Shown here: positions 1-64,000 of the stretch, one piece after another
How positions within the stretch are numbered: position 1 is the first letter of the stretch
Layout of the letters: the number at the start of each line of letters is the position of its first letter
Source: an uncultured Pseudomonadota bacterium
Lineage (GTDB): Bacteria; Myxococcota_A; Polyangia; Fen-1088
DNA: 64,000 nt
Reading direction: 5' to 3'
Assembly (NCBI GenBank): GCA_963847705.1
Contig: CAWKBC010000014.1
Span: forward strand, 264,847 to 328,846
Made by a program: the position numbers and the translations under genes
Notes under the pieces: generated by a model
The model's input: the letters and a program-made list of their open reading frames with translations, nothing else
What the model was told of the DNA's origin: nothing
Databases searched by the model: none

Positions 1-228
1 GTCTTCAAGCAGAAGAGCCCGCGGGCGATCGCGCGCTCGGTCAAGCGTTCGGCGGAGGCGAGCACCCGCCGCAAGTCGCCGCCGTTTCGCTCGGCGATGT
101 CGATGCTGACCTTCTACCTGAACCGCGGTGGCAAGAACCTCCCCGCCGCCGAGAAGAAGATTCTCGTGCGCGCGAAGGACGAGCTCAGGAAGCTTTATGG
201 TCGGCCGACCCAGGCCGAAAAACGATGA
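1..228 (+). CDS. DUF3175-family protein (5' partial)
   Basis: Frame 1 reads VFKQKSPRAIARSVKRSAEASTRRKSPPFRSAMSMLTFYLNRGGKNL...AKDELRKLYGR, stop TGA 226-228; recognised DUF3175 signature. Confidence 0.8.
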   Translation, partial: VFKQKSPRAIARSVKRSAEASTRRKSPPFRSAMSMLTFYLNRGGKNLPAAEKKILVRAKDELRKLYGRPTQAEKR

Positions 229-784
229 GCGTCACCTGTCCGGTGGGCGCCCATTCGCGGGCGAAGTTCTCCAGGCTGTTTTCGCTCAGCCCGCGAGCCG
301 GATCGAGCGTCAGCAACCGGTGGTCGCGCCGGTCGATGGCCACGACCACCTCGTAGTGCGCCAGGGCACGCCCACCGGTCATGGGCTTGGCCAGGCCGAC
401 CAGTACCGGACGCCCGCGAGCAAGCTGGTCGAAGAGGTCGGCGAAGGTGCCTGCCACCACGAACGCTGAAAGCCCCTTGGCCCGCGCCAGGTCTCGCAGG
501 TCGCCCGCGCGCACACCGCCGTCGCGGGGCGGATCCGCGGCGACGACCTCCGCCAGCGAGGCCGGGACGCCGAAGTGCGCGAGCACCATCGCCAGGGCCG
601 CCGGACCGCAATCCGAATCGGATTGCTGCGCGATGAACGGAACGTCGGGCGCGAACGTCCAGGAGGGATCGGCGGCCAGGGCCGACGCCCTCTGGGGCGA
701 GACGGCGCGCGCGCCCCCCGTGTAGCAGCCGGAGGCTGACGCCCAGAGCAGGGCCAGCCCGAAGAGCGTGCGCGCCCGACGCAT
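185..784 (-). CDS. C39-family cysteine peptidase, probable lipoprotein (PA2778-like)
   Basis: Signal peptide ending ASGC; QQSDSDCGPAALAMVL (catalytic Cys), HYEVVV (His), LDPARG (Asp); ATG 784 overlaps upstream TGA. Confidence 0.85.
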   Translation of the reverse strand: MRRARTLFGLALLWASASGCYTGGARAVSPQRASALAADPSWTFAPDVPFIAQQSDSDCGPAALAMVLAHFGVPASLAEVVAADPPRDGGVRAGDLRDLARAKGLSAFVVAGTFADLFDQLARGRPVLVGLAKPMTGGRALAHYEVVVAIDRRDHRLLTLDPARGLSENSLENFAREWAPTGQVTLIVFRPGSADHKAS

Positions 785-1083
785 CAGAGAAGCAGGATGA
801 GGAGAATGATCAGCACGATGAGCAGAACACCGCTGCCGATGTAGATCGTGACGCCGCCACCCTTGAAGTCCTGGAGATTGCGGGCCTTCTGCTCTCGCGT
901 GGACAGATTCGCCCCCTCGGAATCGCTCGAGGGTGTTGCCCCCGAAGCACCCGTCGTCCCGACCCCGTTGGCGATGGCCGCCAGCGGCGCGGGCTCGGAA
1001 GCGAGGGCCTTCGCCGAGCTCACCATCGGAAAGCACCAGACCCCCAGCAACGTTGCGATGACCCCTGCGCGAATCCTGTTCAT
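784..1083 (-). CDS. Small secreted protein with double-glycine motif and hydrophobic C-terminal tail (PA2779-like)
   Basis: AGGAG RBS before ATG 1083; signal peptide; ...LQDFKGG-GVTIYIGSGVLLIVLIILLILLL*; translationally coupled to the C39 peptidase. Confidence 0.75.
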   Translation of the reverse strand: MNRIRAGVIATLLGVWCFPMVSSAKALASEPAPLAAIANGVGTTGASGATPSSDSEGANLSTREQKARNLQDFKGGGVTIYIGSGVLLIVLIILLILLL

Positions 1084-1173
1084 GCGGTCTCCTACCTTTG
1101 TGATGAACACAAAACTTAAACACGACCGCAGAATGGGGAAGCGGCTGATGGAATTCCTGGCGGGACCCTACCC

Positions 1174-1437
1174 CTATTTGACGCCACCCGCCCCCGCCCG
1201 CACGCGCGCCACGATGTGCTTGATCTCGTCCTCGGTGCAGCCGGCCCGAACCAACTCCAGGCGCAGGGCGGCGACGGCCGCGTCGACCCCTTCCCTGAGC
1301 CCGGCCTCGCGCCCCGCCAGAAACTCCGCGCTCTTGTAGGTTTGCGTCTGCCGCTCGGAGGCGCCCAGCGGCTGCATTTCGTCGAGGTGGGTCGGCTCGT
1401 CCTCGAAGACTTCAGGTGATTCGTCGTCCCGCACCAT
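1174..1437 (-). CDS. Small hypothetical protein
   Basis: 87-aa ORF with plausible helical composition. Confidence 0.5.
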   Translation of the reverse strand: MVRDDESPEVFEDEPTHLDEMQPLGASERQTQTYKSAEFLAGREAGLREGVDAAVAALRLELVRAGCTEDEIKHIVARVRAGAGGVK

Positions 1438-1568
1438 GCGCCCAGGCTACCACCGCGGCGATGGTCCTGCTGACCGCAAACGCCTCGCTCTGTGCGCGGG
1501 TGTGCGCCACTCCGCCCGCCTGGTCTGGCGGGCGGAGCGCCCGTCACCGCTGGAGTCGCGGCGGGTGG

Positions 1569-3191
1569 CTAGAGCGTGTCGATGCGGTGCGTGCGGCTCT
1601 CGCGGATGGCGACGAGCCCGATCACCACGGTGATCGCGGCGACGATGACCGGATACCAGAGCCCCGCGAAGATGTCCCCCTTGGCCGCCACCAGGGCCGC
1701 GGCGGTGAGAGGAAGCATCCCGCCGAACCAGCCGTTGCCGATGTGGTACGGCAGCGACATCGAGGTGTAGCGGATGCGCGCCGGGAACAGCTCGACCAGG
1801 AAGGCGGCGATGGGACCGTAGACCATCGTCACGTAGATGAGCTGGATGAAGACCAGCAGGATCAACACGGGGACGTTGACGTCCTCGGCCTTGGCGGTCG
1901 CAGGATAGCTCAGCGTCTTGAGCGCCGCGGTCAGCTTCGGTTCATCGAAGCCGACGATGGTGGCGTCGTTGATGTGCGTGATCGCCTTGGCGCCCTCCTC
2001 GCCGTCCGTGGTGTCGAACGAGAGGCTGCGCTTGGAGAGGAAGTCCTGCACCTTGTCGCACTCGCTGAACACCGTCTTCGGGTTCGGGAAGAGGTGCATC
2101 TTGCAGTTGCTGGCGGTGAGCGAGATCTTCGTGCTCGCCGCGAACCGCTCCAGCGCCGGGTTGGCGTAGTGGGTCATCGCCTTGTAGATGGGGAAGTAGG
2201 TGACCGCCCCCAGCAGGCAGCCGGCCAGCATGATCTTCTTGCGGCCGACCTTGTCGGAGAGCCACCCGAAGAAGACGAAGAGCCCGGTGCCCATCGCCAG
2301 CGCCACCGCCAGGATCAGGTAGGCCGTCTTCCAATTCACCTTCAGTGTGCCGGTCAGGAAGAAGAGCGCATAGAACTGCCCCGTGTACCAGATGACCCCC
2401 TGCCCGGCGGCCGCGCCGAAGAGAGCGATGAGCACGATCTTGAGGTTCGCCCAGTTGGTGAAGCTGTCGCGCAGCGGCGCCTTGCTCCCCTTGCCCAGCG
2501 CCTTCATCTGCAAGAAGACCGGCGACTCGTCCAGCTTGAGCCGGATGTAGATCGAGATCACCAGCAAGACCAGCGAGAGCAAGAACGGGATCCGCCAGCC
2601 CCACGACTTGAAGGCGTCCTCGGTCATGTTCGAGCGGCAGAGCCCGATCACCACCAGCGAGATGAAGAACCCCAGCGTGGCGGTGGTCTGGATCCAGCTG
2701 GTGTGCAGCCCGCGCTTGTTGTCGGGCGCGTGCTCCGCGACGTAGGTCGCGGCCCCGCCGTACTCGCCGCCGAGCGCCAGCCCCTGCGCCAGGCGCAGCA
2801 GCACCAGGATCGTCGGCGACAGCATCCCCACGCTGGCGTAGGTCGGCAACATCCCGACCGCCGCGGTGGCCAGGCCCATCACCATGATGGTGACCAGGAA
2901 GGTGTACTTCCGTCCCACCAGATCGCCGATGCGACCGAACACCAGCGCGCCGAAGGGGCGCACCAGGAATCCGGCCGCATAGGTGGCGAAGCTGGCCAGC
3001 AGCGCCGCGGTGGCGTTCCCCTTCGGGAAGAACAGGGTGGCGAAGAACGGCGCCAGCGTGGCGTAGATGTAGAAGTCGTACCACTCGAAAACGGTGCCCA
3101 GCGAGGAGGCGAAGATGACCTTTCGGATCTCCGCCCCGCTGAGCGCTCCCCCTGGTGTCGTTGCCGTGGAACCCGTGGTCATGGCGCTCAC
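1569..3191 (-). CDS. MFS transporter, metabolite:H+ symporter (MHS) family
   Basis: SSLGTVFEWYDF, GRIGDLVGRKYTF, GGEYGGAATYVAE, ELFPARIRYT motifs. Confidence 0.95.
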   Translation of the reverse strand: MSAMTTGSTATTPGGALSGAEIRKVIFASSLGTVFEWYDFYIYATLAPFFATLFFPKGNATAALLASFATYAAGFLVRPFGALVFGRIGDLVGRKYTFLVTIMVMGLATAAVGMLPTYASVGMLSPTILVLLRLAQGLALGGEYGGAATYVAEHAPDNKRGLHTSWIQTTATLGFFISLVVIGLCRSNMTEDAFKSWGWRIPFLLSLVLLVISIYIRLKLDESPVFLQMKALGKGSKAPLRDSFTNWANLKIVLIALFGAAAGQGVIWYTGQFYALFFLTGTLKVNWKTAYLILAVALAMGTGLFVFFGWLSDKVGRKKIMLAGCLLGAVTYFPIYKAMTHYANPALERFAASTKISLTASNCKMHLFPNPKTVFSECDKVQDFLSKRSLSFDTTDGEEGAKAITHINDATIVGFDEPKLTAALKTLSYPATAKAEDVNVPVLILLVFIQLIYVTMVYGPIAAFLVELFPARIRYTSMSLPYHIGNGWFGGMLPLTAAALVAAKGDIFAGLWYPVIVAAITVVIGLVAIRESRTHRIDTL

Positions 3192-3217
3192 CCCCTTTTA
3201 CTGTTTTTACCTCCTCT

Positions 3218-4507
3218 TTAGAGGAAGTAGAGCTGCCACTGGATGTTGACCTGGTTGGCGGCGTGCGCGGTTCCGGCCTCGGTGTTGTGCATGTAGAAGG
3301 CCTTGAGGTTCGAGTTGTGTCCGTACGGCCAGAAAGCCAGGCCGCCGCCGGCACGCGTCTGATCGACGCTGGTCGTCCCGCCAGAAGAGGTTCCGCCCCA
3401 CAGGTGTTCCAAGCGGAAGATCGGCGAGATGTGGAACGCGTCGAAGTTGTAGCCGATCTCGGTCATCAACGCGGTCTGCTTGGCGAGCGCGATGAACGTC
3501 CCACCGGTCATGTGCACCACGTCGACCTGCCCGGTGAAGATGCCCGGGCCGAGGGGCAGATCGGCGAAGACGTCGCCGCCATAGTAGTGGTAGCTCTTCT
3601 GCGTGTCGCCGGTGATGCCGAAGGAGAGAATCTTCTTCTTCCCGAGATAGGTGCCTGCGTAGAAGAATCCTGGCTCGGGATCGAGCAGGTTGATTTGCAG
3701 GCGGGCGGTGGCGCGCATGAAGTTGTTCGAGCCGACGGTGGTCGGCGTGTCGCCAGCGGCCGCGGGCTGCTCGGTGGCGCGCAGACCCTGGAACAGGCCG
3801 ACGCGGAAGTCGATGTGCCCGTCGAAAACCAGCGCGCGGCCCTGAACGCCGGCGTCACGACCGACCGGGCTGGCCGTGCTGCCGAGGAGCGTGTTGGCGG
3901 TGCTCAAGAAGGAGAAGTTGAAGTAGTCCCAGGAATAGAGCGTCCCCGCTCCCTGGACGGCGTTGTGGGCCATCGGCGGCAACATGTAGCCGGCGTCGAA
4001 TTTGATCATGTCGCCGTACGCCTTCCAGGTAATGAAAGCGTCCTGGATGTTCATCCCCGGCGTGCCCTTGGTGGTCGTTGCGGCGGCCATCGCGGTCGGC
4101 GCCTCGTTCGTGGCCAAGAACAGGTTCGGGTAGTCCGTATCGAAGAAGTACTCGAACTGGCCGAATAGAGTTCCTGCAACCAGGAGCCGCGTGCGGCGGA
4201 TATAAAGGTTGTAGGTCTCGCCGTTGAGCTCGTTGCTGCCGAGCATCTGGAACTGCGGCTGGAACAGCAGCCCGACCTTGAGCGTGTTGCCGCTCGAGGC
4301 CTCGCTCTTGAAGGAGACCGACGGAGGCCAGGCCGGCGCCGGCGGCGGCGCGGGCTCGGCCATCGGCGGCGCGGGCTCGGCCATCGGCGGCGCGACCGGA
4401 ACGGCGGGAACGACATCCGGCGGTGGTGGGGGGGGCGCATCTTCCGCCCGGGCGAAACTGGCCGAGAGGGCGAGCGCACACACAACGAGCGAGATTCGCG
4501 ACATCAT
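3218..4507 (-). CDS. Outer-membrane beta-barrel porin (OprO/OprP-like)
   Basis: Signal peptide, Pro-rich linker, IRRTRL and GRDAG motifs, C-terminal QWQLYFL beta-signal. Confidence 0.75.
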   Translation of the reverse strand: MMSRISLVVCALALSASFARAEDAPPPPPPDVVPAVPVAPPMAEPAPPMAEPAPPPAPAWPPSVSFKSEASSGNTLKVGLLFQPQFQMLGSNELNGETYNLYIRRTRLLVAGTLFGQFEYFFDTDYPNLFLATNEAPTAMAAATTTKGTPGMNIQDAFITWKAYGDMIKFDAGYMLPPMAHNAVQGAGTLYSWDYFNFSFLSTANTLLGSTASPVGRDAGVQGRALVFDGHIDFRVGLFQGLRATEQPAAAGDTPTTVGSNNFMRATARLQINLLDPEPGFFYAGTYLGKKKILSFGITGDTQKSYHYYGGDVFADLPLGPGIFTGQVDVVHMTGGTFIALAKQTALMTEIGYNFDAFHISPIFRLEHLWGGTSSGGTTSVDQTRAGGGLAFWPYGHNSNLKAFYMHNTEAGTAHAANQVNIQWQLYFL

Positions 4508-4843
4508 CTTCGACGCCTCCTGAGGGAGAACCGGTTGATTGACAAATCGCGGGCGCTCTTCTGCGCGCGAGTCAGGCGGACAGTCTCAGGGGCGGTCGCA
4601 AAAATCTTCGCATTCGTGGCGCGTTGCTCTCATTAATGGCGCCGCGCGCCTTGATTTGATGACCGCGCAGTTTGAGCAGCGCCCGACCTCGTCTTGAATC
4701 ACGTTCCGAGACGAAGGCGCGTGGTGCGTTCCAGATATTACAGGACTCGGAGCAAGTTGGAACCACCCGGAACCATTTGGAACGAGATTGCTCCTCTCGG
4801 CGACGACCGCGCCGATCTCTTCACGCCCGATGATCTTCTCCCG

Positions 4844-5326
4844 CTACCCGCGCAACTTGACGACGATGGTGTTCGCCGCCTTGTCGCCGAGGCGCTGGCG
4901 CCGCTCGCCGAGAGCGAAGGCCCAGTCGAACACGCCGAGCATTCTGACCAGGTTTCGCAACAGCGAGCCCCCGTAGCTGCAGGGCGCTCCCGTGCTCTGA
5001 TCGACGACGGCGATCTTGACCAGCTTCTTGCCGAAGCTCTGTCCCTCACCGAGGCCGTCGGAGAAGAGCAGGTAGCCGACGAACATCAGGACGGCAGGCG
5101 CCGCACCCACGCCCAGCGACGTCCCGATGTGCGTGCCGAGGACCATCCCCCCGCACGACACCGCCGAATCGATGAAATGCGCTGCGAACCGCTCACCCAG
5201 CGTCGCCCGGGGCAAAGCCAGCGCCCGCGAGGTCCCCACCGCGAGCGCGCCCGTCTGGAAATCGTGCCGGCAGTCGCACTCGGTCGCCATCTCCGGGTTG
5301 GTCAGCCCGCATCTTGGACACTGCAT
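4844..5326 (-). CDS. RDD family protein with N-terminal Cys (zinc-ribbon) motif
   Basis: CPRCG...CDC; RFAAHFID, GQSFGKKLVKIAVV, QRLGDKAANTIVV. Confidence 0.85.
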   Translation of the reverse strand: MQCPRCGLTNPEMATECDCRHDFQTGALAVGTSRALALPRATLGERFAAHFIDSAVSCGGMVLGTHIGTSLGVGAAPAVLMFVGYLLFSDGLGEGQSFGKKLVKIAVVDQSTGAPCSYGGSLLRNLVRMLGVFDWAFALGERRQRLGDKAANTIVVKLRG

Positions 5327-5421
5327 GGACGCCCCCTCGTTCGTGCTCGAACCATTGATGATGCGCGCGCGGGCGGCGCCCCGTCAACGCGCCGCCAGGG
5401 GGCCTTCGGGTGACCCACCCC

Positions 5422-5754
5422 CTAGCGGGGCGAGGCTGGTCGAGAACGCCGTGACGGGCCGAAAAGCAGGCGCCGGAACGCCCCCCAGGCGGCGGCCGCC
5501 GCCTGACGAAGAGTCCTGCCCTGTTCCAGCCGTTCGAGCGGGCGCAGGTCATCGAAGCGCTCTGGTTCGGCCGCGCGCGCAGGCTCATCCGGGGGAGCGG
5601 CAGCGAAGAAGGCCTGCTCGAGGTCACTCCAGTCCGCGCCGTTGCCTCGGGCAACCGAGGCGGGAGCGTTGCGCTTCACCCCTCGGGAGCGCCTGTTTTT
5701 GTTCTTGGACGGCGCGTGCGCCGACTTCGCCAGAGCGAGATGTCTTCGGGCCAT
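5422..5754 (-). CDS. Hypothetical protein
   Basis: ATG 5754; WSDLEQAFFAAAPPDEP...FDDL segment; start uncertain. Confidence 0.4.
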   Translation of the reverse strand: MARRHLALAKSAHAPSKNKNRRSRGVKRNAPASVARGNGADWSDLEQAFFAAAPPDEPARAAEPERFDDLRPLERLEQGRTLRQAAAAAWGAFRRLLFGPSRRSRPASPR

Positions 5755-5891
5755 CGCCCGATCTACGGCCCCCGGACGCGATCGGACGCCCGGAAAAACG
5801 CCCTTCGGCCCTCTCTCGTGGCCAGACTGAATCGGACCCTCCGAACCGAACCCGATCTTCAAGATCCGCGCCAGCGGCCCGATGAAGAGAT

Positions 5892-7064
5892 GTGCCCTGC
5901 GTTCGGCCATCGCGCGGCCTTCTCGCCCTGCTGCTCCTGCCCCTTTCGGGTTGGCTGGCCTGCGCCAACCGGGGCATGCAGGCCCCGTCAGTCGACTCCA
6001 TCGTGGGGACTGGCTCGGACGACGGGGGCGCGGCAAGCCCTGATGGCTCGCCCGGCTCCGGCGGGGCGGGCGGGATCGCCGCGGCGGGCGGCGCGACAGG
6101 AACCGGCGGCACCGGGGGGGCGAATACGGGGGGCGGCGCCGGTCTGGCCAGTTCGGGCGGCGCCGGTGGAGGCAGCCTGGGCGGCGCCGCCGGTCGGGCG
6201 AACACCGGTGGCACCGGGGGTCAGACGAGCTCCGGTGGCGCCGGCGGAGCGACCCCGGCCGGGACCGGAGGTCAAACCAGCACGGGCGGCACCGGCGGTG
6301 GAAACCTCGGCGGCAGTGGAGGCACCAGCAGCGGCGGCGCGGGCGGCACGGGCGGCGGCGGCACCAGCAGCGGCGGAGTTGGCGGCGCGAGTGGCGGCGG
6401 CGCCGCCGGTCAGAGCCTTCCCCCGCTCTTCGCGTACTACCCCTTCGACCAGACGGCCGGTCCGACGATCCCGGACGCCTCCGGCAACGGTCACGCCGGA
6501 ACCCTGGCGGGCACTGCCACCTTCCCGGCCGCCGTGATCGGCAACGGGCTCAGTCTGCCGGGCGCCAGCGGCGACTACGTCGCGCTGCCGAGCGCGCTCC
6601 TCCAGTCGGTGACGAACGTGACGATCGCCCTGTGGGTCAACGTCGGCGCCGACCAGGCCTGGCAGCGGGTCTTCGATTTCGGCAGCAGCACGAACGTCTA
6701 CATGTTCCTCACCCCCCACGCCGGCGGGACCACCGTGGCGCGCTTCGCGATCAGCACCAGCGGCAACGCCACCGCCAATGAGCAGCGCCTCGACGCGACC
6801 GGCGTCCTGCCGATCGGCACCTGGACCCACGTGGCGATCGTGCTGGGAGCCGGCGGCGGCACCCTTTATGTCAACGGCGCGGTCGCCGGCACCAACGCCG
6901 CGCTCACGCTTCGGCCGGCCGATCTGGGAGCGACGACCAACACCTGGCTCGGCCGGTCACAGTTCACCGCCGATCCGGCCTTCAACGGTCAGATCGACGA
7001 CCTGCGCGTCTACGCCAGCGCGCTGACCGCCAGCCAGATCACGACGATCTACAACGCCCGCTGA
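5892..7064 (+). CDS. Lipoprotein with Gly-rich linker and LamG/concanavalin-like domain
   Basis: LAC lipobox; AYYPFD, DASGNG, WQRVFDFG, WTHVAIV, LYVNG, FNGQIDDLRVY. Confidence 0.9.
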   Translation: MPCVRPSRGLLALLLLPLSGWLACANRGMQAPSVDSIVGTGSDDGGAASPDGSPGSGGAGGIAAAGGATGTGGTGGANTGGGAGLASSGGAGGGSLGGAAGRANTGGTGGQTSSGGAGGATPAGTGGQTSTGGTGGGNLGGSGGTSSGGAGGTGGGGTSSGGVGGASGGGAAGQSLPPLFAYYPFDQTAGPTIPDASGNGHAGTLAGTATFPAAVIGNGLSLPGASGDYVALPSALLQSVTNVTIALWVNVGADQAWQRVFDFGSSTNVYMFLTPHAGGTTVARFAISTSGNATANEQRLDATGVLPIGTWTHVAIVLGAGGGTLYVNGAVAGTNAALTLRPADLGATTNTWLGRSQFTADPAFNGQIDDLRVYASALTASQITTIYNAR

Positions 7065-7086
7065 CCGGCGGTCTCTCGGCCCCGGT

Positions 7087-7593
7087 TCAGGCGGTCGAGT
7101 ACCGCCGGGGGACCAGCCGTCGGTCACTCGGGGTGGGCAGCTTGCGCGCGAGGCGCCGTGTGTAGACCACCTCGGTGGCCGCGAGCCGATCGTGAAATCC
7201 CCGACGCTCCGGCCCCAGGATCCAGAGGAACCCGAGATAGAAGGGGAGAGCCGAGAGCAGATAGCCGGCGAATCGGAGCACGGCCCGACCGAGGCCGACC
7301 TTTCCACCGCCGAGCGCGACGACGCGCAGGCCGAGCAACCATTTTCCCGGCGTCTGCCCCCGAAGCCACCAGAAGACGATGTTGTACAGACAGACGATCA
7401 GCGGGGCGCAGACGAGCAGGAGCTCCCCCAGGCTGAACGGAGGGGCGAATCGGCGGAGGGCCTGCTGCGCCAGCAGCAGCAACGACGCGGTCCCCTGCAA
7501 CGTCACCCAGAGAATGATCGCGTCCGCCGCCACCGCGGCAAGCCGGGTGACGAACCCGGCGCGTTCGCCTCTGGTACGGGCGAGGGCGGTCAT
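7087..7593 (-). CDS. RDD family protein
   Basis: AGFVTRLAAVAAD, GQTPGKWLLGLRVV, RGFHDRLAATEVV; ATGA overlap with upstream ORF. Confidence 0.9.
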   Translation of the reverse strand: MTALARTRGERAGFVTRLAAVAADAIILWVTLQGTASLLLLAQQALRRFAPPFSLGELLLVCAPLIVCLYNIVFWWLRGQTPGKWLLGLRVVALGGGKVGLGRAVLRFAGYLLSALPFYLGFLWILGPERRGFHDRLAATEVVYTRRLARKLPTPSDRRLVPRRYSTA

Positions 7594-8192
7594 CGTGGTC
7601 GTGTCGCTCGGCCGGCGCCAAAGAGGCGCCCCACCGTGCGTTCCGCCAGGTTGTCGGCGCGCGCGGACCGCTCGCGCAGCTCGCTCATGGCGGTCACCGC
7701 GATCCCTTCGCTCTGCTCCCGGATGACGCTCTTGAGGTCCGGGCTCTCGGAGATGCGTGCGAGCATGTTCTCGCGCAACACGGTGAGCGCGTCGAAGGCC
7801 AGGAGGCGGCTGGCCGCTTCTTCGCGCCGCCCCAGCTCGGCCCAGCGGGCGAGCCGTCTCTCCCCCTGAGCGCGCCAGGCCCGCAGCCGATCTGCCGCCG
7901 CAGGCAGGCCCGGCAACCGAGCGACGACGCTGCGCAGGCGCTCGAGCGAAGCCGCCCGCCGGCGGGCCGAGGCGGCCAGGGGCCTCCACCGGGCGCGCGC
8001 GAGCGCAGGCGCCCTGGAGGCGGCACCGACGGCGTCGGACAGCATTCCCATGGCCGCGTGGCGAAGACTGGGAGCCGTGCCCGCGGCCGTCGGCTCGAGC
8101 AGAGGCGGCGCCTCGACGGCAGCGCAGGCCGAGAGGACGCCCCCGACCCGTTCATTGGTCAGCTCCGTCATGCCCAGCACAAAACGGAACAT
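7590..8192 (-). CDS. Hypothetical protein coupled to the RDD gene (start uncertain)
   Basis: Ala/Arg-rich helical ORF whose stop overlaps the RDD start. Confidence 0.55.
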   Translation of the reverse strand: MFRFVLGMTELTNERVGGVLSACAAVEAPPLLEPTAAGTAPSLRHAAMGMLSDAVGAASRAPALARARWRPLAASARRRAASLERLRSVVARLPGLPAAADRLRAWRAQGERRLARWAELGRREEAASRLLAFDALTVLRENMLARISESPDLKSVIREQSEGIAVTAMSELRERSARADNLAERTVGRLFGAGRATRPR

Positions 8193-8596
8193 CAATCGCG
8201 CTCGGCCAAGCGAGGTGGGCGAGGCGGGCGAGGCAGGCGAGAGTCGTTCCGTCGGATCGTTCGCGGGCCGGGTCGCCGAGAGCCTCTCTTCCACCTCCTT
8301 CAACCTGGAGTGCCGCCGCGACACCGCAACGGTCGGCGTTGTGAGGCGCGGTCGCAATCTTGTGGCGCCAGGTCGCCGAACCTCGACGGCAGCCCGCCGG
8401 CCCTCAGCCGCTGGTCGGCCTGGCACCGAAACACGAGGGCGGCGCGCTTCCGTGCGGCGCGAGGCAATCACTCGCCCGCGAGCTCTGCGCGCGTAGTGCA
8501 CAGGTGTGAGCCTCGATGTGAAGCCCTCCATACAGATCGCGGTTTGAACCAACGCCGTCTGCGGGCTCTTACGGCCCCTGCCGGTCGTCCGCAACC

Positions 8597-8611
8597 TGGC
8601 CTGGATCGTGC
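8597..8611 (+). promoter_or_regulatory. Possible sigma54 -24/-12 promoter
   Basis: TGGCCTGGATCGTGC (GG-N10-GC) about 55 bp upstream of ATG 8666. Confidence 0.35.
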
Positions 8612-8665
8612 TCACCGCTGTGGTCGAGCAACAGCCAACCCGCCACCCTCTCGAGGAGATCAGCC

Positions 8666-9577
8666 ATGTCGAAGCAGCTTTCACTCACGTTCGGGGTCGC
8701 CGCCGTCTTGCTGCTGCACGCAGGCTGCGGCGAGCCAGAGTCCTCCACCAGCGCCCCCGACGATGCGATCCAGGCCGTCTATGAAGGGCGACTGACCGTC
8801 CCGCAGGCCCAGACCAGTTGCGGCTGCCGCCTGGAGCTGGTTCCCGTCGGCGGCACGGTCTTTCACTTCGGCCTCGATCTGTCTCAGAGCCCGCCGGTCT
8901 CGTTTCCCTTCCAGTCCACCGTTGCGGGCGTGCACGTCTCGATCGCCGAGCTTCCCATCACCCGCCTCCTCAACATCCGGTCGGACGCGAACGGCAAGTG
9001 GGGCTTCACCGCCATCAAGCTCCAGGGCAAGCCTCTTCCGCTCTCTTTCGTCTATCAGCTCGATGGATATCAGACCACGAAGTCGCAGGTCTTCCAGGTG
9101 GGAGATTTCGGGATCACCGATCTGGCGGTTCAGTTCTCGACCGCGGCCTACTTCTCGGCAGCCAAGGGCCAGATCGAACAGCAGATCGGCGGCCTGATCG
9201 GCGCCCCTTACACGCTGAACAACGTCCTGGTGACGACGGTTGGAAAGTCCTGGGCGTCGATGTACTCACCCCAGCTTCCGCACGGCGATCCCGGGGCGCA
9301 GGTCTCGATCGACCCGGCGGTCGCCTTCCCCGCCTCGCTCGGTCCGGTTTACTTCAATGCGTCCGTCTCGCCCGACCCGACCTTGAGCAGCACCTCGGTG
9401 GATGGTGGCGTTCTCTTCGGCAACCTGCCGAATGGCAGCTACACGGTCACCGCCACCAAGGCGCCGTTCACCTATGCGTCGCTCACCTTCGTCATCGAGA
9501 GCGACATCGGCCTCTACGTCGCGTCACCGCCGCACGCCACCCAGGGGACGAACAGCTCGCCACCCGGACAACCATGA
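8666..9577 (+). CDS. Lipoprotein with beta-sandwich (carboxypeptidase-regulatory-like) domains
   Basis: GAGGAG RBS; HAGC lipobox; FGNLPNGSYTVTATK motif. Confidence 0.7.
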   Translation: MSKQLSLTFGVAAVLLLHAGCGEPESSTSAPDDAIQAVYEGRLTVPQAQTSCGCRLELVPVGGTVFHFGLDLSQSPPVSFPFQSTVAGVHVSIAELPITRLLNIRSDANGKWGFTAIKLQGKPLPLSFVYQLDGYQTTKSQVFQVGDFGITDLAVQFSTAAYFSAAKGQIEQQIGGLIGAPYTLNNVLVTTVGKSWASMYSPQLPHGDPGAQVSIDPAVAFPASLGPVYFNASVSPDPTLSSTSVDGGVLFGNLPNGSYTVTATKAPFTYASLTFVIESDIGLYVASPPHATQGTNSSPPGQP

Positions 9578-9747
9578 CGTCTCGCGCAGCCGGGGCGTGT
9601 CGGCGTGCTCGGCCATCGCGCTTCCCCCGCCTCTTGCGCAGGCGACGGCGTCGGCTCTTTGCGTCGGCGCCGTTCGATCCGGCGTTGCCAGCCGGCAACA
9701 GGGACCGTCTTGGCGGTCCAACACGGTGTGCAGGTGGCTCAACGGAG

Positions 9748-9765
9748 TGTGCAAACATCTGCACA
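9748..9765. promoter_or_regulatory. Palindromic enhancer (UAS) candidate
   Basis: TGTGCA-N6-TGCACA plus an upstream TGTGCA half-site, about 40 bp before a sigma54 promoter. Confidence 0.55.
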
Positions 9766-9803
9766 TCGGACTCCGCGGACCCAGGCCGGCATTGACGTCG
9801 TGC

Positions 9804-9818
9804 TGGCACGTCAGTTGC
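9804..9818 (+). promoter_or_regulatory. sigma54 -24/-12 promoter
   Basis: TGGCACG-TCAG-TTGC, a perfect consensus match upstream of the kinase. Confidence 0.8.
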
Positions 9819-9854
9819 GTAATGGAGCCCCGGGATGTGTATCCTCGGTGATCT

Positions 9855-11369
9855 GTGAGCACTCAGGATTGGATCAACCTCATCGCCTGCGTGGGCGAGC
9901 TGGCGGTGGCCGCACTGGTCGCCTTGCGGGCCCTGGCGGGCCCTCTGGCCATGCCGTTGATGTTCGTGAGCGTGGACTTCTTCGTCTGGAACTTCGCGCA
10001 GCTCGCCTACCATCGCACCGGCATCGTCGACTGGCACCTCCTCGACATGGTGGCCTCGCCGATCGCGCTCGCGTTGGCGTTCGATTTTTTGTTGCGGTTC
10101 ACCGGCCGCGCACGACAGTTTCGCTGGCCGACGCGCGCCGTCTACGCCTATTACGGGGCGCTGTCGGCAATCGCGGCGCTGGGGTGGTTCACGGCGATCG
10201 GCCGCCGCATCGCGCTCTCCGCGGTCTGGAGCTGGGCCTGGTTGGAGGGGCTGGGGCCCATTTCGGTGTTCATCTTGATCCTGCTCTTCATTCATCTCCG
10301 CCGGGTCGGCACCGTCGAGGAACGCAGCCGAACCCGGCTGCTCTTGGTCGCGGTGTTCGTCGTCTCGCCCCTGGCATCGACCGAGGTGTGGGCCGATCTC
10401 GGCTTCCCGGTCCCCCGCCTGGGCGCCGTCGGCATTCTGTCCTGGACGGCGATCCTGATGATCGCGGCGCTCCGCTTCCGGCTCTTCGATCGCGCGCTCA
10501 CCCCCTCGACCGTCCTCTCGGCCACGGTGCTGGCCAGCGTGGGGGGGATCGCCTATCTCACGGTGTTCCACATCGCGGGAACCAACACGGCCCTCCTGGT
10601 CCTGGGGACGCTGACCGTCACATTGACCTTGCTGGCGGCCACGCGGTTGGTCGTCGGTGCGATCATCGCGCGGCGAGATCACACGGTCCGCCTGGTCACG
10701 CTGGGGAAGATGGCGGCCCAGATGGCCCACGACCTCAAGAACCCGCTGGCGGCGCTCAAGGGAGCCTGCCAGTTCTTGCGCGAGGAACGCGCCCAGGGCC
10801 GCTCGATCGACGATCGCACGGAGTTTCTCGAGCTGCTGGTGTCGCAGATCGATCGGCTGGAAGGCTCCATCGACCGGTACCAACGCCTGCGCGACATGCA
10901 GCCGACGTTGGCGCCGATTCAAGTCAATGACCTGGTCCAGAACCTGGTGGCGTTGCGCGGCGTGAACAGCGGGTCGCACATCATCGTCAAATCGCAGCTG
11001 GCGCGGGATCTCCCCCCGTGCCACGTCGATCGCGACCTGGTTGCCGGCGCGATTGAGAACCTCCTGCAGAATGCGTTCGAGTCGCACCCCCGCGACGCGA
11101 GCGTGACGGTGAGAACCTCGTTGAGCAGCGCGCGCCAGACCAGAGGGATCATGGTCTCCGTCGAGGACAGCGGTGTTGGAATGAGCGCCCGGGTGCGCGA
11201 GCGCGCGCTCGACGACTTCTTCACCACCAAGGAGACCGGCACCGGCCTGGGGCTTCCCTTCGTTCGGCGTGTCGCGGAGGCGCATGGGGGCGAGATCTCG
11301 CTCATCAGCAAGGAGGGCGCGGGAACGACGGTGCGAATCTTCATTCCGCTGGAATCGGTGCGATCATGA
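9855..11369 (+). CDS. Multi-TM sensor histidine kinase
   Basis: Multiple TM helices; AHDLKNPL H-box, NLLQNA, DSGVG, GTGLGL. Confidence 0.95.
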   Translation: MSTQDWINLIACVGELAVAALVALRALAGPLAMPLMFVSVDFFVWNFAQLAYHRTGIVDWHLLDMVASPIALALAFDFLLRFTGRARQFRWPTRAVYAYYGALSAIAALGWFTAIGRRIALSAVWSWAWLEGLGPISVFILILLFIHLRRVGTVEERSRTRLLLVAVFVVSPLASTEVWADLGFPVPRLGAVGILSWTAILMIAALRFRLFDRALTPSTVLSATVLASVGGIAYLTVFHIAGTNTALLVLGTLTVTLTLLAATRLVVGAIIARRDHTVRLVTLGKMAAQMAHDLKNPLAALKGACQFLREERAQGRSIDDRTEFLELLVSQIDRLEGSIDRYQRLRDMQPTLAPIQVNDLVQNLVALRGVNSGSHIIVKSQLARDLPPCHVDRDLVAGAIENLLQNAFESHPRDASVTVRTSLSSARQTRGIMVSVEDSGVGMSARVRERALDDFFTTKETGTGLGLPFVRRVAEAHGGEISLISKEGAGTTVRIFIPLESVRS

Positions 11370-12706
11370 GCGAACCCAACGGAAACGTGCTGATCGTCGA
11401 CGATGACCCCGATGTCGGGAAGGTCATCGAGGCGCTGCTGGTGCAGGCGGGGATCTCTTGCCGCTGGGTCCCGGACGCGGAGAGCGCCCTTGCCGTCTTG
11501 CGCGAGCGGCCCATGGACGTCGTCCTCACGGATCTGCGCATGCCTGGCGCGAGCGGCCTCGATCTCCTGGAGGAGATCGTTGAACGCTGGCCGGAGATCC
11601 CGGTGGTCCTCTTGACCGCGCACGCCACCCTCGAGGTGGCCGTCGAAGCCTCGGTCAAGGGCGCGGCGGACTTCCTGCGTAAGCCGTTCGACCGGGAGGA
11701 GGTCCTGTTCACGGTCCGCAAGCAGCTCGGTGTCTCGCGGTACGCAACCCATCACCCCACCCACGGCGTCAAGAACGACCCCACCGAGAGCGCGTCGCCC
11801 AAGATGCGCGAGGTCGAGGATATGATCCGGCGGGCGGCGGCCGGCAATTTCACCGTCATCTTGCGCGGGGAGAACGGGACCGGGAAGGACGTGGCGGCGC
11901 AAGCCATCCACCGAAGAGGGCCCCGGCAGGCGGAGCCGTTCGTCCGCGTCCACTGCGCCGCTTTCCCGGAGACCTTGATCGAGAGCGAGCTCTTCGGTTA
12001 CGAGCGCGGCGCCTTCAACGGCGCCGCCTCGCGCCGGTTCGGGCGGGTGGAGATCGCCGGCCGCGGGACCCTGTTCCTCGACGAGATCGGCGACGTCTCG
12101 CTGCCGGTGCAGGTCAAGCTCCTGCGGCTCTTGCAGGAGCGGGAGTTTGAACGTCTGGGGAGCAGCCAGACCTTGAAGACGCCCGCCCGGTTCATCGCGG
12201 CGACGCATCAGCCGCTCGAAGAGTTGATCGAGCGCGGGAAGTTTCGGGAGGACCTCTTCTTCCGGCTCAAGGTCCTGGAGATCTGGATCCCCCCGCTGCG
12301 CGAGCGTCCCGAGGACGTGGAAGCGCTGGCGCATCGTTTCTGCACGGAGTCGGCCCACAACAACGGGCGGGGCGAGATGGAGATCTCGGCGCCGGCGATC
12401 GCCCTTCTGAGGAATCAGCCCTGGCCGGGAAATGTCCGCGAGCTGCAACACTGCATCGAACGGATGGTGATCCTGTCCGACGGTGACCGGCTCACCGTGG
12501 CGGACGTCGAGCGGCAGCTCGCCCCCACGCCGTCGGCGCGGGCGAGCAGGCCGGACACGCTCCGAGGCAGCGTGGACGGGTTCGAGATGGAGCTGATCCG
12601 GAAGGTGCTGCTCGAGGAGGACGGCAACAAGACCAAGGCCGCCGCCCGCCTCAAGATCAGCCGGCGCACGCTCTACAACCGGCTCGCCGAGTACGGGCTC
12701 CTCTGA
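11366..12706 (+). CDS. sigma54-dependent response regulator (REC-AAA+-Fis HTH)
   Basis: DLRMPG receiver; GENGTGKD; [15 protein letters not shown]; WPGNVREL; Fis HTH. Confidence 0.95.
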
Positions 12707-12777
12707 CCGTCCCGTCGCGCTGACGATTCTGGCCCTGCTGCCCCAGGTCGACGACAGGCCGGCCACCGCGGTCGTGG

Positions 12778-13690
12778 TCAAGGCTCCGGATCGCGCTCAG
12801 CCGCCTCCAGCGCGGCCGACGCCTCCGCCAGGGCGGCGCGCGTGCTCTCGAGGCGCCGCGCGGCCTCCTTGAGAGCACGCGTGGCCGCCTCGACCTCCCG
12901 TTCGTCCCGCGCCCGCGCCACCTGCGCCGTCTCGACCCGCTCTCGAAGGTTCTCGAATCCGTCGCTTCCGGAAGGCCCGGGCCTCATCCCGCGCGCGCGC
13001 CTCATCCCGTGCGCGCGCCTCATCATCCCGTGCGCGCGCCTCGTCCCGCGCGCGCACCTCATCCTGTGCGCGCGCCTGGTCCCGCGTGCGCGAGGCTTCA
13101 TGTACCCGCGCCGCCTGGTTGTCCGCGGGGGCGTCGGGCTGGACGCCCTTCACGGCTTGCGTCGGAGCCGGCGTCCTCGGGCCGGCCGGCAGCTCGGGCG
13201 TTCCGGCAAACGGGTTCAGCGCGCTGTCGTCGGCCACGTCGCGCACGAGGCGGCCGCTCTCGATGAGGGGGCGGCTCTCCGGGCTCGAGATCCCGGCCCG
13301 CAGGTCATGCACCACCTGGGTGAGCAGCTCCGGTGTGGGGCGGAACCCAGACGCGTTCAGGATCTCCTCCGCTTTGAGCCGCAACGCCTTCAAGCTCTCA
13401 CGATGCGCCGCCAGCACCTCGGCGTAGCGCGGCGCCCCGCCCCGGTTCCCCCCCTGCAGGCCGGCCGTGGCCTCGGCGAGGCGTCCCACCAGGGCCGGCG
13501 CCTGGCGGGCAATCTGGTTGACCGCCCAGACGGAGAGCGTCGGGCGGGGAAGCTTCTCGACGGTCGCGGCGTCGTCGCGACGTCCGGACGCCTTCAGCTT
13601 CTTGACGATCGCCTTCCGTTCCCCGACGAAGTCGGCCGGTCGGACCGAGAAGAGCCGGCCGATGTCGTCTTCGGTCTCGAGGGTCGTCAC
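12778..13690 (-). pseudogene. Conserved hypothetical coiled-coil protein with frameshift near 12957 (possibly sequencing error)
   Basis: N-terminus LPRPTLSVWAVNQIAR; coiled-coil tail ENLRERVETAQ... continues in another frame. Confidence 0.6.
12981..13095. repeat. Imperfect ~18-bp coding tandem repeat (ARARDE)
   Basis: Repeated gcgcgcgcctcatccc-type units. Confidence 0.8.
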
Positions 13691-13700
13691 GCGTCGAAGG

Positions 13701-13967
13701 TTACTTCGCCTTCAACTCCCCGGTCACCTCGCCGCCTCTTCCCGCCGAGCTCCAACGGTGCCCGGTCAGCGAGCTGGCTCGGGAGCCTGCGTACTTCGCC
13801 GCTTCGACCCACCAGAGAGCTTGTAGCTCGCGCAACTTTTCGGGATTCGCCTCTGCCAAATCGTTGGCCGGTGAGAAGTCCGAGTCGACGTTGCAGCGCT
13901 CCCAGGCGGCCCTGTTGGGATCGAATCTCTGTGCGGGAACCGACCCCCACTCGGAAGTTTTCGCCAT
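13701..13967 (-). pseudogene. Arylsulfatase C-terminal fragment
   Basis: WERCNVDSDFSPANDLAEANPEKLRELQALWWVEAAKY resembles the sulfatase C-terminus; no catalytic N-terminus. Confidence 0.6.
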
Positions 13968-14106
13968 CTCAGCCTCCCCTTCCCCCCGGCGGGCGTGTCT
14001 CCCGCGCGCCCTTTCCGCAAAGTGGATCGAGGTTCGAGGACCGCAATGCGGGCGCGGCGTTCTCAGAGCCTGACCTATCGCGCGGGGTGCCCCCATGGCA
14101 GGCCCG

Positions 14107-14562
14107 CTAAGGCCCCGAGCCCCTGGCGACGCAGTCGACCTCCAGCGTCGCGTTTGCGGTGCAGGGGATGGGCCGGCGACTGTCGGCGATGGAGAGGGTC
14201 AGGGTCTGCCTTCCGGCCGTCGTACAGAGGTAGCTCGTCGCCGCCGAGCTGGGATTCGCGAAGCGGGCGGCCGGCGACCAGCTGAAGCTGACCGTTTCGC
14301 CGCGGTCTGGATCGAACGCCGTCGCGCTGACGCCGATCGTCCCTCCGACGGAGGTCTGCCTGGGGGCGGCAACCGCCGAGGCGATGCTGGGACATCTGTC
14401 GGCGGCGCCGAAGTCGAGGGCGACGTCGACCTCGCCGGTCTCGGCCATGCGATCTCCGCAACCGAGCAGCAGGAGGCTCGACACCGCGATCGCCAGGGCG
14501 CGCACGAATTGACGCTTCGCAAGGATCGCGCCACCGCGCGGGAGGTGACAGGCCGCGAACAT
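14107..14562 (-). CDS. Small lipoprotein with PKD/Ig-like domain
   Basis: LLGC lipobox; ATAFDPDRGETVSFSWS; start uncertain. Confidence 0.65.
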   Translation of the reverse strand: MFAACHLPRGGAILAKRQFVRALAIAVSSLLLLGCGDRMAETGEVDVALDFGAADRCPSIASAVAAPRQTSVGGTIGVSATAFDPDRGETVSFSWSPAARFANPSSAATSYLCTTAGRQTLTLSIADSRRPIPCTANATLEVDCVARGSGP

Positions 14563-14755
14563 GAGCCGGCCGGCTTGCGTTCGATGACCGATTGTCAGAA
14601 AGCCGCCGCCGATTTTCGGTCAACCGTCCCCGGAGCTCCCGTCGACCTTCGCGGTCAAAGCTTGCCGCCCTTGGCGTCCGGCGTGGCGATCTTCGTTCCG
14701 ACGGCGGCGGTCAATCCGACGGGCGATCGGTGACCGGCCATCTTCGTCGTCCGCC

Positions 14756-15433
14756 TCAGAACCAGGCCTGCCAGCGCCCGTCGGCGAAGACGAGGTGCGC
14801 GGTGATCGACAGCCGATCGCGCTCTCCGATGAACGGTTGGATTTGATGCAGCCGGTAGCTGTCGATGACGACCAGATCGCCTGCCGCGTACTCGACGACG
14901 GCGCTGGGTGCCTGCGCCGCCGCAGCAGCCACGTCGTCGTCTCCTTCCCAGAGGGCGTCCCAGAGGCGCAACCCGCCGCCCCGCAGCGGCGGCTGCAGCA
15001 TGACGATGGCGCTCAGGGCCGGCCGGCGTGCCGCCAGCTCCTCCTCGCACAGTCCCTCGGTGTCGAAATGGACGTCGCCGCCGTTCTCGGAGAGCCATTC
15101 ACCGGCCGGGAAGATGTGGACGCCCGGCCCGCAAAAGCCCGGCCGCGGCGCGACCGGCGCACCGGCGACCTCCGCCAGGATGGTCCGCATGCGCGCTTGA
15201 AGGTCGGGGAGCGCGCGCTCCACCAGCGCATCGGACTCCAGCGCGGTGGCGAAGTATTCGGCTGCCCGATCCTCTTCCAGGTAGGTGTAATAGGCGTGAC
15301 CGAGCGTGAACTGGACGCCCTCGAAGCAGGGGGTCCAGTCGGCGCGCGCCGCGTACACCTCCTGGACCCAGCGCTCGCACTCCGCGCGCGTCAGGACGCC
15401 GCTTTGATGATGAAACCATTCAGCAGGCGCCAT
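14756..15433 (-). CDS. Putative Fe(II)/2-oxoglutarate oxygenase
   Basis: HFD, GGGLRLW, YAAGDLVVIDSYRLHQI, RLSIT: HxD...H...RxS facial-triad pattern. Confidence 0.75.
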   Translation of the reverse strand: MAPAEWFHHQSGVLTRAECERWVQEVYAARADWTPCFEGVQFTLGHAYYTYLEEDRAAEYFATALESDALVERALPDLQARMRTILAEVAGAPVAPRPGFCGPGVHIFPAGEWLSENGGDVHFDTEGLCEEELAARRPALSAIVMLQPPLRGGGLRLWDALWEGDDDVAAAAAQAPSAVVEYAAGDLVVIDSYRLHQIQPFIGERDRLSITAHLVFADGRWQAWF

Positions 15434-16232
15434 CGAGCCCTCGCTGCAACTGCGCCAGGAACCGCGGATCGAACACCCCGTCGACGCGGATCGAGTACCG
15501 AAAGAACGGATCGGCGGCCACCCCGTGATAGTTGCGATCGTCGAACCAATACGCGCGCCCCTCCACCGGCAGGGCTCTCCGCTCGTCCTCGTCCCACAAG
15601 AAGAGACGCTTGTCGGCGCGCGGGCAGAGCGTGATGAAGTGACCGGCCTGCGCCTCGTCTTCGCCGTCGCGGTGAATGGTCCCATGATCGTTCGACTGTA
15701 GGCCGAGCAGGTTGCAGCGACCGAGGCGCACGAACGGCAACCGTTCGATGAACGCGACCGTGCGCGGGAAGACCAGGCGGGCCTCCTCGGTGAAGGCCTT
15801 TCCGTCGCCGTCGGCCCGCTCCTCCCAGGCGAGGTTGGGAATCAGCTCGTAATAGACCTTCCACGGGAAGTAAACGCCATGGCGGTATTCGAGGTACAGC
15901 ATCTGCCGGCGGCTGAGCGGCCAGGGGCGCTCCTCCCCGAACTCGTACTGGTCCCGCCGATCGAGATCGAAGGCGGCGGACGTGTCGGAGAGGGCAACGA
16001 ACCGGGCGAACTCCGAACGGGTCATCCGGGCGATGACCTGGCCGTAGTCGAGGTAGGGATCGTTGGCCGACGAGCGGGGGACGATCCCCATCGACTTGTG
16101 GCTGCCGCCGGTGTAGCCGACCGCGACCTCGGTGAGGCCGAGCGAGATCTCGTCGTCGAGCGCGGCCAGCTCCTCGAGATCGACGTAGGGCTCGAGGTTG
16201 ACGAAGGGGCGGCCGAGGATTCCGCGAATCAT
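15420..16232 (-). CDS. Putative Fe(II)/2OG oxygenase (aspartyl beta-hydroxylase-like DSBH fold)
   Basis: GTIHRD, AYWFDDRNYHGV, RYSIRVDG. Confidence 0.65.
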   Translation of the reverse strand: MIRGILGRPFVNLEPYVDLEELAALDDEISLGLTEVAVGYTGGSHKSMGIVPRSSANDPYLDYGQVIARMTRSEFARFVALSDTSAAFDLDRRDQYEFGEERPWPLSRRQMLYLEYRHGVYFPWKVYYELIPNLAWEERADGDGKAFTEEARLVFPRTVAFIERLPFVRLGRCNLLGLQSNDHGTIHRDGEDEAQAGHFITLCPRADKRLFLWDEDERRALPVEGRAYWFDDRNYHGVAADPFFRYSIRVDGVFDPRFLAQLQRGLDGAC

Positions 16233-16239
16233 CGCCGCC

Positions 16240-17506
16240 TCACCCGCCAAAACCGCCATGCGCGCGACCCAGCGAGCCGCTGCGCCCGAAGCCGCTGGAA
16301 ACCGGGTGCCAGCCACCCGGACTGCGGGGACCTGTGGCCATGGGCAAGATCGCCCGCGGACGGGGATGAAACTGGCATCTCGGTGCGAGCCGCGGCGGGA
16401 TGACGGGGGCCCAGTGCCCGCCGCTCGCCAGGGGCGAAGGAGATCGCCATCCGTACCACCAGGGGAAGCAGCCTTGCGATCCGGGCGAGCCGCCGAAGTA
16501 GTACAGCGGCTGAGGTCCGAAGGAGAGCGGAGCCGGCGAGCAGCCGGGGACCGGTTGCGAGGGCCAGCCGGGCAGCGGCGTCTGTGAGAAGTCGGAGAGC
16601 GCCAGCATCTTCACGTCGATCCCACCCTCGTCGAGCGCGACCAGATCGCCGTTGAGGTCGTCGGCGTCCAGCGAGACCTCGTCGGGCGTCACGTAGAGCA
16701 GCCGGCGGAATCCCGGCTGCCTGGAGGGCCTCGCGCGACGGCAAGCCGGCGAAGTAACGGTTGTCGAACCGCCCGGCGTCATCGGTGTAGGGCGCCAACC
16801 GCTGCCGATCGAGGACGAACAGCGGCGCGGCGCTGGCCGAGCGGGTCGGCCGTGCGCGCTCGAACGACGGCAGGAAGTAGAGCGCCGCGCCGAGGGTCAG
16901 GTGCGCAGGGACGACCCCGTCGGGGTGCGGCCAGTTGTCGAGGACGAAGATCGGGTCGAAGCAGGGCGCGAGCGCCGCCGCCAGCGCCACGGCTTCCGGC
17001 CCCGCGACGTCCAGCACGACGGCGACATCGTTCCGGCAGACGCCGTTGTCGAGGAACAGCGAGAGCAGCGCCCCGCCGCGGCGCCAGGCGACGGCCATCT
17101 CGGAGGTGTAGATGGGGCTGATGGCCGCCCGCAGATCGGCGCTGCGCGGCGCTTCCAGCGACTGAAACAGGGTGGGGACGTAGTAGGGGGCCCAGCGCGG
17201 CTCGGCCGGCGAAAGCCGAGGCGTCAACGTCGACAGAGCCTCGCGCCATCCCAGCCCGCCGCTGACGTCCCGGGGCTGCGCGCCCGGGAAGGCCAGCGGT
17301 CGCCCCTCGTCCCCCACGTTCCAGCCGTCCTGCTGCTGCGCCTCGAGCGCGGCCTGCGTCCGGTCCGGCTCGGTTTCGGAGAGGATATCGGCGCACCCGC
17401 TCACCGTGAGGCCCGCGCCGGTCCAGATGAGCGGCGCCGACCAGCCGCTCAAGAGGCGCGCCAGCGGGCGCGCGCGCAGGGAGGCGCGCCACCAGGAGGT
17501 ACTCAT
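16240..17506 (-). CDS. Lipoprotein of unknown function ending GRSGSLGRAHGGFGG; one-base frameshift near 16710
   Basis: VSGC lipobox; ATGA overlap with the ligase gene; frames join at ...QAAGI/RRLLYV... Confidence 0.7.
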
Positions 17507-18759
17507 GACCTCCTCACGATCGTCGGCGCGCAGGTGGCGCGCCGATCCGTGCCGCCCGATTGCAGGCGGGTGAAGAGCCCGGCGGCGCGACCGCCCACCA
17601 GGTAGACCCCGTAGTTGATCGATTGCCCGGCGCGGTCTCGGAGGGGTTGAAACCGACGTTGCGCGATCCAGCGGGTCGGCAGCGCATCCGCGAGCGCGTC
17701 GGCCCAGGCGGCGGGCGTCGTCTCGGCGCCGATCACCACCTCTTCGCCTTCGCAGCCGTAGTCGGATTTGAGGACCCAGAGCGGCTGCTCCGCGCGCAGG
17801 CGGGGCGCCGCCAGCGCTTCCAGCCGCGACGTGAAGGGGAGGTAGCGGCGAACGATCCGGCGCGCCGGTTCCGAGAAGCGCGCGAGCTCCTCCCAGAGCA
17901 ACGCCATCATTCGCTTGTTCTGGGTCAACACGGCGCCGAACGGATTCACCACCACGCAGCGGCCGCGCGCGATCGCGCCCGCCAGCAGGTCGAGCGGCTC
18001 CGAGAGCGGGGCAGCGTCGCTGTAGGGCGACTCGGAGCGCCAGATCGTGCGCCGCTCGCCCCACCAGTCCGTCTTGTAGTGGCGCCAGATGACGGAGCAG
18101 GAGACCCCGAACAGCGCGACGCCTCCCTGTCCATCCGGGCGCAGATTGAACGGCGATCCCAGGACGACGCGCGCGCCACGCGACTCGAACCACCGCGCGT
18201 ACAGCGAGATGACCGAGAGATCGTCGGTCATCTCCGTCGGATAGACGATGCCGATGGTCAGCGGGGCCCCCGCGGGCAGGAGCGCGCGCACCATGGCGAA
18301 GACGCGGTCGCCGAGGCGGCAGTTCGGATCGTCGAAGCCGGAGGCGCCGGCGCCGTCGACCACCCGATTGAGCGCCACCGCTTCGGGCTCGCCGCTCGGC
18401 GTATCGGAGTTGAGCTCGCAGGCCTGCGGGCCCGCGGCGGTCAGGAAGATGTCGGCCCGCGCGATCCCGTGCCAGTGCGGCGCGCTCATCCGCCACATGA
18501 GCTCGTAGCTCGGAGGGAGATCGAAGAAACGGGCGACCAGGGAGGGATCCTGGACACAGAGCGACGCTGCCTCCGCGTGGATCGCGGCGATCCCTTCCGC
18601 GGCGGCGTAGAGCTCGCGCTCGGTCGCGCAGTCGATCGCGATGGGCGTCATTTGAAACCTTGGCGCGCCGTCGATCCAGGGATCACTCAGGATCCCTTCG
18701 GCGAGGAGATCGGCGGCGAAGTCGCCGTACGACGTGAGGAGCCGGGGGCTGGTCCGCAT
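17503..18759 (-). CDS. Glutathionylspermidine-synthase-family ATP-grasp ligase (YgiC-like)
   Basis: ARADIF, CELNSDTPSG, VLTQNKRMMALLWE, WVLKSDYGCEGEEV, IAQRRF, GVYLVGGRAAG. Confidence 0.85.
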   Translation of the reverse strand: MRTSPRLLTSYGDFAADLLAEGILSDPWIDGAPRFQMTPIAIDCATERELYAAAEGIAAIHAEAASLCVQDPSLVARFFDLPPSYELMWRMSAPHWHGIARADIFLTAAGPQACELNSDTPSGEPEAVALNRVVDGAGASGFDDPNCRLGDRVFAMVRALLPAGAPLTIGIVYPTEMTDDLSVISLYARWFESRGARVVLGSPFNLRPDGQGGVALFGVSCSVIWRHYKTDWWGERRTIWRSESPYSDAAPLSEPLDLLAGAIARGRCVVVNPFGAVLTQNKRMMALLWEELARFSEPARRIVRRYLPFTSRLEALAAPRLRAEQPLWVLKSDYGCEGEEVVIGAETTPAAWADALADALPTRWIAQRRFQPLRDRAGQSINYGVYLVGGRAAGLFTRLQSGGTDRRATCAPTIVRRS

Positions 18760-18773
18760 GCTCGGCCTACTAC

Positions 18774-18788
18774 GCAATCGGCGCGCCA
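18774..18788 (-). promoter_or_regulatory. sigma54 promoter of the ligase operon
   Basis: Minus strand TGGCGCG-CCGA-TTGC immediately upstream of ATG 18759. Confidence 0.75.
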
Positions 18789-18829
18789 GAGCTGAGCCCG
18801 AAGGAGAGGGACTTCGCCCGGCGAAGCCC

Positions 18830-18861
18830 GGGGCGAAACGCCCCGCGGGGCAAAGTGCCTC
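18830..18861. promoter_or_regulatory. Tandem palindromic enhancer (UAS 1)
   Basis: GGGGC-N5-GCCCC-GC-GGGGC-N5-GCCTC. Confidence 0.65.
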
Positions 18862-18874
18862 CTTCTGCGGCTCG

Positions 18875-20281
18875 CTATTCTTCGCGAATGCCGTACCGCT
18901 CGAGCTTGCGGTAAAGCGTCTTGCGATCGAGCCCCAGGACCTCCGCCGCCCGCGTGCGGTGGCCGTGCACCGCCTCGAGGACACGGAGGATGTACCGCCG
19001 CTCCATCTCTTCCAGCGGTGGCAGCTGTCCAGGATCATCGAGGTCGACGATCAGCCGCGAGCGCCGGTAGTCCTGGATCGACTCGGGGAGATCGGCGACG
19101 GTGATTTCCTCGAACCTGGTCAGCGCCACCGCCCGCTCGATGCAGTTGCGAAGCTCTCGAACGTTCCCCGGCCAGGCGTACGCCAACAGCTTCTCGGCGG
19201 CGGGCGTGGCAATTCCGCTCACGCTCTTCCCGGTCGCCGCGGCGATCTGCTCGACCAGCCGCTGCGCCAGCAGGAGGACGTCGTCGCCCCGCGCGCGCAG
19301 CGGGGGCAGCTCGATGCGGATCACGTTGATCCGATAGTAGAGGTCCGACCGGAAGCGCCCACTTTCGATCTCCGCTTCGAGATCGCGGTTGGTGGCGCAG
19401 ACGATCCGCGCGTCGAACGCGCGTTCGTCGTCGCCGCCCACCGGACGGACGCGACGCTCCTCGAGGGCGCGCAGGAGCTTGGCCTGCAGGCCGGCCGGCG
19501 CCTCGCCGATCTCGTCGAGAAACAGTGTTCCGCCACTGGCCTTCACCAGGAGTCCGGCCCGGCTGGAGCGCGCGTCGGTGAACGATCCGCGCGCGTGGCC
19601 AAACAGCTCGCTTTCCAGCAGCGACTCCGGCAACGCGCCGCAGTTGATCGCCACGAACGGGCCGCTCGCACGCCGTCCCTTGTCATGCAGCGCCCGCGCG
19701 ACGAGCTCCTTGCCGGTCCCGCTCTCGCCCGTCACCAGGATCGAGGCGTCGGTGGCGGCGGCGCGCAGAACCGTATCGTACATGCGCAGCATGGCCGGGC
19801 TGCCGCCGTGGAGCGCCGTCCCGGCGAGCCGGGTGGCGGTTGCATCCGCTCCATCTCCTCCGGCCGCACGCCGCAAGCGCCGGACCTCGGCCTGCAGCCG
19901 TCGATAGCCGACCGCGCGCCCGAGCGACAGACCGATCGCCTCGATCTCGAACGGCTTGGTCACGAAGTCGTAGGCCCCCGAGCGGATGGCTGCCACGGCC
20001 GTCTCCAGACTGCCGAAGGCTGTGATGACGACGACGGGCGTGTCGGGACGGTTGGCCGACACCCAGCTCGCCACGTCGAGGCCGGACATCCCGGGCATGT
20101 TCAGATCGACGACGATGGCGTCGAAGTCCGTCTCGTCGAGCAGCGCGAGGGCCGCGTCGCCGGAGGTTCGAGAGGTCACCGCGAACCCGCGCTTCGAGAG
20201 GCCCGCTTCCAGGAGCGTACACATCTCGGGCTCGTCGTCGACGACCAGAAGGCGTCCGGCGGTTGGACCGCCCGCGCTCAC
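18875..20281 (-). CDS. sigma54-dependent response regulator
   Basis: Receiver domain; GESGTGKE; ESELFGHARGSFTDA; WPGNVREL; HTH. Confidence 0.95.
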   Translation of the reverse strand: MSAGGPTAGRLLVVDDEPEMCTLLEAGLSKRGFAVTSRTSGDAALALLDETDFDAIVVDLNMPGMSGLDVASWVSANRPDTPVVVITAFGSLETAVAAIRSGAYDFVTKPFEIEAIGLSLGRAVGYRRLQAEVRRLRRAAGGDGADATATRLAGTALHGGSPAMLRMYDTVLRAAATDASILVTGESGTGKELVARALHDKGRRASGPFVAINCGALPESLLESELFGHARGSFTDARSSRAGLLVKASGGTLFLDEIGEAPAGLQAKLLRALEERRVRPVGGDDERAFDARIVCATNRDLEAEIESGRFRSDLYYRINVIRIELPPLRARGDDVLLLAQRLVEQIAAATGKSVSGIATPAAEKLLAYAWPGNVRELRNCIERAVALTRFEEITVADLPESIQDYRRSRLIVDLDDPGQLPPLEEMERRYILRVLEAVHGHRTRAAEVLGLDRKTLYRKLERYGIREE

Positions 20282-21732
20282 GCCGCCCTCCGGGGCAAGA
20301 ACATCGAGAAGCGGCTCCCCCGTCCCGGTTCGCTGTCGGCCTCGATCCAGCCGCCGTGTTCGTCGACGATGTCGTGGGTCACGGAGAGGCCGAGGCCGGT
20401 TGATTCGCCCACCGGCTTGGTCGTGAAGAACGGCTCGAAGACCCGGGACAACACCTCGGGCGACATCCCCGGCCCGTGGTCGCGCACGGTGAGCTCGAAG
20501 GTCCCGCCGGCCCCGCGCGGTTTCTCGCCGACGTGGCCGTGGGCAGGGCGGCGCCCTCCGGGGTCGCGCAAGGTGACGTCGACGACCGCTCCTTCGGCGC
20601 TGGCCTGGATCGCGTTCACGATCAGGTTGGTGAGCGCCTGCTGCACCTGCGTCGCGTCGGCCGTGACGGGAGCGGTCGCCACCTCGGAGTGAAACTTGAG
20701 CTGAATGCTCTTCTTGCTCGCCAACGTGGAGAGCAACGGCAACACGTCGGCGGCCAGGCGCGAGAGGTCCTGTTCCTCCTTCTGCGGTGGCCGTCGCCGG
20801 GCGTAGTCGAGCAACTGGCGGATGATCTTCGTCATCCGTTCGGCTTGATCAATGATGATCTTGGCGTGGGCCGGCGCCTCACGTTCGTCTTCCACGATCA
20901 AGCGCGCCCTTCCGGCCATCACGTTGAGCGGCGTCCCCAGCTCGTGGGCGACGCTGGAGGCGATTCGTCCGACCGTGGTGAGGCGCTCGGCGTGGCGGAG
21001 CTGTTCGAGGGCGTCGAACCGCTCGCGCGTGGAGGCCCGGACCTCGATGGCGGCGGCCTCGAGTTGATCGAGCATTCCGTTGAGCTCGCGGGTCAGCTCG
21101 CCGAGCTCGTCACGCTGGCGGGGGAGCGACCGTGCGCCGAGATCGCCGGCCGCCACCCGGCGCGCCTGGGCGATCAGCACCGAGATCGGTCCGCCCACCA
21201 CCCAGGCGCCGACCAGCAAGGTCATCAGCATCATCGTCGCGGCAAGCGCCAGCGTGGTCATCACGGTCGCGCGAATCGTACGACGGACGTGAGCGCGGAG
21301 ATCGGGAGGGGGCTCGGAGACGTCGACCGCCCCCACCACCTGACCGTTCGCCCGCACAGGGCTGACCGCGTGGAGCCATCCGGGCGGATCGCTGCGTTCG
21401 TCACGCCAGATCACCTCCTCGCCGCGCGCCACCGCGCCCCGCTCGGCGGAGGGGAGATCGACGCTGGCCTCCCGCAGGTCGACCCAGCTGACGCGATAGC
21501 GGGCCTCGAACCCGTGGAGCCGATCCATTGCGCGACGCACCGGTGCCTCGCCGACGGCTTCCCACATCTTTCCCATGCTGTCGGCGAACGCCCCCGCCGT
21601 CGCCCGATCATCGGAGCGTTGATCGGCCTCGAACTCCGCGCGGTCGCGCCTGAGCTCGAGGAATGCCGCCGCGGCGACCACGACCAACGCGCCGGGGAGA
21701 ACCGCCAAGGCCAGTTTGAGGGTCAGCTTCAC
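20278..21732 (-). CDS. HAMP-domain sensor histidine kinase
   Basis: 2 TM helices, HAMP (RDELGEL), AHELGTPL, NAIQA, GLGL. Confidence 0.95.
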   Translation of the reverse strand: MKLTLKLALAVLPGALVVVAAAAFLELRRDRAEFEADQRSDDRATAGAFADSMGKMWEAVGEAPVRRAMDRLHGFEARYRVSWVDLREASVDLPSAERGAVARGEEVIWRDERSDPPGWLHAVSPVRANGQVVGAVDVSEPPPDLRAHVRRTIRATVMTTLALAATMMLMTLLVGAWVVGGPISVLIAQARRVAAGDLGARSLPRQRDELGELTRELNGMLDQLEAAAIEVRASTRERFDALEQLRHAERLTTVGRIASSVAHELGTPLNVMAGRARLIVEDEREAPAHAKIIIDQAERMTKIIRQLLDYARRRPPQKEEQDLSRLAADVLPLLSTLASKKSIQLKFHSEVATAPVTADATQVQQALTNLIVNAIQASAEGAVVDVTLRDPGGRRPAHGHVGEKPRGAGGTFELTVRDHGPGMSPEVLSRVFEPFFTTKPVGESTGLGLSVTHDIVDEHGGWIEADSEPGRGSRFSMFLPRRAA

Positions 21733-21806
21733 GACGCCTCGAGTCTAGCCCTCCGAGCGATCATACAAATGGCGACCGAGCCGCGGGGCACCGCGCATGT
21801 GCGCTT

Positions 21807-22244
21807 CTAACGGACAGGAGCCCAGTAGCCGCCCTGCCACACCCACTGCGTGCCATTCCACACCCACTGAGGCTGCACCCATGTCCACCCATCGTAGGAC
21901 GCCGCAGCGCCGTTGCCCCCGATCCAGAAGGGAGATCCACCGCGCCAACCCCAGCGACCGCTCCACGACGGATGCACCGCAGCTCGCGGGGCTGCCCAGC
22001 CAACTCCGCGACCCCATCCGCCACCCCAGCGACCGCCGCCCAGGCCGCCCACGTGAGCACCGCCCAAGCCGCCCGCATGACCGCCGCCCCATCCGCCCGC
22101 ATGACCACCGCCCCATCCGCCCGCGTGAGACCCGCCGCCGTGACCACCTCCGTGCCCTCCGCCCCGCGCGAACGCGGCAGCGGGAGCGACGGAAAACAGG
22201 ATGAAGAAAGTCAGGCCTACAAAGAGCGTTCGCAGAGACCGCAT
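21807..22244 (-). CDS. Secreted Gly/His-rich protein with Trp-rich (YXWGXW-like) C-terminus
   Basis: GGAGG RBS; signal peptide AFA; GGGHAGGW repeats; WVQPQWVWNGTQWVWQGGYW. Confidence 0.75.
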   Translation of the reverse strand: MRSLRTLFVGLTFFILFSVAPAAAFARGGGHGGGHGGGSHAGGWGGGHAGGWGGGHAGGLGGAHVGGLGGGRWGGGWGRGVGWAAPRAAVHPSWSGRWGWRGGSPFWIGGNGAAASYDGWTWVQPQWVWNGTQWVWQGGYWAPVR

Positions 22245-22268
22245 CAGGCACCTCCGACATTCTCGGTG

Positions 22269-22284
22269 TGCATAACGCGTACCG
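22269..22284 (-). promoter_or_regulatory. sigma54 promoter candidate
   Basis: Minus strand CGGTACG-CGTT-ATGCA (GG-N10-GC) 25 bp before ATG 22244. Confidence 0.6.
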
Positions 22285-22474
22285 GGGTCGAACCGCGAAG
22301 GGTCGAAGATCGACCGTGACCTGTTGCCTTCCAGTGCTCGACGCGATCCGGGTTCGGTGCGAGCGCCTCGACGCGCACCAAGGCGAGAACGAAGGCGAGA
22401 ACGAAGCGGAGAAGGCGCGCTCTCCGACGCTGCCCGGAGACGGATATCCCGCGGCCGTCGCCGGCCGCCGGTCC

Positions 22475-22506
22475 GGGGCCAAATGCCCCGCGGGGCATTT
22501 TGTCCC
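22475..22506. promoter_or_regulatory. Tandem palindromic enhancer (UAS 2)
   Basis: GGGGC-N5-GCCCC-GC-GGGGC-N5-GTCCC, same architecture as 18830-18861. Confidence 0.65.
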
Positions 22507-22789
22507 CCGGGAGGCGCGGCTTGACCGCAATCTCGCGTGTCGATGGGGTGCGTCTCCCGGTACGGGCGTTGCTGTGGCTCTCCGGGATGAGAGGTTGCCC
22601 GCCACGGCCGACAGCGTCCGCAACCGCGCCGGCCGCGACGCCATCCGCTTCACCGCGTCCCCGACCGTTTCGGGCAGCGGCCCGGGCCTGACGATGGATG
22701 CTCGATTTCAGAGCTTTGCACCGGTCGGGTGATCGGCTGGCGCTCACCCGTGTGGCGCCCGAGCCAGGCAGCGCCTAAGCTCCGGCGCC

Positions 22790-23281
22790 ATGCCGATGAG
22801 CAACGAAGAGCGCCGCGCGCTCGACCAGCAGATGGTCGAGGCGGCGTTCGTTTGCGATCTGAGGCGGGTCCGGACGTTGCTCGCCCGTGGAGCCGACCCG
22901 AACGCCCGCGACGACGAAGGGCGCACGCCGATCTTCTCGGCGGTGCTGGGCGGCAGCGTGGGCCTCCTGGGATTGTTGCTGGAAACGAAGGCCGACGTGA
23001 ACGCCCGCGACCCGCATGGCGCCACCGCGCTGCATGTCGCTGCCGAAGAGGTCCTGCCCGAGGCCGCGACCCTGCTCATTGGGCGCGGCGCTGACGTGAA
23101 CGCTCAGGACGAGGAGGGAAACACGCCGCTCAGCCGGGCCATCTTCTCGGCACGCGGCCGACAGGACGTGGTCCGGCTGCTGCTCACGGCCGGGGCCAAG
23201 GACGATCTTCCGAACAAGGCGGGCGAGACGCCCCGTCAGCTGAGCGAACGGCTGGGCGAGCCGCTCTTCACGGCCAACTAG
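22790..23281 (+). CDS. Ankyrin repeat protein
   Basis: GADPNARDDEGRTP, GATALHVAA, GADVNAQDEEGNTPL. Confidence 0.95.
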   Translation: MPMSNEERRALDQQMVEAAFVCDLRRVRTLLARGADPNARDDEGRTPIFSAVLGGSVGLLGLLLETKADVNARDPHGATALHVAAEEVLPEAATLLIGRGADVNAQDEEGNTPLSRAIFSARGRQDVVRLLLTAGAKDDLPNKAGETPRQLSERLGEPLFTAN

Positions 23282-23543
23282 ACTAGGCTCGCGGGCGCAG
23301 CCGGTGGCGGTCACCAGCCGCGACCCCGACGCGTCCGCCGGATAGCAGCGATCGTCGCTGAAGCTCACGAGCGTCCACAGCGCCTCGGTCGCGCGCTGCT
23401 CACCGACCATGCATCCGCGATTCGGACCGTGACGCGATGAACCCCCGGGGCAAGCGCCGCCCCCCGCCGCAGCGGACTTTCAGGATTGACGAAGAGCCGC
23501 CAGGATCGACGTTAACCACATGAGGGGTCGTCAGGAAGAGGCG

Positions 23544-25640
23544 ATGGCCACGACCGCCGCGACTCGGAGATCCAGGCCAGCCGGAAAACTCTTGTGGGCG
23601 CTCATCGCGATCGCCGGGGCCTTCTGTCTGGGGGTCGTCGCGCTCCGTCGGGGCGAGCCGGTCAATGCGATCTGGATCGTCACGGCCGCGATCGCCGTGT
23701 TCGCGATCGCTCATCGCTTCTATGGCCGCTTCATCGCCGGCAAGGTGCTCGAGCTCGACCCGAGCCGCGCCACGCCGGCCGTGCTGCGGAACGACGGCCT
23801 GGACTACGTGCCCACCCACAAGTGGGTCGTCTTCGGACATCACTTTGCCGCGATCGCCGGCGCAGGTCCGCTGGTCGGCCCCGTGCTCGCTGCACAGATG
23901 GGGTATTTGCCGGGGACTCTCTGGATCCTGGTCGGGGTGGTGTTCGCGGGAGCCGTGCAGGATTTCATGCTCCTGGGACTCTCCTTGCGGCACGGCGGAC
24001 GTTCGCTCGGGCAGATGGTGCGCGAAGAGCTGGGCGAGCTGCCGGGTGTGATCGCCATGGTCGGAGTCCTGGTGCTGATGATGATCGTCCTGGCCGTGCT
24101 GGCGCTGGTGGTCGTCAAGGCGCTGACGCACAGCCCCTGGGGAACGTTCACCGTCGCCTGCACCATCCCGATCGCGCTGCTCATGGGCGTCTATCTCCGC
24201 TACCTGCGGCCGGGCCGCATTCTCGAGGTGTCGCTCATCGGCCTGGTTCTCCTGCTGGCATCGATCTGGTTCGGTGCCCACGTGGCCGCGTCGCCCGTGC
24301 TGTCGTCCTGGTTCGACTGCGACGCGCGCCACCTGGCCTGGCTCTTGATCGGCTACGGCTTCTTCGCGTCCGTGCTGCCGGTGTGGCTGCTTCTGGCGCC
24401 GCGGGACTATCTCTCCACGTTCCTGAAGATCGGCACCATCGCGCTGCTGGCGGTGGCGATCCTCTTGTCGGCGCCGCGGCTGCAGATGCCGGCGGTCACC
24501 CGATTCATCGACGGCAGCGGCCCGGTGTTCGCGGGCAGTCTCTTCCCGTTCCTGTTCATCACGATCGCCTGTGGCGCGGTCTCGGGCTGGCACTCGATCA
24601 TCGCCTCGGGAACCACGCCCAAGTTGCTCGCCAACGAAGACCAGGCCTGGCTCGTCGGTTACGGCGGCATGCTGGCGGAGGCATTCGTGGCCATCATGGC
24701 CTTGATTGCCGCGGCGTCGTTGCACCCTGGCGTCTATTTCGCGATGAACTCACCAAGCGCGCTCATCGGCACCACCGTCGAGCGCGCGGCGGCGACCATC
24801 GGCAGCTGGGGCTTTTTGATCACGCCCGCCGAGCTGAGCGACACCGCGCGGAAGATAGGCGAGCACACCTTGCTGAGCCGCGCGGGCGGAGCGCCGACGT
24901 TGGCCGTCGGGATGGCGCAGCTGCTGCACAACATTCTGCCCGGCCAGCGCATGATGGCGTTCTGGTATCACTATGCCATTTTGTTCGAGGCGTTGTTCAT
25001 CCTGACGACCGTCGATGCAGGCACGCGCGTCGGGCGCTTCATGATCCAGGAAATCGCCGGACTCATTCACCCGCACCTCAAGCGGACCGAGTCCTGGAGC
25101 AGCAACGTCATCGCCACGATCGTCTGTGTCGGCGTCTGGGGCTACTTCCTGTATCAGGGCGCGCTCGACCCGCTCGGGGGCATCAATACCCTGTGGCCGT
25201 TGTTCGGAATCGCCAATCAGATGCTGGCCGCCATTGCCTTGCTGCTGGCGACGGTGGTGACCGTCAAACTCAAACGGCAGCGATACGTCTGGGTGCCCGG
25301 AGTTCCCGCCGCGTGGTTGGTGATCTGCACCCTCACCGCTGGAGCCCAGAAGCTGTTCGACGCCAAGATCAGCTTCACCGCGGCCGCGCAGAAATACGCC
25401 AGCGCGCTCGCGCAGGGACATTTGCTGGCGCCGGCCAACTCCACCGCCGAGATGGAGCGCATCATCGCCAACAACCGCGTCGACATGGCGTTGACCGCGA
25501 TCTTCATGCTGCTGGTGGTCACGATGTTGCTGTTCTCGCTGCAGGCGATCCGGCGGGCCTGGCGCGCGAATCGAGCCACCGCCCAGGAAGAGCCCTACGT
25601 GGCGCTGCGCACCGTCGCCGCGCCGGCCGCACGTCCATGA
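23544..25640 (+). CDS. cstA: Carbon starvation protein A family peptide/pyruvate transporter
   Basis: DGLDYVPT, FGHHFAAIAGAGPLVGP, FWYHYAILFEALFILTTVDAGTR. Confidence 0.95.
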   Translation: MATTAATRRSRPAGKLLWALIAIAGAFCLGVVALRRGEPVNAIWIVTAAIAVFAIAHRFYGRFIAGKVLELDPSRATPAVLRNDGLDYVPTHKWVVFGHHFAAIAGAGPLVGPVLAAQMGYLPGTLWILVGVVFAGAVQDFMLLGLSLRHGGRSLGQMVREELGELPGVIAMVGVLVLMMIVLAVLALVVVKALTHSPWGTFTVACTIPIALLMGVYLRYLRPGRILEVSLIGLVLLLASIWFGAHVAASPVLSSWFDCDARHLAWLLIGYGFFASVLPVWLLLAPRDYLSTFLKIGTIALLAVAILLSAPRLQMPAVTRFIDGSGPVFAGSLFPFLFITIACGAVSGWHSIIASGTTPKLLANEDQAWLVGYGGMLAEAFVAIMALIAAASLHPGVYFAMNSPSALIGTTVERAAATIGSWGFLITPAELSDTARKIGEHTLLSRAGGAPTLAVGMAQLLHNILPGQRMMAFWYHYAILFEALFILTTVDAGTRVGRFMIQEIAGLIHPHLKRTESWSSNVIATIVCVGVWGYFLYQGALDPLGGINTLWPLFGIANQMLAAIALLLATVVTVKLKRQRYVWVPGVPAAWLVICTLTAGAQKLFDAKISFTAAAQKYASALAQGHLLAPANSTAEMERIIANNRVDMALTAIFMLLVVTMLLFSLQAIRRAWRANRATAQEEPYVALRTVAAPAARP

Positions 25641-25843
25641 CCGGAACCAGGTGGCCGCGCTTGCGCGCCCTCTGGCGGCGTGCGGTCGAAACCGCGCGCC
25701 TCTGTTGTGGCATCCCCGACTACGACGCCTACGTCGCCCACCTGCGCGCGCATCACCCCGATCGCCCCGTCCCGCCGTACGCCACCTTCTTCCGGGACCG
25801 CCAGGCGGCGCGATACAGCGGGACCGGCGGGCGGTGTTGCTGA
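25637..25843 (+). CDS. YbdD/YjiX (DUF466) family protein
   Basis: GIPDYDAYVAHLRAHHPD...FFRDRQAARY...RCC; ATGA overlap with cstA. Confidence 0.9.
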   Translation: MTGTRWPRLRALWRRAVETARLCCGIPDYDAYVAHLRAHHPDRPVPPYATFFRDRQAARYSGTGGRCC

Positions 25844-25888
25844 GAGCTCGGCCGCCCCCGCGGCGGCCATCAGCTTTCGTCGCCCGCG

Positions 25889-27358
25889 TCAAGGGCAATA
25901 GCGCGGGGTGTTGAGCTGCGCTCGATCGGATGAGATGGTCGTGCCCCAGTTCGAAGCCGCGTTGTACTGGCTGATGCCAATCACCCCGTTCGCGATACGT
26001 GCGTTGATGTTTGTGGGATTGTCCCAGACCGGGTCGGGCCCGGACGAGCTGCCATTCACGCCATAGCCTGTGTCCGCCAGGATCGGCTTGCCCGTCACTT
26101 GGTTCACACCGGCCCAGGTCATCTGGTCACCGCGGATCGTGGCCGTCGCCGCGTCGGTACCGCCGCCCGAGGTGTTGATGAACGTGAACTGACTCAGGTC
26201 GAAGTACGAGTACCAGTTCTTTCCATTGTCCGAGCCGTCACTCCCGGTGTTGTTGTTGGTCCCCACCCAGGGCGAGATGTCCATCGAGAAGGCCGCATTT
26301 GGCAGATAGGCCTTCACGGCCGCCACGAACTGACTCATGGTCTGTCCTGCCTGCGCGAACGTCCAGGGCGCCGTTTGGTCGCTGATGGTGTACTGATAGA
26401 AGTCGGGCTCCATCTCGAACACGATCGGGCGCGTCGTTCCGTAGCAACTGGCAAAGCCCTGCGCGTAGCTCTTGTAGACATTCACGATATTGGTCATGTT
26501 GGCGGAGATGTCCGCGGCGCCGGTGTGACAGAGATCGTTGTTGGTGCCGCACGTCGTGACGTTGCAGTCGCAAAGACCGTTGTGGCGCTTGACGTAGAAC
26601 GCCGCGACATACGCCACGATCACCGGCACTTGGTTGGCGAACGTCCCGCCGGGGTTCCCCTCCGTGCAGACGGAGCTCATGTCGAAGGTGTCCTTCTGCC
26701 CCATCCATCCAGGCGTGAAGAAGTCGAGCTGCGGTATCATCGAAGGGTTGGCCTTGGCGACCGAATCGATCGTCCCGAAGTGAAACCGGCATGAACTGAA
26801 GACCTTGTCGGCCGCCATCGCTCCGCCGGTCCCGCCCACCTGCCCCCCGGTGCCCGTCGATCCGCCCGCGCCTGCTGTTCCGCCGGATCCGCCCCCTTTC
26901 CCTGCCGCGCCGCCGGTCCCTGTCGTTCCGCCTTTGCCGACGGATCCACCTACGCCGGGCGTGCCTCCGCTCCCGCCGGACGCGCCGCCATGACCGCCGG
27001 TTCCTGTCACGCCACCAGCGCCGGTCGAGCCAGCGGCCCCCCCCGCCCCTGTCGACCCGCCCGTCAGGGTCGCGCCGCCCCGGCCACCGGTTCCTGTTGC
27101 GGCCCCCCCTCCCGTCGAGCCGGCGACGCCACCCGCGCCCGTCGCCCCGCCCGTCGCAATCGCGCCACCACGTCCGCCCGTCTCGGTGGCACCGCCCGAA
27201 CCGATCGTCCCGCCCGCGCCTGTCGTTCCCCCGGATGACCCGCCCTCGCCCGATTCACCCCCCTGGCCCGAGACGTCGGTCGAAGAACCAGCGCACCCGC
27301 TGATCAAGACGACAGCGAGCACGAGCCGCACCAGAAAGATCGAAGGAAGACGGTTCAT
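25889..27358 (-). CDS. Lipoprotein with Gly-rich linker and putative GH6-like domain
   Basis: ISGC lipobox; VFEMEPD, DISPW, FINTS, ILADTG in GH6-like order. Confidence 0.6.
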   Translation of the reverse strand: MNRLPSIFLVRLVLAVVLISGCAGSSTDVSGQGGESGEGGSSGGTTGAGGTIGSGGATETGGRGGAIATGGATGAGGVAGSTGGGAATGTGGRGGATLTGGSTGAGGAAGSTGAGGVTGTGGHGGASGGSGGTPGVGGSVGKGGTTGTGGAAGKGGGSGGTAGAGGSTGTGGQVGGTGGAMAADKVFSSCRFHFGTIDSVAKANPSMIPQLDFFTPGWMGQKDTFDMSSVCTEGNPGGTFANQVPVIVAYVAAFYVKRHNGLCDCNVTTCGTNNDLCHTGAADISANMTNIVNVYKSYAQGFASCYGTTRPIVFEMEPDFYQYTISDQTAPWTFAQAGQTMSQFVAAVKAYLPNAAFSMDISPWVGTNNNTGSDGSDNGKNWYSYFDLSQFTFINTSGGGTDAATATIRGDQMTWAGVNQVTGKPILADTGYGVNGSSSGPDPVWDNPTNINARIANGVIGISQYNAASNWGTTISSDRAQLNTPRYCP

Positions 27359-27670
27359 GTCACTCCCAGGGGGAGGCGCGCCGGGATGCACGGCGCTGAC
27401 GGTGATGGCACGACGGGTCAGGGAGTTTCGGCACTGCACGGGTCGCATCGTCGTAAAGAGGGGTAGCCGTCGTGGAAGTGCTGCACCTTGGGATGCGAAA
27501 GCTGGATTTCGGAGCTCGACCGTCGTGCGACGCGTGCACGGACGGGGATGCGTGGAATCATGGATTGGTGACCGCCTTCAGTCGGGCCTGCACTGTGAAG
27601 TGCGCCTTGACAGCCTATTGCCTTTGTTGCGGCTAGTCCCGATCGCGCTCAGGGCCTATCTCTATCGTGC

Positions 27671-27940
27671 GCGCGCAGCGATTGGCACACGCACCCGCTC
27701 GGACAGACGCTGGTCGTCACGTTCGGGTGTGGCCTTCACCAGCGCTGGGGTGGACCACTCGAGGAGCTTCGCCCGGGTGACGTCGTCACCGTCGGGCCGA
27801 ACGAGAAGCACTGGCATGGCGCCTCGCCGACGAAGGCGATGACCCACATCGCGATTCAGGAGTCTCTGGACGGAAGGGCCGTCGAGTGGCTAGAGAAGGT
27901 CACAGACGAGCAGTACCAAGGCAAGGTCCAGGGAGGATGA
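27671..27940 (+). pseudogene. Cupin (hydroxynitrile-lyase-like) lacking an intact N-terminus
   Basis: [16 protein letters not shown]...[20 protein letters not shown]...[12 protein letters not shown]; no start in frame. Confidence 0.75.
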
Positions 27941-28087
27941 GGACCTGACAGAAGGGGAATTGTCGGCCGAGGCCGGCGTGAATCGCACGCGCTCATCGCG
28001 CTCGTCGTCGGACAGAACCAGGGGAGCCTTCGGCCGGCCAGGGGACCAGGTGATCTTCATGGTTGGGGGTTTGCGTCGGATCTCGTT

Positions 28088-29566
28088 CTAGACGCCCTTC
28101 CTGATCTCGGCGAACGCGAGGAGCGCTCGAGCGCGCGCCCAGTGGTGATCGACCATGGGCGGCGGGTAGGTCCCGCCGAGAACGACGCCGGCGCTCGAGA
28201 GGACGTCCGCGGGCGCCTGCCAGGGCGCATGGATGAAGCGCGGCGGGAGCTTCGCCAGCTCGGGGACCCAGCGACGTACGTAGGCGCCGTCAGGATCGAA
28301 CCTGCGTCCCTGGAGCACCGGATTGAAGATGCGGAAGTAGGGGGCGGCGTCTGCCCCGGAGCCCGCGCACCACTGCCAGCCGAGCGTGTTGTCTGCGAGA
28401 TCGGCGTCGACCAGCGTATCCCAGAAGTGGCGCGCCCCTTCCTGCCAGCGAACGAGCAGGTGCTTGACGAGAAACGACGCGGCCACCATCCGGACGCGGT
28501 TGTGCATGAAGCCGGTGGCCCAGAGCTCGCGCATGCCGGCATCGACGAGCGGGTAGCCGGTGAGCCCGCGCCGCCAGGCGCCCGCGGCGGTCGCCGGTGC
28601 CCAAGGAAAACGAAGGAACGCGGGACGCAGCGGCGCCTCGGCCGAGCGCGGGAAGTGGTGGAGCAGGTGGTGCGCGAACTCTCGCCAGGCGAGCTCGCGC
28701 AGGAACGGGGACGGATCGATCTGGCGGCGGGTCGCCGCGCGCTCGACGGCGCTCCAGACGGCGCGGGGGCCGATCTCCCCGAAATGAAGATGGGGCGACA
28801 GGCGCGAGCTGGCGTCGAGATCGGGACGGTCGCGGGCGCGCGCGTAGCGCGGCAGATCGTGCCGCACGAACTGCTTCAACCTGGCGCGCGCGCCCGACTC
28901 ACCGGGGGACCAGGTGGCCCGAAGGCCGGCGTCCCAGCCGACCCGGGGGCGCAGGCCCAGCGCGGCGAGGGACGCGGAGGGCGGCCAGCGCCGCGGAGGA
29001 GGCAACTTGCCGGGCGCGGGTGCCGGGTCTGGCGGCGGTTGGGCCCGGCCAGCTTGCCAAAAAGGAGTGAAGACCTGGAAAGGCTGGCCGGTCTTGGTCG
29101 CAAGCGCTTCCGGCTCCCAGAGGAGGTTCGCCGACGGAAGGCCGAGGTCCGTGGACGTCGCCAGCCCGCGCTCGCGCAACGCCGCGTCGACCCGAGCGTC
29201 GCGCGCCGCGACGACCGGCTCGTAGCGGCGGTTCCAGAACACCGCGCGCGCGCCGGTCTTCTCGGCGAGATCGACCAGCGTCTCCACAGTGGCACCGACC
29301 CGCAGCACCAGGCGGCTCCCTCGGGCGGCGAGCGCGGTCGACAGCGCGCGCAGCGAATCGTGCAGCCAGACGCGGCTCGCGGCGCCGGGCGCGAAAGGCG
29401 CCTCCTCGTCGGGCGCCCAGATGTAGACGGGGATGATCCCGGCCTGCGCCGCCGCTCTGACCGCCGCGCGGAGGGCCGGATTGTCCTGCAGGCGCAGGTC
29501 CAGGCGGAACCAGACGATCACCGGTCCGGCCCTGTCGGAAGCCGCGCTAGGCTTACGTCCTGGCAT
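28088..29566 (-). CDS. phrB: Deoxyribodipyrimidine photolyase (start ATG 29566 or GTG 29522)
   Basis: VWFRLDLRLQDNPAL, SRLSPHLHFGEI, TGYPLVDAGMRELWATGFMHNRVRM, APYFRIFNP. Confidence 0.95.
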   Translation of the reverse strand: MPGRKPSAASDRAGPVIVWFRLDLRLQDNPALRAAVRAAAQAGIIPVYIWAPDEEAPFAPGAASRVWLHDSLRALSTALAARGSRLVLRVGATVETLVDLAEKTGARAVFWNRRYEPVVAARDARVDAALRERGLATSTDLGLPSANLLWEPEALATKTGQPFQVFTPFWQAGRAQPPPDPAPAPGKLPPPRRWPPSASLAALGLRPRVGWDAGLRATWSPGESGARARLKQFVRHDLPRYARARDRPDLDASSRLSPHLHFGEIGPRAVWSAVERAATRRQIDPSPFLRELAWREFAHHLLHHFPRSAEAPLRPAFLRFPWAPATAAGAWRRGLTGYPLVDAGMRELWATGFMHNRVRMVAASFLVKHLLVRWQEGARHFWDTLVDADLADNTLGWQWCAGSGADAAPYFRIFNPVLQGRRFDPDGAYVRRWVPELAKLPPRFIHAPWQAPADVLSSAGVVLGGTYPPPMVDHHWARARALLAFAEIRKGV

Positions 29567-30524
29567 GAACGAACGCCTTCGGATCGGAGTCTCGGCGTGT
29601 CTGCTCGGGCGCGAGGTTCGCTTCGACGGCCAGCACAAGCGGGACGCCTTCCTGGTCGACGCGCTCGGACCCTTCGTCGAGTTCGTCCCGGTCTGCCCCG
29701 AGGTCGAAGTGGGGATGTCGATTCCGCGCGAGCCGGTGCGCCTCGTCGGCGCGGCGCGAAGCCCGCACATGCTCGGCCAGAAATCCGGGGACGACTGGAC
29801 CACACGCATGACGACGTTTTCCGAGCGCCGGGTCGGCGCGCTCGCCCGAGAGGGCCTGTCCGGCTACGTGCTGAAGAAGGACTCGCCGAGCTGCGGGCTT
29901 TCGCGCGTGAAGCTCTACCCGTCCGGGGACCCCGACGCCACGCCGGACCGCGTGGGGCAGGGGCTGTTCGCGGCGGCGCTGACCCGGGCGTTCCCGCATC
30001 TGCCGATTGAAGAAGAGGGCCGGCTCAACGACGCCCACCTCCGAGAGAGCTTCATCGAGCGGGTGTTCGCCTACCACCGATTGCAGAGCCTGTGGGCGAC
30101 GCGCTGGACGCTGCGGTCGCTCATCGCCTTTCACACCGCCAACAAGATGTCTCTGCTCTCGCATGACGAGCCTGGATACCGGCGCCTCGGGCGCCTGGTG
30201 GCCGTCGCCAAGTCGCTTCCCCGAGGCGAGTTGCGCGAGCGTTACGAGGCCGGTTTCATGACCACGCTCGAGAAGCTGGCAACGCCGGGAGGTCACGTCA
30301 ACGTGATGACCCACATGCTGGGCCACTTCACGGATCGGTTGGAGCCGGTCGCCCGCCAGGAGCTGCTCGGCGTCGTCGAAGACTACCGGCGCGGCCTGGT
30401 TCCGTTGATCGCGCCGCTGACGCTGGTTCGCCACTACGTCCGAACGTTGAAGGTGGAGTACCTCCTCGGCCAGACCTATCTCGACCCACACCCGAAAGAG
30501 CTGATGCTGCGGAACCGCGTCTGA
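29565..30524 (+). CDS. YbgA family (DUF523+DUF1722) protein
   Basis: IGVSACLLGREVRFDGQHKRD, VCPEVEVG, KKDSPSCG, LMLRNRV. Confidence 0.9.
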   Translation: MNERLRIGVSACLLGREVRFDGQHKRDAFLVDALGPFVEFVPVCPEVEVGMSIPREPVRLVGAARSPHMLGQKSGDDWTTRMTTFSERRVGALAREGLSGYVLKKDSPSCGLSRVKLYPSGDPDATPDRVGQGLFAAALTRAFPHLPIEEEGRLNDAHLRESFIERVFAYHRLQSLWATRWTLRSLIAFHTANKMSLLSHDEPGYRRLGRLVAVAKSLPRGELRERYEAGFMTTLEKLATPGGHVNVMTHMLGHFTDRLEPVARQELLGVVEDYRRGLVPLIAPLTLVRHYVRTLKVEYLLGQTYLDPHPKELMLRNRV

Positions 30525-31733
30525 GGCCGGTCGAGTCACGCGGTCGGCCCCTTCGACGAACCCGGCGAAGGCGGCCGGGGCGTTCCACCGCGCGAACTCG
30601 TCGCCCAAGCGGCCCGCGTTCTGCGTGTACGACGGTTCGGAGACCAGGCGGGCGAGGGTGTCGGCGAGAAGCTGGCGCGTCAGCGTTCCCGACCGCAGCA
30701 AAATCCCGGCACCCGCGTCCTGGATCGCCGTCATGGCCAGGTGCTGATCGAGGTTGGCGGCGATCCCCAGGACCGGTCGCCCCTCGGCGAGCGCCTGGTA
30801 ACCGGTGGTGCTGCCGCCGTTCGAGACGACCAGCGCCGCGCGGCGGGCCGCGAGATGCCCGGGGAGGTAATCAGCGACGTGGACGTGCCGGGGAAGGGCG
30901 CCCAGTTGCGACCGGCCTGCGGTCGCGACCAGGACCTGATACCCGAGCCCGGCGGCGACATCGACCACCAGCGGGAGACGCTCGATTCGCCCCGACGAGC
31001 CGAGCGTCACGTAGATCGTCGGCCGCTGCGGATCGAGGGCGTGCCACCAGGGCGGCAGCGGAACCGGAGGCGACCAGAGCACCGGCCCGAGGAACTGCTG
31101 ATGCGCCGGAAGCTTCCGCGTGGGGATCAAGGCCGGGATGTCCGGGAAGAGCGTGTGGTCGCCGTGCGTGAGCACCTCTGCCAGGCTCCCCAGCGACGGG
31201 AGACCGTGCTGCGCGCGGAGCGCGTTGACCGGTCGCGCGAAGTGGCGAAAGACCGCCGGCAGGGCCTTCGGGAAATAGCGCGAGGCCAGGCGCACCCCCA
31301 GGAGGCTCACGATCGGATGCTCGGGGAGCGGAAAGTCCTCGCGGAGCGCGTACGGGCTCCAGTAGGCGTTGATGAGGGAGACATAACGAATGCCTTCCAG
31401 GGCCGCCGAGATTGACAGCGAGAGCCGGAGGTCCCCGATGACCAGCCACGGTCGGAGCGCCCGGAGCAGCGCCCGCTCTTCGTCGACGTAGCGGCTCAAG
31501 GTCCGCCGGCCGTAGATCCGACGGCCCGAGGCCACACGCGCCGCCACGGTCTCGGGCGACAGCGAGTGGATCCGGTGGCGGGTGAACGCCGTGCCGGCGA
31601 AGATCATCTCGTCGAAGCGTGCCGCGGCGAAGTGCACCTCGAAGCGGGCCGGATCGAGGGCGCGCGCCAGCGTCGCCAGGCGCACCACCTGCGCCAGCGT
31701 GACGGCCTCCGAGACGAAGAGAACGCGGAGCAC
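30525..31733 (-). CDS. Family 1 (GT-B) glycosyltransferase; 3' end uncertain (ORF stays open to 29553)
   Basis: IYVTLGSSG, VADYLPG, SNGGSTTGYQAL...G.P.LG...DQ. Confidence 0.85.
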
Positions 31734-31739
31734 GGCGGC

Positions 31740-32390
31740 TCAGCGGCAGCGGGCCAGGGCCTGGGCGGCGAGCTGCTTCCACTCGGCGGCGTCGAGACCG
31801 ATCGCGGCGAGATCACCGCGGCTCTCCACCGCCAGCGCCAGAGATCGCGCGCGTCCGCAGTCGCCGTTGTCGGCGAAGAAAGCGGCCGCCAGCGCCTGGT
31901 TCCCCGGGAAATCCGGGGCGCGGCCGAGAGCGAGCAGGAAGTAGCTGGTCGCCTTTCGGGTTGATCCGACGGAGATCAAGGCGGGCGCTTTCCAGTAGAG
32001 GTTGCCGAGAGCGCGCGCCGCGGCGGCGTGATCGTATTCGGGGTGCTGCTGCTCGAGGCGGAGCAGGGTCGCCTCGATGTCGGAGATGACGCCGAGGGCG
32101 TGCAGCCGCCCGTGGGTCAGCGCTTCACCCCCCAGATTCGCCGCCAGCCAGAGCAGCGCGGCCGGATCGTCGGGCCTCTTCTTCAATTGTTCGCGCGCGG
32201 CGTCGATCCCCCGCTGGTACGCGCGCCGGGCCTCGCTGTCATTGGGGGCGGCCTTTCCGGCGCGGTAGGCGCGCTCGGCCTCGCCGGAGATCTCGACGCC
32301 CTCGACGCGCTCAGCGCCCATCACCACCACGCCGGCGCTGAGCGCGAGCGAGCTGGAGAGGATCGCGACTTGCCACGCGCGCCGCCTCAC
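31740..32390 (-). CDS. Secreted TPR-like (TatT-like) protein
   Basis: Signal peptide; helical repeats; ARALGNLYWKAP...SVG. Confidence 0.6.
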   Translation of the reverse strand: MRRRAWQVAILSSSLALSAGVVVMGAERVEGVEISGEAERAYRAGKAAPNDSEARRAYQRGIDAAREQLKKRPDDPAALLWLAANLGGEALTHGRLHALGVISDIEATLLRLEQQHPEYDHAAAARALGNLYWKAPALISVGSTRKATSYFLLALGRAPDFPGNQALAAAFFADNGDCGRARSLALAVESRGDLAAIGLDAAEWKQLAAQALARCR

Positions 32391-32986
32391 CGGCTGCCTG
32401 CCCCGAGCCCGGGCCCGAGCATCCCCCCGAGAGCGGCCAGGGTTTCAGCCACGCCGGCGTAGCCGCGCCAGTACCAGAGCCACCAGCCGCTCATCATGAT
32501 GCCGTGGCCGAGCAGGATGAAGACATGGCTCCACATCTCGACCACGTCGGAGCGACCGCCGAGATATCGCCGCCAGTGCATCACCTCGTCGACCAGGCTG
32601 TAGAGAAACGACAGGATGGTGAGCACCAGCGCCGGGACGGCGTAGCTCGCGCCGCCCGCGTAGGCGGCGCACAGCAGGACCGAGCTGGCCACACCGGCGC
32701 CGATGATGATGTGATGGACCAGCGCCTCGCCGCCGCGGAGCGCTTCTTTGTAGATGGTCCGGTGGCCGATGGTGTCGACCGCGATCGCCAGCGTGAAGAT
32801 CGCCGCCCCGAGCGGCAGCAGCGACGCCTCCGCGGGGAGCGGCGCGGAGGCGCGATGCCCCGCCCAGACGAAGCCGCCCGTGGCGAGACAGAGCCCCACC
32901 ATGAGGCCGACCCAGGCGGCGTAGACGATCCAGTCGACCCGCCTGAACTGCCGGATTCGCCCCAGATAAATCCCGAGCTGATTCAT
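32387..32986 (-). CDS. Integral membrane protein with D/E-x-x-(x)-H motifs, function unknown
   Basis: About 5 TM helices; DTIGH, EALVHH, DEVMH, EMWSH...H; coupled to crtB. Confidence 0.75.
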   Translation of the reverse strand: MNQLGIYLGRIRQFRRVDWIVYAAWVGLMVGLCLATGGFVWAGHRASAPLPAEASLLPLGAAIFTLAIAVDTIGHRTIYKEALRGGEALVHHIIIGAGVASSVLLCAAYAGGASYAVPALVLTILSFLYSLVDEVMHWRRYLGGRSDVVEMWSHVFILLGHGIMMSGWWLWYWRGYAGVAETLAALGGMLGPGLGAGSR

Positions 32987-33864
32987 AACGACCGTCGCAG
33001 GTCGACACGGCCGCCTCCAACAAGGCCGGCGCAGAGCGTCCACAGAGTGCCGAACAGCGCCCGCAGGGCGAGCCAGGTCTTCCGGCCGCGAGAGACCACG
33101 GCGCGTCCCGCGCGAACATCGAAGTGGCGGCGGGCGATCACCCGTCCTAGCTCGGCGTAGATGAGGCGCGCCGCCCGGATCCCGATCGCGCAGCGCACGG
33201 GCAGGGCGGTTAGGCCGGCGTCCGCCGAGGCGTAGAATTCGTCCGCCCGGCGTAGAAGCTCCGCCACCGCGCGGGGGACCTCGCCCTGCGGATCGCCAGG
33301 CCGCCGGCAGGCCTCCAGCACATCCTTCGGAAGGTAGACCCGATTCCGGCGCTCGTCTTCGGCGACGTCGCGGCAAATGTTGGTCAGCTGCATCGCGACG
33401 CCGAGGTCGACCGCCCGCCGCAACACGGACCAGTTCCGTACCCCCATCACGTGCGCCATCATGAGGCCGACGGTGCCGGCCGCCCGATAGCAATAGAGCA
33501 GGAGCTCGTCGAAGGTCTGGTAGCGGACCTCGCCTACGTCCATCGCCATGCCGTCGACGAGTTCCTCGGCGTAGCGCCGCGGGATCGCGTGCCGCCGCAC
33601 GACCTCCTGGAACCCGGCGAGCACCGGATCGTTCTCGACGCCGCCACCGTAGATTCGCGCGAGCTCGGCGCGCAGCTGTACGACGGCGGCCGCGCGCGCG
33701 TCCGCGTTGCGTGGTCCGTCGACGGCGTCGTCGCACCGGCGACACCAGGCGTAGAGCGCCGCTGCGTCGTCGCGGCACCAGGGCGGCAAGAGCCGCCCGG
33801 CGAACGCGAAGCTCTTCGAGTGATGCGCGAGGATTCGGTGCGCGGTCAGTCTGCGGGTCATCAC
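32983..33864 (-). CDS. crtB: Phytoene synthase
   Basis: SKSF, RRCDDAVD, YCYRAAGTVG, QLTNICRDVAED, RVYLP. Confidence 0.95.
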   Translation of the reverse strand: MMTRRLTAHRILAHHSKSFAFAGRLLPPWCRDDAAALYAWCRRCDDAVDGPRNADARAAAVVQLRAELARIYGGGVENDPVLAGFQEVVRRHAIPRRYAEELVDGMAMDVGEVRYQTFDELLLYCYRAAGTVGLMMAHVMGVRNWSVLRRAVDLGVAMQLTNICRDVAEDERRNRVYLPKDVLEACRRPGDPQGEVPRAVAELLRRADEFYASADAGLTALPVRCAIGIRAARLIYAELGRVIARRHFDVRAGRAVVSRGRKTWLALRALFGTLWTLCAGLVGGGRVDLRRSL

Positions 33865-35369
33865 GCCGCCGCCGTCCGTTGCCAGCCGAGATCTCCCAGC
33901 ACCAGGCGCGTCGTCGCCTTCGCCGAGTTGATGACGCCCGGAACGCCCGCTCCTGGGTGCGTCCCCGCGCCGACGATGTAGAGCCCCGGGATCTCCGGGT
34001 CCCGGTTGTGAGGGCGGAAGTAGGCGCTTTGGGCCAAACGCGGCGCGACCGAGAAGGCCGAGCCCTGGAAGGCGTTCAGCTGGTCTCGAAAGTCGACCGG
34101 CGTGAACACGCGCCGAACGACGATCTTCTGCCGCAGCCCCGGCAGCACCGTCTCGAGGCCCGCCAGGATCCGCTCGGCGTATCCCGCCGATTCACGCTCC
34201 CAGTCGATCGCCGCCGCCCCCAGATGGGGCACCGGCGCGAGCACGTAGAACGACTCGCAGCCCGGGGGCGCCAGGCTGGGATCGGTCACGGTCGGCTGGT
34301 GCAGGTAGAGGCTGAAGTCGGGCGGGAGGTCCGGCCCGTGGAAGATCTCGTGCAGCATCTCCCGGTAGCGCGGGCCGAAGAGGACCGTGTGGTGCGCCAT
34401 GCCGGGGTAGCGGCGGCGCGTCCCGAAGTAGATGACGAACAACGACATCGACCAGTCCATGCGCTCCAGTTTTTGGGTCCGGCGCGCGGCCCCGGCCTCG
34501 CCCCGGTAGAGGTGGTCGTAGGTGTGGTGGAGATCGGCGTTGGAGACGACGGCGTCAAACAGCTCCTCGCTTCCGCCCGACCTCACCGCGTGAACCGCCG
34601 TACCTCCGCGCGCTTCGACACGCACCCCGTCGACGGGGCTCGACAACCGCAGCTCGCCCCCGAGCCGCTGGTAGAGCTCGACGAACCCGTTCACCAGCGC
34701 GCCCGTTCCGCCGCGCGGGAAGAAGACCCCCCACTTGTGCTCGAGGAAGGGAATCAACGTGTAGATCGCGCTCGTCTCGAACGGATTGCCCCCGATCAAC
34801 AGCGCGTGGAACGACAGCGCCTGTCGCAGCCGCTCGTCCTTCACGAACCGGCTGACGGCAGCGTAGACCGAGCGATCGGCGCGCAGCCGCGCCAGCTGGG
34901 GGGCAACCCGCACCATGTCGGCGAAGCGCAGGAAGGCGGTGTCGACCAGCCCTTCATAGCCGGCCTCGAACACGCGGCGGCTGTAGTCCATGAACCGGTC
35001 GAACCCGTCCCGATCGCCGGGGGCCAGGGCCGCAACCTCGGCGCGCATGGCCGCCGCATCGCCGCCGTAGTCGAACCTGGTCCCGTCGGGCCATTGCAGC
35101 CGGTAGAACGGGCGGACCGGGTCCAGCGTGACGTGGTCGGCCATCCGCTCACCCGCCAGCGCGAACAGCTCCTCGAGGCAATGCGGAGCGGTGATGACGG
35201 TCGGCCCGGCGTCGAAGGTGAAACCCTGGTCTCGATAAACATAGGCGCGGCCACCCGGTCGATCCCGCGCCTCGTACATGATGGTTCGCACGCCCGCCGC
35301 CTGCAGGCGGATGCCGGCCGCCAGCCCGCCGAACCCGCTCCCGACGATCGCCACCCGCGCTTCATCCAT
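33861..35369 (-). CDS. crtI: Phytoene desaturase
   Basis: GSGFGGL, FDAGPTVIT, QSAYFRPHNRD, GAGTHPGAGVPGV. Confidence 0.95.
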   Translation of the reverse strand: MDEARVAIVGSGFGGLAAGIRLQAAGVRTIMYEARDRPGGRAYVYRDQGFTFDAGPTVITAPHCLEELFALAGERMADHVTLDPVRPFYRLQWPDGTRFDYGGDAAAMRAEVAALAPGDRDGFDRFMDYSRRVFEAGYEGLVDTAFLRFADMVRVAPQLARLRADRSVYAAVSRFVKDERLRQALSFHALLIGGNPFETSAIYTLIPFLEHKWGVFFPRGGTGALVNGFVELYQRLGGELRLSSPVDGVRVEARGGTAVHAVRSGGSEELFDAVVSNADLHHTYDHLYRGEAGAARRTQKLERMDWSMSLFVIYFGTRRRYPGMAHHTVLFGPRYREMLHEIFHGPDLPPDFSLYLHQPTVTDPSLAPPGCESFYVLAPVPHLGAAAIDWERESAGYAERILAGLETVLPGLRQKIVVRRVFTPVDFRDQLNAFQGSAFSVAPRLAQSAYFRPHNRDPEIPGLYIVGAGTHPGAGVPGVINSAKATTRLVLGDLGWQRTAAA

Positions 35370-36453
35370 AGGAGACCTCCAGCCTTTCGATCTCGCTGGC
35401 CAGCAGTCCCAGCTCGTCGCGGTCGCCCACCCGTTTCCGCAGCTCGCGAAGGGCGTCGTCGAGATAGGCGGCTGCTTGCCGGCGTCCCTTCATCCCCACG
35501 GCGATGCGGAGCTCTGCCGCCAGCACCCGCGCCCGCGTGCCGTCGGGGTCTCCGCCTTCGCAGAGCGCACGGGCGCTCGCCTGCAGCTGCGAAAATGCGG
35601 AGCCGTCCAGATCGATCGCCGCGTGCGCCCAGGGCCAGGTCGGCCGGTCGTTGCGCAGGTCCTCGAGCGCCTTGGTGTCGGTTGCCTCGGGCGTGGGCGC
35701 GGTGAGATTGCCGAAGTCGTCGAGCATCTGCAGACCGAGCCCCATCCGCCGGCCAAACTGGGCGAGCGCTTCAGTCCGATCGGCAGGCGCCCCCGCGGCG
35801 AGGGCACCGGCGACGGCCGCCAGCTCCATGAGCGCGCCCGTCTTCAACATCGTGCTGGTCGCGACGGTCCGATAGATCAGCGCGCGGGGCATCCGCGCGA
35901 TCGAGATCGAAAGGTCGAGCGCCTGTCCCAGGTGGCCGCGGTGGAGCGCCTCCGCCACGGCGTCGTGGATCCGACCGCGCGCGGCGCGCGGCAACGGAAG
36001 CCGATTCACCATATTCAACGCCCAGAAGTACATCCAGGTCCCGGTGTTGAGCGTGCGGGGGACACCGTGCACCAGGTGCACCGCGGCGGCGCCTCGCCGG
36101 AGCTTCGAGCCGTCTTCGATGTCGTCGACGATGAGGCTCCCCGCGTGAACGATCTCGACGAGCGCGGGGAGAAGCGCGGGCACCTGGCCCGGTCCGTCGC
36201 CCAGCCGCCACCCGAGCTCGCACATCCGGGCCCGGAACTGCCGGCTGGGACGCCCGAGGATGTCGCGCGCCACGTCGCCCAGCGCCCGATCCCACACCGC
36301 CCGCGGCAAGGCGGGCCCGGTCGGCGTCGCCGGCCGCTCGGGCCAGTCCTCCACGTGGGCGGCGCGCTCGAGCGCGCTCGAGGAGAGCGCCTCGTCGACC
36401 AGCGCCGGCAGGCCAGTCGCCGCCGGCGTCATTTGCCGCGGGCGCGCGCTCAT
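35362..36453 (-). CDS. crtE: Geranylgeranyl diphosphate synthase
   Basis: SLIVDDIEDGSKLRRG, GQALDL, KTG, QMLDD. Confidence 0.9.
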   Translation of the reverse strand: MSARPRQMTPAATGLPALVDEALSSSALERAAHVEDWPERPATPTGPALPRAVWDRALGDVARDILGRPSRQFRARMCELGWRLGDGPGQVPALLPALVEIVHAGSLIVDDIEDGSKLRRGAAAVHLVHGVPRTLNTGTWMYFWALNMVNRLPLPRAARGRIHDAVAEALHRGHLGQALDLSISIARMPRALIYRTVATSTMLKTGALMELAAVAGALAAGAPADRTEALAQFGRRMGLGLQMLDDFGNLTAPTPEATDTKALEDLRNDRPTWPWAHAAIDLDGSAFSQLQASARALCEGGDPDGTRARVLAAELRIAVGMKGRRQAAAYLDDALRELRKRVGDRDELGLLASEIERLEVSYG

Positions 36454-37619
36454 CCGCCCACCGCCTGCGCGCCCAGCAGATGTCGCCAGGACAGACCACC
36501 CGGCGGGCGACCGACCAGGATCCGCGCGCGGTCCCCCCAGGTGCTGGCCGAAGCGTAGAAGCGCGCGATCGTCGCCGCGGGGAGACGATAGAAACGGTCG
36601 AGCGCGGTCCAGCGGGAGGCGGGCGGCATCGCCTCGAACATCAGCCGATTGAGGAGTTGGCCGAACCGGCGCTGTGATTCGAGCTGGCGAGCGATCGCGC
36701 ACACCGCGGTCGTCGTTTCGTCAGGCGTCCGCGCTTTGGCCACCGCCAGCGCCACCCGCGCCGCGAGTGGGAGCGAGTATCCCGTCACCGGGTGGAAGAA
36801 CCCGCCGCGGTACCCGACCGCCAGCGGGGCGCCGGCACGCGGCAGGTCGAGCTCACCGTCGAGCGGCAGTGGGAGCACGCCGCTCTCTCGGCGCAGAACG
36901 CGGGTGACGGTGGCGCCGTGAGCAGTCACGTACGCCAGAATCCGGCGCTCGACCTCGAGGGCGTCGAGCCACGGACTGGTGCTGTACATCGTGTCTTCGA
37001 CCAGCACGTGGCGGGCGGAGAACGGGAGCAGGTAGACGAACCGGTAGCCGTCGCTCTGCGAAACCGTCGCGTCCATCAGCAGCGGCAGCGTCCAGGGGCC
37101 GTCCGCCTGCAGCGCCAGCTCGAGGCCCACGAACTTCTGGTAGCCGGCGCGCGGCGGCGGCGCGGCTGGATCCGGTCCGCGCGCGTCGATCACCACGCGA
37201 CCGCGAACCAGCGATTCGTCTTCAAGCCGGACCAGAGACGAGCCCACGGCAGCGACCCGCCGGTCGAGGAGAAGACGAACCCCGGCCTCGGCGAGCCGGG
37301 AGGTGACCACCTCGGCGAACCTCTCGCTGGTGACTGTTGCGTAGCCCTCTTCGAGCAGGCGGTGGTGGCCCGGGAACCGCACCTCGTGCTGCGCCCATTG
37401 CCGCACCACCAGCGGCGCCACCAAGACCCGTTCCGCTGCACCGAGGTCGCTCAGATGAAACGACCAGGTGTGATTTCCGCCGAGGCGCGGCTCGCGATCG
37501 ATCAGCGTGACCTGCGCGCCCCGGCCCGCGTTCGCCAGCGCCAGCGCGATGAGCCCGCCCGCGAGCCCACCGCCGACAATCACATGGTCCGTTGCGCACT
37601 TTTCCGGCCGGCGTTCCAT
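36450..37619 (-). CDS. crtY: Lycopene beta-cyclase
   Basis: GGGLAG, GGNHTWSF, YQKFVG, FHPVTGYSLP. Confidence 0.93.
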   Translation of the reverse strand: MERRPEKCATDHVIVGGGLAGGLIALALANAGRGAQVTLIDREPRLGGNHTWSFHLSDLGAAERVLVAPLVVRQWAQHEVRFPGHHRLLEEGYATVTSERFAEVVTSRLAEAGVRLLLDRRVAAVGSSLVRLEDESLVRGRVVIDARGPDPAAPPPRAGYQKFVGLELALQADGPWTLPLLMDATVSQSDGYRFVYLLPFSARHVLVEDTMYSTSPWLDALEVERRILAYVTAHGATVTRVLRRESGVLPLPLDGELDLPRAGAPLAVGYRGGFFHPVTGYSLPLAARVALAVAKARTPDETTTAVCAIARQLESQRRFGQLLNRLMFEAMPPASRWTALDRFYRLPAATIARFYASASTWGDRARILVGRPPGGLSWRHLLGAQAVGG

Positions 37620-37658
37620 CGAGGTCCCCCCCGCTGAACGCACGAGCGCCGCGAACGG

Positions 37659-38150
37659 TTACGCCAATGCCGTCTCGATCGCGGCGCGGCGAAAGTCGAA
37701 GATGCGACGGAGCTGCCGCGCGACGAACAGCCGACGGGCCAGCTCGCCGAGCGGACCGAACGGAAGCTCGTACTCGACGCGGTCGCGAACCAGCGTCCCG
37801 CCGCCCGGCGCGTCGGAGAACGTGTGCGAATGCCGCCAGCTGCGATAAGGCCCCTTCGCCTGCACATCCACGAACCCCGACTCCGGCGAGCTCGGCAAGC
37901 TCGGCGAGTTCGGCAAGTTCGGCTCGAAAGACTCGATCAGCGTGCGCCACTGGAACTTCAGACCGAACAGCGAGAGCTGGTAATCGATGGTGGCACCGGC
38001 GCGCATCGCGATCGGCTGGGGGCTGCGGATCACGAAGTGCAGCGACTCGGGCGTGATGCGCTCGAGGTTCGCAGGGTCAGCGAAGAAGGCGAACACCTCG
38101 CTTCGCGCCCGCCGGATGAGCTGCTCCTGTTCGAAGAGGTGCTTCATCAC
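37659..38150 (-). CDS. SRPBCC/START-fold protein
   Basis: VFAFFADPANLERITP, FVDVQAKGPYRSWRHSHTF, IFDFRR. Confidence 0.9.
   Translation of the reverse strand: MMKHLFEQEQLIRRARSEVFAFFADPANLERITPESLHFVIRSPQPIAMRAGATIDYQLSLFGLKFQWRTLIESFEPNLPNSPSLPSSPESGFVDVQAKGPYRSWRHSHTFSDAPGGGTLVRDRVEYELPFGPLGELARRLFVARQLRRIFDFRRAAIETALA
37884..37923. repeat. 9-bp in-frame tandem repeat (~4.4 copies) inside the SRPBCC gene
   Basis: cggcgagct/cggcaagct/cggcgagtt/cggcaagtt. Confidence 0.8.
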
Positions 38151-38155
38151 CTCAG

Positions 38156-38181
38156 AACGTCCGAGAGGCGCGAAGAGTTAC
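38156..38181 (-). promoter_or_regulatory. ECF sigma promoter driving the SRPBCC-crt operon
   Basis: Minus strand GTAAC-N17-CGTT. Confidence 0.65.
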
Positions 38182-38200
38182 AGGTCGGGCGCGCCATCCT

Positions 38201-38226
38201 GTTACCGTTCGAGGGGCTCGTGCGTA
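38201..38226 (+). promoter_or_regulatory. ECF sigma promoter driving carQ-carR
   Basis: GTTAC-N17-CGTA. Confidence 0.6.
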
Positions 38227-38240
38227 CGAGCGAGGGAACG

Positions 38241-38798
38241 GTGCAGGAACCGGAGCAGGACCGGGAGTCGGATGACGCCTTGATGGTGCGGTTCTGCCGT
38301 GGCGACGAGGCCGCGTTCGGGGTCCTCTATGACCGCTACGCGCCTCAGCTGGAGGCGTTCCTGCGCCGCCTCGTCCGGGATCAGACCTTGGCAGAAGACC
38401 TCTTGCAGACGACCTTCCTCTCGTTCGTCCGGGCGCGCGGGCGTTACGTGGCGTCGGCCGGGCTGCGCGCCTGGATCTTCTCGATCGCCGCGAACGCCGG
38501 GCGCGACGCGCTCAGGCGCCGGGGCGCGCGGCGTGAGGACGCGCTAGGCGCCGAGATCGGCAACATCGGAGAGGCCCCCGCCGCCCTGTCCGACCCGCCC
38601 CTGGCCCGGGCCATCGAGGAGGCGCTCCGACAGCTCCCCGAGGATCAACGCGAGGCCGTGTTGCTCCACAAGATGCATGGACTCTCGTTCCCGGAGGTCG
38701 CCTCGGCGCTGGGGACGACCGTGGGTGCTGCCAAGGTGCGGGCGCATCGCGGCTACCAACGACTGAAGTTGCTGCTCGCACCACTGGAGAATGTATGA
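38241..38798 (+). CDS. carQ: ECF sigma factor, CarQ-like
   Basis: AEDLLQTTFLSFVRARGRY, IAANAGRDALR, VRAHRGY resemble M. xanthus CarQ; adjacent to crt genes. Confidence 0.8.
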   Translation: MQEPEQDRESDDALMVRFCRGDEAAFGVLYDRYAPQLEAFLRRLVRDQTLAEDLLQTTFLSFVRARGRYVASAGLRAWIFSIAANAGRDALRRRGARREDALGAEIGNIGEAPAALSDPPLARAIEEALRQLPEDQREAVLLHKMHGLSFPEVASALGTTVGAAKVRAHRGYQRLKLLLAPLENV

Positions 38799-39433
38799 CG
38801 ATCGATGAGGCAGGCTCGGTCTCCGGCTCGGCCCTGGGACGCACGCGAACGGCGGCTTTGGCGGAGCTGCGGCGCCAGCCGGTTGCCATCTCCTGGCGGA
38901 GGGACGCGGCGCGCACGCTCCTGGCCGTCCTTGGAACGACCGCGCTGGTCATCGGCGTCGGCACCTGGGTGTCGATCGTCGAGCCCGGCCGGATGGGCGA
39001 GCGGCTGCTGCAGGTGGCGCTGCTGGTCGGCCTGCAGTCTCTCGGCGTGTTCGCCGCGATCGCGCCGGGCAAGGGCGCGCTCCGCTGGACCGGGGCGCTG
39101 CTCGCCCTGGCCGCCGTCGCCGCGATTCTCATCGGGCGCGGGGCGGGCCTGCCGCGCGCCATCCCCGCGATCGCCTGCTCCGGCAGCCACCTGGCCGTCG
39201 ATCTGATTCCCCTCGGGATCGTCCTCTACTCCCTCCGCCGATTCTCCTGGAGCCTCGGACGAGCGACGCTGGCTGGGGCCGCCGTGGCAGCGACCGGTGC
39301 GATCGCCGGCGAGCTCAGCTGCGCGCGCGGATGGGTGCACACCCTCATCCACCACGTGGGCGCGGGAGTGGTGATCGTGGCAGCCTGCGTCCTCATCTCG
39401 CGGGCGATCCGCCCGCAAACCTTCGCGCCCTAG
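38795..39433 (+). CDS. carR: Membrane anti-sigma factor, CarR-like (DUF1109/NrsF)
   Basis: About 6 TM helices, LSC...HTLIHH; ATGA overlap with the sigma gene. Confidence 0.7.
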   Translation: MTIDEAGSVSGSALGRTRTAALAELRRQPVAISWRRDAARTLLAVLGTTALVIGVGTWVSIVEPGRMGERLLQVALLVGLQSLGVFAAIAPGKGALRWTGALLALAAVAAILIGRGAGLPRAIPAIACSGSHLAVDLIPLGIVLYSLRRFSWSLGRATLAGAAVAATGAIAGELSCARGWVHTLIHHVGAGVVIVAACVLISRAIRPQTFAP

Positions 39434-39546
39434 TCCCTGGATCACGCTGGTGAACGCCGTCGGTTGAGCTCCCCGACGGCAAAGAGAGAGCGGCACGCCG
39501 GCGCGACCGCGTGTGGGACCGGATCACCGGTTGCCCTCATCCACAC

Positions 39547-40353
39547 TCAAGGGCAGTAGCGCGGGGTACACGGGTACACTTCTCTCGCGAGCGTGTGCTG
39601 AAGCCACCGGCTGACGTAGCCGGCAACCTCTTCCCATCCCGGCTCGCCGCAGATGAAGTGGCCGCGGCTTGGGAATTCCGAATACCCGACAATGCTGGTG
39701 TTATCGGTATAAGCCTTGGCGTTTTTCTCGTTGAGCTCGGGAGGAATGATTTCGTCCTTTTCCCCAGCGACGAAAAGAAGTGGCGGGTGCGGCTGATCTA
39801 CGTCGATTGTTCCGGCCTCACCCATACAGTCGCGCAGCACATTGCGGCTGTCATGGATCGCGAATCGCTGGTAGGCGGCATCAGACTCTTCCGCCGACAG
39901 GGTGTTGGCGAAGCTGGAGTGGAATCCCTCGGGCGTCATCACGAACGGGGCGTCGCGGGCGATCGGATTGGCGACGGCTGCACTGTTCTTGAAGAACCCC
40001 AAATCGACCGCCAACATACGATTGGGGGCGACCGAGTCGATGCACACGCTGGCGCGCACGAGGCCGCGGCTGGCGAGGACCTGGGCGATGAGTCCACCGA
40101 CGGAGTGCCCGATCACGATCGGACTCTCTCCCAGGTCACCCACCAGAGCCGCGTACTGCTCGATGACGGAGGCCAAGTGGAGCTCACCTAGCCCCTCCGG
40201 GATGTGCTCGCGCAGCTCCGCCGGATCGCCATCGTGAAAGGGCCAAGCGGGCGCCGTCGTGGTGTAGCCCTGCGCCCGGAAGTACCGCTGCCAACTCTCC
40301 CAGCTTCTTGGGGTTTGAAACATGCCGTGGATGAAAACAACCGTATTACTCAT
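39547..40353 (-). CDS. Alpha/beta hydrolase
   Basis: FIHGMF, GHSVGG, GEKDEIIP, RGH. Confidence 0.9.
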   Translation of the reverse strand: MSNTVVFIHGMFQTPRSWESWQRYFRAQGYTTTAPAWPFHDGDPAELREHIPEGLGELHLASVIEQYAALVGDLGESPIVIGHSVGGLIAQVLASRGLVRASVCIDSVAPNRMLAVDLGFFKNSAAVANPIARDAPFVMTPEGFHSSFANTLSAEESDAAYQRFAIHDSRNVLRDCMGEAGTIDVDQPHPPLLFVAGEKDEIIPPELNEKNAKAYTDNTSIVGYSEFPSRGHFICGEPGWEEVAGYVSRWLQHTLAREVYPCTPRYCP

Positions 40354-40413
40354 TCAGGGGAAGTTAAGTATTGACGCGCATTGATCCAGGCGCGACCGGC
40401 TTGGCCACCCGAG

Positions 40414-40705
40414 GTTTGCTCCAACTGCCAGCAGGTCGTCCATTTCGAGAACTCTCGGTGTAGGCGCTGCGGCCACGCGCTGGCCTATCTGGCCGACCAC
40501 GCGATGCTTACCGCTTCGAACCGGTGGCCCACAACGCCGGGCTGCGGGAGGCGCTGGCGCCGGTCGCCAAGGGTGAACGGTATCGTCTGGGTGGCAACCA
40601 GATCGACCACGCCGCCTGCAACTGGGCCATCCCGGAGAGTGACAACAACCGCTTTGGCCGCGCCTGCCGCCGGAATGAGGTCATCCCGAATCTCGCCGAT
40701 CCGTC
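40414..40705 (+). pseudogene. Zinc-ribbon/DUF2248-type metallopeptidase N-terminal remnant
   Basis: CSNCQQVVHFENSRCRRCGHALAY then frameshifted CNWAIP...ACRRNEVIPNL; truncated. Confidence 0.65.
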
Positions 40706-40780
40706 CATCCGATCGGGATGTGCTGCCCAGCACTTGTCGCCTGTGTTGAAGACGATTATGAGAGTCAATATCAGTGTCGC

Positions 40781-43234
40781 ATGGACTCGACGTTTCGCCA
40801 CATCAGCGTCCGGCAAGGCGCCCTCGTGCTTTCCATCTTGCTGTCCGGGCTTCTGCCGGCGGCCTGCGGAGGCTCGAGCCCGACGACGAAGACGGCGAGC
40901 TATGCGCTCGTCGTCAGCGCGGTCGACACCACCTTCGTCACCCGCGATCACTTCATGGCCGCCGTCGAGATGCAAATCTCCGGCGAGCCGTTCGCCCAGG
41001 CGATGGGGCGGGACCTCCGCGGCTACAGCCGTGACTTCGTCTGTCAGTCCGCCCTCTGCCAAGCCAGCATCTACTTCGATCCCGCTCTCAACGGCGGCAC
41101 TGCCGGCGGGCCTTCCGGGCGGTTCGATCTGCCTGGTTTCGCGAGCGCGGTCGAATCGTACGAGTACTCCAAACAGCCGATGAACGACGTTGCCTTCGAG
41201 TCGGGCGCCGGCACCTCGCTGGCCTTCGGCCCGGTGCTGAACCCGACGGGCGTCACAGGGACCGACGCGCTGGCCCTGCTGCGCGGATGGGTCCAGCGGA
41301 TGGCCGTCGAGGCCAACACGGTGAGCCGGTTCGTGACCGACCAGACGACCGACGCCAAGGGGGCAAACCCACTCGGCTGGCCAGGGCTGTGGCCCACGCT
41401 GCAGCCGTACGCCAAGTGGGATCCGACCATCGCTGCCAGCAATGCCTCGACGGGCTGCTCGATCAGCTCCGACGACGATCCCGGCGCCTCGGGCTCGCTG
41501 CTGTGCGACGACTACGAGTGCGACTACGCGACCCTGCACCTGCCGAACCGCAGCGCGCAGATCCAGTCGATGACGATCGACCCCGGATCGTCGGGCTGGG
41601 CCGGCTGGAAGGAGGCGCTCTGGACGCTCAACTATCTTCAGGTGATGCACGACAGCCAGGAGAACCCCATCGACACGGTCCCCGCCGCCCAGCTGGCCGA
41701 CGTCGGCACGTCCGGCAATACGATCCTCGGCACGGGCGACGGGGGCGGCCCGGCCCTGCCCGGGACGTTCCTCGGCTCGAGCGACATCGAAGGATTCCAG
41801 GCCGGCAACTTCTTCCAGATCCTCGACAACCAGGCCCAGCAGTGGTTGACGCAGCTGACGACCACCGACGCCAAGACGCTCTCGGGCTTCGCCAGCTTGA
41901 GCGAGGCGCTCGGGTACGACACCACCGTGCCGCTGCGCTGGTTCCCGGGATCGATCGCAGTGACCGAGGGAAGCGACCCGAGCGGCTTCCCCATCCCGAC
42001 CGGCTACACGATCGCCTCGCCCGACAGCCACCTGCTCGATCTGGCGGGCCTGTTGGGCGCCTTCTCCAGCGTCTACGCGCTCACCGATCAATCGAACCCC
42101 GACGCGGGTGGCAGCATGCCGGCACTTGGCTACTTCGACGGCGATCCGTTCCCGGTGCAAAACCAGACCCCCACTGGCGCGGCGACTCTGCACGACCGAG
42201 CCCTGGCGATGATGAAGGTGCTGGTGGCGAACATCGACCGCCTGCATGTCGACCCGGCGGGCGGGCTGTTTGTCGACGATGTCGCGCTGGCCGGCGCGAC
42301 GCCCGTGCGCGGCTCGACGCTGTCCACCGACGTCGCGGCCTATGCGCTCCTGGCGCTCCGCACCGCGCGGCGCAGCCTCGACTCGGTGCTCACCCTCTAC
42401 AGCAACACCAAACCGGACGCCAAGGGGATTCCCTCTCCGCTCGACGCGTTCGGGACACTCGACGGGATGCCCTACGGCGCGCGGCTTGATCAGCTGATTG
42501 GCCAGCTCGCCCAGGTTTTCCTCGGCCAGCTCACCACCGACGCAGGGATGGCCTACGCCGGCTGGGATCTCGGCAAGAAGACCCCGACGGACGGCGGCTC
42601 CAGCCTCGACGCCCACACCGCCGCGATCCGCGGGCTCCTGGTCGCCTACCTGGCCACCGGCGACACGCAGTACCGCGAGCGTGCCCAGAGTGTGTTTTTG
42701 CGGCTCGAGAGCGCCTTCTACGATCCAACCGCCCAGATCTACCGCACCACCGCGGGTGATAGGTCGTTGCAGGTGATCTTCACGCCGCGCCGCTTCGGCC
42801 TTTTGCAGGGCGCGCTCCGCGACACCTTCGAGCTCATCGCCCTGCTCCCCGGCAACGATGCCATGCAGAGCCTGATCGAGGATCGCGTTGCGCGCCTCGA
42901 CAAGCTGGTCCTGAACGGATGGGACGATCGCGACCAGGATTCGAACGTCGAGTGGCCGAGCGAGTGCGCCCACCTCGGCACCGGCCCCGACGGGATGCCG
43001 ATGGGGCTCGGCGGCCTGCAGATGGCCGAGCGGGTGCTGTCCGGCGAGTCTGGCTCGCTGGCCGACACGGCGCCGACCGCGGCAGCGCCGCGGACGATCA
43101 CCACTGACCGGGAGCACGATTGCGTCCCCGAGATCTCGGCGGCCAAGCTCCCCGCCGCCCTGGCCAATTCGGTGACCTTCACGCTGACGCCCTGGTCGCT
43201 CGACACCGACGAGCTCAAGGTGTTGCAGCCATGA
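40781..43234 (+). CDS. Large lipoprotein of unknown function with C-terminal (alpha/alpha)6-like region
   Basis: PAAC lipobox; LDAHTAAIRGLLVAYLATGDTQYRERA. Confidence 0.75.
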   Translation: MDSTFRHISVRQGALVLSILLSGLLPAACGGSSPTTKTASYALVVSAVDTTFVTRDHFMAAVEMQISGEPFAQAMGRDLRGYSRDFVCQSALCQASIYFDPALNGGTAGGPSGRFDLPGFASAVESYEYSKQPMNDVAFESGAGTSLAFGPVLNPTGVTGTDALALLRGWVQRMAVEANTVSRFVTDQTTDAKGANPLGWPGLWPTLQPYAKWDPTIAASNASTGCSISSDDDPGASGSLLCDDYECDYATLHLPNRSAQIQSMTIDPGSSGWAGWKEALWTLNYLQVMHDSQENPIDTVPAAQLADVGTSGNTILGTGDGGGPALPGTFLGSSDIEGFQAGNFFQILDNQAQQWLTQLTTTDAKTLSGFASLSEALGYDTTVPLRWFPGSIAVTEGSDPSGFPIPTGYTIASPDSHLLDLAGLLGAFSSVYALTDQSNPDAGGSMPALGYFDGDPFPVQNQTPTGAATLHDRALAMMKVLVANIDRLHVDPAGGLFVDDVALAGATPVRGSTLSTDVAAYALLALRTARRSLDSVLTLYSNTKPDAKGIPSPLDAFGTLDGMPYGARLDQLIGQLAQVFLGQLTTDAGMAYAGWDLGKKTPTDGGSSLDAHTAAIRGLLVAYLATGDTQYRERAQSVFLRLESAFYDPTAQIYRTTAGDRSLQVIFTPRRFGLLQGALRDTFELIALLPGNDAMQSLIEDRVARLDKLVLNGWDDRDQDSNVEWPSECAHLGTGPDGMPMGLGGLQMAERVLSGESGSLADTAPTAAAPRTITTDREHDCVPEISAAKLPAALANSVTFTLTPWSLDTDELKVLQP

Positions 43235-45255
43235 CGTACGCGCGGGGGATCGGTCCTCCCGCTTTCGCCATCGCGTTGGTGCTCTCCGCCTGCGGCGGGG
43301 ACGACCACGGAACGGCGGCGACGGCGGCGACCGCGATCCCATCGCACTCCGCGCCGCTTGCGGTGAGCCCCGACGGCCACCGTCTCTACGTGGTCCATCC
43401 GGACGCCGACAGTGTGACGATCCTCGACGCCAGCAAGCGGACCATCGTGCAAGAGATTCTTCTCGGGACGGCTCACCCCGCGCCGGACCCCACGACCGGC
43501 CGCTACGATCCCGCCGTCGGGCCCCGCGCGCTGGCGCTCGACGGGACGGGGGCCAACCTCTATGTGACGGGCCAGCGCTCGGGGCTCGTCTACGCCATCG
43601 ACACCGCCAAAGGAACCGTTCGGGCCAGCATGGCCGTTGGTGCCGAGCCGATCGGTGTCGTGGTGAGCGGCGACGGCACGCACGTCTTCGTCGCCTGCGC
43701 GCAGGACGACCAGGTCGTCGCGCTCGACGCCGTCTCGCTGTCGACCCTCAGCACCGTGGCCACGCCCCGCAAGCCGTGGGGGCTCGCCTTCGCGGCCGAC
43801 GGGCAGACGTTGCTGGCCACGCACCTGCTCGGCCCAGGGGTGAGCGCGCTCTCGACCAATCCGCTGGCGCTGACCGCGACCTGGGAGGTCCCGGACGGCC
43901 CCGCCGGGAGCGATCCGACCGCGGCGCACGGCCAGGTGCGCGGCATCTACGACGTCGTCCCCCGCCCCGGCACCGGCGAGCTTTGGGTCGCGCACCTGAT
44001 GCTCGGCACCGACACCCCACAACCGACGCTCGCCTTCAACATGACCGTGTTCCCGGCGCTCTCGATCCTCGACGCCGCCTCGGGCGCGCAGACGGCGCGC
44101 CTGTCGGTTTCGGACACCGACAGCGCTCCGGACGACACCGGCGCCTTCGGCGACGTCACCTCGGGCCCGCGCGCGCTCGCCTTCAGCGACGACGGCAGGT
44201 ACGCCTTCGTCGCCGACGCTGACAGCGAGGACCTGATGGTGGTCGACGCCACCAACAGGATCGAGGCCCAGCTGGTGCGCCCACTCCCCGGCCACCTGCC
44301 GGAGGGCGTGGTCTTCCACGACAGCGAGATCTACGTGCAGGAGCGCAACAGCGAGGACATCGCGGCATTCAAGGTGAACGAGACCGCGACCGGGCTGTCC
44401 GTGGCCCCCGACGGCGTCGCCTTCGCCAGCCTGGCCAGCGATCCGATGCCAGCCAACTTGCGCCTCGGCCAGAAGCTCTTCTACTCGGCCAACAGCGACG
44501 ATCTGCCGATCACCCAGAACCACTGGGTCGCCTGCGCCAGCTGCCACGTCGAAGGGCGCAGCGACGCCGTCACCTGGCGATTCACGCAGGGACCGCGCGA
44601 CACGCCAACCAACGCGGGCGGCTTGCTGGACACCGGGTTTCTTTTCCGCACCGCCGATCGCACCCAGGTGCAGGACTACTGGAAGACGATCGACATCGAG
44701 CATGGGGGCGCATTCGACATCCACAACTCGGCGCAGGTGCCGCTGCTCGACGCGCTGGCCGACTTCGTCAACCACGCGATCCCCACGCCCGTTCCGCCGA
44801 CGACCGATCCCAGCCTGGTCGCGCGCGGTGCGATCGTCTTCGATCAGACCGGCTGCGGGGCGTGTCACGCGGGACCCGCGCGGACCGACTCGGGGATGGG
44901 AAACACGGCGCTGGCGCTGGGCCAGGCGACCGCGGCGCTGGCGGGCCCCATCGTCTCGACGGCCACCTCGGGCGGCGTGCTGCTCCACGACGTCGGGACC
45001 TGTGTGATCGGAGGCCCCTGGCCTGACGTCGTGCACGACGACATCGACGGCGATGCGCGTCCCGCCTGCGCATTCGATACCCCGCAGCTGCGCGGGCTGG
45101 TCGACTCGGCGCCCTACCTGCACGACGGCAGCGCGGCGACGCTGGCCGACGTCCTGCCGGTGATGGTGCAAGCGACGGTCCCTGCGGGCACACCGGCCCC
45201 CACTCTCGGCGCCGACGACCAGCAGGCGCTGCTCGAGTTCCTGCGCAGCCTGTGA
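43231..45255 (+). CDS. YncE-type beta-propeller fused to di-haem c (bCcP/MauG superfamily), lipoprotein
   Basis: LSAC lipobox; YVTN-like blades; CASCH and CGACH; RDTPT; FDTPQLRG...APYLHDGS. Confidence 0.85.
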   Translation: MTYARGIGPPAFAIALVLSACGGDDHGTAATAATAIPSHSAPLAVSPDGHRLYVVHPDADSVTILDASKRTIVQEILLGTAHPAPDPTTGRYDPAVGPRALALDGTGANLYVTGQRSGLVYAIDTAKGTVRASMAVGAEPIGVVVSGDGTHVFVACAQDDQVVALDAVSLSTLSTVATPRKPWGLAFAADGQTLLATHLLGPGVSALSTNPLALTATWEVPDGPAGSDPTAAHGQVRGIYDVVPRPGTGELWVAHLMLGTDTPQPTLAFNMTVFPALSILDAASGAQTARLSVSDTDSAPDDTGAFGDVTSGPRALAFSDDGRYAFVADADSEDLMVVDATNRIEAQLVRPLPGHLPEGVVFHDSEIYVQERNSEDIAAFKVNETATGLSVAPDGVAFASLASDPMPANLRLGQKLFYSANSDDLPITQNHWVACASCHVEGRSDAVTWRFTQGPRDTPTNAGGLLDTGFLFRTADRTQVQDYWKTIDIEHGGAFDIHNSAQVPLLDALADFVNHAIPTPVPPTTDPSLVARGAIVFDQTGCGACHAGPARTDSGMGNTALALGQATAALAGPIVSTATSGGVLLHDVGTCVIGGPWPDVVHDDIDGDARPACAFDTPQLRGLVDSAPYLHDGSAATLADVLPVMVQATVPAGTPAPTLGADDQQALLEFLRSL

Positions 45256-45351
45256 GCGCCCCTGGGCCAACCGCCTCGCCCGTCCTCATGACGACCAACC
45301 AACTTCATCGCGATCGCACGTTGCCTTCGTCGCCTGGAGCCTTCTCCCTGG

Positions 45352-46725
45352 TCACCTCGGCGACTCGCGCGCATGATTGCTGCCGCAACGGCGGATGGCG
45401 GGACTGTGGTGCTGGCGGCCGTCCGCGCCGAGCACGTGGGTGCCCTCGCCCCAGTAGTCAGTGGTGGTCGTTGGGCCGATGCTGGCGACGTAGCCGTCCG
45501 GACGAACGAGAATGCATTGCCCTTCACGAGCAATGAACACGGTCGCCTGTGGACCGCGCAGATGATCGAAGAGCCGCGTCCCGTCGGCGAGCCGCTGGTC
45601 AGGCATTCGATCACCTGGATGGAGATCGCCGAGCGCGGCTCCCGACGACAAGGGGCTGGCCCGATAGTGCAAGGAGAGCTGGTTCGTGGCATCGCCGCGG
45701 CGAAGCGAACGCGTCTCGTGCAGCCGCTTGCTCAGGCCCAGGACGGCGGCGGCGACTGGACGGCGCTCTGCTTCATAGGTGTCGAGCAGAGCGTCGGGAG
45801 CGCCGCGGCTGACGAGCGCCAGCTTCCAGCCGAGGTTGTACGCATCTTGGACTCCCGTATTCAGCCCCTGACCACCATCCGGCGGGTGGACATGCGCGGC
45901 ATCGCCCGCCAGGAAGATACGTCCCCGGCGATAGCGTTCGACCATGCGGGTCTGCGGTCGATAGATTGAGCACCACGCCACCCGGACGACCCGAGAGCCG
46001 GTCGCCTCCTGCACCGCGCGCTCCATGCCTCGCGCCAGCGCCGTCGCCGGGGCGGTGAGCTGGAAGAGCCTCGTCGCCGGCAAAGGACAGAGCCCCATCA
46101 CGCCCCCCTTGGCCAGGGGCCAGAGATGCCAGGCGTGGCGATCGAGAGCTTCGATCTCGACGTCCGCCACGAGGCTCTCCTTGGACGCCAGGCTCTCGCC
46201 GATCAAACGCTCTCCGATCGCCTGGCGCACGAAGCTGTGGCCGCCGTCGCAACCGATGAGATAGTCGGCCCGGATCGTCTCCCCGGTGGACAAGGTCGCA
46301 TCCACGCCGCCCTCGTCCTGGCGGAGCCCTGTCAGCGCGTGGCCGAACGTTACGCTCCCGCCCAGCTGGCGGAGGCGCTCGCGGAGGATCCCTTCGGTGC
46401 GATTCTGCGGCACCATCCAGACGTTCGGATAGGGGACCGCCTCGGTGGCGACGCGCTTGCTCCCCAGCGATCCCGCGCGCAGCGAGAACGGTCCGAAGTG
46501 CGTCCGGAACTTCGGGTAAGGAGCGCCAGCTCGCAGGAGCTCCTCGATGACGCCGAGGTCCTCGAAGACCTCGAGCGTCCGCGGTTGCAGCCCCTTTCCG
46601 CGCGAGCCCTCGAAGGGGGAAGGCGCGGCGTCGACCAGCCGGAGCGCGACGCCTCTCCGCGCGAGGTCGCAGGCCAGCGTCAACCCGGTCGGCCCGGCGC
46701 CGGCAATGAGAACGGTGCATTGCAT
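45352..46725 (-). CDS. FAD-dependent monooxygenase
   Basis: GAGPTGL, GCDGGHS, LAGDAAHVHPPDGGQGLNTG. Confidence 0.93.
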   Translation of the reverse strand: MQCTVLIAGAGPTGLTLACDLARRGVALRLVDAAPSPFEGSRGKGLQPRTLEVFEDLGVIEELLRAGAPYPKFRTHFGPFSLRAGSLGSKRVATEAVPYPNVWMVPQNRTEGILRERLRQLGGSVTFGHALTGLRQDEGGVDATLSTGETIRADYLIGCDGGHSFVRQAIGERLIGESLASKESLVADVEIEALDRHAWHLWPLAKGGVMGLCPLPATRLFQLTAPATALARGMERAVQEATGSRVVRVAWCSIYRPQTRMVERYRRGRIFLAGDAAHVHPPDGGQGLNTGVQDAYNLGWKLALVSRGAPDALLDTYEAERRPVAAAVLGLSKRLHETRSLRRGDATNQLSLHYRASPLSSGAALGDLHPGDRMPDQRLADGTRLFDHLRGPQATVFIAREGQCILVRPDGYVASIGPTTTTDYWGEGTHVLGADGRQHHSPAIRRCGSNHARESPR

Positions 46726-46732
46726 GTCTTTG

Positions 46733-46773
46733 TCGTACATCGTACGAAGCGATCCTGGTGGTACGGTGTACGA
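46733..46773. promoter_or_regulatory. Two TetR operator palindromes
   Basis: TCGTAC-ATC-GTACGA (46733-46747) and TGGTAC-GGT-GTACGA (46759-46773). Confidence 0.75.
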
Positions 46774-47430
46774 ATGTCAACCCGGAAGCGACCGGTCTCC
46801 CTCTGGCTACGGGCGGAGCCCGCAAGCCGTGAGCCCCGCCTGAGCCGCGCCAAGATCGCCGCAGCCGCGCTGGCCATCGCCGACGCAAAGGGCATCGAGG
46901 CGGTCTCGATGCGCCGCATCGCCGCTGACCTCGGTGCGGGGACGATGAGCATCTACCACTACGTCAAGACCAAGGACGAGCTCATCGCGCTGATGGACGA
47001 CGCTCTCCTGGCCGAGACGCTGGTGCGGTCTCTTCCCAGGGATTGGCGCCGCGCGCTCCTCGAGATCGCCCGTCGCACCCATGCGGTCTTCGTGCGGCAC
47101 CCGTGGGCGTTGATCGCCATGCGCGGCACGCCGCCCGGGCCGAACGCCATGCGCCACTTCGAGCAGTGCCTGGAGGCGCTGGCCTCGACGAGGATGACCC
47201 CGAGACAGAAGCTCACGCTGTTGGCGACGATCGATGACTTCGTCTTCGGGTACACGCTCCGCGCTCCGGAGGCCCGGGTAGAGATCGACCGTGAGTTCGC
47301 CGAGGCGCAGCTCGCCACAGGCGAGTTTCCCCGGCTGGCCGAGATGTTTGGAGCGGGTCGAGTCGAGGCCGGCGAGGACCGGTTCGAGCGCGGTCTGCGC
47401 GCGCTCCTCGACGCAGCGCGGACACCCTAG
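46774..47430 (+). CDS. TetR family regulator with TetR_C domain
   Basis: LSRAKI...AVSMRRIAADLGAGTMSIYHYVKTKDEL; GPN; FERGL. Confidence 0.92.
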   Translation: MSTRKRPVSLWLRAEPASREPRLSRAKIAAAALAIADAKGIEAVSMRRIAADLGAGTMSIYHYVKTKDELIALMDDALLAETLVRSLPRDWRRALLEIARRTHAVFVRHPWALIAMRGTPPGPNAMRHFEQCLEALASTRMTPRQKLTLLATIDDFVFGYTLRAPEARVEIDREFAEAQLATGEFPRLAEMFGAGRVEAGEDRFERGLRALLDAARTP

Positions 47431-47609
47431 TTGTGGAGGCTCTGGACGTTGTTCACTAGAACGTTTCGTACGCAGTCGTCCAATCCCTGAGGAGGTCAGT
47501 GGTCTGGGTCGTGGTATGGATATCCGTCGACCTTCGCCTCTCGGCGAACGCCACCCCGGGCAAGTGGAAGCTGTCCGATCGGGGTCACGTCCGCCGTTGG
47601 CCGCGAGGA

Positions 47610-47780
47610 CGGGATCCGGGATGGCGGGTTGTGCGGCCGAACCGAGCAGGCCGAGAGCCCGCGCGGCGGCTTCACAAATCTCTTCGTCGCGGGTTTCCGT
47701 AAGCAGACGGCGCAAGCTGGGCACAGCCGCCGCGCTCCCAACCTGCGCCACTCGAGCGGCAGCCAGGGCAACGGTGATAG
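47610..47780 (-). pseudogene. HEAT-repeat protein fragment
   Basis: AAVPSLRRLLTETRDEEICEAAARALGLLGSAAQPAIP. Confidence 0.45.
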
Positions 47781-47942
47781 AGGAATGTCTGCGACAGTGT
47801 ACTCCGCGACGGCGGCGCCCGCTCAGAAGTCGACCTCCCGTAGATTGAACCTTCGGCTTCCACCGGTCCTGCTCGCGTCTGGCGGCGCGCCGCCCATGCC
47901 GCTTCCCTAGGCCTGGAAGCTGTTCGATAGACCAATATCGTC

Positions 47943-48896
47943 TTAGGGAACGCACCCTTTGCCGTTGTCGTACAGTTCATTCATCTGACTCACGGTCAGG
48001 GCTACAGTCCAAATGCCCACATTCGCGATGGCCCCATCGAAGGAAGGGCCGAGGGACGTCGAAGTAGGAATCGGGAAATTATTGGAACCGATGGTGACCG
48101 TGTCCAGATCGTAGTCGTAAAGCGTTTGCGACGCAGTGGCGCTCACGCCGCTCGAATACAAGGTGACGGTGCTTGCGCCGTCGTAGGCGAGGCAGACGAA
48201 ACTCCACTGCCCCGCGGGGACGGCTACGCTCGCCGACGATCGGCAGGCGCCTCCGTTCCAGTGGTCGAGAAATAGCAGGCTGTTGGCCGTTGAGGAACAC
48301 GGGTTGCCAGAGGCACCAATTCCAAAAAGATCGACATCTCCGGCGGTGGGACCTCCGACGAAGATTGGTTGGCCACCTGCTGAGGTTTGGGGCTCGACCC
48401 ACGCGCACATCGTTCGGGCTCCCTTGAGGGAATAGGAGCATCCAATCCCGATGGAGCTCGTTGATCCATTGAATTGGTAGGCACCGCCCGGCAGTGTCGG
48501 AACTCCTGGAACGGCAGTGACCTGAGAACCTGTCGCATTGTGGCCGTTACCTGAAGAATCGTCGAAGCCGGTAGCGAATGAGTAGTATGCGAGCAGGCCA
48601 TCCGAGAGAGCGGGATCGCCGCACGTTGAAGAACGGCCCCCATCCGCTGCTGCGCCCGCACCGCACGATGCGGCGCCGGCAGCGCCGCCCACGCCAGCCG
48701 CACCGCCAACACCGCCGCCGTGCCCAGCCGCAGCGCCGCCCGAACCTCCACCCTTGCCGGCTCCGCCATCGCCGGGGGGCGTGTTGCTGCTGCTGCAGCC
48801 GGCCGCGATTGCCACCAACGAGAGCACAAACACCGGCGCCCGAAGCTTTCTGATTCTAGTTAGCACTCGTATGGTGTCCTCTCCCTCAGATTTGAC
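47943..48896 (-). CDS. Lipoprotein with Gly linker and LamG-like domain (start uncertain)
   Basis: AAGC lipobox; LLAYYSF...DSSGNGH; WSFVCLAYDG; FDGAIANVGIW. Confidence 0.8.
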   Translation of the reverse strand, partial: VKSEGEDTIRVLTRIRKLRAPVFVLSLVAIAAGCSSSNTPPGDGGAGKGGGSGGAAAGHGGGVGGAAGVGGAAGAASCGAGAAADGGRSSTCGDPALSDGLLAYYSFATGFDDSSGNGHNATGSQVTAVPGVPTLPGGAYQFNGSTSSIGIGCSYSLKGARTMCAWVEPQTSAGGQPIFVGGPTAGDVDLFGIGASGNPCSSTANSLLFLDHWNGGACRSSASVAVPAGQWSFVCLAYDGASTVTLYSSGVSATASQTLYDYDLDTVTIGSNNFPIPTSTSLGPSFDGAIANVGIWTVALTVSQMNELYDNGKGCVP

Positions 48897-49326
48897 CGCT
48901 CGGAATTCCAGCCTTCGCTTCGGCCGGTCAAAATACCATACCGAAGACGTACGCCCGATAGGGCCGCCACCGGTATCATGGAAAACCCTGTTCGTACGTT
49001 TCGGAGATGTTTCTTGGCCGGCGGGCCGAACGGGCTTGGCGCCTCCCACGGCCCACCGATGTAAAGCGTGATCAACCTCCCGCCAGGCCGGCCCGCGACA
49101 GGTGCCGGAGCGGCGGAATAACTATGCGGACAACGCGCCCGACGCCGGAGCACCGAAAACGCGGAGCGGAACGGGATTAAAGCGGGCGCGCTCCGCTCGA
49201 AGAGTCTTCAGCAATTCATCGAAGAAGACGATCGAGGGGTCGATTCTCCGTCAGAGAAATGAGCGAGATCAGGGGCTTACCGTCACAGGACGTGTCGGGC
49301 CGTCACCCCTGGTCTCGCTCGAGTGG

Positions 49327-49509
49327 TTACGCTCGGGCGGGACTCCGCAGCCCGGAAACCAGGCACGCGAGAACGTCAGGCGGCAGCGGCGCACCGTTGC
49401 CCATCGGGTCCCGCGCATAAGCGTCCGTCAACGCGACAACATCGCGTTGATGATCCAGTCGAGACAGGTCAGCCTCGACAATCTCGGGGTCTGGGGCGAA
49501 CGAGGTCAC
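49327..49509 (-). pseudogene. GNAT acetyltransferase N-terminal fragment
   Basis: IVEADLSRLDHQRDVVALTDAYARDPMGNGAPL; truncated. Confidence 0.5.
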
Positions 49510-50100
49510 CTTCGATGTCCGTCGAGCCGTGTCGGTGAACCGGCGACCGGCAGACTGTTCTTCAGCCTGTGGGGCGCAACAACTCCGTCCGCCCGCTCAT
49601 GCAGCTCCCCATCTCCCGGGCCCTACGGGCCCCCCACTGCCCCCGAGCCGGCACGAGCGAAGACGCTTCTCCTTGACCGGCATGCTCGTATGGGGCGAGT
49701 CTTTGCTGCGTGGCCGTCACGAGGGAGCAGGGTCCTTGTTTGCGCCCAACAGGGGGTTCTTACGGCCCAAGATCGCGGGGTGAGCTGTTGACGGAAGGGA
49801 CTATCATCGCCCGAAAGCGCCGCTTGAAAGTCCCATCCGCTCTCGTCCTGTCGTTCGGCGGAATGACGACGGGCACGACCCTCTCGAGCACCACGTCGAC
49901 GGCGGTCGCCGTGGGCGAGACCAATGGTCAGACCGCGGCCGGCGTCGGGGGGAGCGCGTCGCTCACGGTCACGGCGCTGCCGACCGCCCGGACCGTCGGC
50001 AGCTTCTCGGAGACCCTTCCCGTGACGGCGGGCAGCAGCGCCACCTCCCCGCCGCTGATCGCCAATGGCGTCTTTAACGTCCAGATTCTGGAGGTCTCGC

Positions 50101-50136
50101 GATGCCACTGACCATTCGGATGCCACTGACCATTCG
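50101..50136. repeat. Exact 18-bp tandem duplication over a start codon
   Basis: GATGCCACTGACCATTCG x2. Confidence 0.9.
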
Positions 50137-50722
50137 AACGATCGGAGCGTTGCTCGCGGCCACAACGGCGTTGGTCGGATGCAGCAGCGGCGGTTCGGGC
50201 GCGAGTCCGCCCGCCAACGAAGCGGGCGCCGCGATCAGCAGCGTGCCGAGCGGCACGAAGCTGAGTGCCCTGACGCCGACGCAGGCGACCCAGCTCTGCA
50301 GCGACTTGGACGCCTACGTCCAGGAAGCCTCACTCGACCGGACTTGCGGACTGTGGGGCCTGGACCAGGCGGCGGCGTTGGCAGCCAAGACCCCGGCGTC
50401 TTCCGACGCCGACCTTCAGGCCGCCTGCACCCAAGGCTACAGCCAGTGTCTGAGCGGCGATGCCGGGCTCACCACCGGCTCCCCGTGTGATTCGAGTACA
50501 CTCTCGCAGGTCCCGTCGAGCTGCACCGCGACCGTCGGCCAGCTCGAGACCTGCACGGAGGATCGACAGGCAGCCTCGAACCAGATGGTCGCGTCGCGCC
50601 CGAGCTGCGCCTCGCTGACCGCCGCCACCTTGAAAGCGACGCTATCGCCCGATGCCGGGACAGGACGCTTCACCGACCCTGCAAGCTGCACCCCGTTCGA
50701 CTCGAATTGCCCGATCAACTGA
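50102..50722 (+). CDS. Cys-rich lipoprotein
   Basis: LVGC lipobox; about 10 Cys; CTATVGQLETC. Confidence 0.75.
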   Translation: MPLTIRMPLTIRTIGALLAATTALVGCSSGGSGASPPANEAGAAISSVPSGTKLSALTPTQATQLCSDLDAYVQEASLDRTCGLWGLDQAAALAAKTPASSDADLQAACTQGYSQCLSGDAGLTTGSPCDSSTLSQVPSSCTATVGQLETCTEDRQAASNQMVASRPSCASLTAATLKATLSPDAGTGRFTDPASCTPFDSNCPIN

Positions 50723-50891
50723 CGAGGCGGCACCACCCTTTTGGCTCACAGCTGCGAACCAGGACATTCCGAACAAACATGTACGCAACTGCGCCACGCT
50801 GGATATCACTGAGGAATCCCCGGTCTGATCGCTCGCGCTGACGCCCCGCCAGGCGATCCTCCCTCGGAGACGTGCCGATTCACGAGGAGGC

Positions 50892-51356
50892 TCAGCGAAT
50901 GAACCGGTCCCCGATGGAGGTCGACGGTGGCGATGGGAAGGGGCCGCCCCTCCGCTGTGGGGATGGAAACAACCAGAACGCCAGGAGGCGGGTTACCCGT
51001 GGCATGATCACGTAGTTCAGCAACAGGACCTGTAAGACCGCGCCGATCGTGACCCGGATGAATCGTGGTGCAGCTTCGGCATGCCTGACCGTGGCGTCGC
51101 CAGCGACGATGCCATCGAGATCGACTTGCCATCGCTCACGTTGGCCCGACGCCTGCCACGCTCGCAGGTTCGCCAGTGAGTCGAAACGGACGATCGACAC
51201 GTACTCGTGCTCGGCGCTGTTGTGGACAACTTCGGTGCCTAGATAGCCCTCGGTGCCGTGGACCTGTTGCTGGAGGATCCTGAGCTGACGTTCGTAGTCG
51301 GCTTCACGTCCGGGAAGCACTCGTCGAGCCACGACCAGGGTGACCGGTCCAGTCAT
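50892..51356 (-). pseudogene. ABM (antibiotic biosynthesis monooxygenase)-domain membrane protein with apparent internal deletion
   Basis: PVTLVVARRVLPGREADYE, FDSLANLRAWQAS..R; abrupt join to LLNYVIMPRVTRLLAFWL. Confidence 0.55.
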
Positions 51357-51546
51357 ACTCGCCGCACACGGGCGCATACCGCCGTCCACTATCGTTACTG
51401 TCATGTCGTTGGTCAGGCACAGGAAGCATGAACTCGCTTGGGTCAAATCGACCCATAAGCCTTCGTTGTAAAGAGCGCTTTCTCGAAACGTAGGATCTCC
51501 CACATGCGCCGACGGGTGCGCACTCTCCCGGCCCAGGAGGGAGACG

Positions 51547-52785
51547 ATGGCTCAACCAAGCACGACAGGACAGGGGAGCAAGCAAGCACCGGACAAGGCG
51601 ACTAAGGACGCACTTCGTCCCTTTCAGGTGAACATTCCGGAGTCCGATCTCACCGAGCTCCGCCAGCGTATCAACAACACGAAGTGGCCCGAACGGGAAA
51701 CCGTCCCAGACGCAACCCAAGGCGTGCAGCTCGCGACGACTCAAGCGCTCGCCCGGTATTGGGGCACGGGATACGATTGGCGCGAATGCGAGGCGCGACT
51801 GAACGCCTTCCCGCAATTCATAACCGAGATCGATGGGCTGGATATCCACTTCATTCACGTGCGCTCGAAACATGAAAAGGCGCTGCCGATCATCGTCACG
51901 CACGGATGGCCCGGCTCGGTTGTCGAGCAGATGAAGATCATCGATCCCCTCACCAATCCCACGGCCCATGGGGGAAGTGCATCGGACGCGTTCGATGTGG
52001 TCGTCCCGTCGATGCCTGGATACGGGTTCTCGGGGAAGCCGACCGCGCCCGGCTGGGATCCCGACCACATCGCGCGCGCCTGGGTTACGCTGATGAAGCG
52101 TCTTGGGTACACGAAATTTGTGGCGCAAGGCGGTGACTGGAGTGCGGTCATCGTGGATACGATGGGGGTGCAGGCGGCTCCGGAGCTGCTCGGCATTCAC
52201 ACCAACATGCCTGGCGTCTTTCCAGCCGAGATTGACCAAGCAGCCGCTTCCGGAAAGCCGGCGCCATCCAGTCTTTCAGCTGATGAGAAGATCGCTTATG
52301 AGCGTCTGCAGTTCGTGTATCAAAAGGGAATCGCCTACGGATACCAGATGGGGCTACGCCCTCAGACGCTTTACGGAATCGCTGATTCCCCCGTCGGCCT
52401 GGCAGCGTATTTCTTGGATCACGACGCGCGCAGCTACCAGCTGATCACGCGCGTCTTTGCGGGAGGGTCCGAGGGACTCACCCCCGATGACATTCTGGAC
52501 AATATTACGATCACTTGGTTGACGAACACCGCCCTGTCCGGTGCCCGTCTCTATTGGGAGTATTGGGGCAAAGGCGGGTATTTCAATGCCAAAGGCGTCT
52601 CCATCCCGGTGGCTGTGAGCGTCTTCCCTGATGAGCTCTATCCCGCTCCTCGGAGCTGGACGGAACAGGCGTACCCCAAGCTCATTCATTTCAACACGCT
52701 CCCCAAGGGCGGGCACTTTGCGGCCTGGGAACAGCCGAAGCTTTTTTCAGAAGAGCTCCGCGCGGGCTTCAGATCGCTGCGGTAG
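51547..52785 (+). CDS. Epoxide hydrolase (microsomal type)
   Basis: YDWRECEARLN, HGWPGS, QGGDW, GGHFAAWEQP. Confidence 0.95.
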   Translation: MAQPSTTGQGSKQAPDKATKDALRPFQVNIPESDLTELRQRINNTKWPERETVPDATQGVQLATTQALARYWGTGYDWRECEARLNAFPQFITEIDGLDIHFIHVRSKHEKALPIIVTHGWPGSVVEQMKIIDPLTNPTAHGGSASDAFDVVVPSMPGYGFSGKPTAPGWDPDHIARAWVTLMKRLGYTKFVAQGGDWSAVIVDTMGVQAAPELLGIHTNMPGVFPAEIDQAAASGKPAPSSLSADEKIAYERLQFVYQKGIAYGYQMGLRPQTLYGIADSPVGLAAYFLDHDARSYQLITRVFAGGSEGLTPDDILDNITITWLTNTALSGARLYWEYWGKGGYFNAKGVSIPVAVSVFPDELYPAPRSWTEQAYPKLIHFNTLPKGGHFAAWEQPKLFSEELRAGFRSLR

Positions 52786-52815
52786 CGTCTGTCACAAGAG
52801 AGAAGGAGGTGCGCC

Positions 52816-53688
52816 ATGCCCGACCAATCGCAGTTCAGCATCGACCGCAGCCTTCCGGGTCGGTGGACGATCACCTTCAGCAACCCGCCGATCAATATGT
52901 TTGTTCCCACCACGATCGTCGAATTGGGAGCACTCATGACCGACCTCGAGGCGGACCCATCCGTGAAGGTCGTCGTGTTCCAGTCGGCGAATCCCGAGTT
53001 TTTCGTCGCCCACCTCGACGTGGCCAAGGCGGCCGAACGGCCGGAGGCGCTGGGCCTCTGGCGCGACTTCGTGCTGCGCCTGTCGTCCACGCCAGTCGTG
53101 AGCATCGCCAAGATTCGGGGCCGCACGCGCGGCATCGGCAACGAGCTCGTGCTGGCTTGCGACATGCGCTTCGCCAGCCGGCACAGTGCCCTGTTCGGCA
53201 ACCCCGAGGTCGGCGTCGGACTGGTCCCGGGCGGCGGAGCACTGGAATGGCTCCCGCGCCTGGTCGGCCGCTCGCGGGCACTCGAGATCGTCCTCAGCGG
53301 CGACGACTTCGATGCTGATATCGCCGAGCGCTATGGCTGGGTGAACCGCACGCTGGACGACGACGACCTCGATGCGTTTGTCGATGCGCTCGTCCGGCGT
53401 CTGGCCTCGTTCGACCGTGAAGTGCTGGCCGCAGCCAAGGCCCAACTCAATCGGTTCGGGACACCCTCAGCTGCCGAGCTCAAGTCGAGCAACGACCTCT
53501 TCTTCCCACTGCTGGCCTTGCCCGGCGCACAGGCCCGCCGGGCCAAGGTTCGCGATGCCGGGTACGGCGTTCCGAGCGACTTCGAATTGAACTTCGGCCG
53601 GTACCTCCCTGGATTCGGGCCGGCGGACGGCGATGATACGGATACGCATCCCGACACACGTGGTCAAAGTCCGCCAGCGTCCCATTAG
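52816..53688 (+). CDS. Enoyl-CoA hydratase/isomerase family protein
   Basis: ELVLACDMRFA, PEVGVGLVPGGG, AERYGWVNR. Confidence 0.92.
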   Translation: MPDQSQFSIDRSLPGRWTITFSNPPINMFVPTTIVELGALMTDLEADPSVKVVVFQSANPEFFVAHLDVAKAAERPEALGLWRDFVLRLSSTPVVSIAKIRGRTRGIGNELVLACDMRFASRHSALFGNPEVGVGLVPGGGALEWLPRLVGRSRALEIVLSGDDFDADIAERYGWVNRTLDDDDLDAFVDALVRRLASFDREVLAAAKAQLNRFGTPSAAELKSSNDLFFPLLALPGAQARRAKVRDAGYGVPSDFELNFGRYLPGFGPADGDDTDTHPDTRGQSPPASH

Positions 53689-53709
53689 TGGGCGAGGAGT
53701 GTCCGTTGG

Positions 53710-54657
53710 ATGAGCGCCATGACTTCCACGCCGACAGGCACGGACGCCAAGAAGGCTGCCACGTCCGGCAAGCTGTTCTTCTTGGACCTCGGCGCCGGGC
53801 GGGTACTGTCCGCAAACCCTGACGGTTCGGATCTGAAGACCATCATCAGCGAGGGTCGAAAGTTGCCCGATGGCCTGGCGCTGGACGTCGCTGCTGGGCA
53901 CATCTACTGGACCAATATGGGTGATCCCAAGAGGAATGATGGCTCGATCCTACGGTCGGATCTCAACGGCCAGAACATGGTCACCATCGTTCCGCCTGGC
54001 GCCACGTTCACGCCCAAGCAGCTCCAACTGGAGAAGAGGGCTGGAAAGCTGTACTGGTCCGACCGGGAAGGCATGCGCGTGATGCGGGCAAACCTGGACG
54101 GTTCGGAAATCGAAACTCTGGTGGATACGAGTGGGGGTGATTCGCGCCCGGGATCGGATCCGAGGAAATGGTGTGTCGGCGTTGCGGTCGACACTCACGG
54201 CGGCAAGTTTTATTGGACCCAGAAGGGTGGCAGCGACGCGGGTGTGGGTCGGATTTGTCGGGCCAATATCGAAATCCCACGAGGTCAGTCGGCCGAGAAC
54301 CGCCGGGACATTGAGCTCCTGTATGACAATCTTCCGGAGCCGATCGATCTGGACCTCGATCCCGTCAATCGGACGCTGTATTGGACCGACCGCGGGGACC
54401 CGCCGCGTGGCAATACGGTGAACCGTGCACCCATGGACCCGGAGGCCGAGGATGGCAAGGCGCCTCAGATCCTTGTCACCCATTTGATGGAAGGCATCGG
54501 ACTGGCCTTGGACCTGAAGGGCGGTCGAATGTTCATTACCGACTTTGCCGGCTCCGTCTACAGCGCCGATCTCGACGGGTCGAACCGGAGGACGTTGCTT
54601 ATTGCTGAAGGAAACCTCACCGGAATTGCATACGCAGAGGTGCCGTCTGGAAACTGA
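53710..54657 (+). CDS. YWTD (LDL-receptor class B-like) beta-propeller protein
   Basis: IYWTN, LYWSD, FYWTQ, LYWTD repeats. Confidence 0.85.
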   Translation: MSAMTSTPTGTDAKKAATSGKLFFLDLGAGRVLSANPDGSDLKTIISEGRKLPDGLALDVAAGHIYWTNMGDPKRNDGSILRSDLNGQNMVTIVPPGATFTPKQLQLEKRAGKLYWSDREGMRVMRANLDGSEIETLVDTSGGDSRPGSDPRKWCVGVAVDTHGGKFYWTQKGGSDAGVGRICRANIEIPRGQSAENRRDIELLYDNLPEPIDLDLDPVNRTLYWTDRGDPPRGNTVNRAPMDPEAEDGKAPQILVTHLMEGIGLALDLKGGRMFITDFAGSVYSADLDGSNRRTLLIAEGNLTGIAYAEVPSGN

Positions 54658-54748
54658 CCCCCGCGTGAGTGACCACGACACCGGCGACAAGGGCCGGGAG
54701 AACGCCAGGCCGCGCAAGCCGTCCGCCCACGCAGCCGACAATGGGTGA

Positions 54749-55657
54749 CTCGATCGGGGATCGGCCGATGCCACCGGACGGGGGGGCACGGGCGGTGGTA
54801 TGGGCGGCGCCGCCGGCGGCGGGCCCGTCCACGATGGTGGGGCCGGCGGAACTGCCAGCGAGACGACGACGACCGCCTGTCTGGAATCGGTCCAGGCTCA
54901 ATGCGAGCGAGAGGCCGCCTGCGAAGCGGTCGGTCTCGGCAGCTGCCTGGCTTACGGCGCGCTCTGTCCCGATTACTATTTCAACGCGGACTCGGCCCGC
55001 ACCGTGACCGGGCTCGTCAACTGCCTCCCTGCCATGAAGGCGCGGACCTGCACCGACCTCGTGATGGGGATCTTCCCTTCTTGCTACGTGTATGGCCGGC
55101 GACCGAGCGGCGCGGGCTGCGCCTATCCCAGCCAATGCGCAAGCGGCCTTTGCGGCCAGATGAACGCCTGCGCAACTTGCGGGGTCGGCGGTCTCACGAA
55201 CGGCTCGACCTGCACGACGACCAGCGAGTGCCAGACCGGGAGTTACTGCCAAGGTGGGACGTGCACCGACGCAAGCGCGATCGTGCACGCGTCCGAAGGG
55301 CAGCCCTGCAACCTGCAGGGGACGCCGGCGGTCGGGTGTGTCGGCGATCTCATCTGCGAGGAGACGTCACCGCCCAAGCCGCCGGGGACGTGCGTGGCTC
55401 CGCCCGGTGCCGGGCAACCCTGCGCGCTCGCTGGCTTCAGCGGGAACGTCTGCGCCGCCGGCAACACCTGCTCGACGCCCACGGGCGGAACGTGCATGGC
55501 GACCGTCGACGCGGGGACCTCGCCGCCGCCTCAGCCGGGAGGCGCTTGCACCACTCAGAATACCTGCCAAACTCCTTGGTCGTGCAAGTCGGGTACTTGC
55601 GAACCGCTCGGCTCCACCAGCTGTCCCGCAAACGCCCCGGACGGCGGCGCCACCTGA
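54749..55657 (+). CDS. Cys-rich (Dickkopf-like) protein, probably 5'-truncated
   Basis: Many C-x5-C-x4-C motifs; in-frame stop at 54746 and no signal peptide. Confidence 0.6.
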   Translation, partial: LDRGSADATGRGGTGGGMGGAAGGGPVHDGGAGGTASETTTTACLESVQAQCEREAACEAVGLGSCLAYGALCPDYYFNADSARTVTGLVNCLPAMKARTCTDLVMGIFPSCYVYGRRPSGAGCAYPSQCASGLCGQMNACATCGVGGLTNGSTCTTTSECQTGSYCQGGTCTDASAIVHASEGQPCNLQGTPAVGCVGDLICEETSPPKPPGTCVAPPGAGQPCALAGFSGNVCAAGNTCSTPTGGTCMATVDAGTSPPPQPGGACTTQNTCQTPWSCKSGTCEPLGSTSCPANAPDGGAT

Positions 55658-56177
55658 CAGTGAAGCTGGCCGCGCTGCTGCTCGCCGCCGCCGCGCTCGG
55701 CTGCGACACAACCACGACGGTATGCGGGGGCATCGCGACCTGTTACAGCACGCAGGCGTCTCGGTGCGGAAATGCGCAGGGCTGCACCTCGACGCCAGTT
55801 TGCATGACGGACCCTTCATTCGGACAGGATTGCGCGCTGGCTACGACTCAGGATGACTGCCTGGTCAACGTCACGGCCAAGTTCTGTGTCTGGTCGAACG
55901 GAGTGTGCAGCGGTCCTTGCACCCAGGCGCTGGACATGGCGACCTGTCAGAGCACGCCAACCTGCACCTGGTCGACTTGCTCTGGGACGCCGAAACCCTG
56001 CAGCGCCTATTCTGTTGCTTCCTGCCCGACCTCCGACGTCGGCGGCTGCTCGGTCATGACCTTTCAAAACGGCAGACTGTTCGAGTAGGGAAACGTCCTC
56101 TGTTGCGCAAGTCTGGTGCTTGCGAACCGCTCGGCTCCGCGAGCTGTCCCGCGAACGCCCCGGACGGGGCACCTGAC
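55584..56177 (+). repeat. ~70-75-bp imperfect direct repeat (55584-55658 and 56107-56177)
   Basis: gcaagtc..ttgcgaaccgctcggctcc..agctgtcccgc.aacgccccggacgg..cacctgac in both copies. Confidence 0.85.
55660..56088 (+). CDS. Small Cys-rich lipoprotein
   Basis: GTG start; MKLAALLLAAAALGC; many Cys. Confidence 0.75.
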   Translation: MKLAALLLAAAALGCDTTTTVCGGIATCYSTQASRCGNAQGCTSTPVCMTDPSFGQDCALATTQDDCLVNVTAKFCVWSNGVCSGPCTQALDMATCQSTPTCTWSTCSGTPKPCSAYSVASCPTSDVGGCSVMTFQNGRLFE

Positions 56178-56387
56178 CGCCGCAGAAAATCGGTGCGGGT
56201 CAAGCTGCCAGCGCAGTTGGCAGCGTCAGCGCCGGCGGGCTTGTCGAGAGGCATAGCGGTGATGAAGGCCCGCGAGGATCTGGACGCGTCAATTCGGGTC
56301 CCCGACGGTGGTCGGAGCGGGGCAAGGCGTCTGGCAGCATCGGGTGCCTACACGTCGAGACCACGATGGGGACGGCCGTCGTAGTAG

Positions 56388-56564
56388 CTGGCCAAGTACA
56401 AGCTCGTGACGCCACTCGCGACCGGAACATGGAAGGTTCCGCCGAACTTGATCGAGCTTCTACGTGAACGAGAGAAGACGCACCCAGTTCAACGTATTCG
56501 GGTCCAGCCTCTCGACCGCTCCGTCCAGGTGGTCCGGCCGCGCGGACCAACGCTCGATCGCTAG
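56388..56564 (+). pseudogene. Possible relaxase (DUF3363-like) C-terminal fragment
   Basis: LAKYKLVTPLATGTWKVPPNLIELLRERE...IRVQPLDRSVQV; weak resemblance only. Confidence 0.25.
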
Positions 56565-56702
56565 TCGGGCAACGGTCGCGACCGCACCCACGAGAACACG
56601 ATCAAGGAGCGCGGCAGTCGAACTATCGACGCCCGATATATTGGCCTTGGGTGCGCGGTCGATTGCTGCCCTCCGGATCGAAAAACGAAGGGAGCGTGCG
56701 AG

Positions 56703-57128
56703 ATGGACCAGAAGAGGCGGGGACCAGGACGGCCACGGAAGGCGGAAGCGTTCGACGGGCCGGTCATACTGACGGTCGGCAAGAACCGGGAGAAGCTGGA
56801 GATCGAGCTGACGACGGCGACCCGGCGCGAGCTCGACGAATATCTGACCTGGGTCGAACAGTGCGAGCCCACGGTGACGCCTGGCGAGCTGTGGTTCGCC
56901 ACTTTCGAGTACGCGATAACGGCCCTCTTCCAGAGTGACAAGAAGTGGCGCGAGCGACAGCGGCAGCCACGGGGAACCAAGGACCCGCTTGGTGACGCGC
57001 CATCCGTCACCCTCGCCGCCAAGCAACCAGCCGGTCCCGGAGTTGGCTCAGAAGCTCTTTCTCGCCCCGGCACCGCTGCCCCGTCCCTACCGCTTCCTTC
57101 TGGGCGAGATCAGAAGGCTACGGTGTGA
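56703..57128 (+). CDS. Hypothetical mobile-element protein with AT-hook-like GRPRK
   Basis: GGGAG RBS; RRGPGRPRK. Confidence 0.65.
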   Translation: MDQKRRGPGRPRKAEAFDGPVILTVGKNREKLEIELTTATRRELDEYLTWVEQCEPTVTPGELWFATFEYAITALFQSDKKWRERQRQPRGTKDPLGDAPSVTLAAKQPAGPGVGSEALSRPGTAAPSLPLPSGRDQKATV

Positions 57129-57186
57129 TCGCGAAAGGCAACGCGGGTCCAACCGAGCACAGGAAATTCGTCATCTGGAACTCGAC

Positions 57187-57825
57187 GTGATCTTGGACGA
57201 GTACTTACGCCAGATGATTCTGGACGTGGTGCGCGAGGAGCTGAGCGCGATCACTCGCCCCAGTTCGTTGCCGGCGAACGACAACGGTTACCCCGCCGAG
57301 GCACCGATGACGACCGCGGCGGCCGCGCGGTACTGCGGCTTCAAGAGCACGGCAGCCATCCGCAAAGCACTCCGCGACGGCCGACTCGTCCCGCTTGGCC
57401 GACGCGGAGGCACCGGCACGTATATGTGGTCGCGGAGTGCGCTCGACACGTTCTTGGCCGGTGCGCGCGGTGCTATCGTTCCGTCCGGACGTCCAGGTGC
57501 GCCTCCGGAGAACACTGGAGGACATCATGGAATCAGACGGCAAGTGGATCATGAGATGGAAGGTCGCAATAGCGCCGAAGCCGGTGAAACCCGGCGTCTG
57601 GCGCAGAAGGGAGGGAGGCTTCTTGGTTCGGGGTCGGGCCGTCGACCGTCGGACGGGGAAGCTACGCGAAATCATGAGGACCGTGGACAGAGGGGACGCC
57701 TGTGGGGCGTACCGGTTTCTGCAGGAGGAGCTCGCGAAGATCCAAAGCGGGGAAGGGCAGTCATCGGCGGAGAGGATCCGCTTCGGCGAATACGCCGCGT
57801 CGCTTTTCGAACGAAAGGTGACTAA
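57187..57825 (+). CDS. Excisionase-like HTH protein; its tail overlaps the integrase in another frame
   Basis: PMTTAAAARYCGFKSTAAIRKALRDGRLVP. Confidence 0.65.
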   Translation: MILDEYLRQMILDVVREELSAITRPSSLPANDNGYPAEAPMTTAAAARYCGFKSTAAIRKALRDGRLVPLGRRGGTGTYMWSRSALDTFLAGARGAIVPSGRPGAPPENTGGHHGIRRQVDHEMEGRNSAEAGETRRLAQKGGRLLGSGSGRRPSDGEATRNHEDRGQRGRLWGVPVSAGGAREDPKRGRAVIGGEDPLRRIRRVAFRTKGD

Positions 57826-58875
57826 GGGGAAGATCCGGTCGGCAAAGACGAGAGAGAAGTGGGAGTCCGTTCTGCGGCGCCACCTCATCCCCGCCTTTGG
57901 CGACTACTTCCTCGACGGTATTCGCCGGAAGGACATCGAGGCCTGGCTGGAGCGGATGGGGCAGGAGGTGCAGGCGAACAGGTATTCACCGACCACGGTG
58001 AACGGCTGGCTCGACCTGCTGCGGGTGATCATCACGAGCGCGGTATCGGAGTACGAGCTGCCACGCAACCCGATCGCCGGAATCGAGGACATCGACACCA
58101 GCACTCACTTCACTTACAGCGAGGAGCAACCGAACTCGCTGCTCGTCGAAGAGGTGCCGGTGTTCCTGGCCGGAATCCGACGACTGTTCCCGCAGCACTT
58201 CGCCATCGTGGCGCTGGGGTTCGCGACGGGGTTGAGGCCATCGAGCCTCAGACCGCTGCGGCGCCGGGGCCCTGAGGCCGATGTCCTGTGGGATCAGGGC
58301 GTGGTTCTCGTGCGGCGCTCGCATACGCGACGCGACGAGGTGATGGAAGCGACCAAGCAGAAGACCCGGTACCGGATCACCCTCCCCGACGACCTGATGG
58401 CAATCCTGCGGTGGCACGTCGATCGACTGCCGCCGGGGCCGATGCACGACTCGGATCTGCTCTTCCCGTCAGAGACGGGCGGGTTCCGGGCGGCGTCGGC
58501 CTTGGACAAGCCATTCAGGCTGGTCGGTGAGGCGATCAAGCTCAAGAAGCGACTCACCTCACGTGCGATGCGGCGGACCTTTCAGGACCTGGCCCGGAAC
58601 GCCGACATCGAAGCCATCGTCCGTCAGAAGATCTGCGGCCACGCCACGCAGGAGATTCCGAGCTCTACAGCACCGTCCCGCAGCGGGAGATCCAGGCGGC
58701 TGTCGGGGCGGTCATCTCGCTCGCAAAGTATCGCGAGCTGATGAGGGACAGTGCGTCGTGGTGGGAAAGTGGTGGGAAGAGCGGAAAAACCGAAACGGCC
58801 GCCCCGGAAAGCTCCGTAAGTGGCCGTTTTTCTGTGGGCGTTGTAGGGATTGAACCTACGGCTTCCACCGTGTGA
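57527..58875 (+). CDS. Tyrosine recombinase/integrase with one-base frameshift near 58656
   Basis: TGLRPS, RAMRRTF, CGH; catalytic Tyr (SELYSTV) lies in the shifted frame, which runs into the att site. Confidence 0.85.
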
Positions 58876-58876
58876 A
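58834..58876 (-). tRNA. tRNA-Val(CAC) 3' half only (att-site remnant)
   Basis: Minus strand TTCACAC-GGTGG-AAGCC-GTAGG-TTCAATC-CCTAC-AACGCCC-AC; 5' half absent. Confidence 0.8.
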
Positions 58877-59163
58877 GAGACCGAGATCGAGACGAGAAGT
58901 CAGGGGTTACGAGTAGTTAAACGTTACGACGAAGCACCGGACGACACCCAGAAGCATCCGTTCTAGGCACTTTTCTAGGCATATCGGATCTTCGAATAGG
59001 CACTTCCGTCCGATGGACGTACCACCGGCGGCCCAGCGCCAACCATCGAGACGACCAACTCGTACACATCCTCGATGCGACATGACTACTTCAGAACTCT
59101 GTCGCTCGAATTCCAAACGCCCGCATCCTCGCTGTATGGCGCCAGGAGCCGGCTCATGGGCAG

Positions 59164-59763
59164 TCACTGACAGCTCGGGTCTGTCGTGCAGAGAGAGATA
59201 TTGAAGCTGCAGCTGCCATAGCTGGCGACCACGAACGGCTGGCCGCCAGTGCAAGTGATCGTCACAGCCGAGGCGCCTGCGTCCGTTATCGTCGTCGTCC
59301 CGCTGCCAACGGCCCTCCCCGAAGGGTCGAAGTAGGTGTAAGGCCCATTAGGGACCACGGTCTCGGTGAAGCAGGTGCCGCTTGCGTTCGAGTACGTTTG
59401 CTCCTGATCTCCCGTGGCGTTGTCCGAGACGATCACCAGCTTCGTGTGGTTGGCGAAACAATAGGTAAACGTTCCAGACGTCGAGGATAACGTCATCGAT
59501 TTGGTGCACGGGCCAGCGGAGGTGGATGGGAAGCAGCCGGCGTTGAACAGGGTAGCCACGCAGGCGGGTACGTCACCGCATGTTCCGTTGCCACCGCCGG
59601 CACCCGTCATCGAGCTGCCGCCCTTGCCGCCGGCACCGGCGCCACCTGCACCTGCGCCACCTCCGCTTCCGCCTGTGCCCCCGTCCATCGAGGAGTTACT
59701 CGAGCTTCCACATCCCGCCAGGGCGAGGCTCAGAGCGAAAGGCAGGTACTTCAAGACCTTCAT
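59164..59763 (-). CDS. Gly-linker, Cys-rich lipoprotein
   Basis: MKVLKYLPFALSLALAGC. Confidence 0.8.
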   Translation of the reverse strand: MKVLKYLPFALSLALAGCGSSSNSSMDGGTGGSGGGAGAGGAGAGGKGGSSMTGAGGGNGTCGDVPACVATLFNAGCFPSTSAGPCTKSMTLSSTSGTFTYCFANHTKLVIVSDNATGDQEQTYSNASGTCFTETVVPNGPYTYFDPSGRAVGSGTTTITDAGASAVTITCTGGQPFVVASYGSCSFNISLCTTDPSCQ

Positions 59764-59988
59764 GTCTTCTCGGGAACTGGGCTGATCTCACCGATCTGGC
59801 GGCGCGTCGTCAAGAGATCTCGGGATGCCGGCGTGCGACCGCGCCAAACTGTGACCGCAGCGGCTCCGCAGGAGCGACCAACTCGACGCCTGTGTTTCGC
59901 CAAAACCCAGGCGAGCCCCCAAGCACCTCGATCCGCGTACTCGACCCCCCGCAGGGAAGAGGTCCACCTTCGGTGAAGAAAATTCAGT

Positions 59989-60031
59989 TGCGGTGGACGG
60001 GACTTGAACCCGCGGCCTCCGTCGTGACAGG
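59989..60031 (-). tRNA. tRNA-Asp(GTC) 3' half only (att-site remnant)
   Basis: Minus strand CTGTCAC-GACGG-AGGCC-GCGGG-TTCAAGT-CCCGT-CCACCGC-A; 5' half absent. Confidence 0.7.
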
Positions 60032-60170
60032 GGCGCATCCGGAGATCGCAGCGGGTAGCAATGGGTTGCAACTTGCTGAAAACATTCGAGTTAGCGCAAC
60101 GCATCGAGTTCAAGGATCGTCCCGATTGGCATCGATTTCTGAAAATTCACTCACAAATAGCTCACAAGGA

Positions 60171-60371
60171 TTTCTGGCCGTCGCGGAGGTGGCGAAGCGG
60201 CTGGGGGTGTGTCGGTCGACCGTGTACCAGCTTTGTGAGCGGGGGGAGTTGGGGCACGTGCGGGTGTCGAACGCCATTCGGGTGTCTGAAGACGCGATCA
60301 CCGAGTACGTCGCTGGGAGAATCAGGCCCGCGCCCCCTGCTCGAGCAAGAACTAGGCGAGAGTTGAGATAG
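60171..60371 (+). CDS. Excisionase-family HTH_17 protein (start uncertain)
   Basis: LAVAEVAKRLGVCRSTVYQLCERGELGHVRVSNAIRV. Confidence 0.8.
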   Translation, partial: FLAVAEVAKRLGVCRSTVYQLCERGELGHVRVSNAIRVSEDAITEYVAGRIRPAPPARARTRRELR

Positions 60372-60475
60372 GAACCAGGCTGGAGCTGGCGAGGCCTTCG
60401 AAGTAACCATTCCGATTCAGAGACTGTCCGGCTCTATCCTGGTAACAGGATCCTCTGCTACGAAGGCGGTGGTTC

Positions 60476-61282
60476 ATGTCCCAGCCGATTGACGATCTGC
60501 GATCCGAAGCTGACGACCTTAATGCTTTTCTGAGGGGACTCGGCCACCACGATTGGCATTGCCCCACGCCCTTCAAAGGATGGACGACCTGGGACGTCAT
60601 CGCGCACCTGTATTACTTCGACTTGGCGTCGATCATGGCCATGGAGAATCGTGACGAGTTCGAGCAGAGGCGTCCGGCCGTCGAACGAGCACAGTCTAGC
60701 GGGGTCATGGCGAGTCTCGTTCGCCAGGTCCTCGGTGAGATCGAGCCAGCAGAATTGCTCGCTAGGTGGCACACGAACTGCCACAGCTTGGCGGATCGGC
60801 TCGAAGCCGCTGAACCAAAGCGGCGGCTGCCATGGTTCGGCCCGGAAATGGGACTGCGCATGTTCGCAACGGCGCGCCTGATGGAAACGTGGGCTCACGG
60901 TCAGGACGTCTACGATCTCGTGCGCGTGCGACGCCCCTTGAGCGACCGCATCAAGCACATCGCGCTGATCGGAGTCCGTACGTTTCAGTGGACATTTCAG
61001 GTCCGCGGCCTCGAGATTCCGGGACCAGATCCCTACGTACGGCTCGTTGCGCCGTCGGGGGCTACTTGGGAATGGAACGATCCTGTCAACGTCAATCGAA
61101 TCGAAGGACTGGCAGTCGATTTCTGTCGAGTGGTATCCCAATGTCGAAACGTTGCCGATACCGACCTCTTCGTCGCCGGTCCGAGCGCCGAGCGATGGAT
61201 GTCGCTGGCGCAGTGTTTCGCGGGACTACCCAGCGATCCTCCGCGTCCGGGTGAACGTGCCTGGGAGCGCGAGGGAGCGTAG
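60476..61282 (+). CDS. MDMPI-superfamily metal-binding protein (TIGR03084-like)
   Basis: TPFKGWTTWDVIAHL, ARLMETWAHGQD, APSG..W.W, AQCFAG. Confidence 0.85.
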   Translation: MSQPIDDLRSEADDLNAFLRGLGHHDWHCPTPFKGWTTWDVIAHLYYFDLASIMAMENRDEFEQRRPAVERAQSSGVMASLVRQVLGEIEPAELLARWHTNCHSLADRLEAAEPKRRLPWFGPEMGLRMFATARLMETWAHGQDVYDLVRVRRPLSDRIKHIALIGVRTFQWTFQVRGLEIPGPDPYVRLVAPSGATWEWNDPVNVNRIEGLAVDFCRVVSQCRNVADTDLFVAGPSAERWMSLAQCFAGLPSDPPRPGERAWEREGA

Positions 61283-61482
61283 CTGCGCGAGTGGCCTCCA
61301 GGTGCCTTTAAAGTGCCTCCGTGATCGCGCAGCCAGGGGTTTTCGTCGGCCTCCGACCCGATCTCGCAGGTCATCGGAAAGTAAGCGGCCGACCTCGGCC
61401 CGTGCCGTCGGCGGCGCGCTGAACTGTTTCTGGAGCGCGCCATGGTCTTGTCGTCGAGCGGGTAACGGGCGGGACGCCGCCT

Positions 61483-61941
61483 CTAGCTCCGTGATCGCGT
61501 CAGCATGAAAGTGTGCTGCACCTCCTGCACGGCCTCATCGCGCTGATTGTAAATTGTCACAGCGAACTGACCGATCCCCACGTTCGCCTTCTGGGTGGGT
61601 CTCTTTTCCTTCATCACGACTCGGGCATTGATCGTGTCCCCAATGAAGACCGGCGCCACAAACTTAACCCGCAGCTCCAGCATGGCGAGCGCCGTGCCCT
61701 GCAAAATGCCGACCCGATCGAGTAACCCCAAGAACATGTCGTGGATTAGCGGACCATGAGGAATACGCGTTTTGAACGGACCAGTCTGCTTGCAGAACTC
61801 CTCGTCGACATGCAAGGGGTTGTAGTCACCCGTCAGTCCAGAGAAGCTCAAAAGATCGTGCTCGGTCACGGTGCGGGCGCCAGTCCAGAACTCCTCGCCG
61901 ACTGCGAACTGATCCCAGGTCTTGCCAGGGTAGTGCTTCAT
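61483..61941 (-). CDS. MaoC-family dehydratase
   Basis: FSGLTGDYNPLHVD, RIPHG, PVFIGDT. Confidence 0.9.
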   Translation of the reverse strand: MKHYPGKTWDQFAVGEEFWTGARTVTEHDLLSFSGLTGDYNPLHVDEEFCKQTGPFKTRIPHGPLIHDMFLGLLDRVGILQGTALAMLELRVKFVAPVFIGDTINARVVMKEKRPTQKANVGIGQFAVTIYNQRDEAVQEVQHTFMLTRSRS

Positions 61942-63035
61942 CAGGCGCCTCCGATCGACGACGCGGCGGTCTCGAGCGCGGTGATACTTACGCCCTGAAG
62001 AGTCGACGTCTTTTGCCATACGTGATTCATTTCGCCGAAGGGCCCACCCGAGCGGCCGACACCTCCGTTGACCGACAGACCATGGGAAAAGTCGAGATGT
62101 CGTGAGTTGATTCGCAGCATGCCGCTGTAGTGTGCATCGGCAATGAAACGCTGTGTGAAGTTGGGATCCCTCACCCACACGGAGGTTCGCAAGCCAAACG
62201 GATTCGCTTCCAAGAACTCGAGCATCTTGCGGAAGATCGCCTCGTCTTTGGCGACATCGTCTGCCTCGTCGCTTGATACCTTTATCAAAGGTAACAAAGG
62301 GAAGAACCCCTCCTCCCGTACACACCTCATCGAGGTCACCCTCTCGAGATTCGCGGCCACGACCGTGGGCGCAATAAAGTTACCGCCGGCATCGCGAGTT
62401 CCACGGTAGTCCATGCGGTACCCGCCCGTAAGCAACTGGGCGTCGTTGTCTTGGGCATCCTGTAGGAACTCCGCAAAGAGTGAGGCCTTGCCTACTGGTG
62501 CAAGAATCGTCTCCGGATCGCTTGGCAGACCGGGTTTGAGACCCTCGACCTTCTCGACGAAGATTCGGGCGAACTCGGCGTAGACCGCTTCGTGAACCAA
62601 TGCCTTCTTCGGAACCATGCACGCCTGCATGGATGCCATGAACGCATCGCACAAGGAGTCGGCGGCGCGATCCAGTGGGGCGTCCTTCCACACCACCAAG
62701 CAGTCACTGCCAGACAGCTCGAGAATGGGCTTCTTGTTCCTGGCGTAGATGCTCTCGCCAATCTGCAGTCCACTGTCGCTCTGTCCGAAAAAGCAGATCG
62801 ACCTGACGTTCGGATGTTCCATCCAATCCTGCATGAATCGGATCGAATCGCCGACGACGACATTTACGCATCCCGCCGGAGCGCCGTGTCGCTCCAGCGC
62901 CTTGCCCACGATGTTACGCCATAAGTAGATCGAACCGAGAGGCATCCGCTGGGGCGGTTTGATCACCATGGTATTGCCGACGAGTAGTGCTGTGACTGTC
63001 ATGAAGCCGACCACTGACGTATTGCGCGGGGTTGA
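61941..63035 (-). pseudogene. Aldehyde dehydrogenase, N-terminally truncated
   Basis: TPRN, GNTMVIKP, ILELSGSD, QAC, EEGFFP; first part of the fold missing. Confidence 0.8.
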
Positions 63036-63039
63036 TAGC

Positions 63040-63240
63040 TTCCTATCTTGCGACCGGGAGCAAGAGGAGGAAGCGAACTGGTTGGCGGGTTGTCTCCTAC
63101 TGCCCCGCCCCCTTCTAATTCGGTGCCTGTTGCGCCGTATGGACGAAGCAGCAATCGCTGCATCCTGCAAGGTCAGCGAAGAGATGGTGACCTATCGAAT
63201 CAACGTCACCGGGGTTAAACGACAACTGGCAAGAAGGTAA
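63040..63240 (+). pseudogene. ImmA/IrrE metallopeptidase C-terminal fragment
   Basis: EQEEEANWLAGCLLLPR...VSEEMVTYRIN; HExxH region absent. Confidence 0.75.
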
Positions 63241-63604
63241 GACCGCCGGTGGGCCCCGAGCTGAGCCAGCGATCTAGACCATATCTAGACCACAACATCG
63301 CGGACAGCGAAGCTCATTCCAGGCACGTATCAGGCCTGCGATCTGGAAGATGCGATCCTGGCGGGCCGGATCGGAATTCAGATCCGTCCTGCGTTCCCGA
63401 CGTACCCGTAGCAGCGAACCGTTCGATCGTTGAAGTATTAGAGGGCTATCCTACAGATCCGGACAGCGAACTGGGGACGATACATTTCGACGATTTCAGA
63501 GGGATATCGAACTGCCGTGACTCCCGCACAAACGAGAGCTTCGCAAAAACCTCTTGTTGAAAATCGTCGATGACTTTAGACATCGCGATTGAGGGCAGAG
63601 GTAG

Positions 63605-63653
63605 CGCAAGATAAAGCGCGGGAGCACACCCGCGCTAAGCGCCTGTCGGCGCT
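63605..63653. promoter_or_regulatory. oriT-like region with two adjacent hairpins
   Basis: GCAAGATAAAGCGCGGG-AGCACA-CCCGCGCT and AGCGCC-TGTC-GGCGCT. Confidence 0.4.
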
Positions 63654-63944
63654 AGGAAAAGTATAGAGAACGCCCGGATCGCCTCGATCGTCGCCGGCCG
63701 GCCGTCTGAGGTTGCGGCGGCCCTGCGGCTCCACGAATTTCCGACCGCCCTCGGGACCTTCGCCGCTACTCGGACCTCGGCTGCCCGAATTATCGGTATC
63801 GCACTTTCGGCGATCGGCCGGTCGGGTTCGGGCCCAATCCGAATCCCACCGGCAACGCTCGCCGCCGCCGTTTCGAGAACCGCTGTGACCGGTGACGAAA
63901 CTTTGTCCGTTCGTCGTCCCAGTTGCCGAGAAGGGGGGTGAGCC

Positions 63945-64000
63945 ATGAGACGCGGAATCCGAGTCCAGCCGTACCTTCCCGCTGATCTGTTTCAGAAGCT
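63945..64000 (+). CDS. Ribbon-helix-helix (CopG-like) protein, 3' partial
   Basis: Purine-rich RBS; MRRGIRVQPYLPADLFQKL. Confidence 0.5.
   Translation, partial: MRRGIRVQPYLPADLFQK

What the first reader, a model, noticed from the sequence alone, without database searches (positions are those of the whole stretch)
14756..18759. Candidate novel system: GSP-synthase-like ATP-grasp ligase + GFGG-tailed lipoprotein + two Fe/2OG oxygenases
Seen: four tightly coupled genes (ATGA overlap, 7-bp gap, 14-bp overlap) behind a sigma54 promoter. Known: YgiC/YjfC-type ligases are ATPases with unknown substrates, usually paired with small DUF1190 (YgiB) lipoproteins ending in RGGFG-like tails. Here the partner is a ~420-aa lipoprotein and two non-haem iron oxygenases are appended. 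Inference: a pathway ligating a hydroxylated amine, polyamine or peptide onto a protein C-terminus, or making a modified peptide metabolite. I know of no described pathway with this gene set.
Basis: partly seen in the sequence, partly recalled or inferred. Interest (0 to 1): 0.85.

Follow-up and report, generated by a model that had tools for sequence, protein, structure and literature searches.

The report
Myxobacterial polyamine-ligase module with added oxygenases
A four-gene set kept together across many soil myxobacteria pairs a peptide-polyamine ligase relative with a membrane-anchored protein of unknown fold and two iron oxygenases, and likely caps that protein's glycine-rich tail with an oxidised polyamine, which would be an undescribed protein modification.

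Summary
The four genes, their overlaps and a conserved sigma-54 site are real. One correction: in this assembly the lipoprotein gene has one extra base near 16710, so the GFGG tail is out of frame; close relatives are intact (421 aa). The ligase is a remote YgiC/YjfC relative (E. coli peptide-spermidine ligases, physiological acceptor unknown) and keeps the catalytic and acidic amine-pocket residues. The partner is not DUF1190: it has a confidently predicted domain with no clear fold match, but ends in a YjfM-like tail (RSGSxGR motif, 113 of 116). Phylum-wide the oxygenases are an add-on (9 of 23 partner-bearing genomes); the usual partners are DUF350 and an unknown acidic protein. A betaine/carnitine-type Rieske oxygenase joins, and is fused to, an oxygenase-1 paralogue. 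Best reading (0.45): polyamine capping of the tail plus oxidative tailoring; no substrate is shown. An earlier scan note proposed the tail-as-target idea for a phage YgiB-YgiC pair. New variant of a known kind.

The parts
20278..21732 (-). HAMP histidine kinase, likely regulator of the operon
   Evidence: HAMP, HisKA, HATPase_c; the same kinase/regulator pair precedes the ligase in close relatives
18875..20281 (-). NtrC-type sigma-54 activator, likely driving the promoter below
   Evidence: Response_reg, Sigma54_activat, HTH_8; adjacent to the ligase in close loci such as L001, L006-L010, L015, L020, L025; control of the operon is inferred
18774..18788 (-). sigma-54-type -24/-12 site TGGC-N7-TTGC; its distance to the ATG predicts an almost leaderless transcript
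   Evidence: sequence; conserved offset in related loci; activity not tested
17503..18759 (-). YgiC/YjfC/glutathionylspermidine-synthetase-like ATP-grasp ligase, 418 aa, no amidase domain
   Evidence: PF03738 above cut-off; profile's best solved relatives YgiC 1.3e-10, Gss 4.6e-8, YjfC 1.6e-7; R101, D103, E115, N117, K282, K331, D180 invariant in 31 of 31
16240..17506 (-). Membrane-anchored partner (lipobox LTVSG-C38; folded core of about residues 50-310; disordered Pro/Gly tail); one extra base near 16709-16713 in this assembly
   Evidence: 387 homologues, closest 96% identical and 421 aa; model pTM 0.79, residues 1-44 and 389-421 below pLDDT 50; no Pfam, NCBIfam or clear fold match; frameshift
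16243..16284 (-). C-terminal motif RSGSLGR-AHGGFGG, proposed acceptor for the ligase (out of frame in this assembly)
   Evidence: motif in 113 of 116 full-length homologues; last residue G 79, S 22, A 14, R 1; resembles the end of E. coli YjfM
15420..16232 (-). Oxygenase 1: Fe(II)/2-oxoglutarate-type double-stranded beta-helix protein, AspH-like, 270 aa
   Evidence: H187, D189, H236, R249 invariant in 74 of 74; model pLDDT 95; Foldseek E 7.9e-7 and Z 11.9 to hydroxylases; Atlas cluster PF05118 score 0.94
14756..15433 (-). Oxygenase 2: WelO5-like Fe(II)/2-oxoglutarate protein that keeps the Asp ligand, so predicted hydroxylase and not halogenase, 225 aa
   Evidence: PF22814 28 bits against cut-off 27; H122, D124, H196, R207 invariant in 16 of 16; profile hits WelO5 structures at E 3e-4 to 3e-3

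Best explanation
The ligase likely joins a polyamine to the free C-terminal carboxyl of the partner protein's glycine/serine tail, and the two oxygenases likely oxidise that amine (before or after ligation), giving a membrane-anchored protein predicted to carry an oxidised polyamine cap. Shown: gene set, linkage, conserved active-site residues, conserved tail, oxygenase folds. From the known family: ATP-dependent acyl-phosphate chemistry with a polyamine nucleophile. Inferred: the tail is the acceptor (about 0.6); the oxygenases belong to the same pathway (about 0.85); they act on the amine and not on tail residues (about 0.55 of that); modification happens in the cytoplasm before export; the upstream kinase and sigma-54 activator switch the operon on. 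In this assembly the tail is out of frame, more likely by assembly error (about 0.65) than by a real lesion.
For: Ligase: best solved relative is YgiC; Gss R316, D318, E330, N332, K498, K533 are kept in 31 of 31, and the amine pocket E391/E392 maps to D179 (E 25, D 6) and D180 (31 of 31), S337 to S122 (roles of E391 and S337 from passages of PMC6272389). YgiC has peptide-spermidine ligase activity with unknown physiological substrate (passage of PMC11762307; RefSeq names). Coupling: ligase directly upstream of the partner in 60 of 60 metagenome loci with at least 700 bases upstream (of 80), and in 13 of 14 remote-partner loci. Tail: kept in 113 of 116 close homologues, a Gly-rich GGFG...G/S tail also ends the remote versions, several of which show no signal peptide by eye, and YjfM, whose domain is unrelated, ends in SRGGYGRS...WGG. 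Oxygenases: in 191 genomes of a related family partner 63, oxygenase 1 67, oxygenase 2 63; all three in 60, none in 122; 59 of those 60 also have the close-type ligase (one truncated at a contig end); oxygenase 1 lies within 6 kb of the partner in 48 of 61 in several gene orders. A Rieske oxygenase closest to betaine/stachydrine/carnitine oxygenases lies beside an oxygenase-1 copy in 4 fetched loci and within 250 bases of one in 6 of 10 further genomes (against 99), and is fused to it in 3 sequences; such enzymes act on small amines (own knowledge). Five remote loci of one genus lie next to a three-gene block that, in the locus scanned, is arginine decarboxylase, agmatinase and a homospermidine-synthesis-like gene (one event).
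Against: No substrate or activity was tested. Only 9 of 23 partner-bearing genomes in the phylum sample have the oxygenases, so they are dispensable for the core. No tail feature tracks the oxygenases (the His after GRx does not). The window's partner has a lipobox but no twin-arginine motif, so access of a cytoplasmic ligase to the C-terminus before export is unexplained (twin-Arg pattern in only 22 of 119). The last residue varies (G, S, A). The partner core has invariant D166, D233, R236, N249, D283 in 22 of 22 and may itself be an enzyme. Gss R538 is not kept (C336). Oxygenase 1 folds equally like protein hydroxylases (AspH, PHD2) and small-molecule hydroxylases. The Rieske gene was not found in the window's own genome (84.7% complete). 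Genomes are kin, so the counts overstate independence.
Confidence: 0.45

Rival explanations
1. RiPP-like tailoring: the ligase amidates the tail with an ordinary polyamine, while the oxygenases hydroxylate residues of the tail or of the Pro-rich linker; the tail may then stay on the protein or be clipped off as a modified peptide.
For: Oxygenase 1 resembles AspH and prolyl hydroxylases that act on peptides; an oxygenase-1 copy lies within 1.6 kb (start to start) of the partner gene in 34 of 61 genomes; the tail is disordered.
Against: No residue of the tail co-varies with oxygenase presence; fusion of an oxygenase-1 paralogue to a small-amine-type Rieske oxygenase points to a small substrate; no protease or exporter recurs among the neighbours scanned.
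Confidence: 0.2
2. Small-molecule pathway: oxygenases and ligase make a diffusible acyl-polyamine or peptide-polyamine metabolite, and the partner's folded core is an enzyme or binding protein for it; the tail is a docking or regulatory element.
For: Precedent: the E-64 pathway uses an Fe/2OG epoxidase and an ATP-grasp enzyme structurally near YgiC on small molecules (passages of PMC12568646; Cp1B hit by the ligase profile at E 0.0025). Up to four oxygenases occur in some genomes. The partner core has an invariant polar cluster. DUF350 membrane protein usually precedes the ligase.
Against: It does not explain why unrelated partner domains (DUF1190 and this one) end in a similar Gly-rich motif at a fixed distance from a small terminal residue; no recurring acyl-donor or transporter genes among neighbours scanned.
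Confidence: 0.2
3. Co-regulation only: the oxygenases serve an unrelated envelope or stress function (for example lipid hydroxylation) and sit in the same regulon.
For: Absent from 14 of 23 partner-bearing genomes; oxygenase 2 is often on the opposite strand or further off (within 12 kb in 36 of 61); oxygenase 1 occurs without the partner in G096 and G397.
Against: Near-identical presence/absence in 191 genomes; when the system is split in G215 each piece keeps an oxygenase-1 copy; oxygenase-positive loci fall in three ligase sub-clades (quick tree).
Confidence: 0.1

Closest known systems
E. coli ygiB-ygiC and yjfL-yjfM-yjfC (DUF350, DUF1190 lipoprotein, peptide-spermidine ligase)
   Same: Ligase of the same clan with the same catalytic and acidic-pocket residues; adjacent lipoprotein with a Gly-rich RGG/RSG-aromatic-G tail; DUF350 beside the ligase in most relatives.
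   Different: Ligase too remote for a single-sequence PDB hit; partner about twice as long with an unrelated domain (no hit of its profile to YgiB or YjfM) and placed after the ligase; oxygenases, Rieske protein, acidic unknown protein and sigma-54 control are not part of the E. coli loci.
PspA-linked and PspA-free DUF350/polyamine operons (Ravi et al., bioRxiv 10.1101/2020.09.24.301986; passages seen)
   Same: DUF350, glutathionylspermidine-synthetase-like ligase, variable lipoprotein, polyamine genes, potassium channel (one here near L130).
   Different: The passages read name DUF1190, Ctha_1186, DUF4247 and others but no oxygenases and no partner like this one; supplementary tables were not seen; no PspA among neighbours scanned.
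Glutathionylspermidine synthetase/amidase Gss
   Same: Synthetase fold and catalytic residues.
   Different: No amidase domain; S335, D387, T441, R538 positions differ; closer to YgiC by profile.
Fungal E-64 pathway (Cp1A Fe/2OG epoxidase, Cp1B ATP-grasp; PMC12568646, passages seen)
   Same: Fe/2OG oxygenase working with a YgiC-like ATP-grasp enzyme and polyamines.
   Different: Small-molecule pathway with an adenylating amide synthetase and no tailed membrane protein; only weak ligase similarity (E 0.0025).

Membership tests
GSP_synth clan (PF03738; YgiC/YjfC-like) | Pfam score above curated cut-off | tested here: met
   46.9 bits against 29.3
GSP_synth clan (PF03738; YgiC/YjfC-like) | Catalytic and Mg/ATP residues R-x-D, E-x-N, two lysines | tested here: met
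   Gss R316, D318, E330, N332, K498, K533 equivalents in 31 of 31; their roles are recalled, not from a call
GSP_synth clan (PF03738; YgiC/YjfC-like) | Acidic polyamine pocket (Gss E391/E392, S337) | tested here: met
   D179 (E 25, D 6), D180 (31 of 31), S122 (S or T in 25 of 31); roles from PMC6272389
YgiC/YjfC peptide-spermidine ligases | Peptide-spermidine ligase activity | not testable with these tools
   needs an assay
Gss synthetase/amidase | N-terminal amidase domain | tested here: not met
   418-aa protein aligns only to the synthetase part
DUF1190 lipoproteins (YgiB/YjfM) | DUF1190 domain | tested here: not met
   no Pfam family for intact homologues P0002, P0088; partner profile does not hit YgiB or YjfM
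DUF1190 lipoproteins (YgiB/YjfM) | Lipobox and Gly-rich C-terminal tail | tested here: met
   lipobox pattern in 93 of 119, tail motif in 113 of 116; likeness to the YjfM end judged by eye; lipidation itself not tested
yjfIJKLMC-type operon | DUF350 gene beside the ligase | tested here: not met
   absent from the window's operon (one weak hit on another contig), though present in most more distant relatives
Fe(II)/2-oxoglutarate oxygenases | HxD...H triad with distal Arg | tested here: met
   oxygenase 1, 74 of 74; oxygenase 2, 16 of 16
Fe(II)/2-oxoglutarate oxygenases | Double-stranded beta-helix fold | tested here: met
   oxygenase 1 model: Z 11.9, rmsd 3.0, 149 aligned to 7v4p; tied with PHD, proline hydroxylases and AspH. 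Oxygenase 2 was not folded; sequence evidence only
AspH family PF05118 | Pfam match of oxygenase 1 | tested here: inconclusive
   no Pfam hit; Atlas feature match 0.94 to a cluster 81% PF05118; one remote relative hits below cut-off
WelO5-type halogenases | Small residue in place of the metal-binding Asp | tested here: not met
   D124 invariant in 16 of 16; aligned with the Asp of chain 5iqu, where 8aut shows Gly in the VHVG motif; the rule is recalled

The most novel reading that the evidence does not exclude
A previously undescribed post-translational modification: C-terminal capping of an envelope protein of new fold with an oxidatively tailored polyamine, built by a dedicated cascade of up to four oxygenases (two AspH-like paralogues, a WelO5-like hydroxylase and a Rieske enzyme), present in about a third of one large myxobacterial family, and revealing the partner's tail as the physiological acceptor of the whole YgiC/YjfC family.
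Probability: 0.3. Interest if true: 0.85.

Novelty: new variant of a known kind. Interest (0 to 1): 0.6.

Why it matters
The physiological acceptor of YgiC/YjfC-type ligases is stated to be unknown (PMC11762307). Here an unrelated partner domain carries the same kind of tail, which singles out the tail as a testable acceptor. The tightly co-inherited oxygenases point to new amine or peptide oxidation chemistry by two uncharacterised enzyme families, and the partner core is a well-predicted domain without a clear fold match. Oxygenase-1 homologues occur in named cultured myxobacteria (Sorangium So ce233 and So ce131, Hyalangium versicolor), so a native test may be possible; their gene context was not checked.

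Tried and rejected
Single-sequence PDB search with the ligase found nothing useful; the profile was needed. Fold searches with the partner model gave no clear match (Foldseek best E 0.015; best Z 5.3, rmsd 10.9); the whole 421-residue model was searched, not the core alone, so this does not show a new fold. Atlas search with the partner core: no usable hit. Longer forms of the partner: 3 hits, judged read-through artefacts of error-prone contigs and not fusions. Idea that a His in the tail is the oxygenase target: rejected, it does not track oxygenase presence. Halogenase role for oxygenase 2: rejected (Asp kept). No match for oxygenase 1 in phage records or for the partner in plasmid records. 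No RNA holder was listed and no run from the same strain was found, so expression and the frameshift could not be settled with reads. Pederick et al. 2023 is not held. Searches for a putrescine C-hydroxylase paper gave only a reference-list entry. The genome-contig scan used a single protein and gave only 5 loci. The ligase tree is the quick version; the careful search did not finish.
Full report
Observation. The window holds four co-oriented minus-strand genes: ligase 17503-18759, partner from 17506, oxygenase 1 15420-16232, oxygenase 2 14756-15433. The ATGA and 14-base overlaps are as stated. A TGGC-N7-TTGC site lies at 18774-18788, and the same motif sits at nearly the same offset in the close relatives where the ligase is the first gene; a HAMP kinase and an NtrC-type activator precede it. 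The partner's own frame does not reach the GFGG tail: the window has one extra base near 16709-16713, absent from 4 of 4 aligned related loci and from 5 contigs of the 3 runs that cover the place (4 laid). It is the only non-triplet indel inside the coding sequences of the 7 kb shared with L006-L008. The closest homologue is 96% identical over the part searched and intact at 421 aa. The assembly shows one other frame switch, in an EF-G-like gene, in about 74 kb covered, so I put assembly error at about 0.65; no reads of the strain were found. Named close hits are Polyangia; I infer a soil myxobacterial genome.

Ligase. PF03738 above cut-off. A 31-sequence profile finds YgiC (1.3e-10), Gss (4.6e-8) and YjfC (1.6e-7) first. 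Aligned with the E. coli proteins, the equivalents of Gss R316, D318, E330, N332, K498 and K533 are invariant, E391/E392 map to D179/D180 and S337 to S122; R538 is not kept. E391 and S337 bind the spermidine amine (passages of PMC6272389); the roles of the others are recalled. YgiC and YjfC have peptide-spermidine ligase activity and the physiological substrate is unknown (passage of PMC11762307; passage of PMC12568646; reference entry in PMC12270671; RefSeq names). The primary paper (Pederick 2023) was not held, so I do not know whether it discusses partner tails.

Partner. 387 homologues at E up to 0.001 among 7999 scored, best 120 listed. Of 119 non-window proteins, 93 match a lipobox pattern and 22 a twin-Arg pattern (2 both); most of the latter have a hydrophobic anchor without Cys (simple patterns). 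The model is confident for the core and disordered at both ends; no family or clear fold match. The tail motif RSGSxGR is in 113 of the 116 proteins of 380 aa or more, 7 residues from the end in 84, and the last residue is G, S or A in 115. YjfM ends SRGGYGRSSSARGHWGG and YgiB has TRGGFG...MGG, although the partner profile hits neither. Remote versions keep the core's invariant D, D, R, N, D residues (22 of 22) and a GGFG...G/S tail, several without a visible signal peptide. The ligase lies directly upstream in 60 of 60 metagenome loci with enough flank (of 80 kept from 427, ranked by likeness and partly redundant), 14 of 21 genome loci (5 more have it elsewhere in the locus, 2 not) and 13 of 14 remote loci. 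In most loci outside the window's clade the order is DUF350, ligase, partner, acidic unknown protein, much like yjfL-yjfM-yjfC and the DUF350/polyamine operons in passages of bioRxiv 10.1101/2020.09.24.301986 (supplements closed and may list such loci).

Oxygenases. Oxygenase 1 has no Pfam hit but invariant H187, D189, H236, R249 (74 of 74), a pLDDT 95 model and the double-stranded beta-helix fold, tied among nucleoside, prolyl, proline and Asp/Asn hydroxylases; the Atlas links it to a PF05118 cluster. Oxygenase 2 is WelO5-like with H122, D124, H196, R207 invariant, so a hydroxylase is predicted. Co-occurrence: in 401 phylum genomes the partner profile matches 34 (23 with E below 1e-60, window included), oxygenase 1 12 and oxygenase 2 14 (10 with E below 1e-80); those 10 all have oxygenase 1, and 9 have the close-type partner. 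So 14 of 23 partner genomes lack the oxygenases, and 2 oxygenase-1 genomes lack the partner. In 191 genomes of one unnamed family of the same class (probably Polyangiaceae, inference): partner 63, oxygenase 1 67, oxygenase 2 63, all three 60, none 122, mixed 9; 59 of the 60 have the close-type ligase (counted by hand). Oxygenase 1 is within 6 kb of the partner in 48 of 61, oxygenase 2 within 12 kb in 36 of 61; many assemblies are fragmented. Thresholds differed by search (1e-40, 1e-20, 1e-30, 1e-70), the profiles were built from partner-linked loci, and kin are not independent (32 to 40 of 89 genera). Oxygenase-positive loci fall in three ligase sub-clades mixed with negative ones (quick tree of 46 chosen rows). 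Fifty of 67 genomes have two or more oxygenase-1 matches. A Rieske oxygenase nearest to betaine, stachydrine and carnitine oxygenases (below the GbcA cut-off) lies beside the second paralogue in 4 fetched loci, was found in 7 of 10 hand-picked genomes, 6 within 250 bases of an oxygenase-1 match, and is fused to it in 3 sequences. It was not found in the window's genome. A Rieske putrescine C-hydroxylase is recalled from Li et al. 2016, of which I saw only the reference entry. More remote oxygenase-1 relatives exist (561 clusters) with unknown context.

Mechanism. Most likely the ligase phosphorylates the partner's terminal carboxyl and transfers it to a polyamine, and in these myxobacteria the oxygenases tailor the amine (0.45). 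Rivals: hydroxylation of the tail itself (0.2), a small-molecule pathway of the E-64 type (0.2; passages of PMC12568646), co-regulation only (0.1). Against the best reading: nothing was assayed; the export route must let a cytoplasmic ligase reach the C-terminus, and the window's partner has no twin-Arg motif; no tail feature tracks the oxygenases; the core may be an enzyme.

Novelty. Nine paper searches of the held library (other hits seen as listings only) showed no description of this partner family or of oxygenases with such ligases in bacteria; subscription papers are not covered. One earlier scan note (e1-5370584) proposed the lipoprotein tail as target for a phage YgiB-YgiC pair; it is an unchecked AI note and not evidence, and I held that reading before seeing it. 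Verdict: real, conserved and apparently undescribed variant of the DUF350/lipoprotein/YgiC-type module; interest 0.6.

Noticed in passing
L038:7164-7742, L116:7317-7871 and others: An acidic protein of about 190 aa without Pfam family (one member weakly DUF1517) follows the partner gene in 21 of 21 genome loci and 34 of 61 metagenome loci with enough flank; it is missing from the window's clade, where the oxygenases take its place.
   Followed up: partly
L157:6067-8472; P0245; P0247: Rieske oxygenase (betaine/carnitine type) fused to the second oxygenase-1 paralogue.
   Followed up: partly
L138-L151: A second, remote class of ligase plus partner-core genes; some partners are lipoproteins, others lack a visible signal peptide; two loci carry a second DUF350-partner pair; five loci of one genus neighbour a polyamine-synthesis block.
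   Followed up: partly
window 18790-18875: Strong hairpin between the sigma-54 activator and the promoter (-52.9 kcal/mol, z -3.45), possibly a terminator.
   Followed up: no
G000:C39 near 15250-15310: Frame switch in an elongation-factor-G-like gene of the same assembly, the only other one seen in about 74 kb of covered coding DNA.
   Followed up: partly
window 29556-37643: Carotenoid-type cluster: lycopene cyclase, polyprenyl synthetase, desaturase-like flavoprotein, phytoene synthase and a glycosyltransferase-like gene.
   Followed up: no
window 14107-14562: Small lipoprotein-like gene without Pfam family with 8 further matches in the genome.
   Followed up: no
window 48000-64000: GC falls from about 0.70 to 0.58-0.66 and an integrase-like frame lies at 57395-58738, suggesting an island edge.
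   Followed up: no
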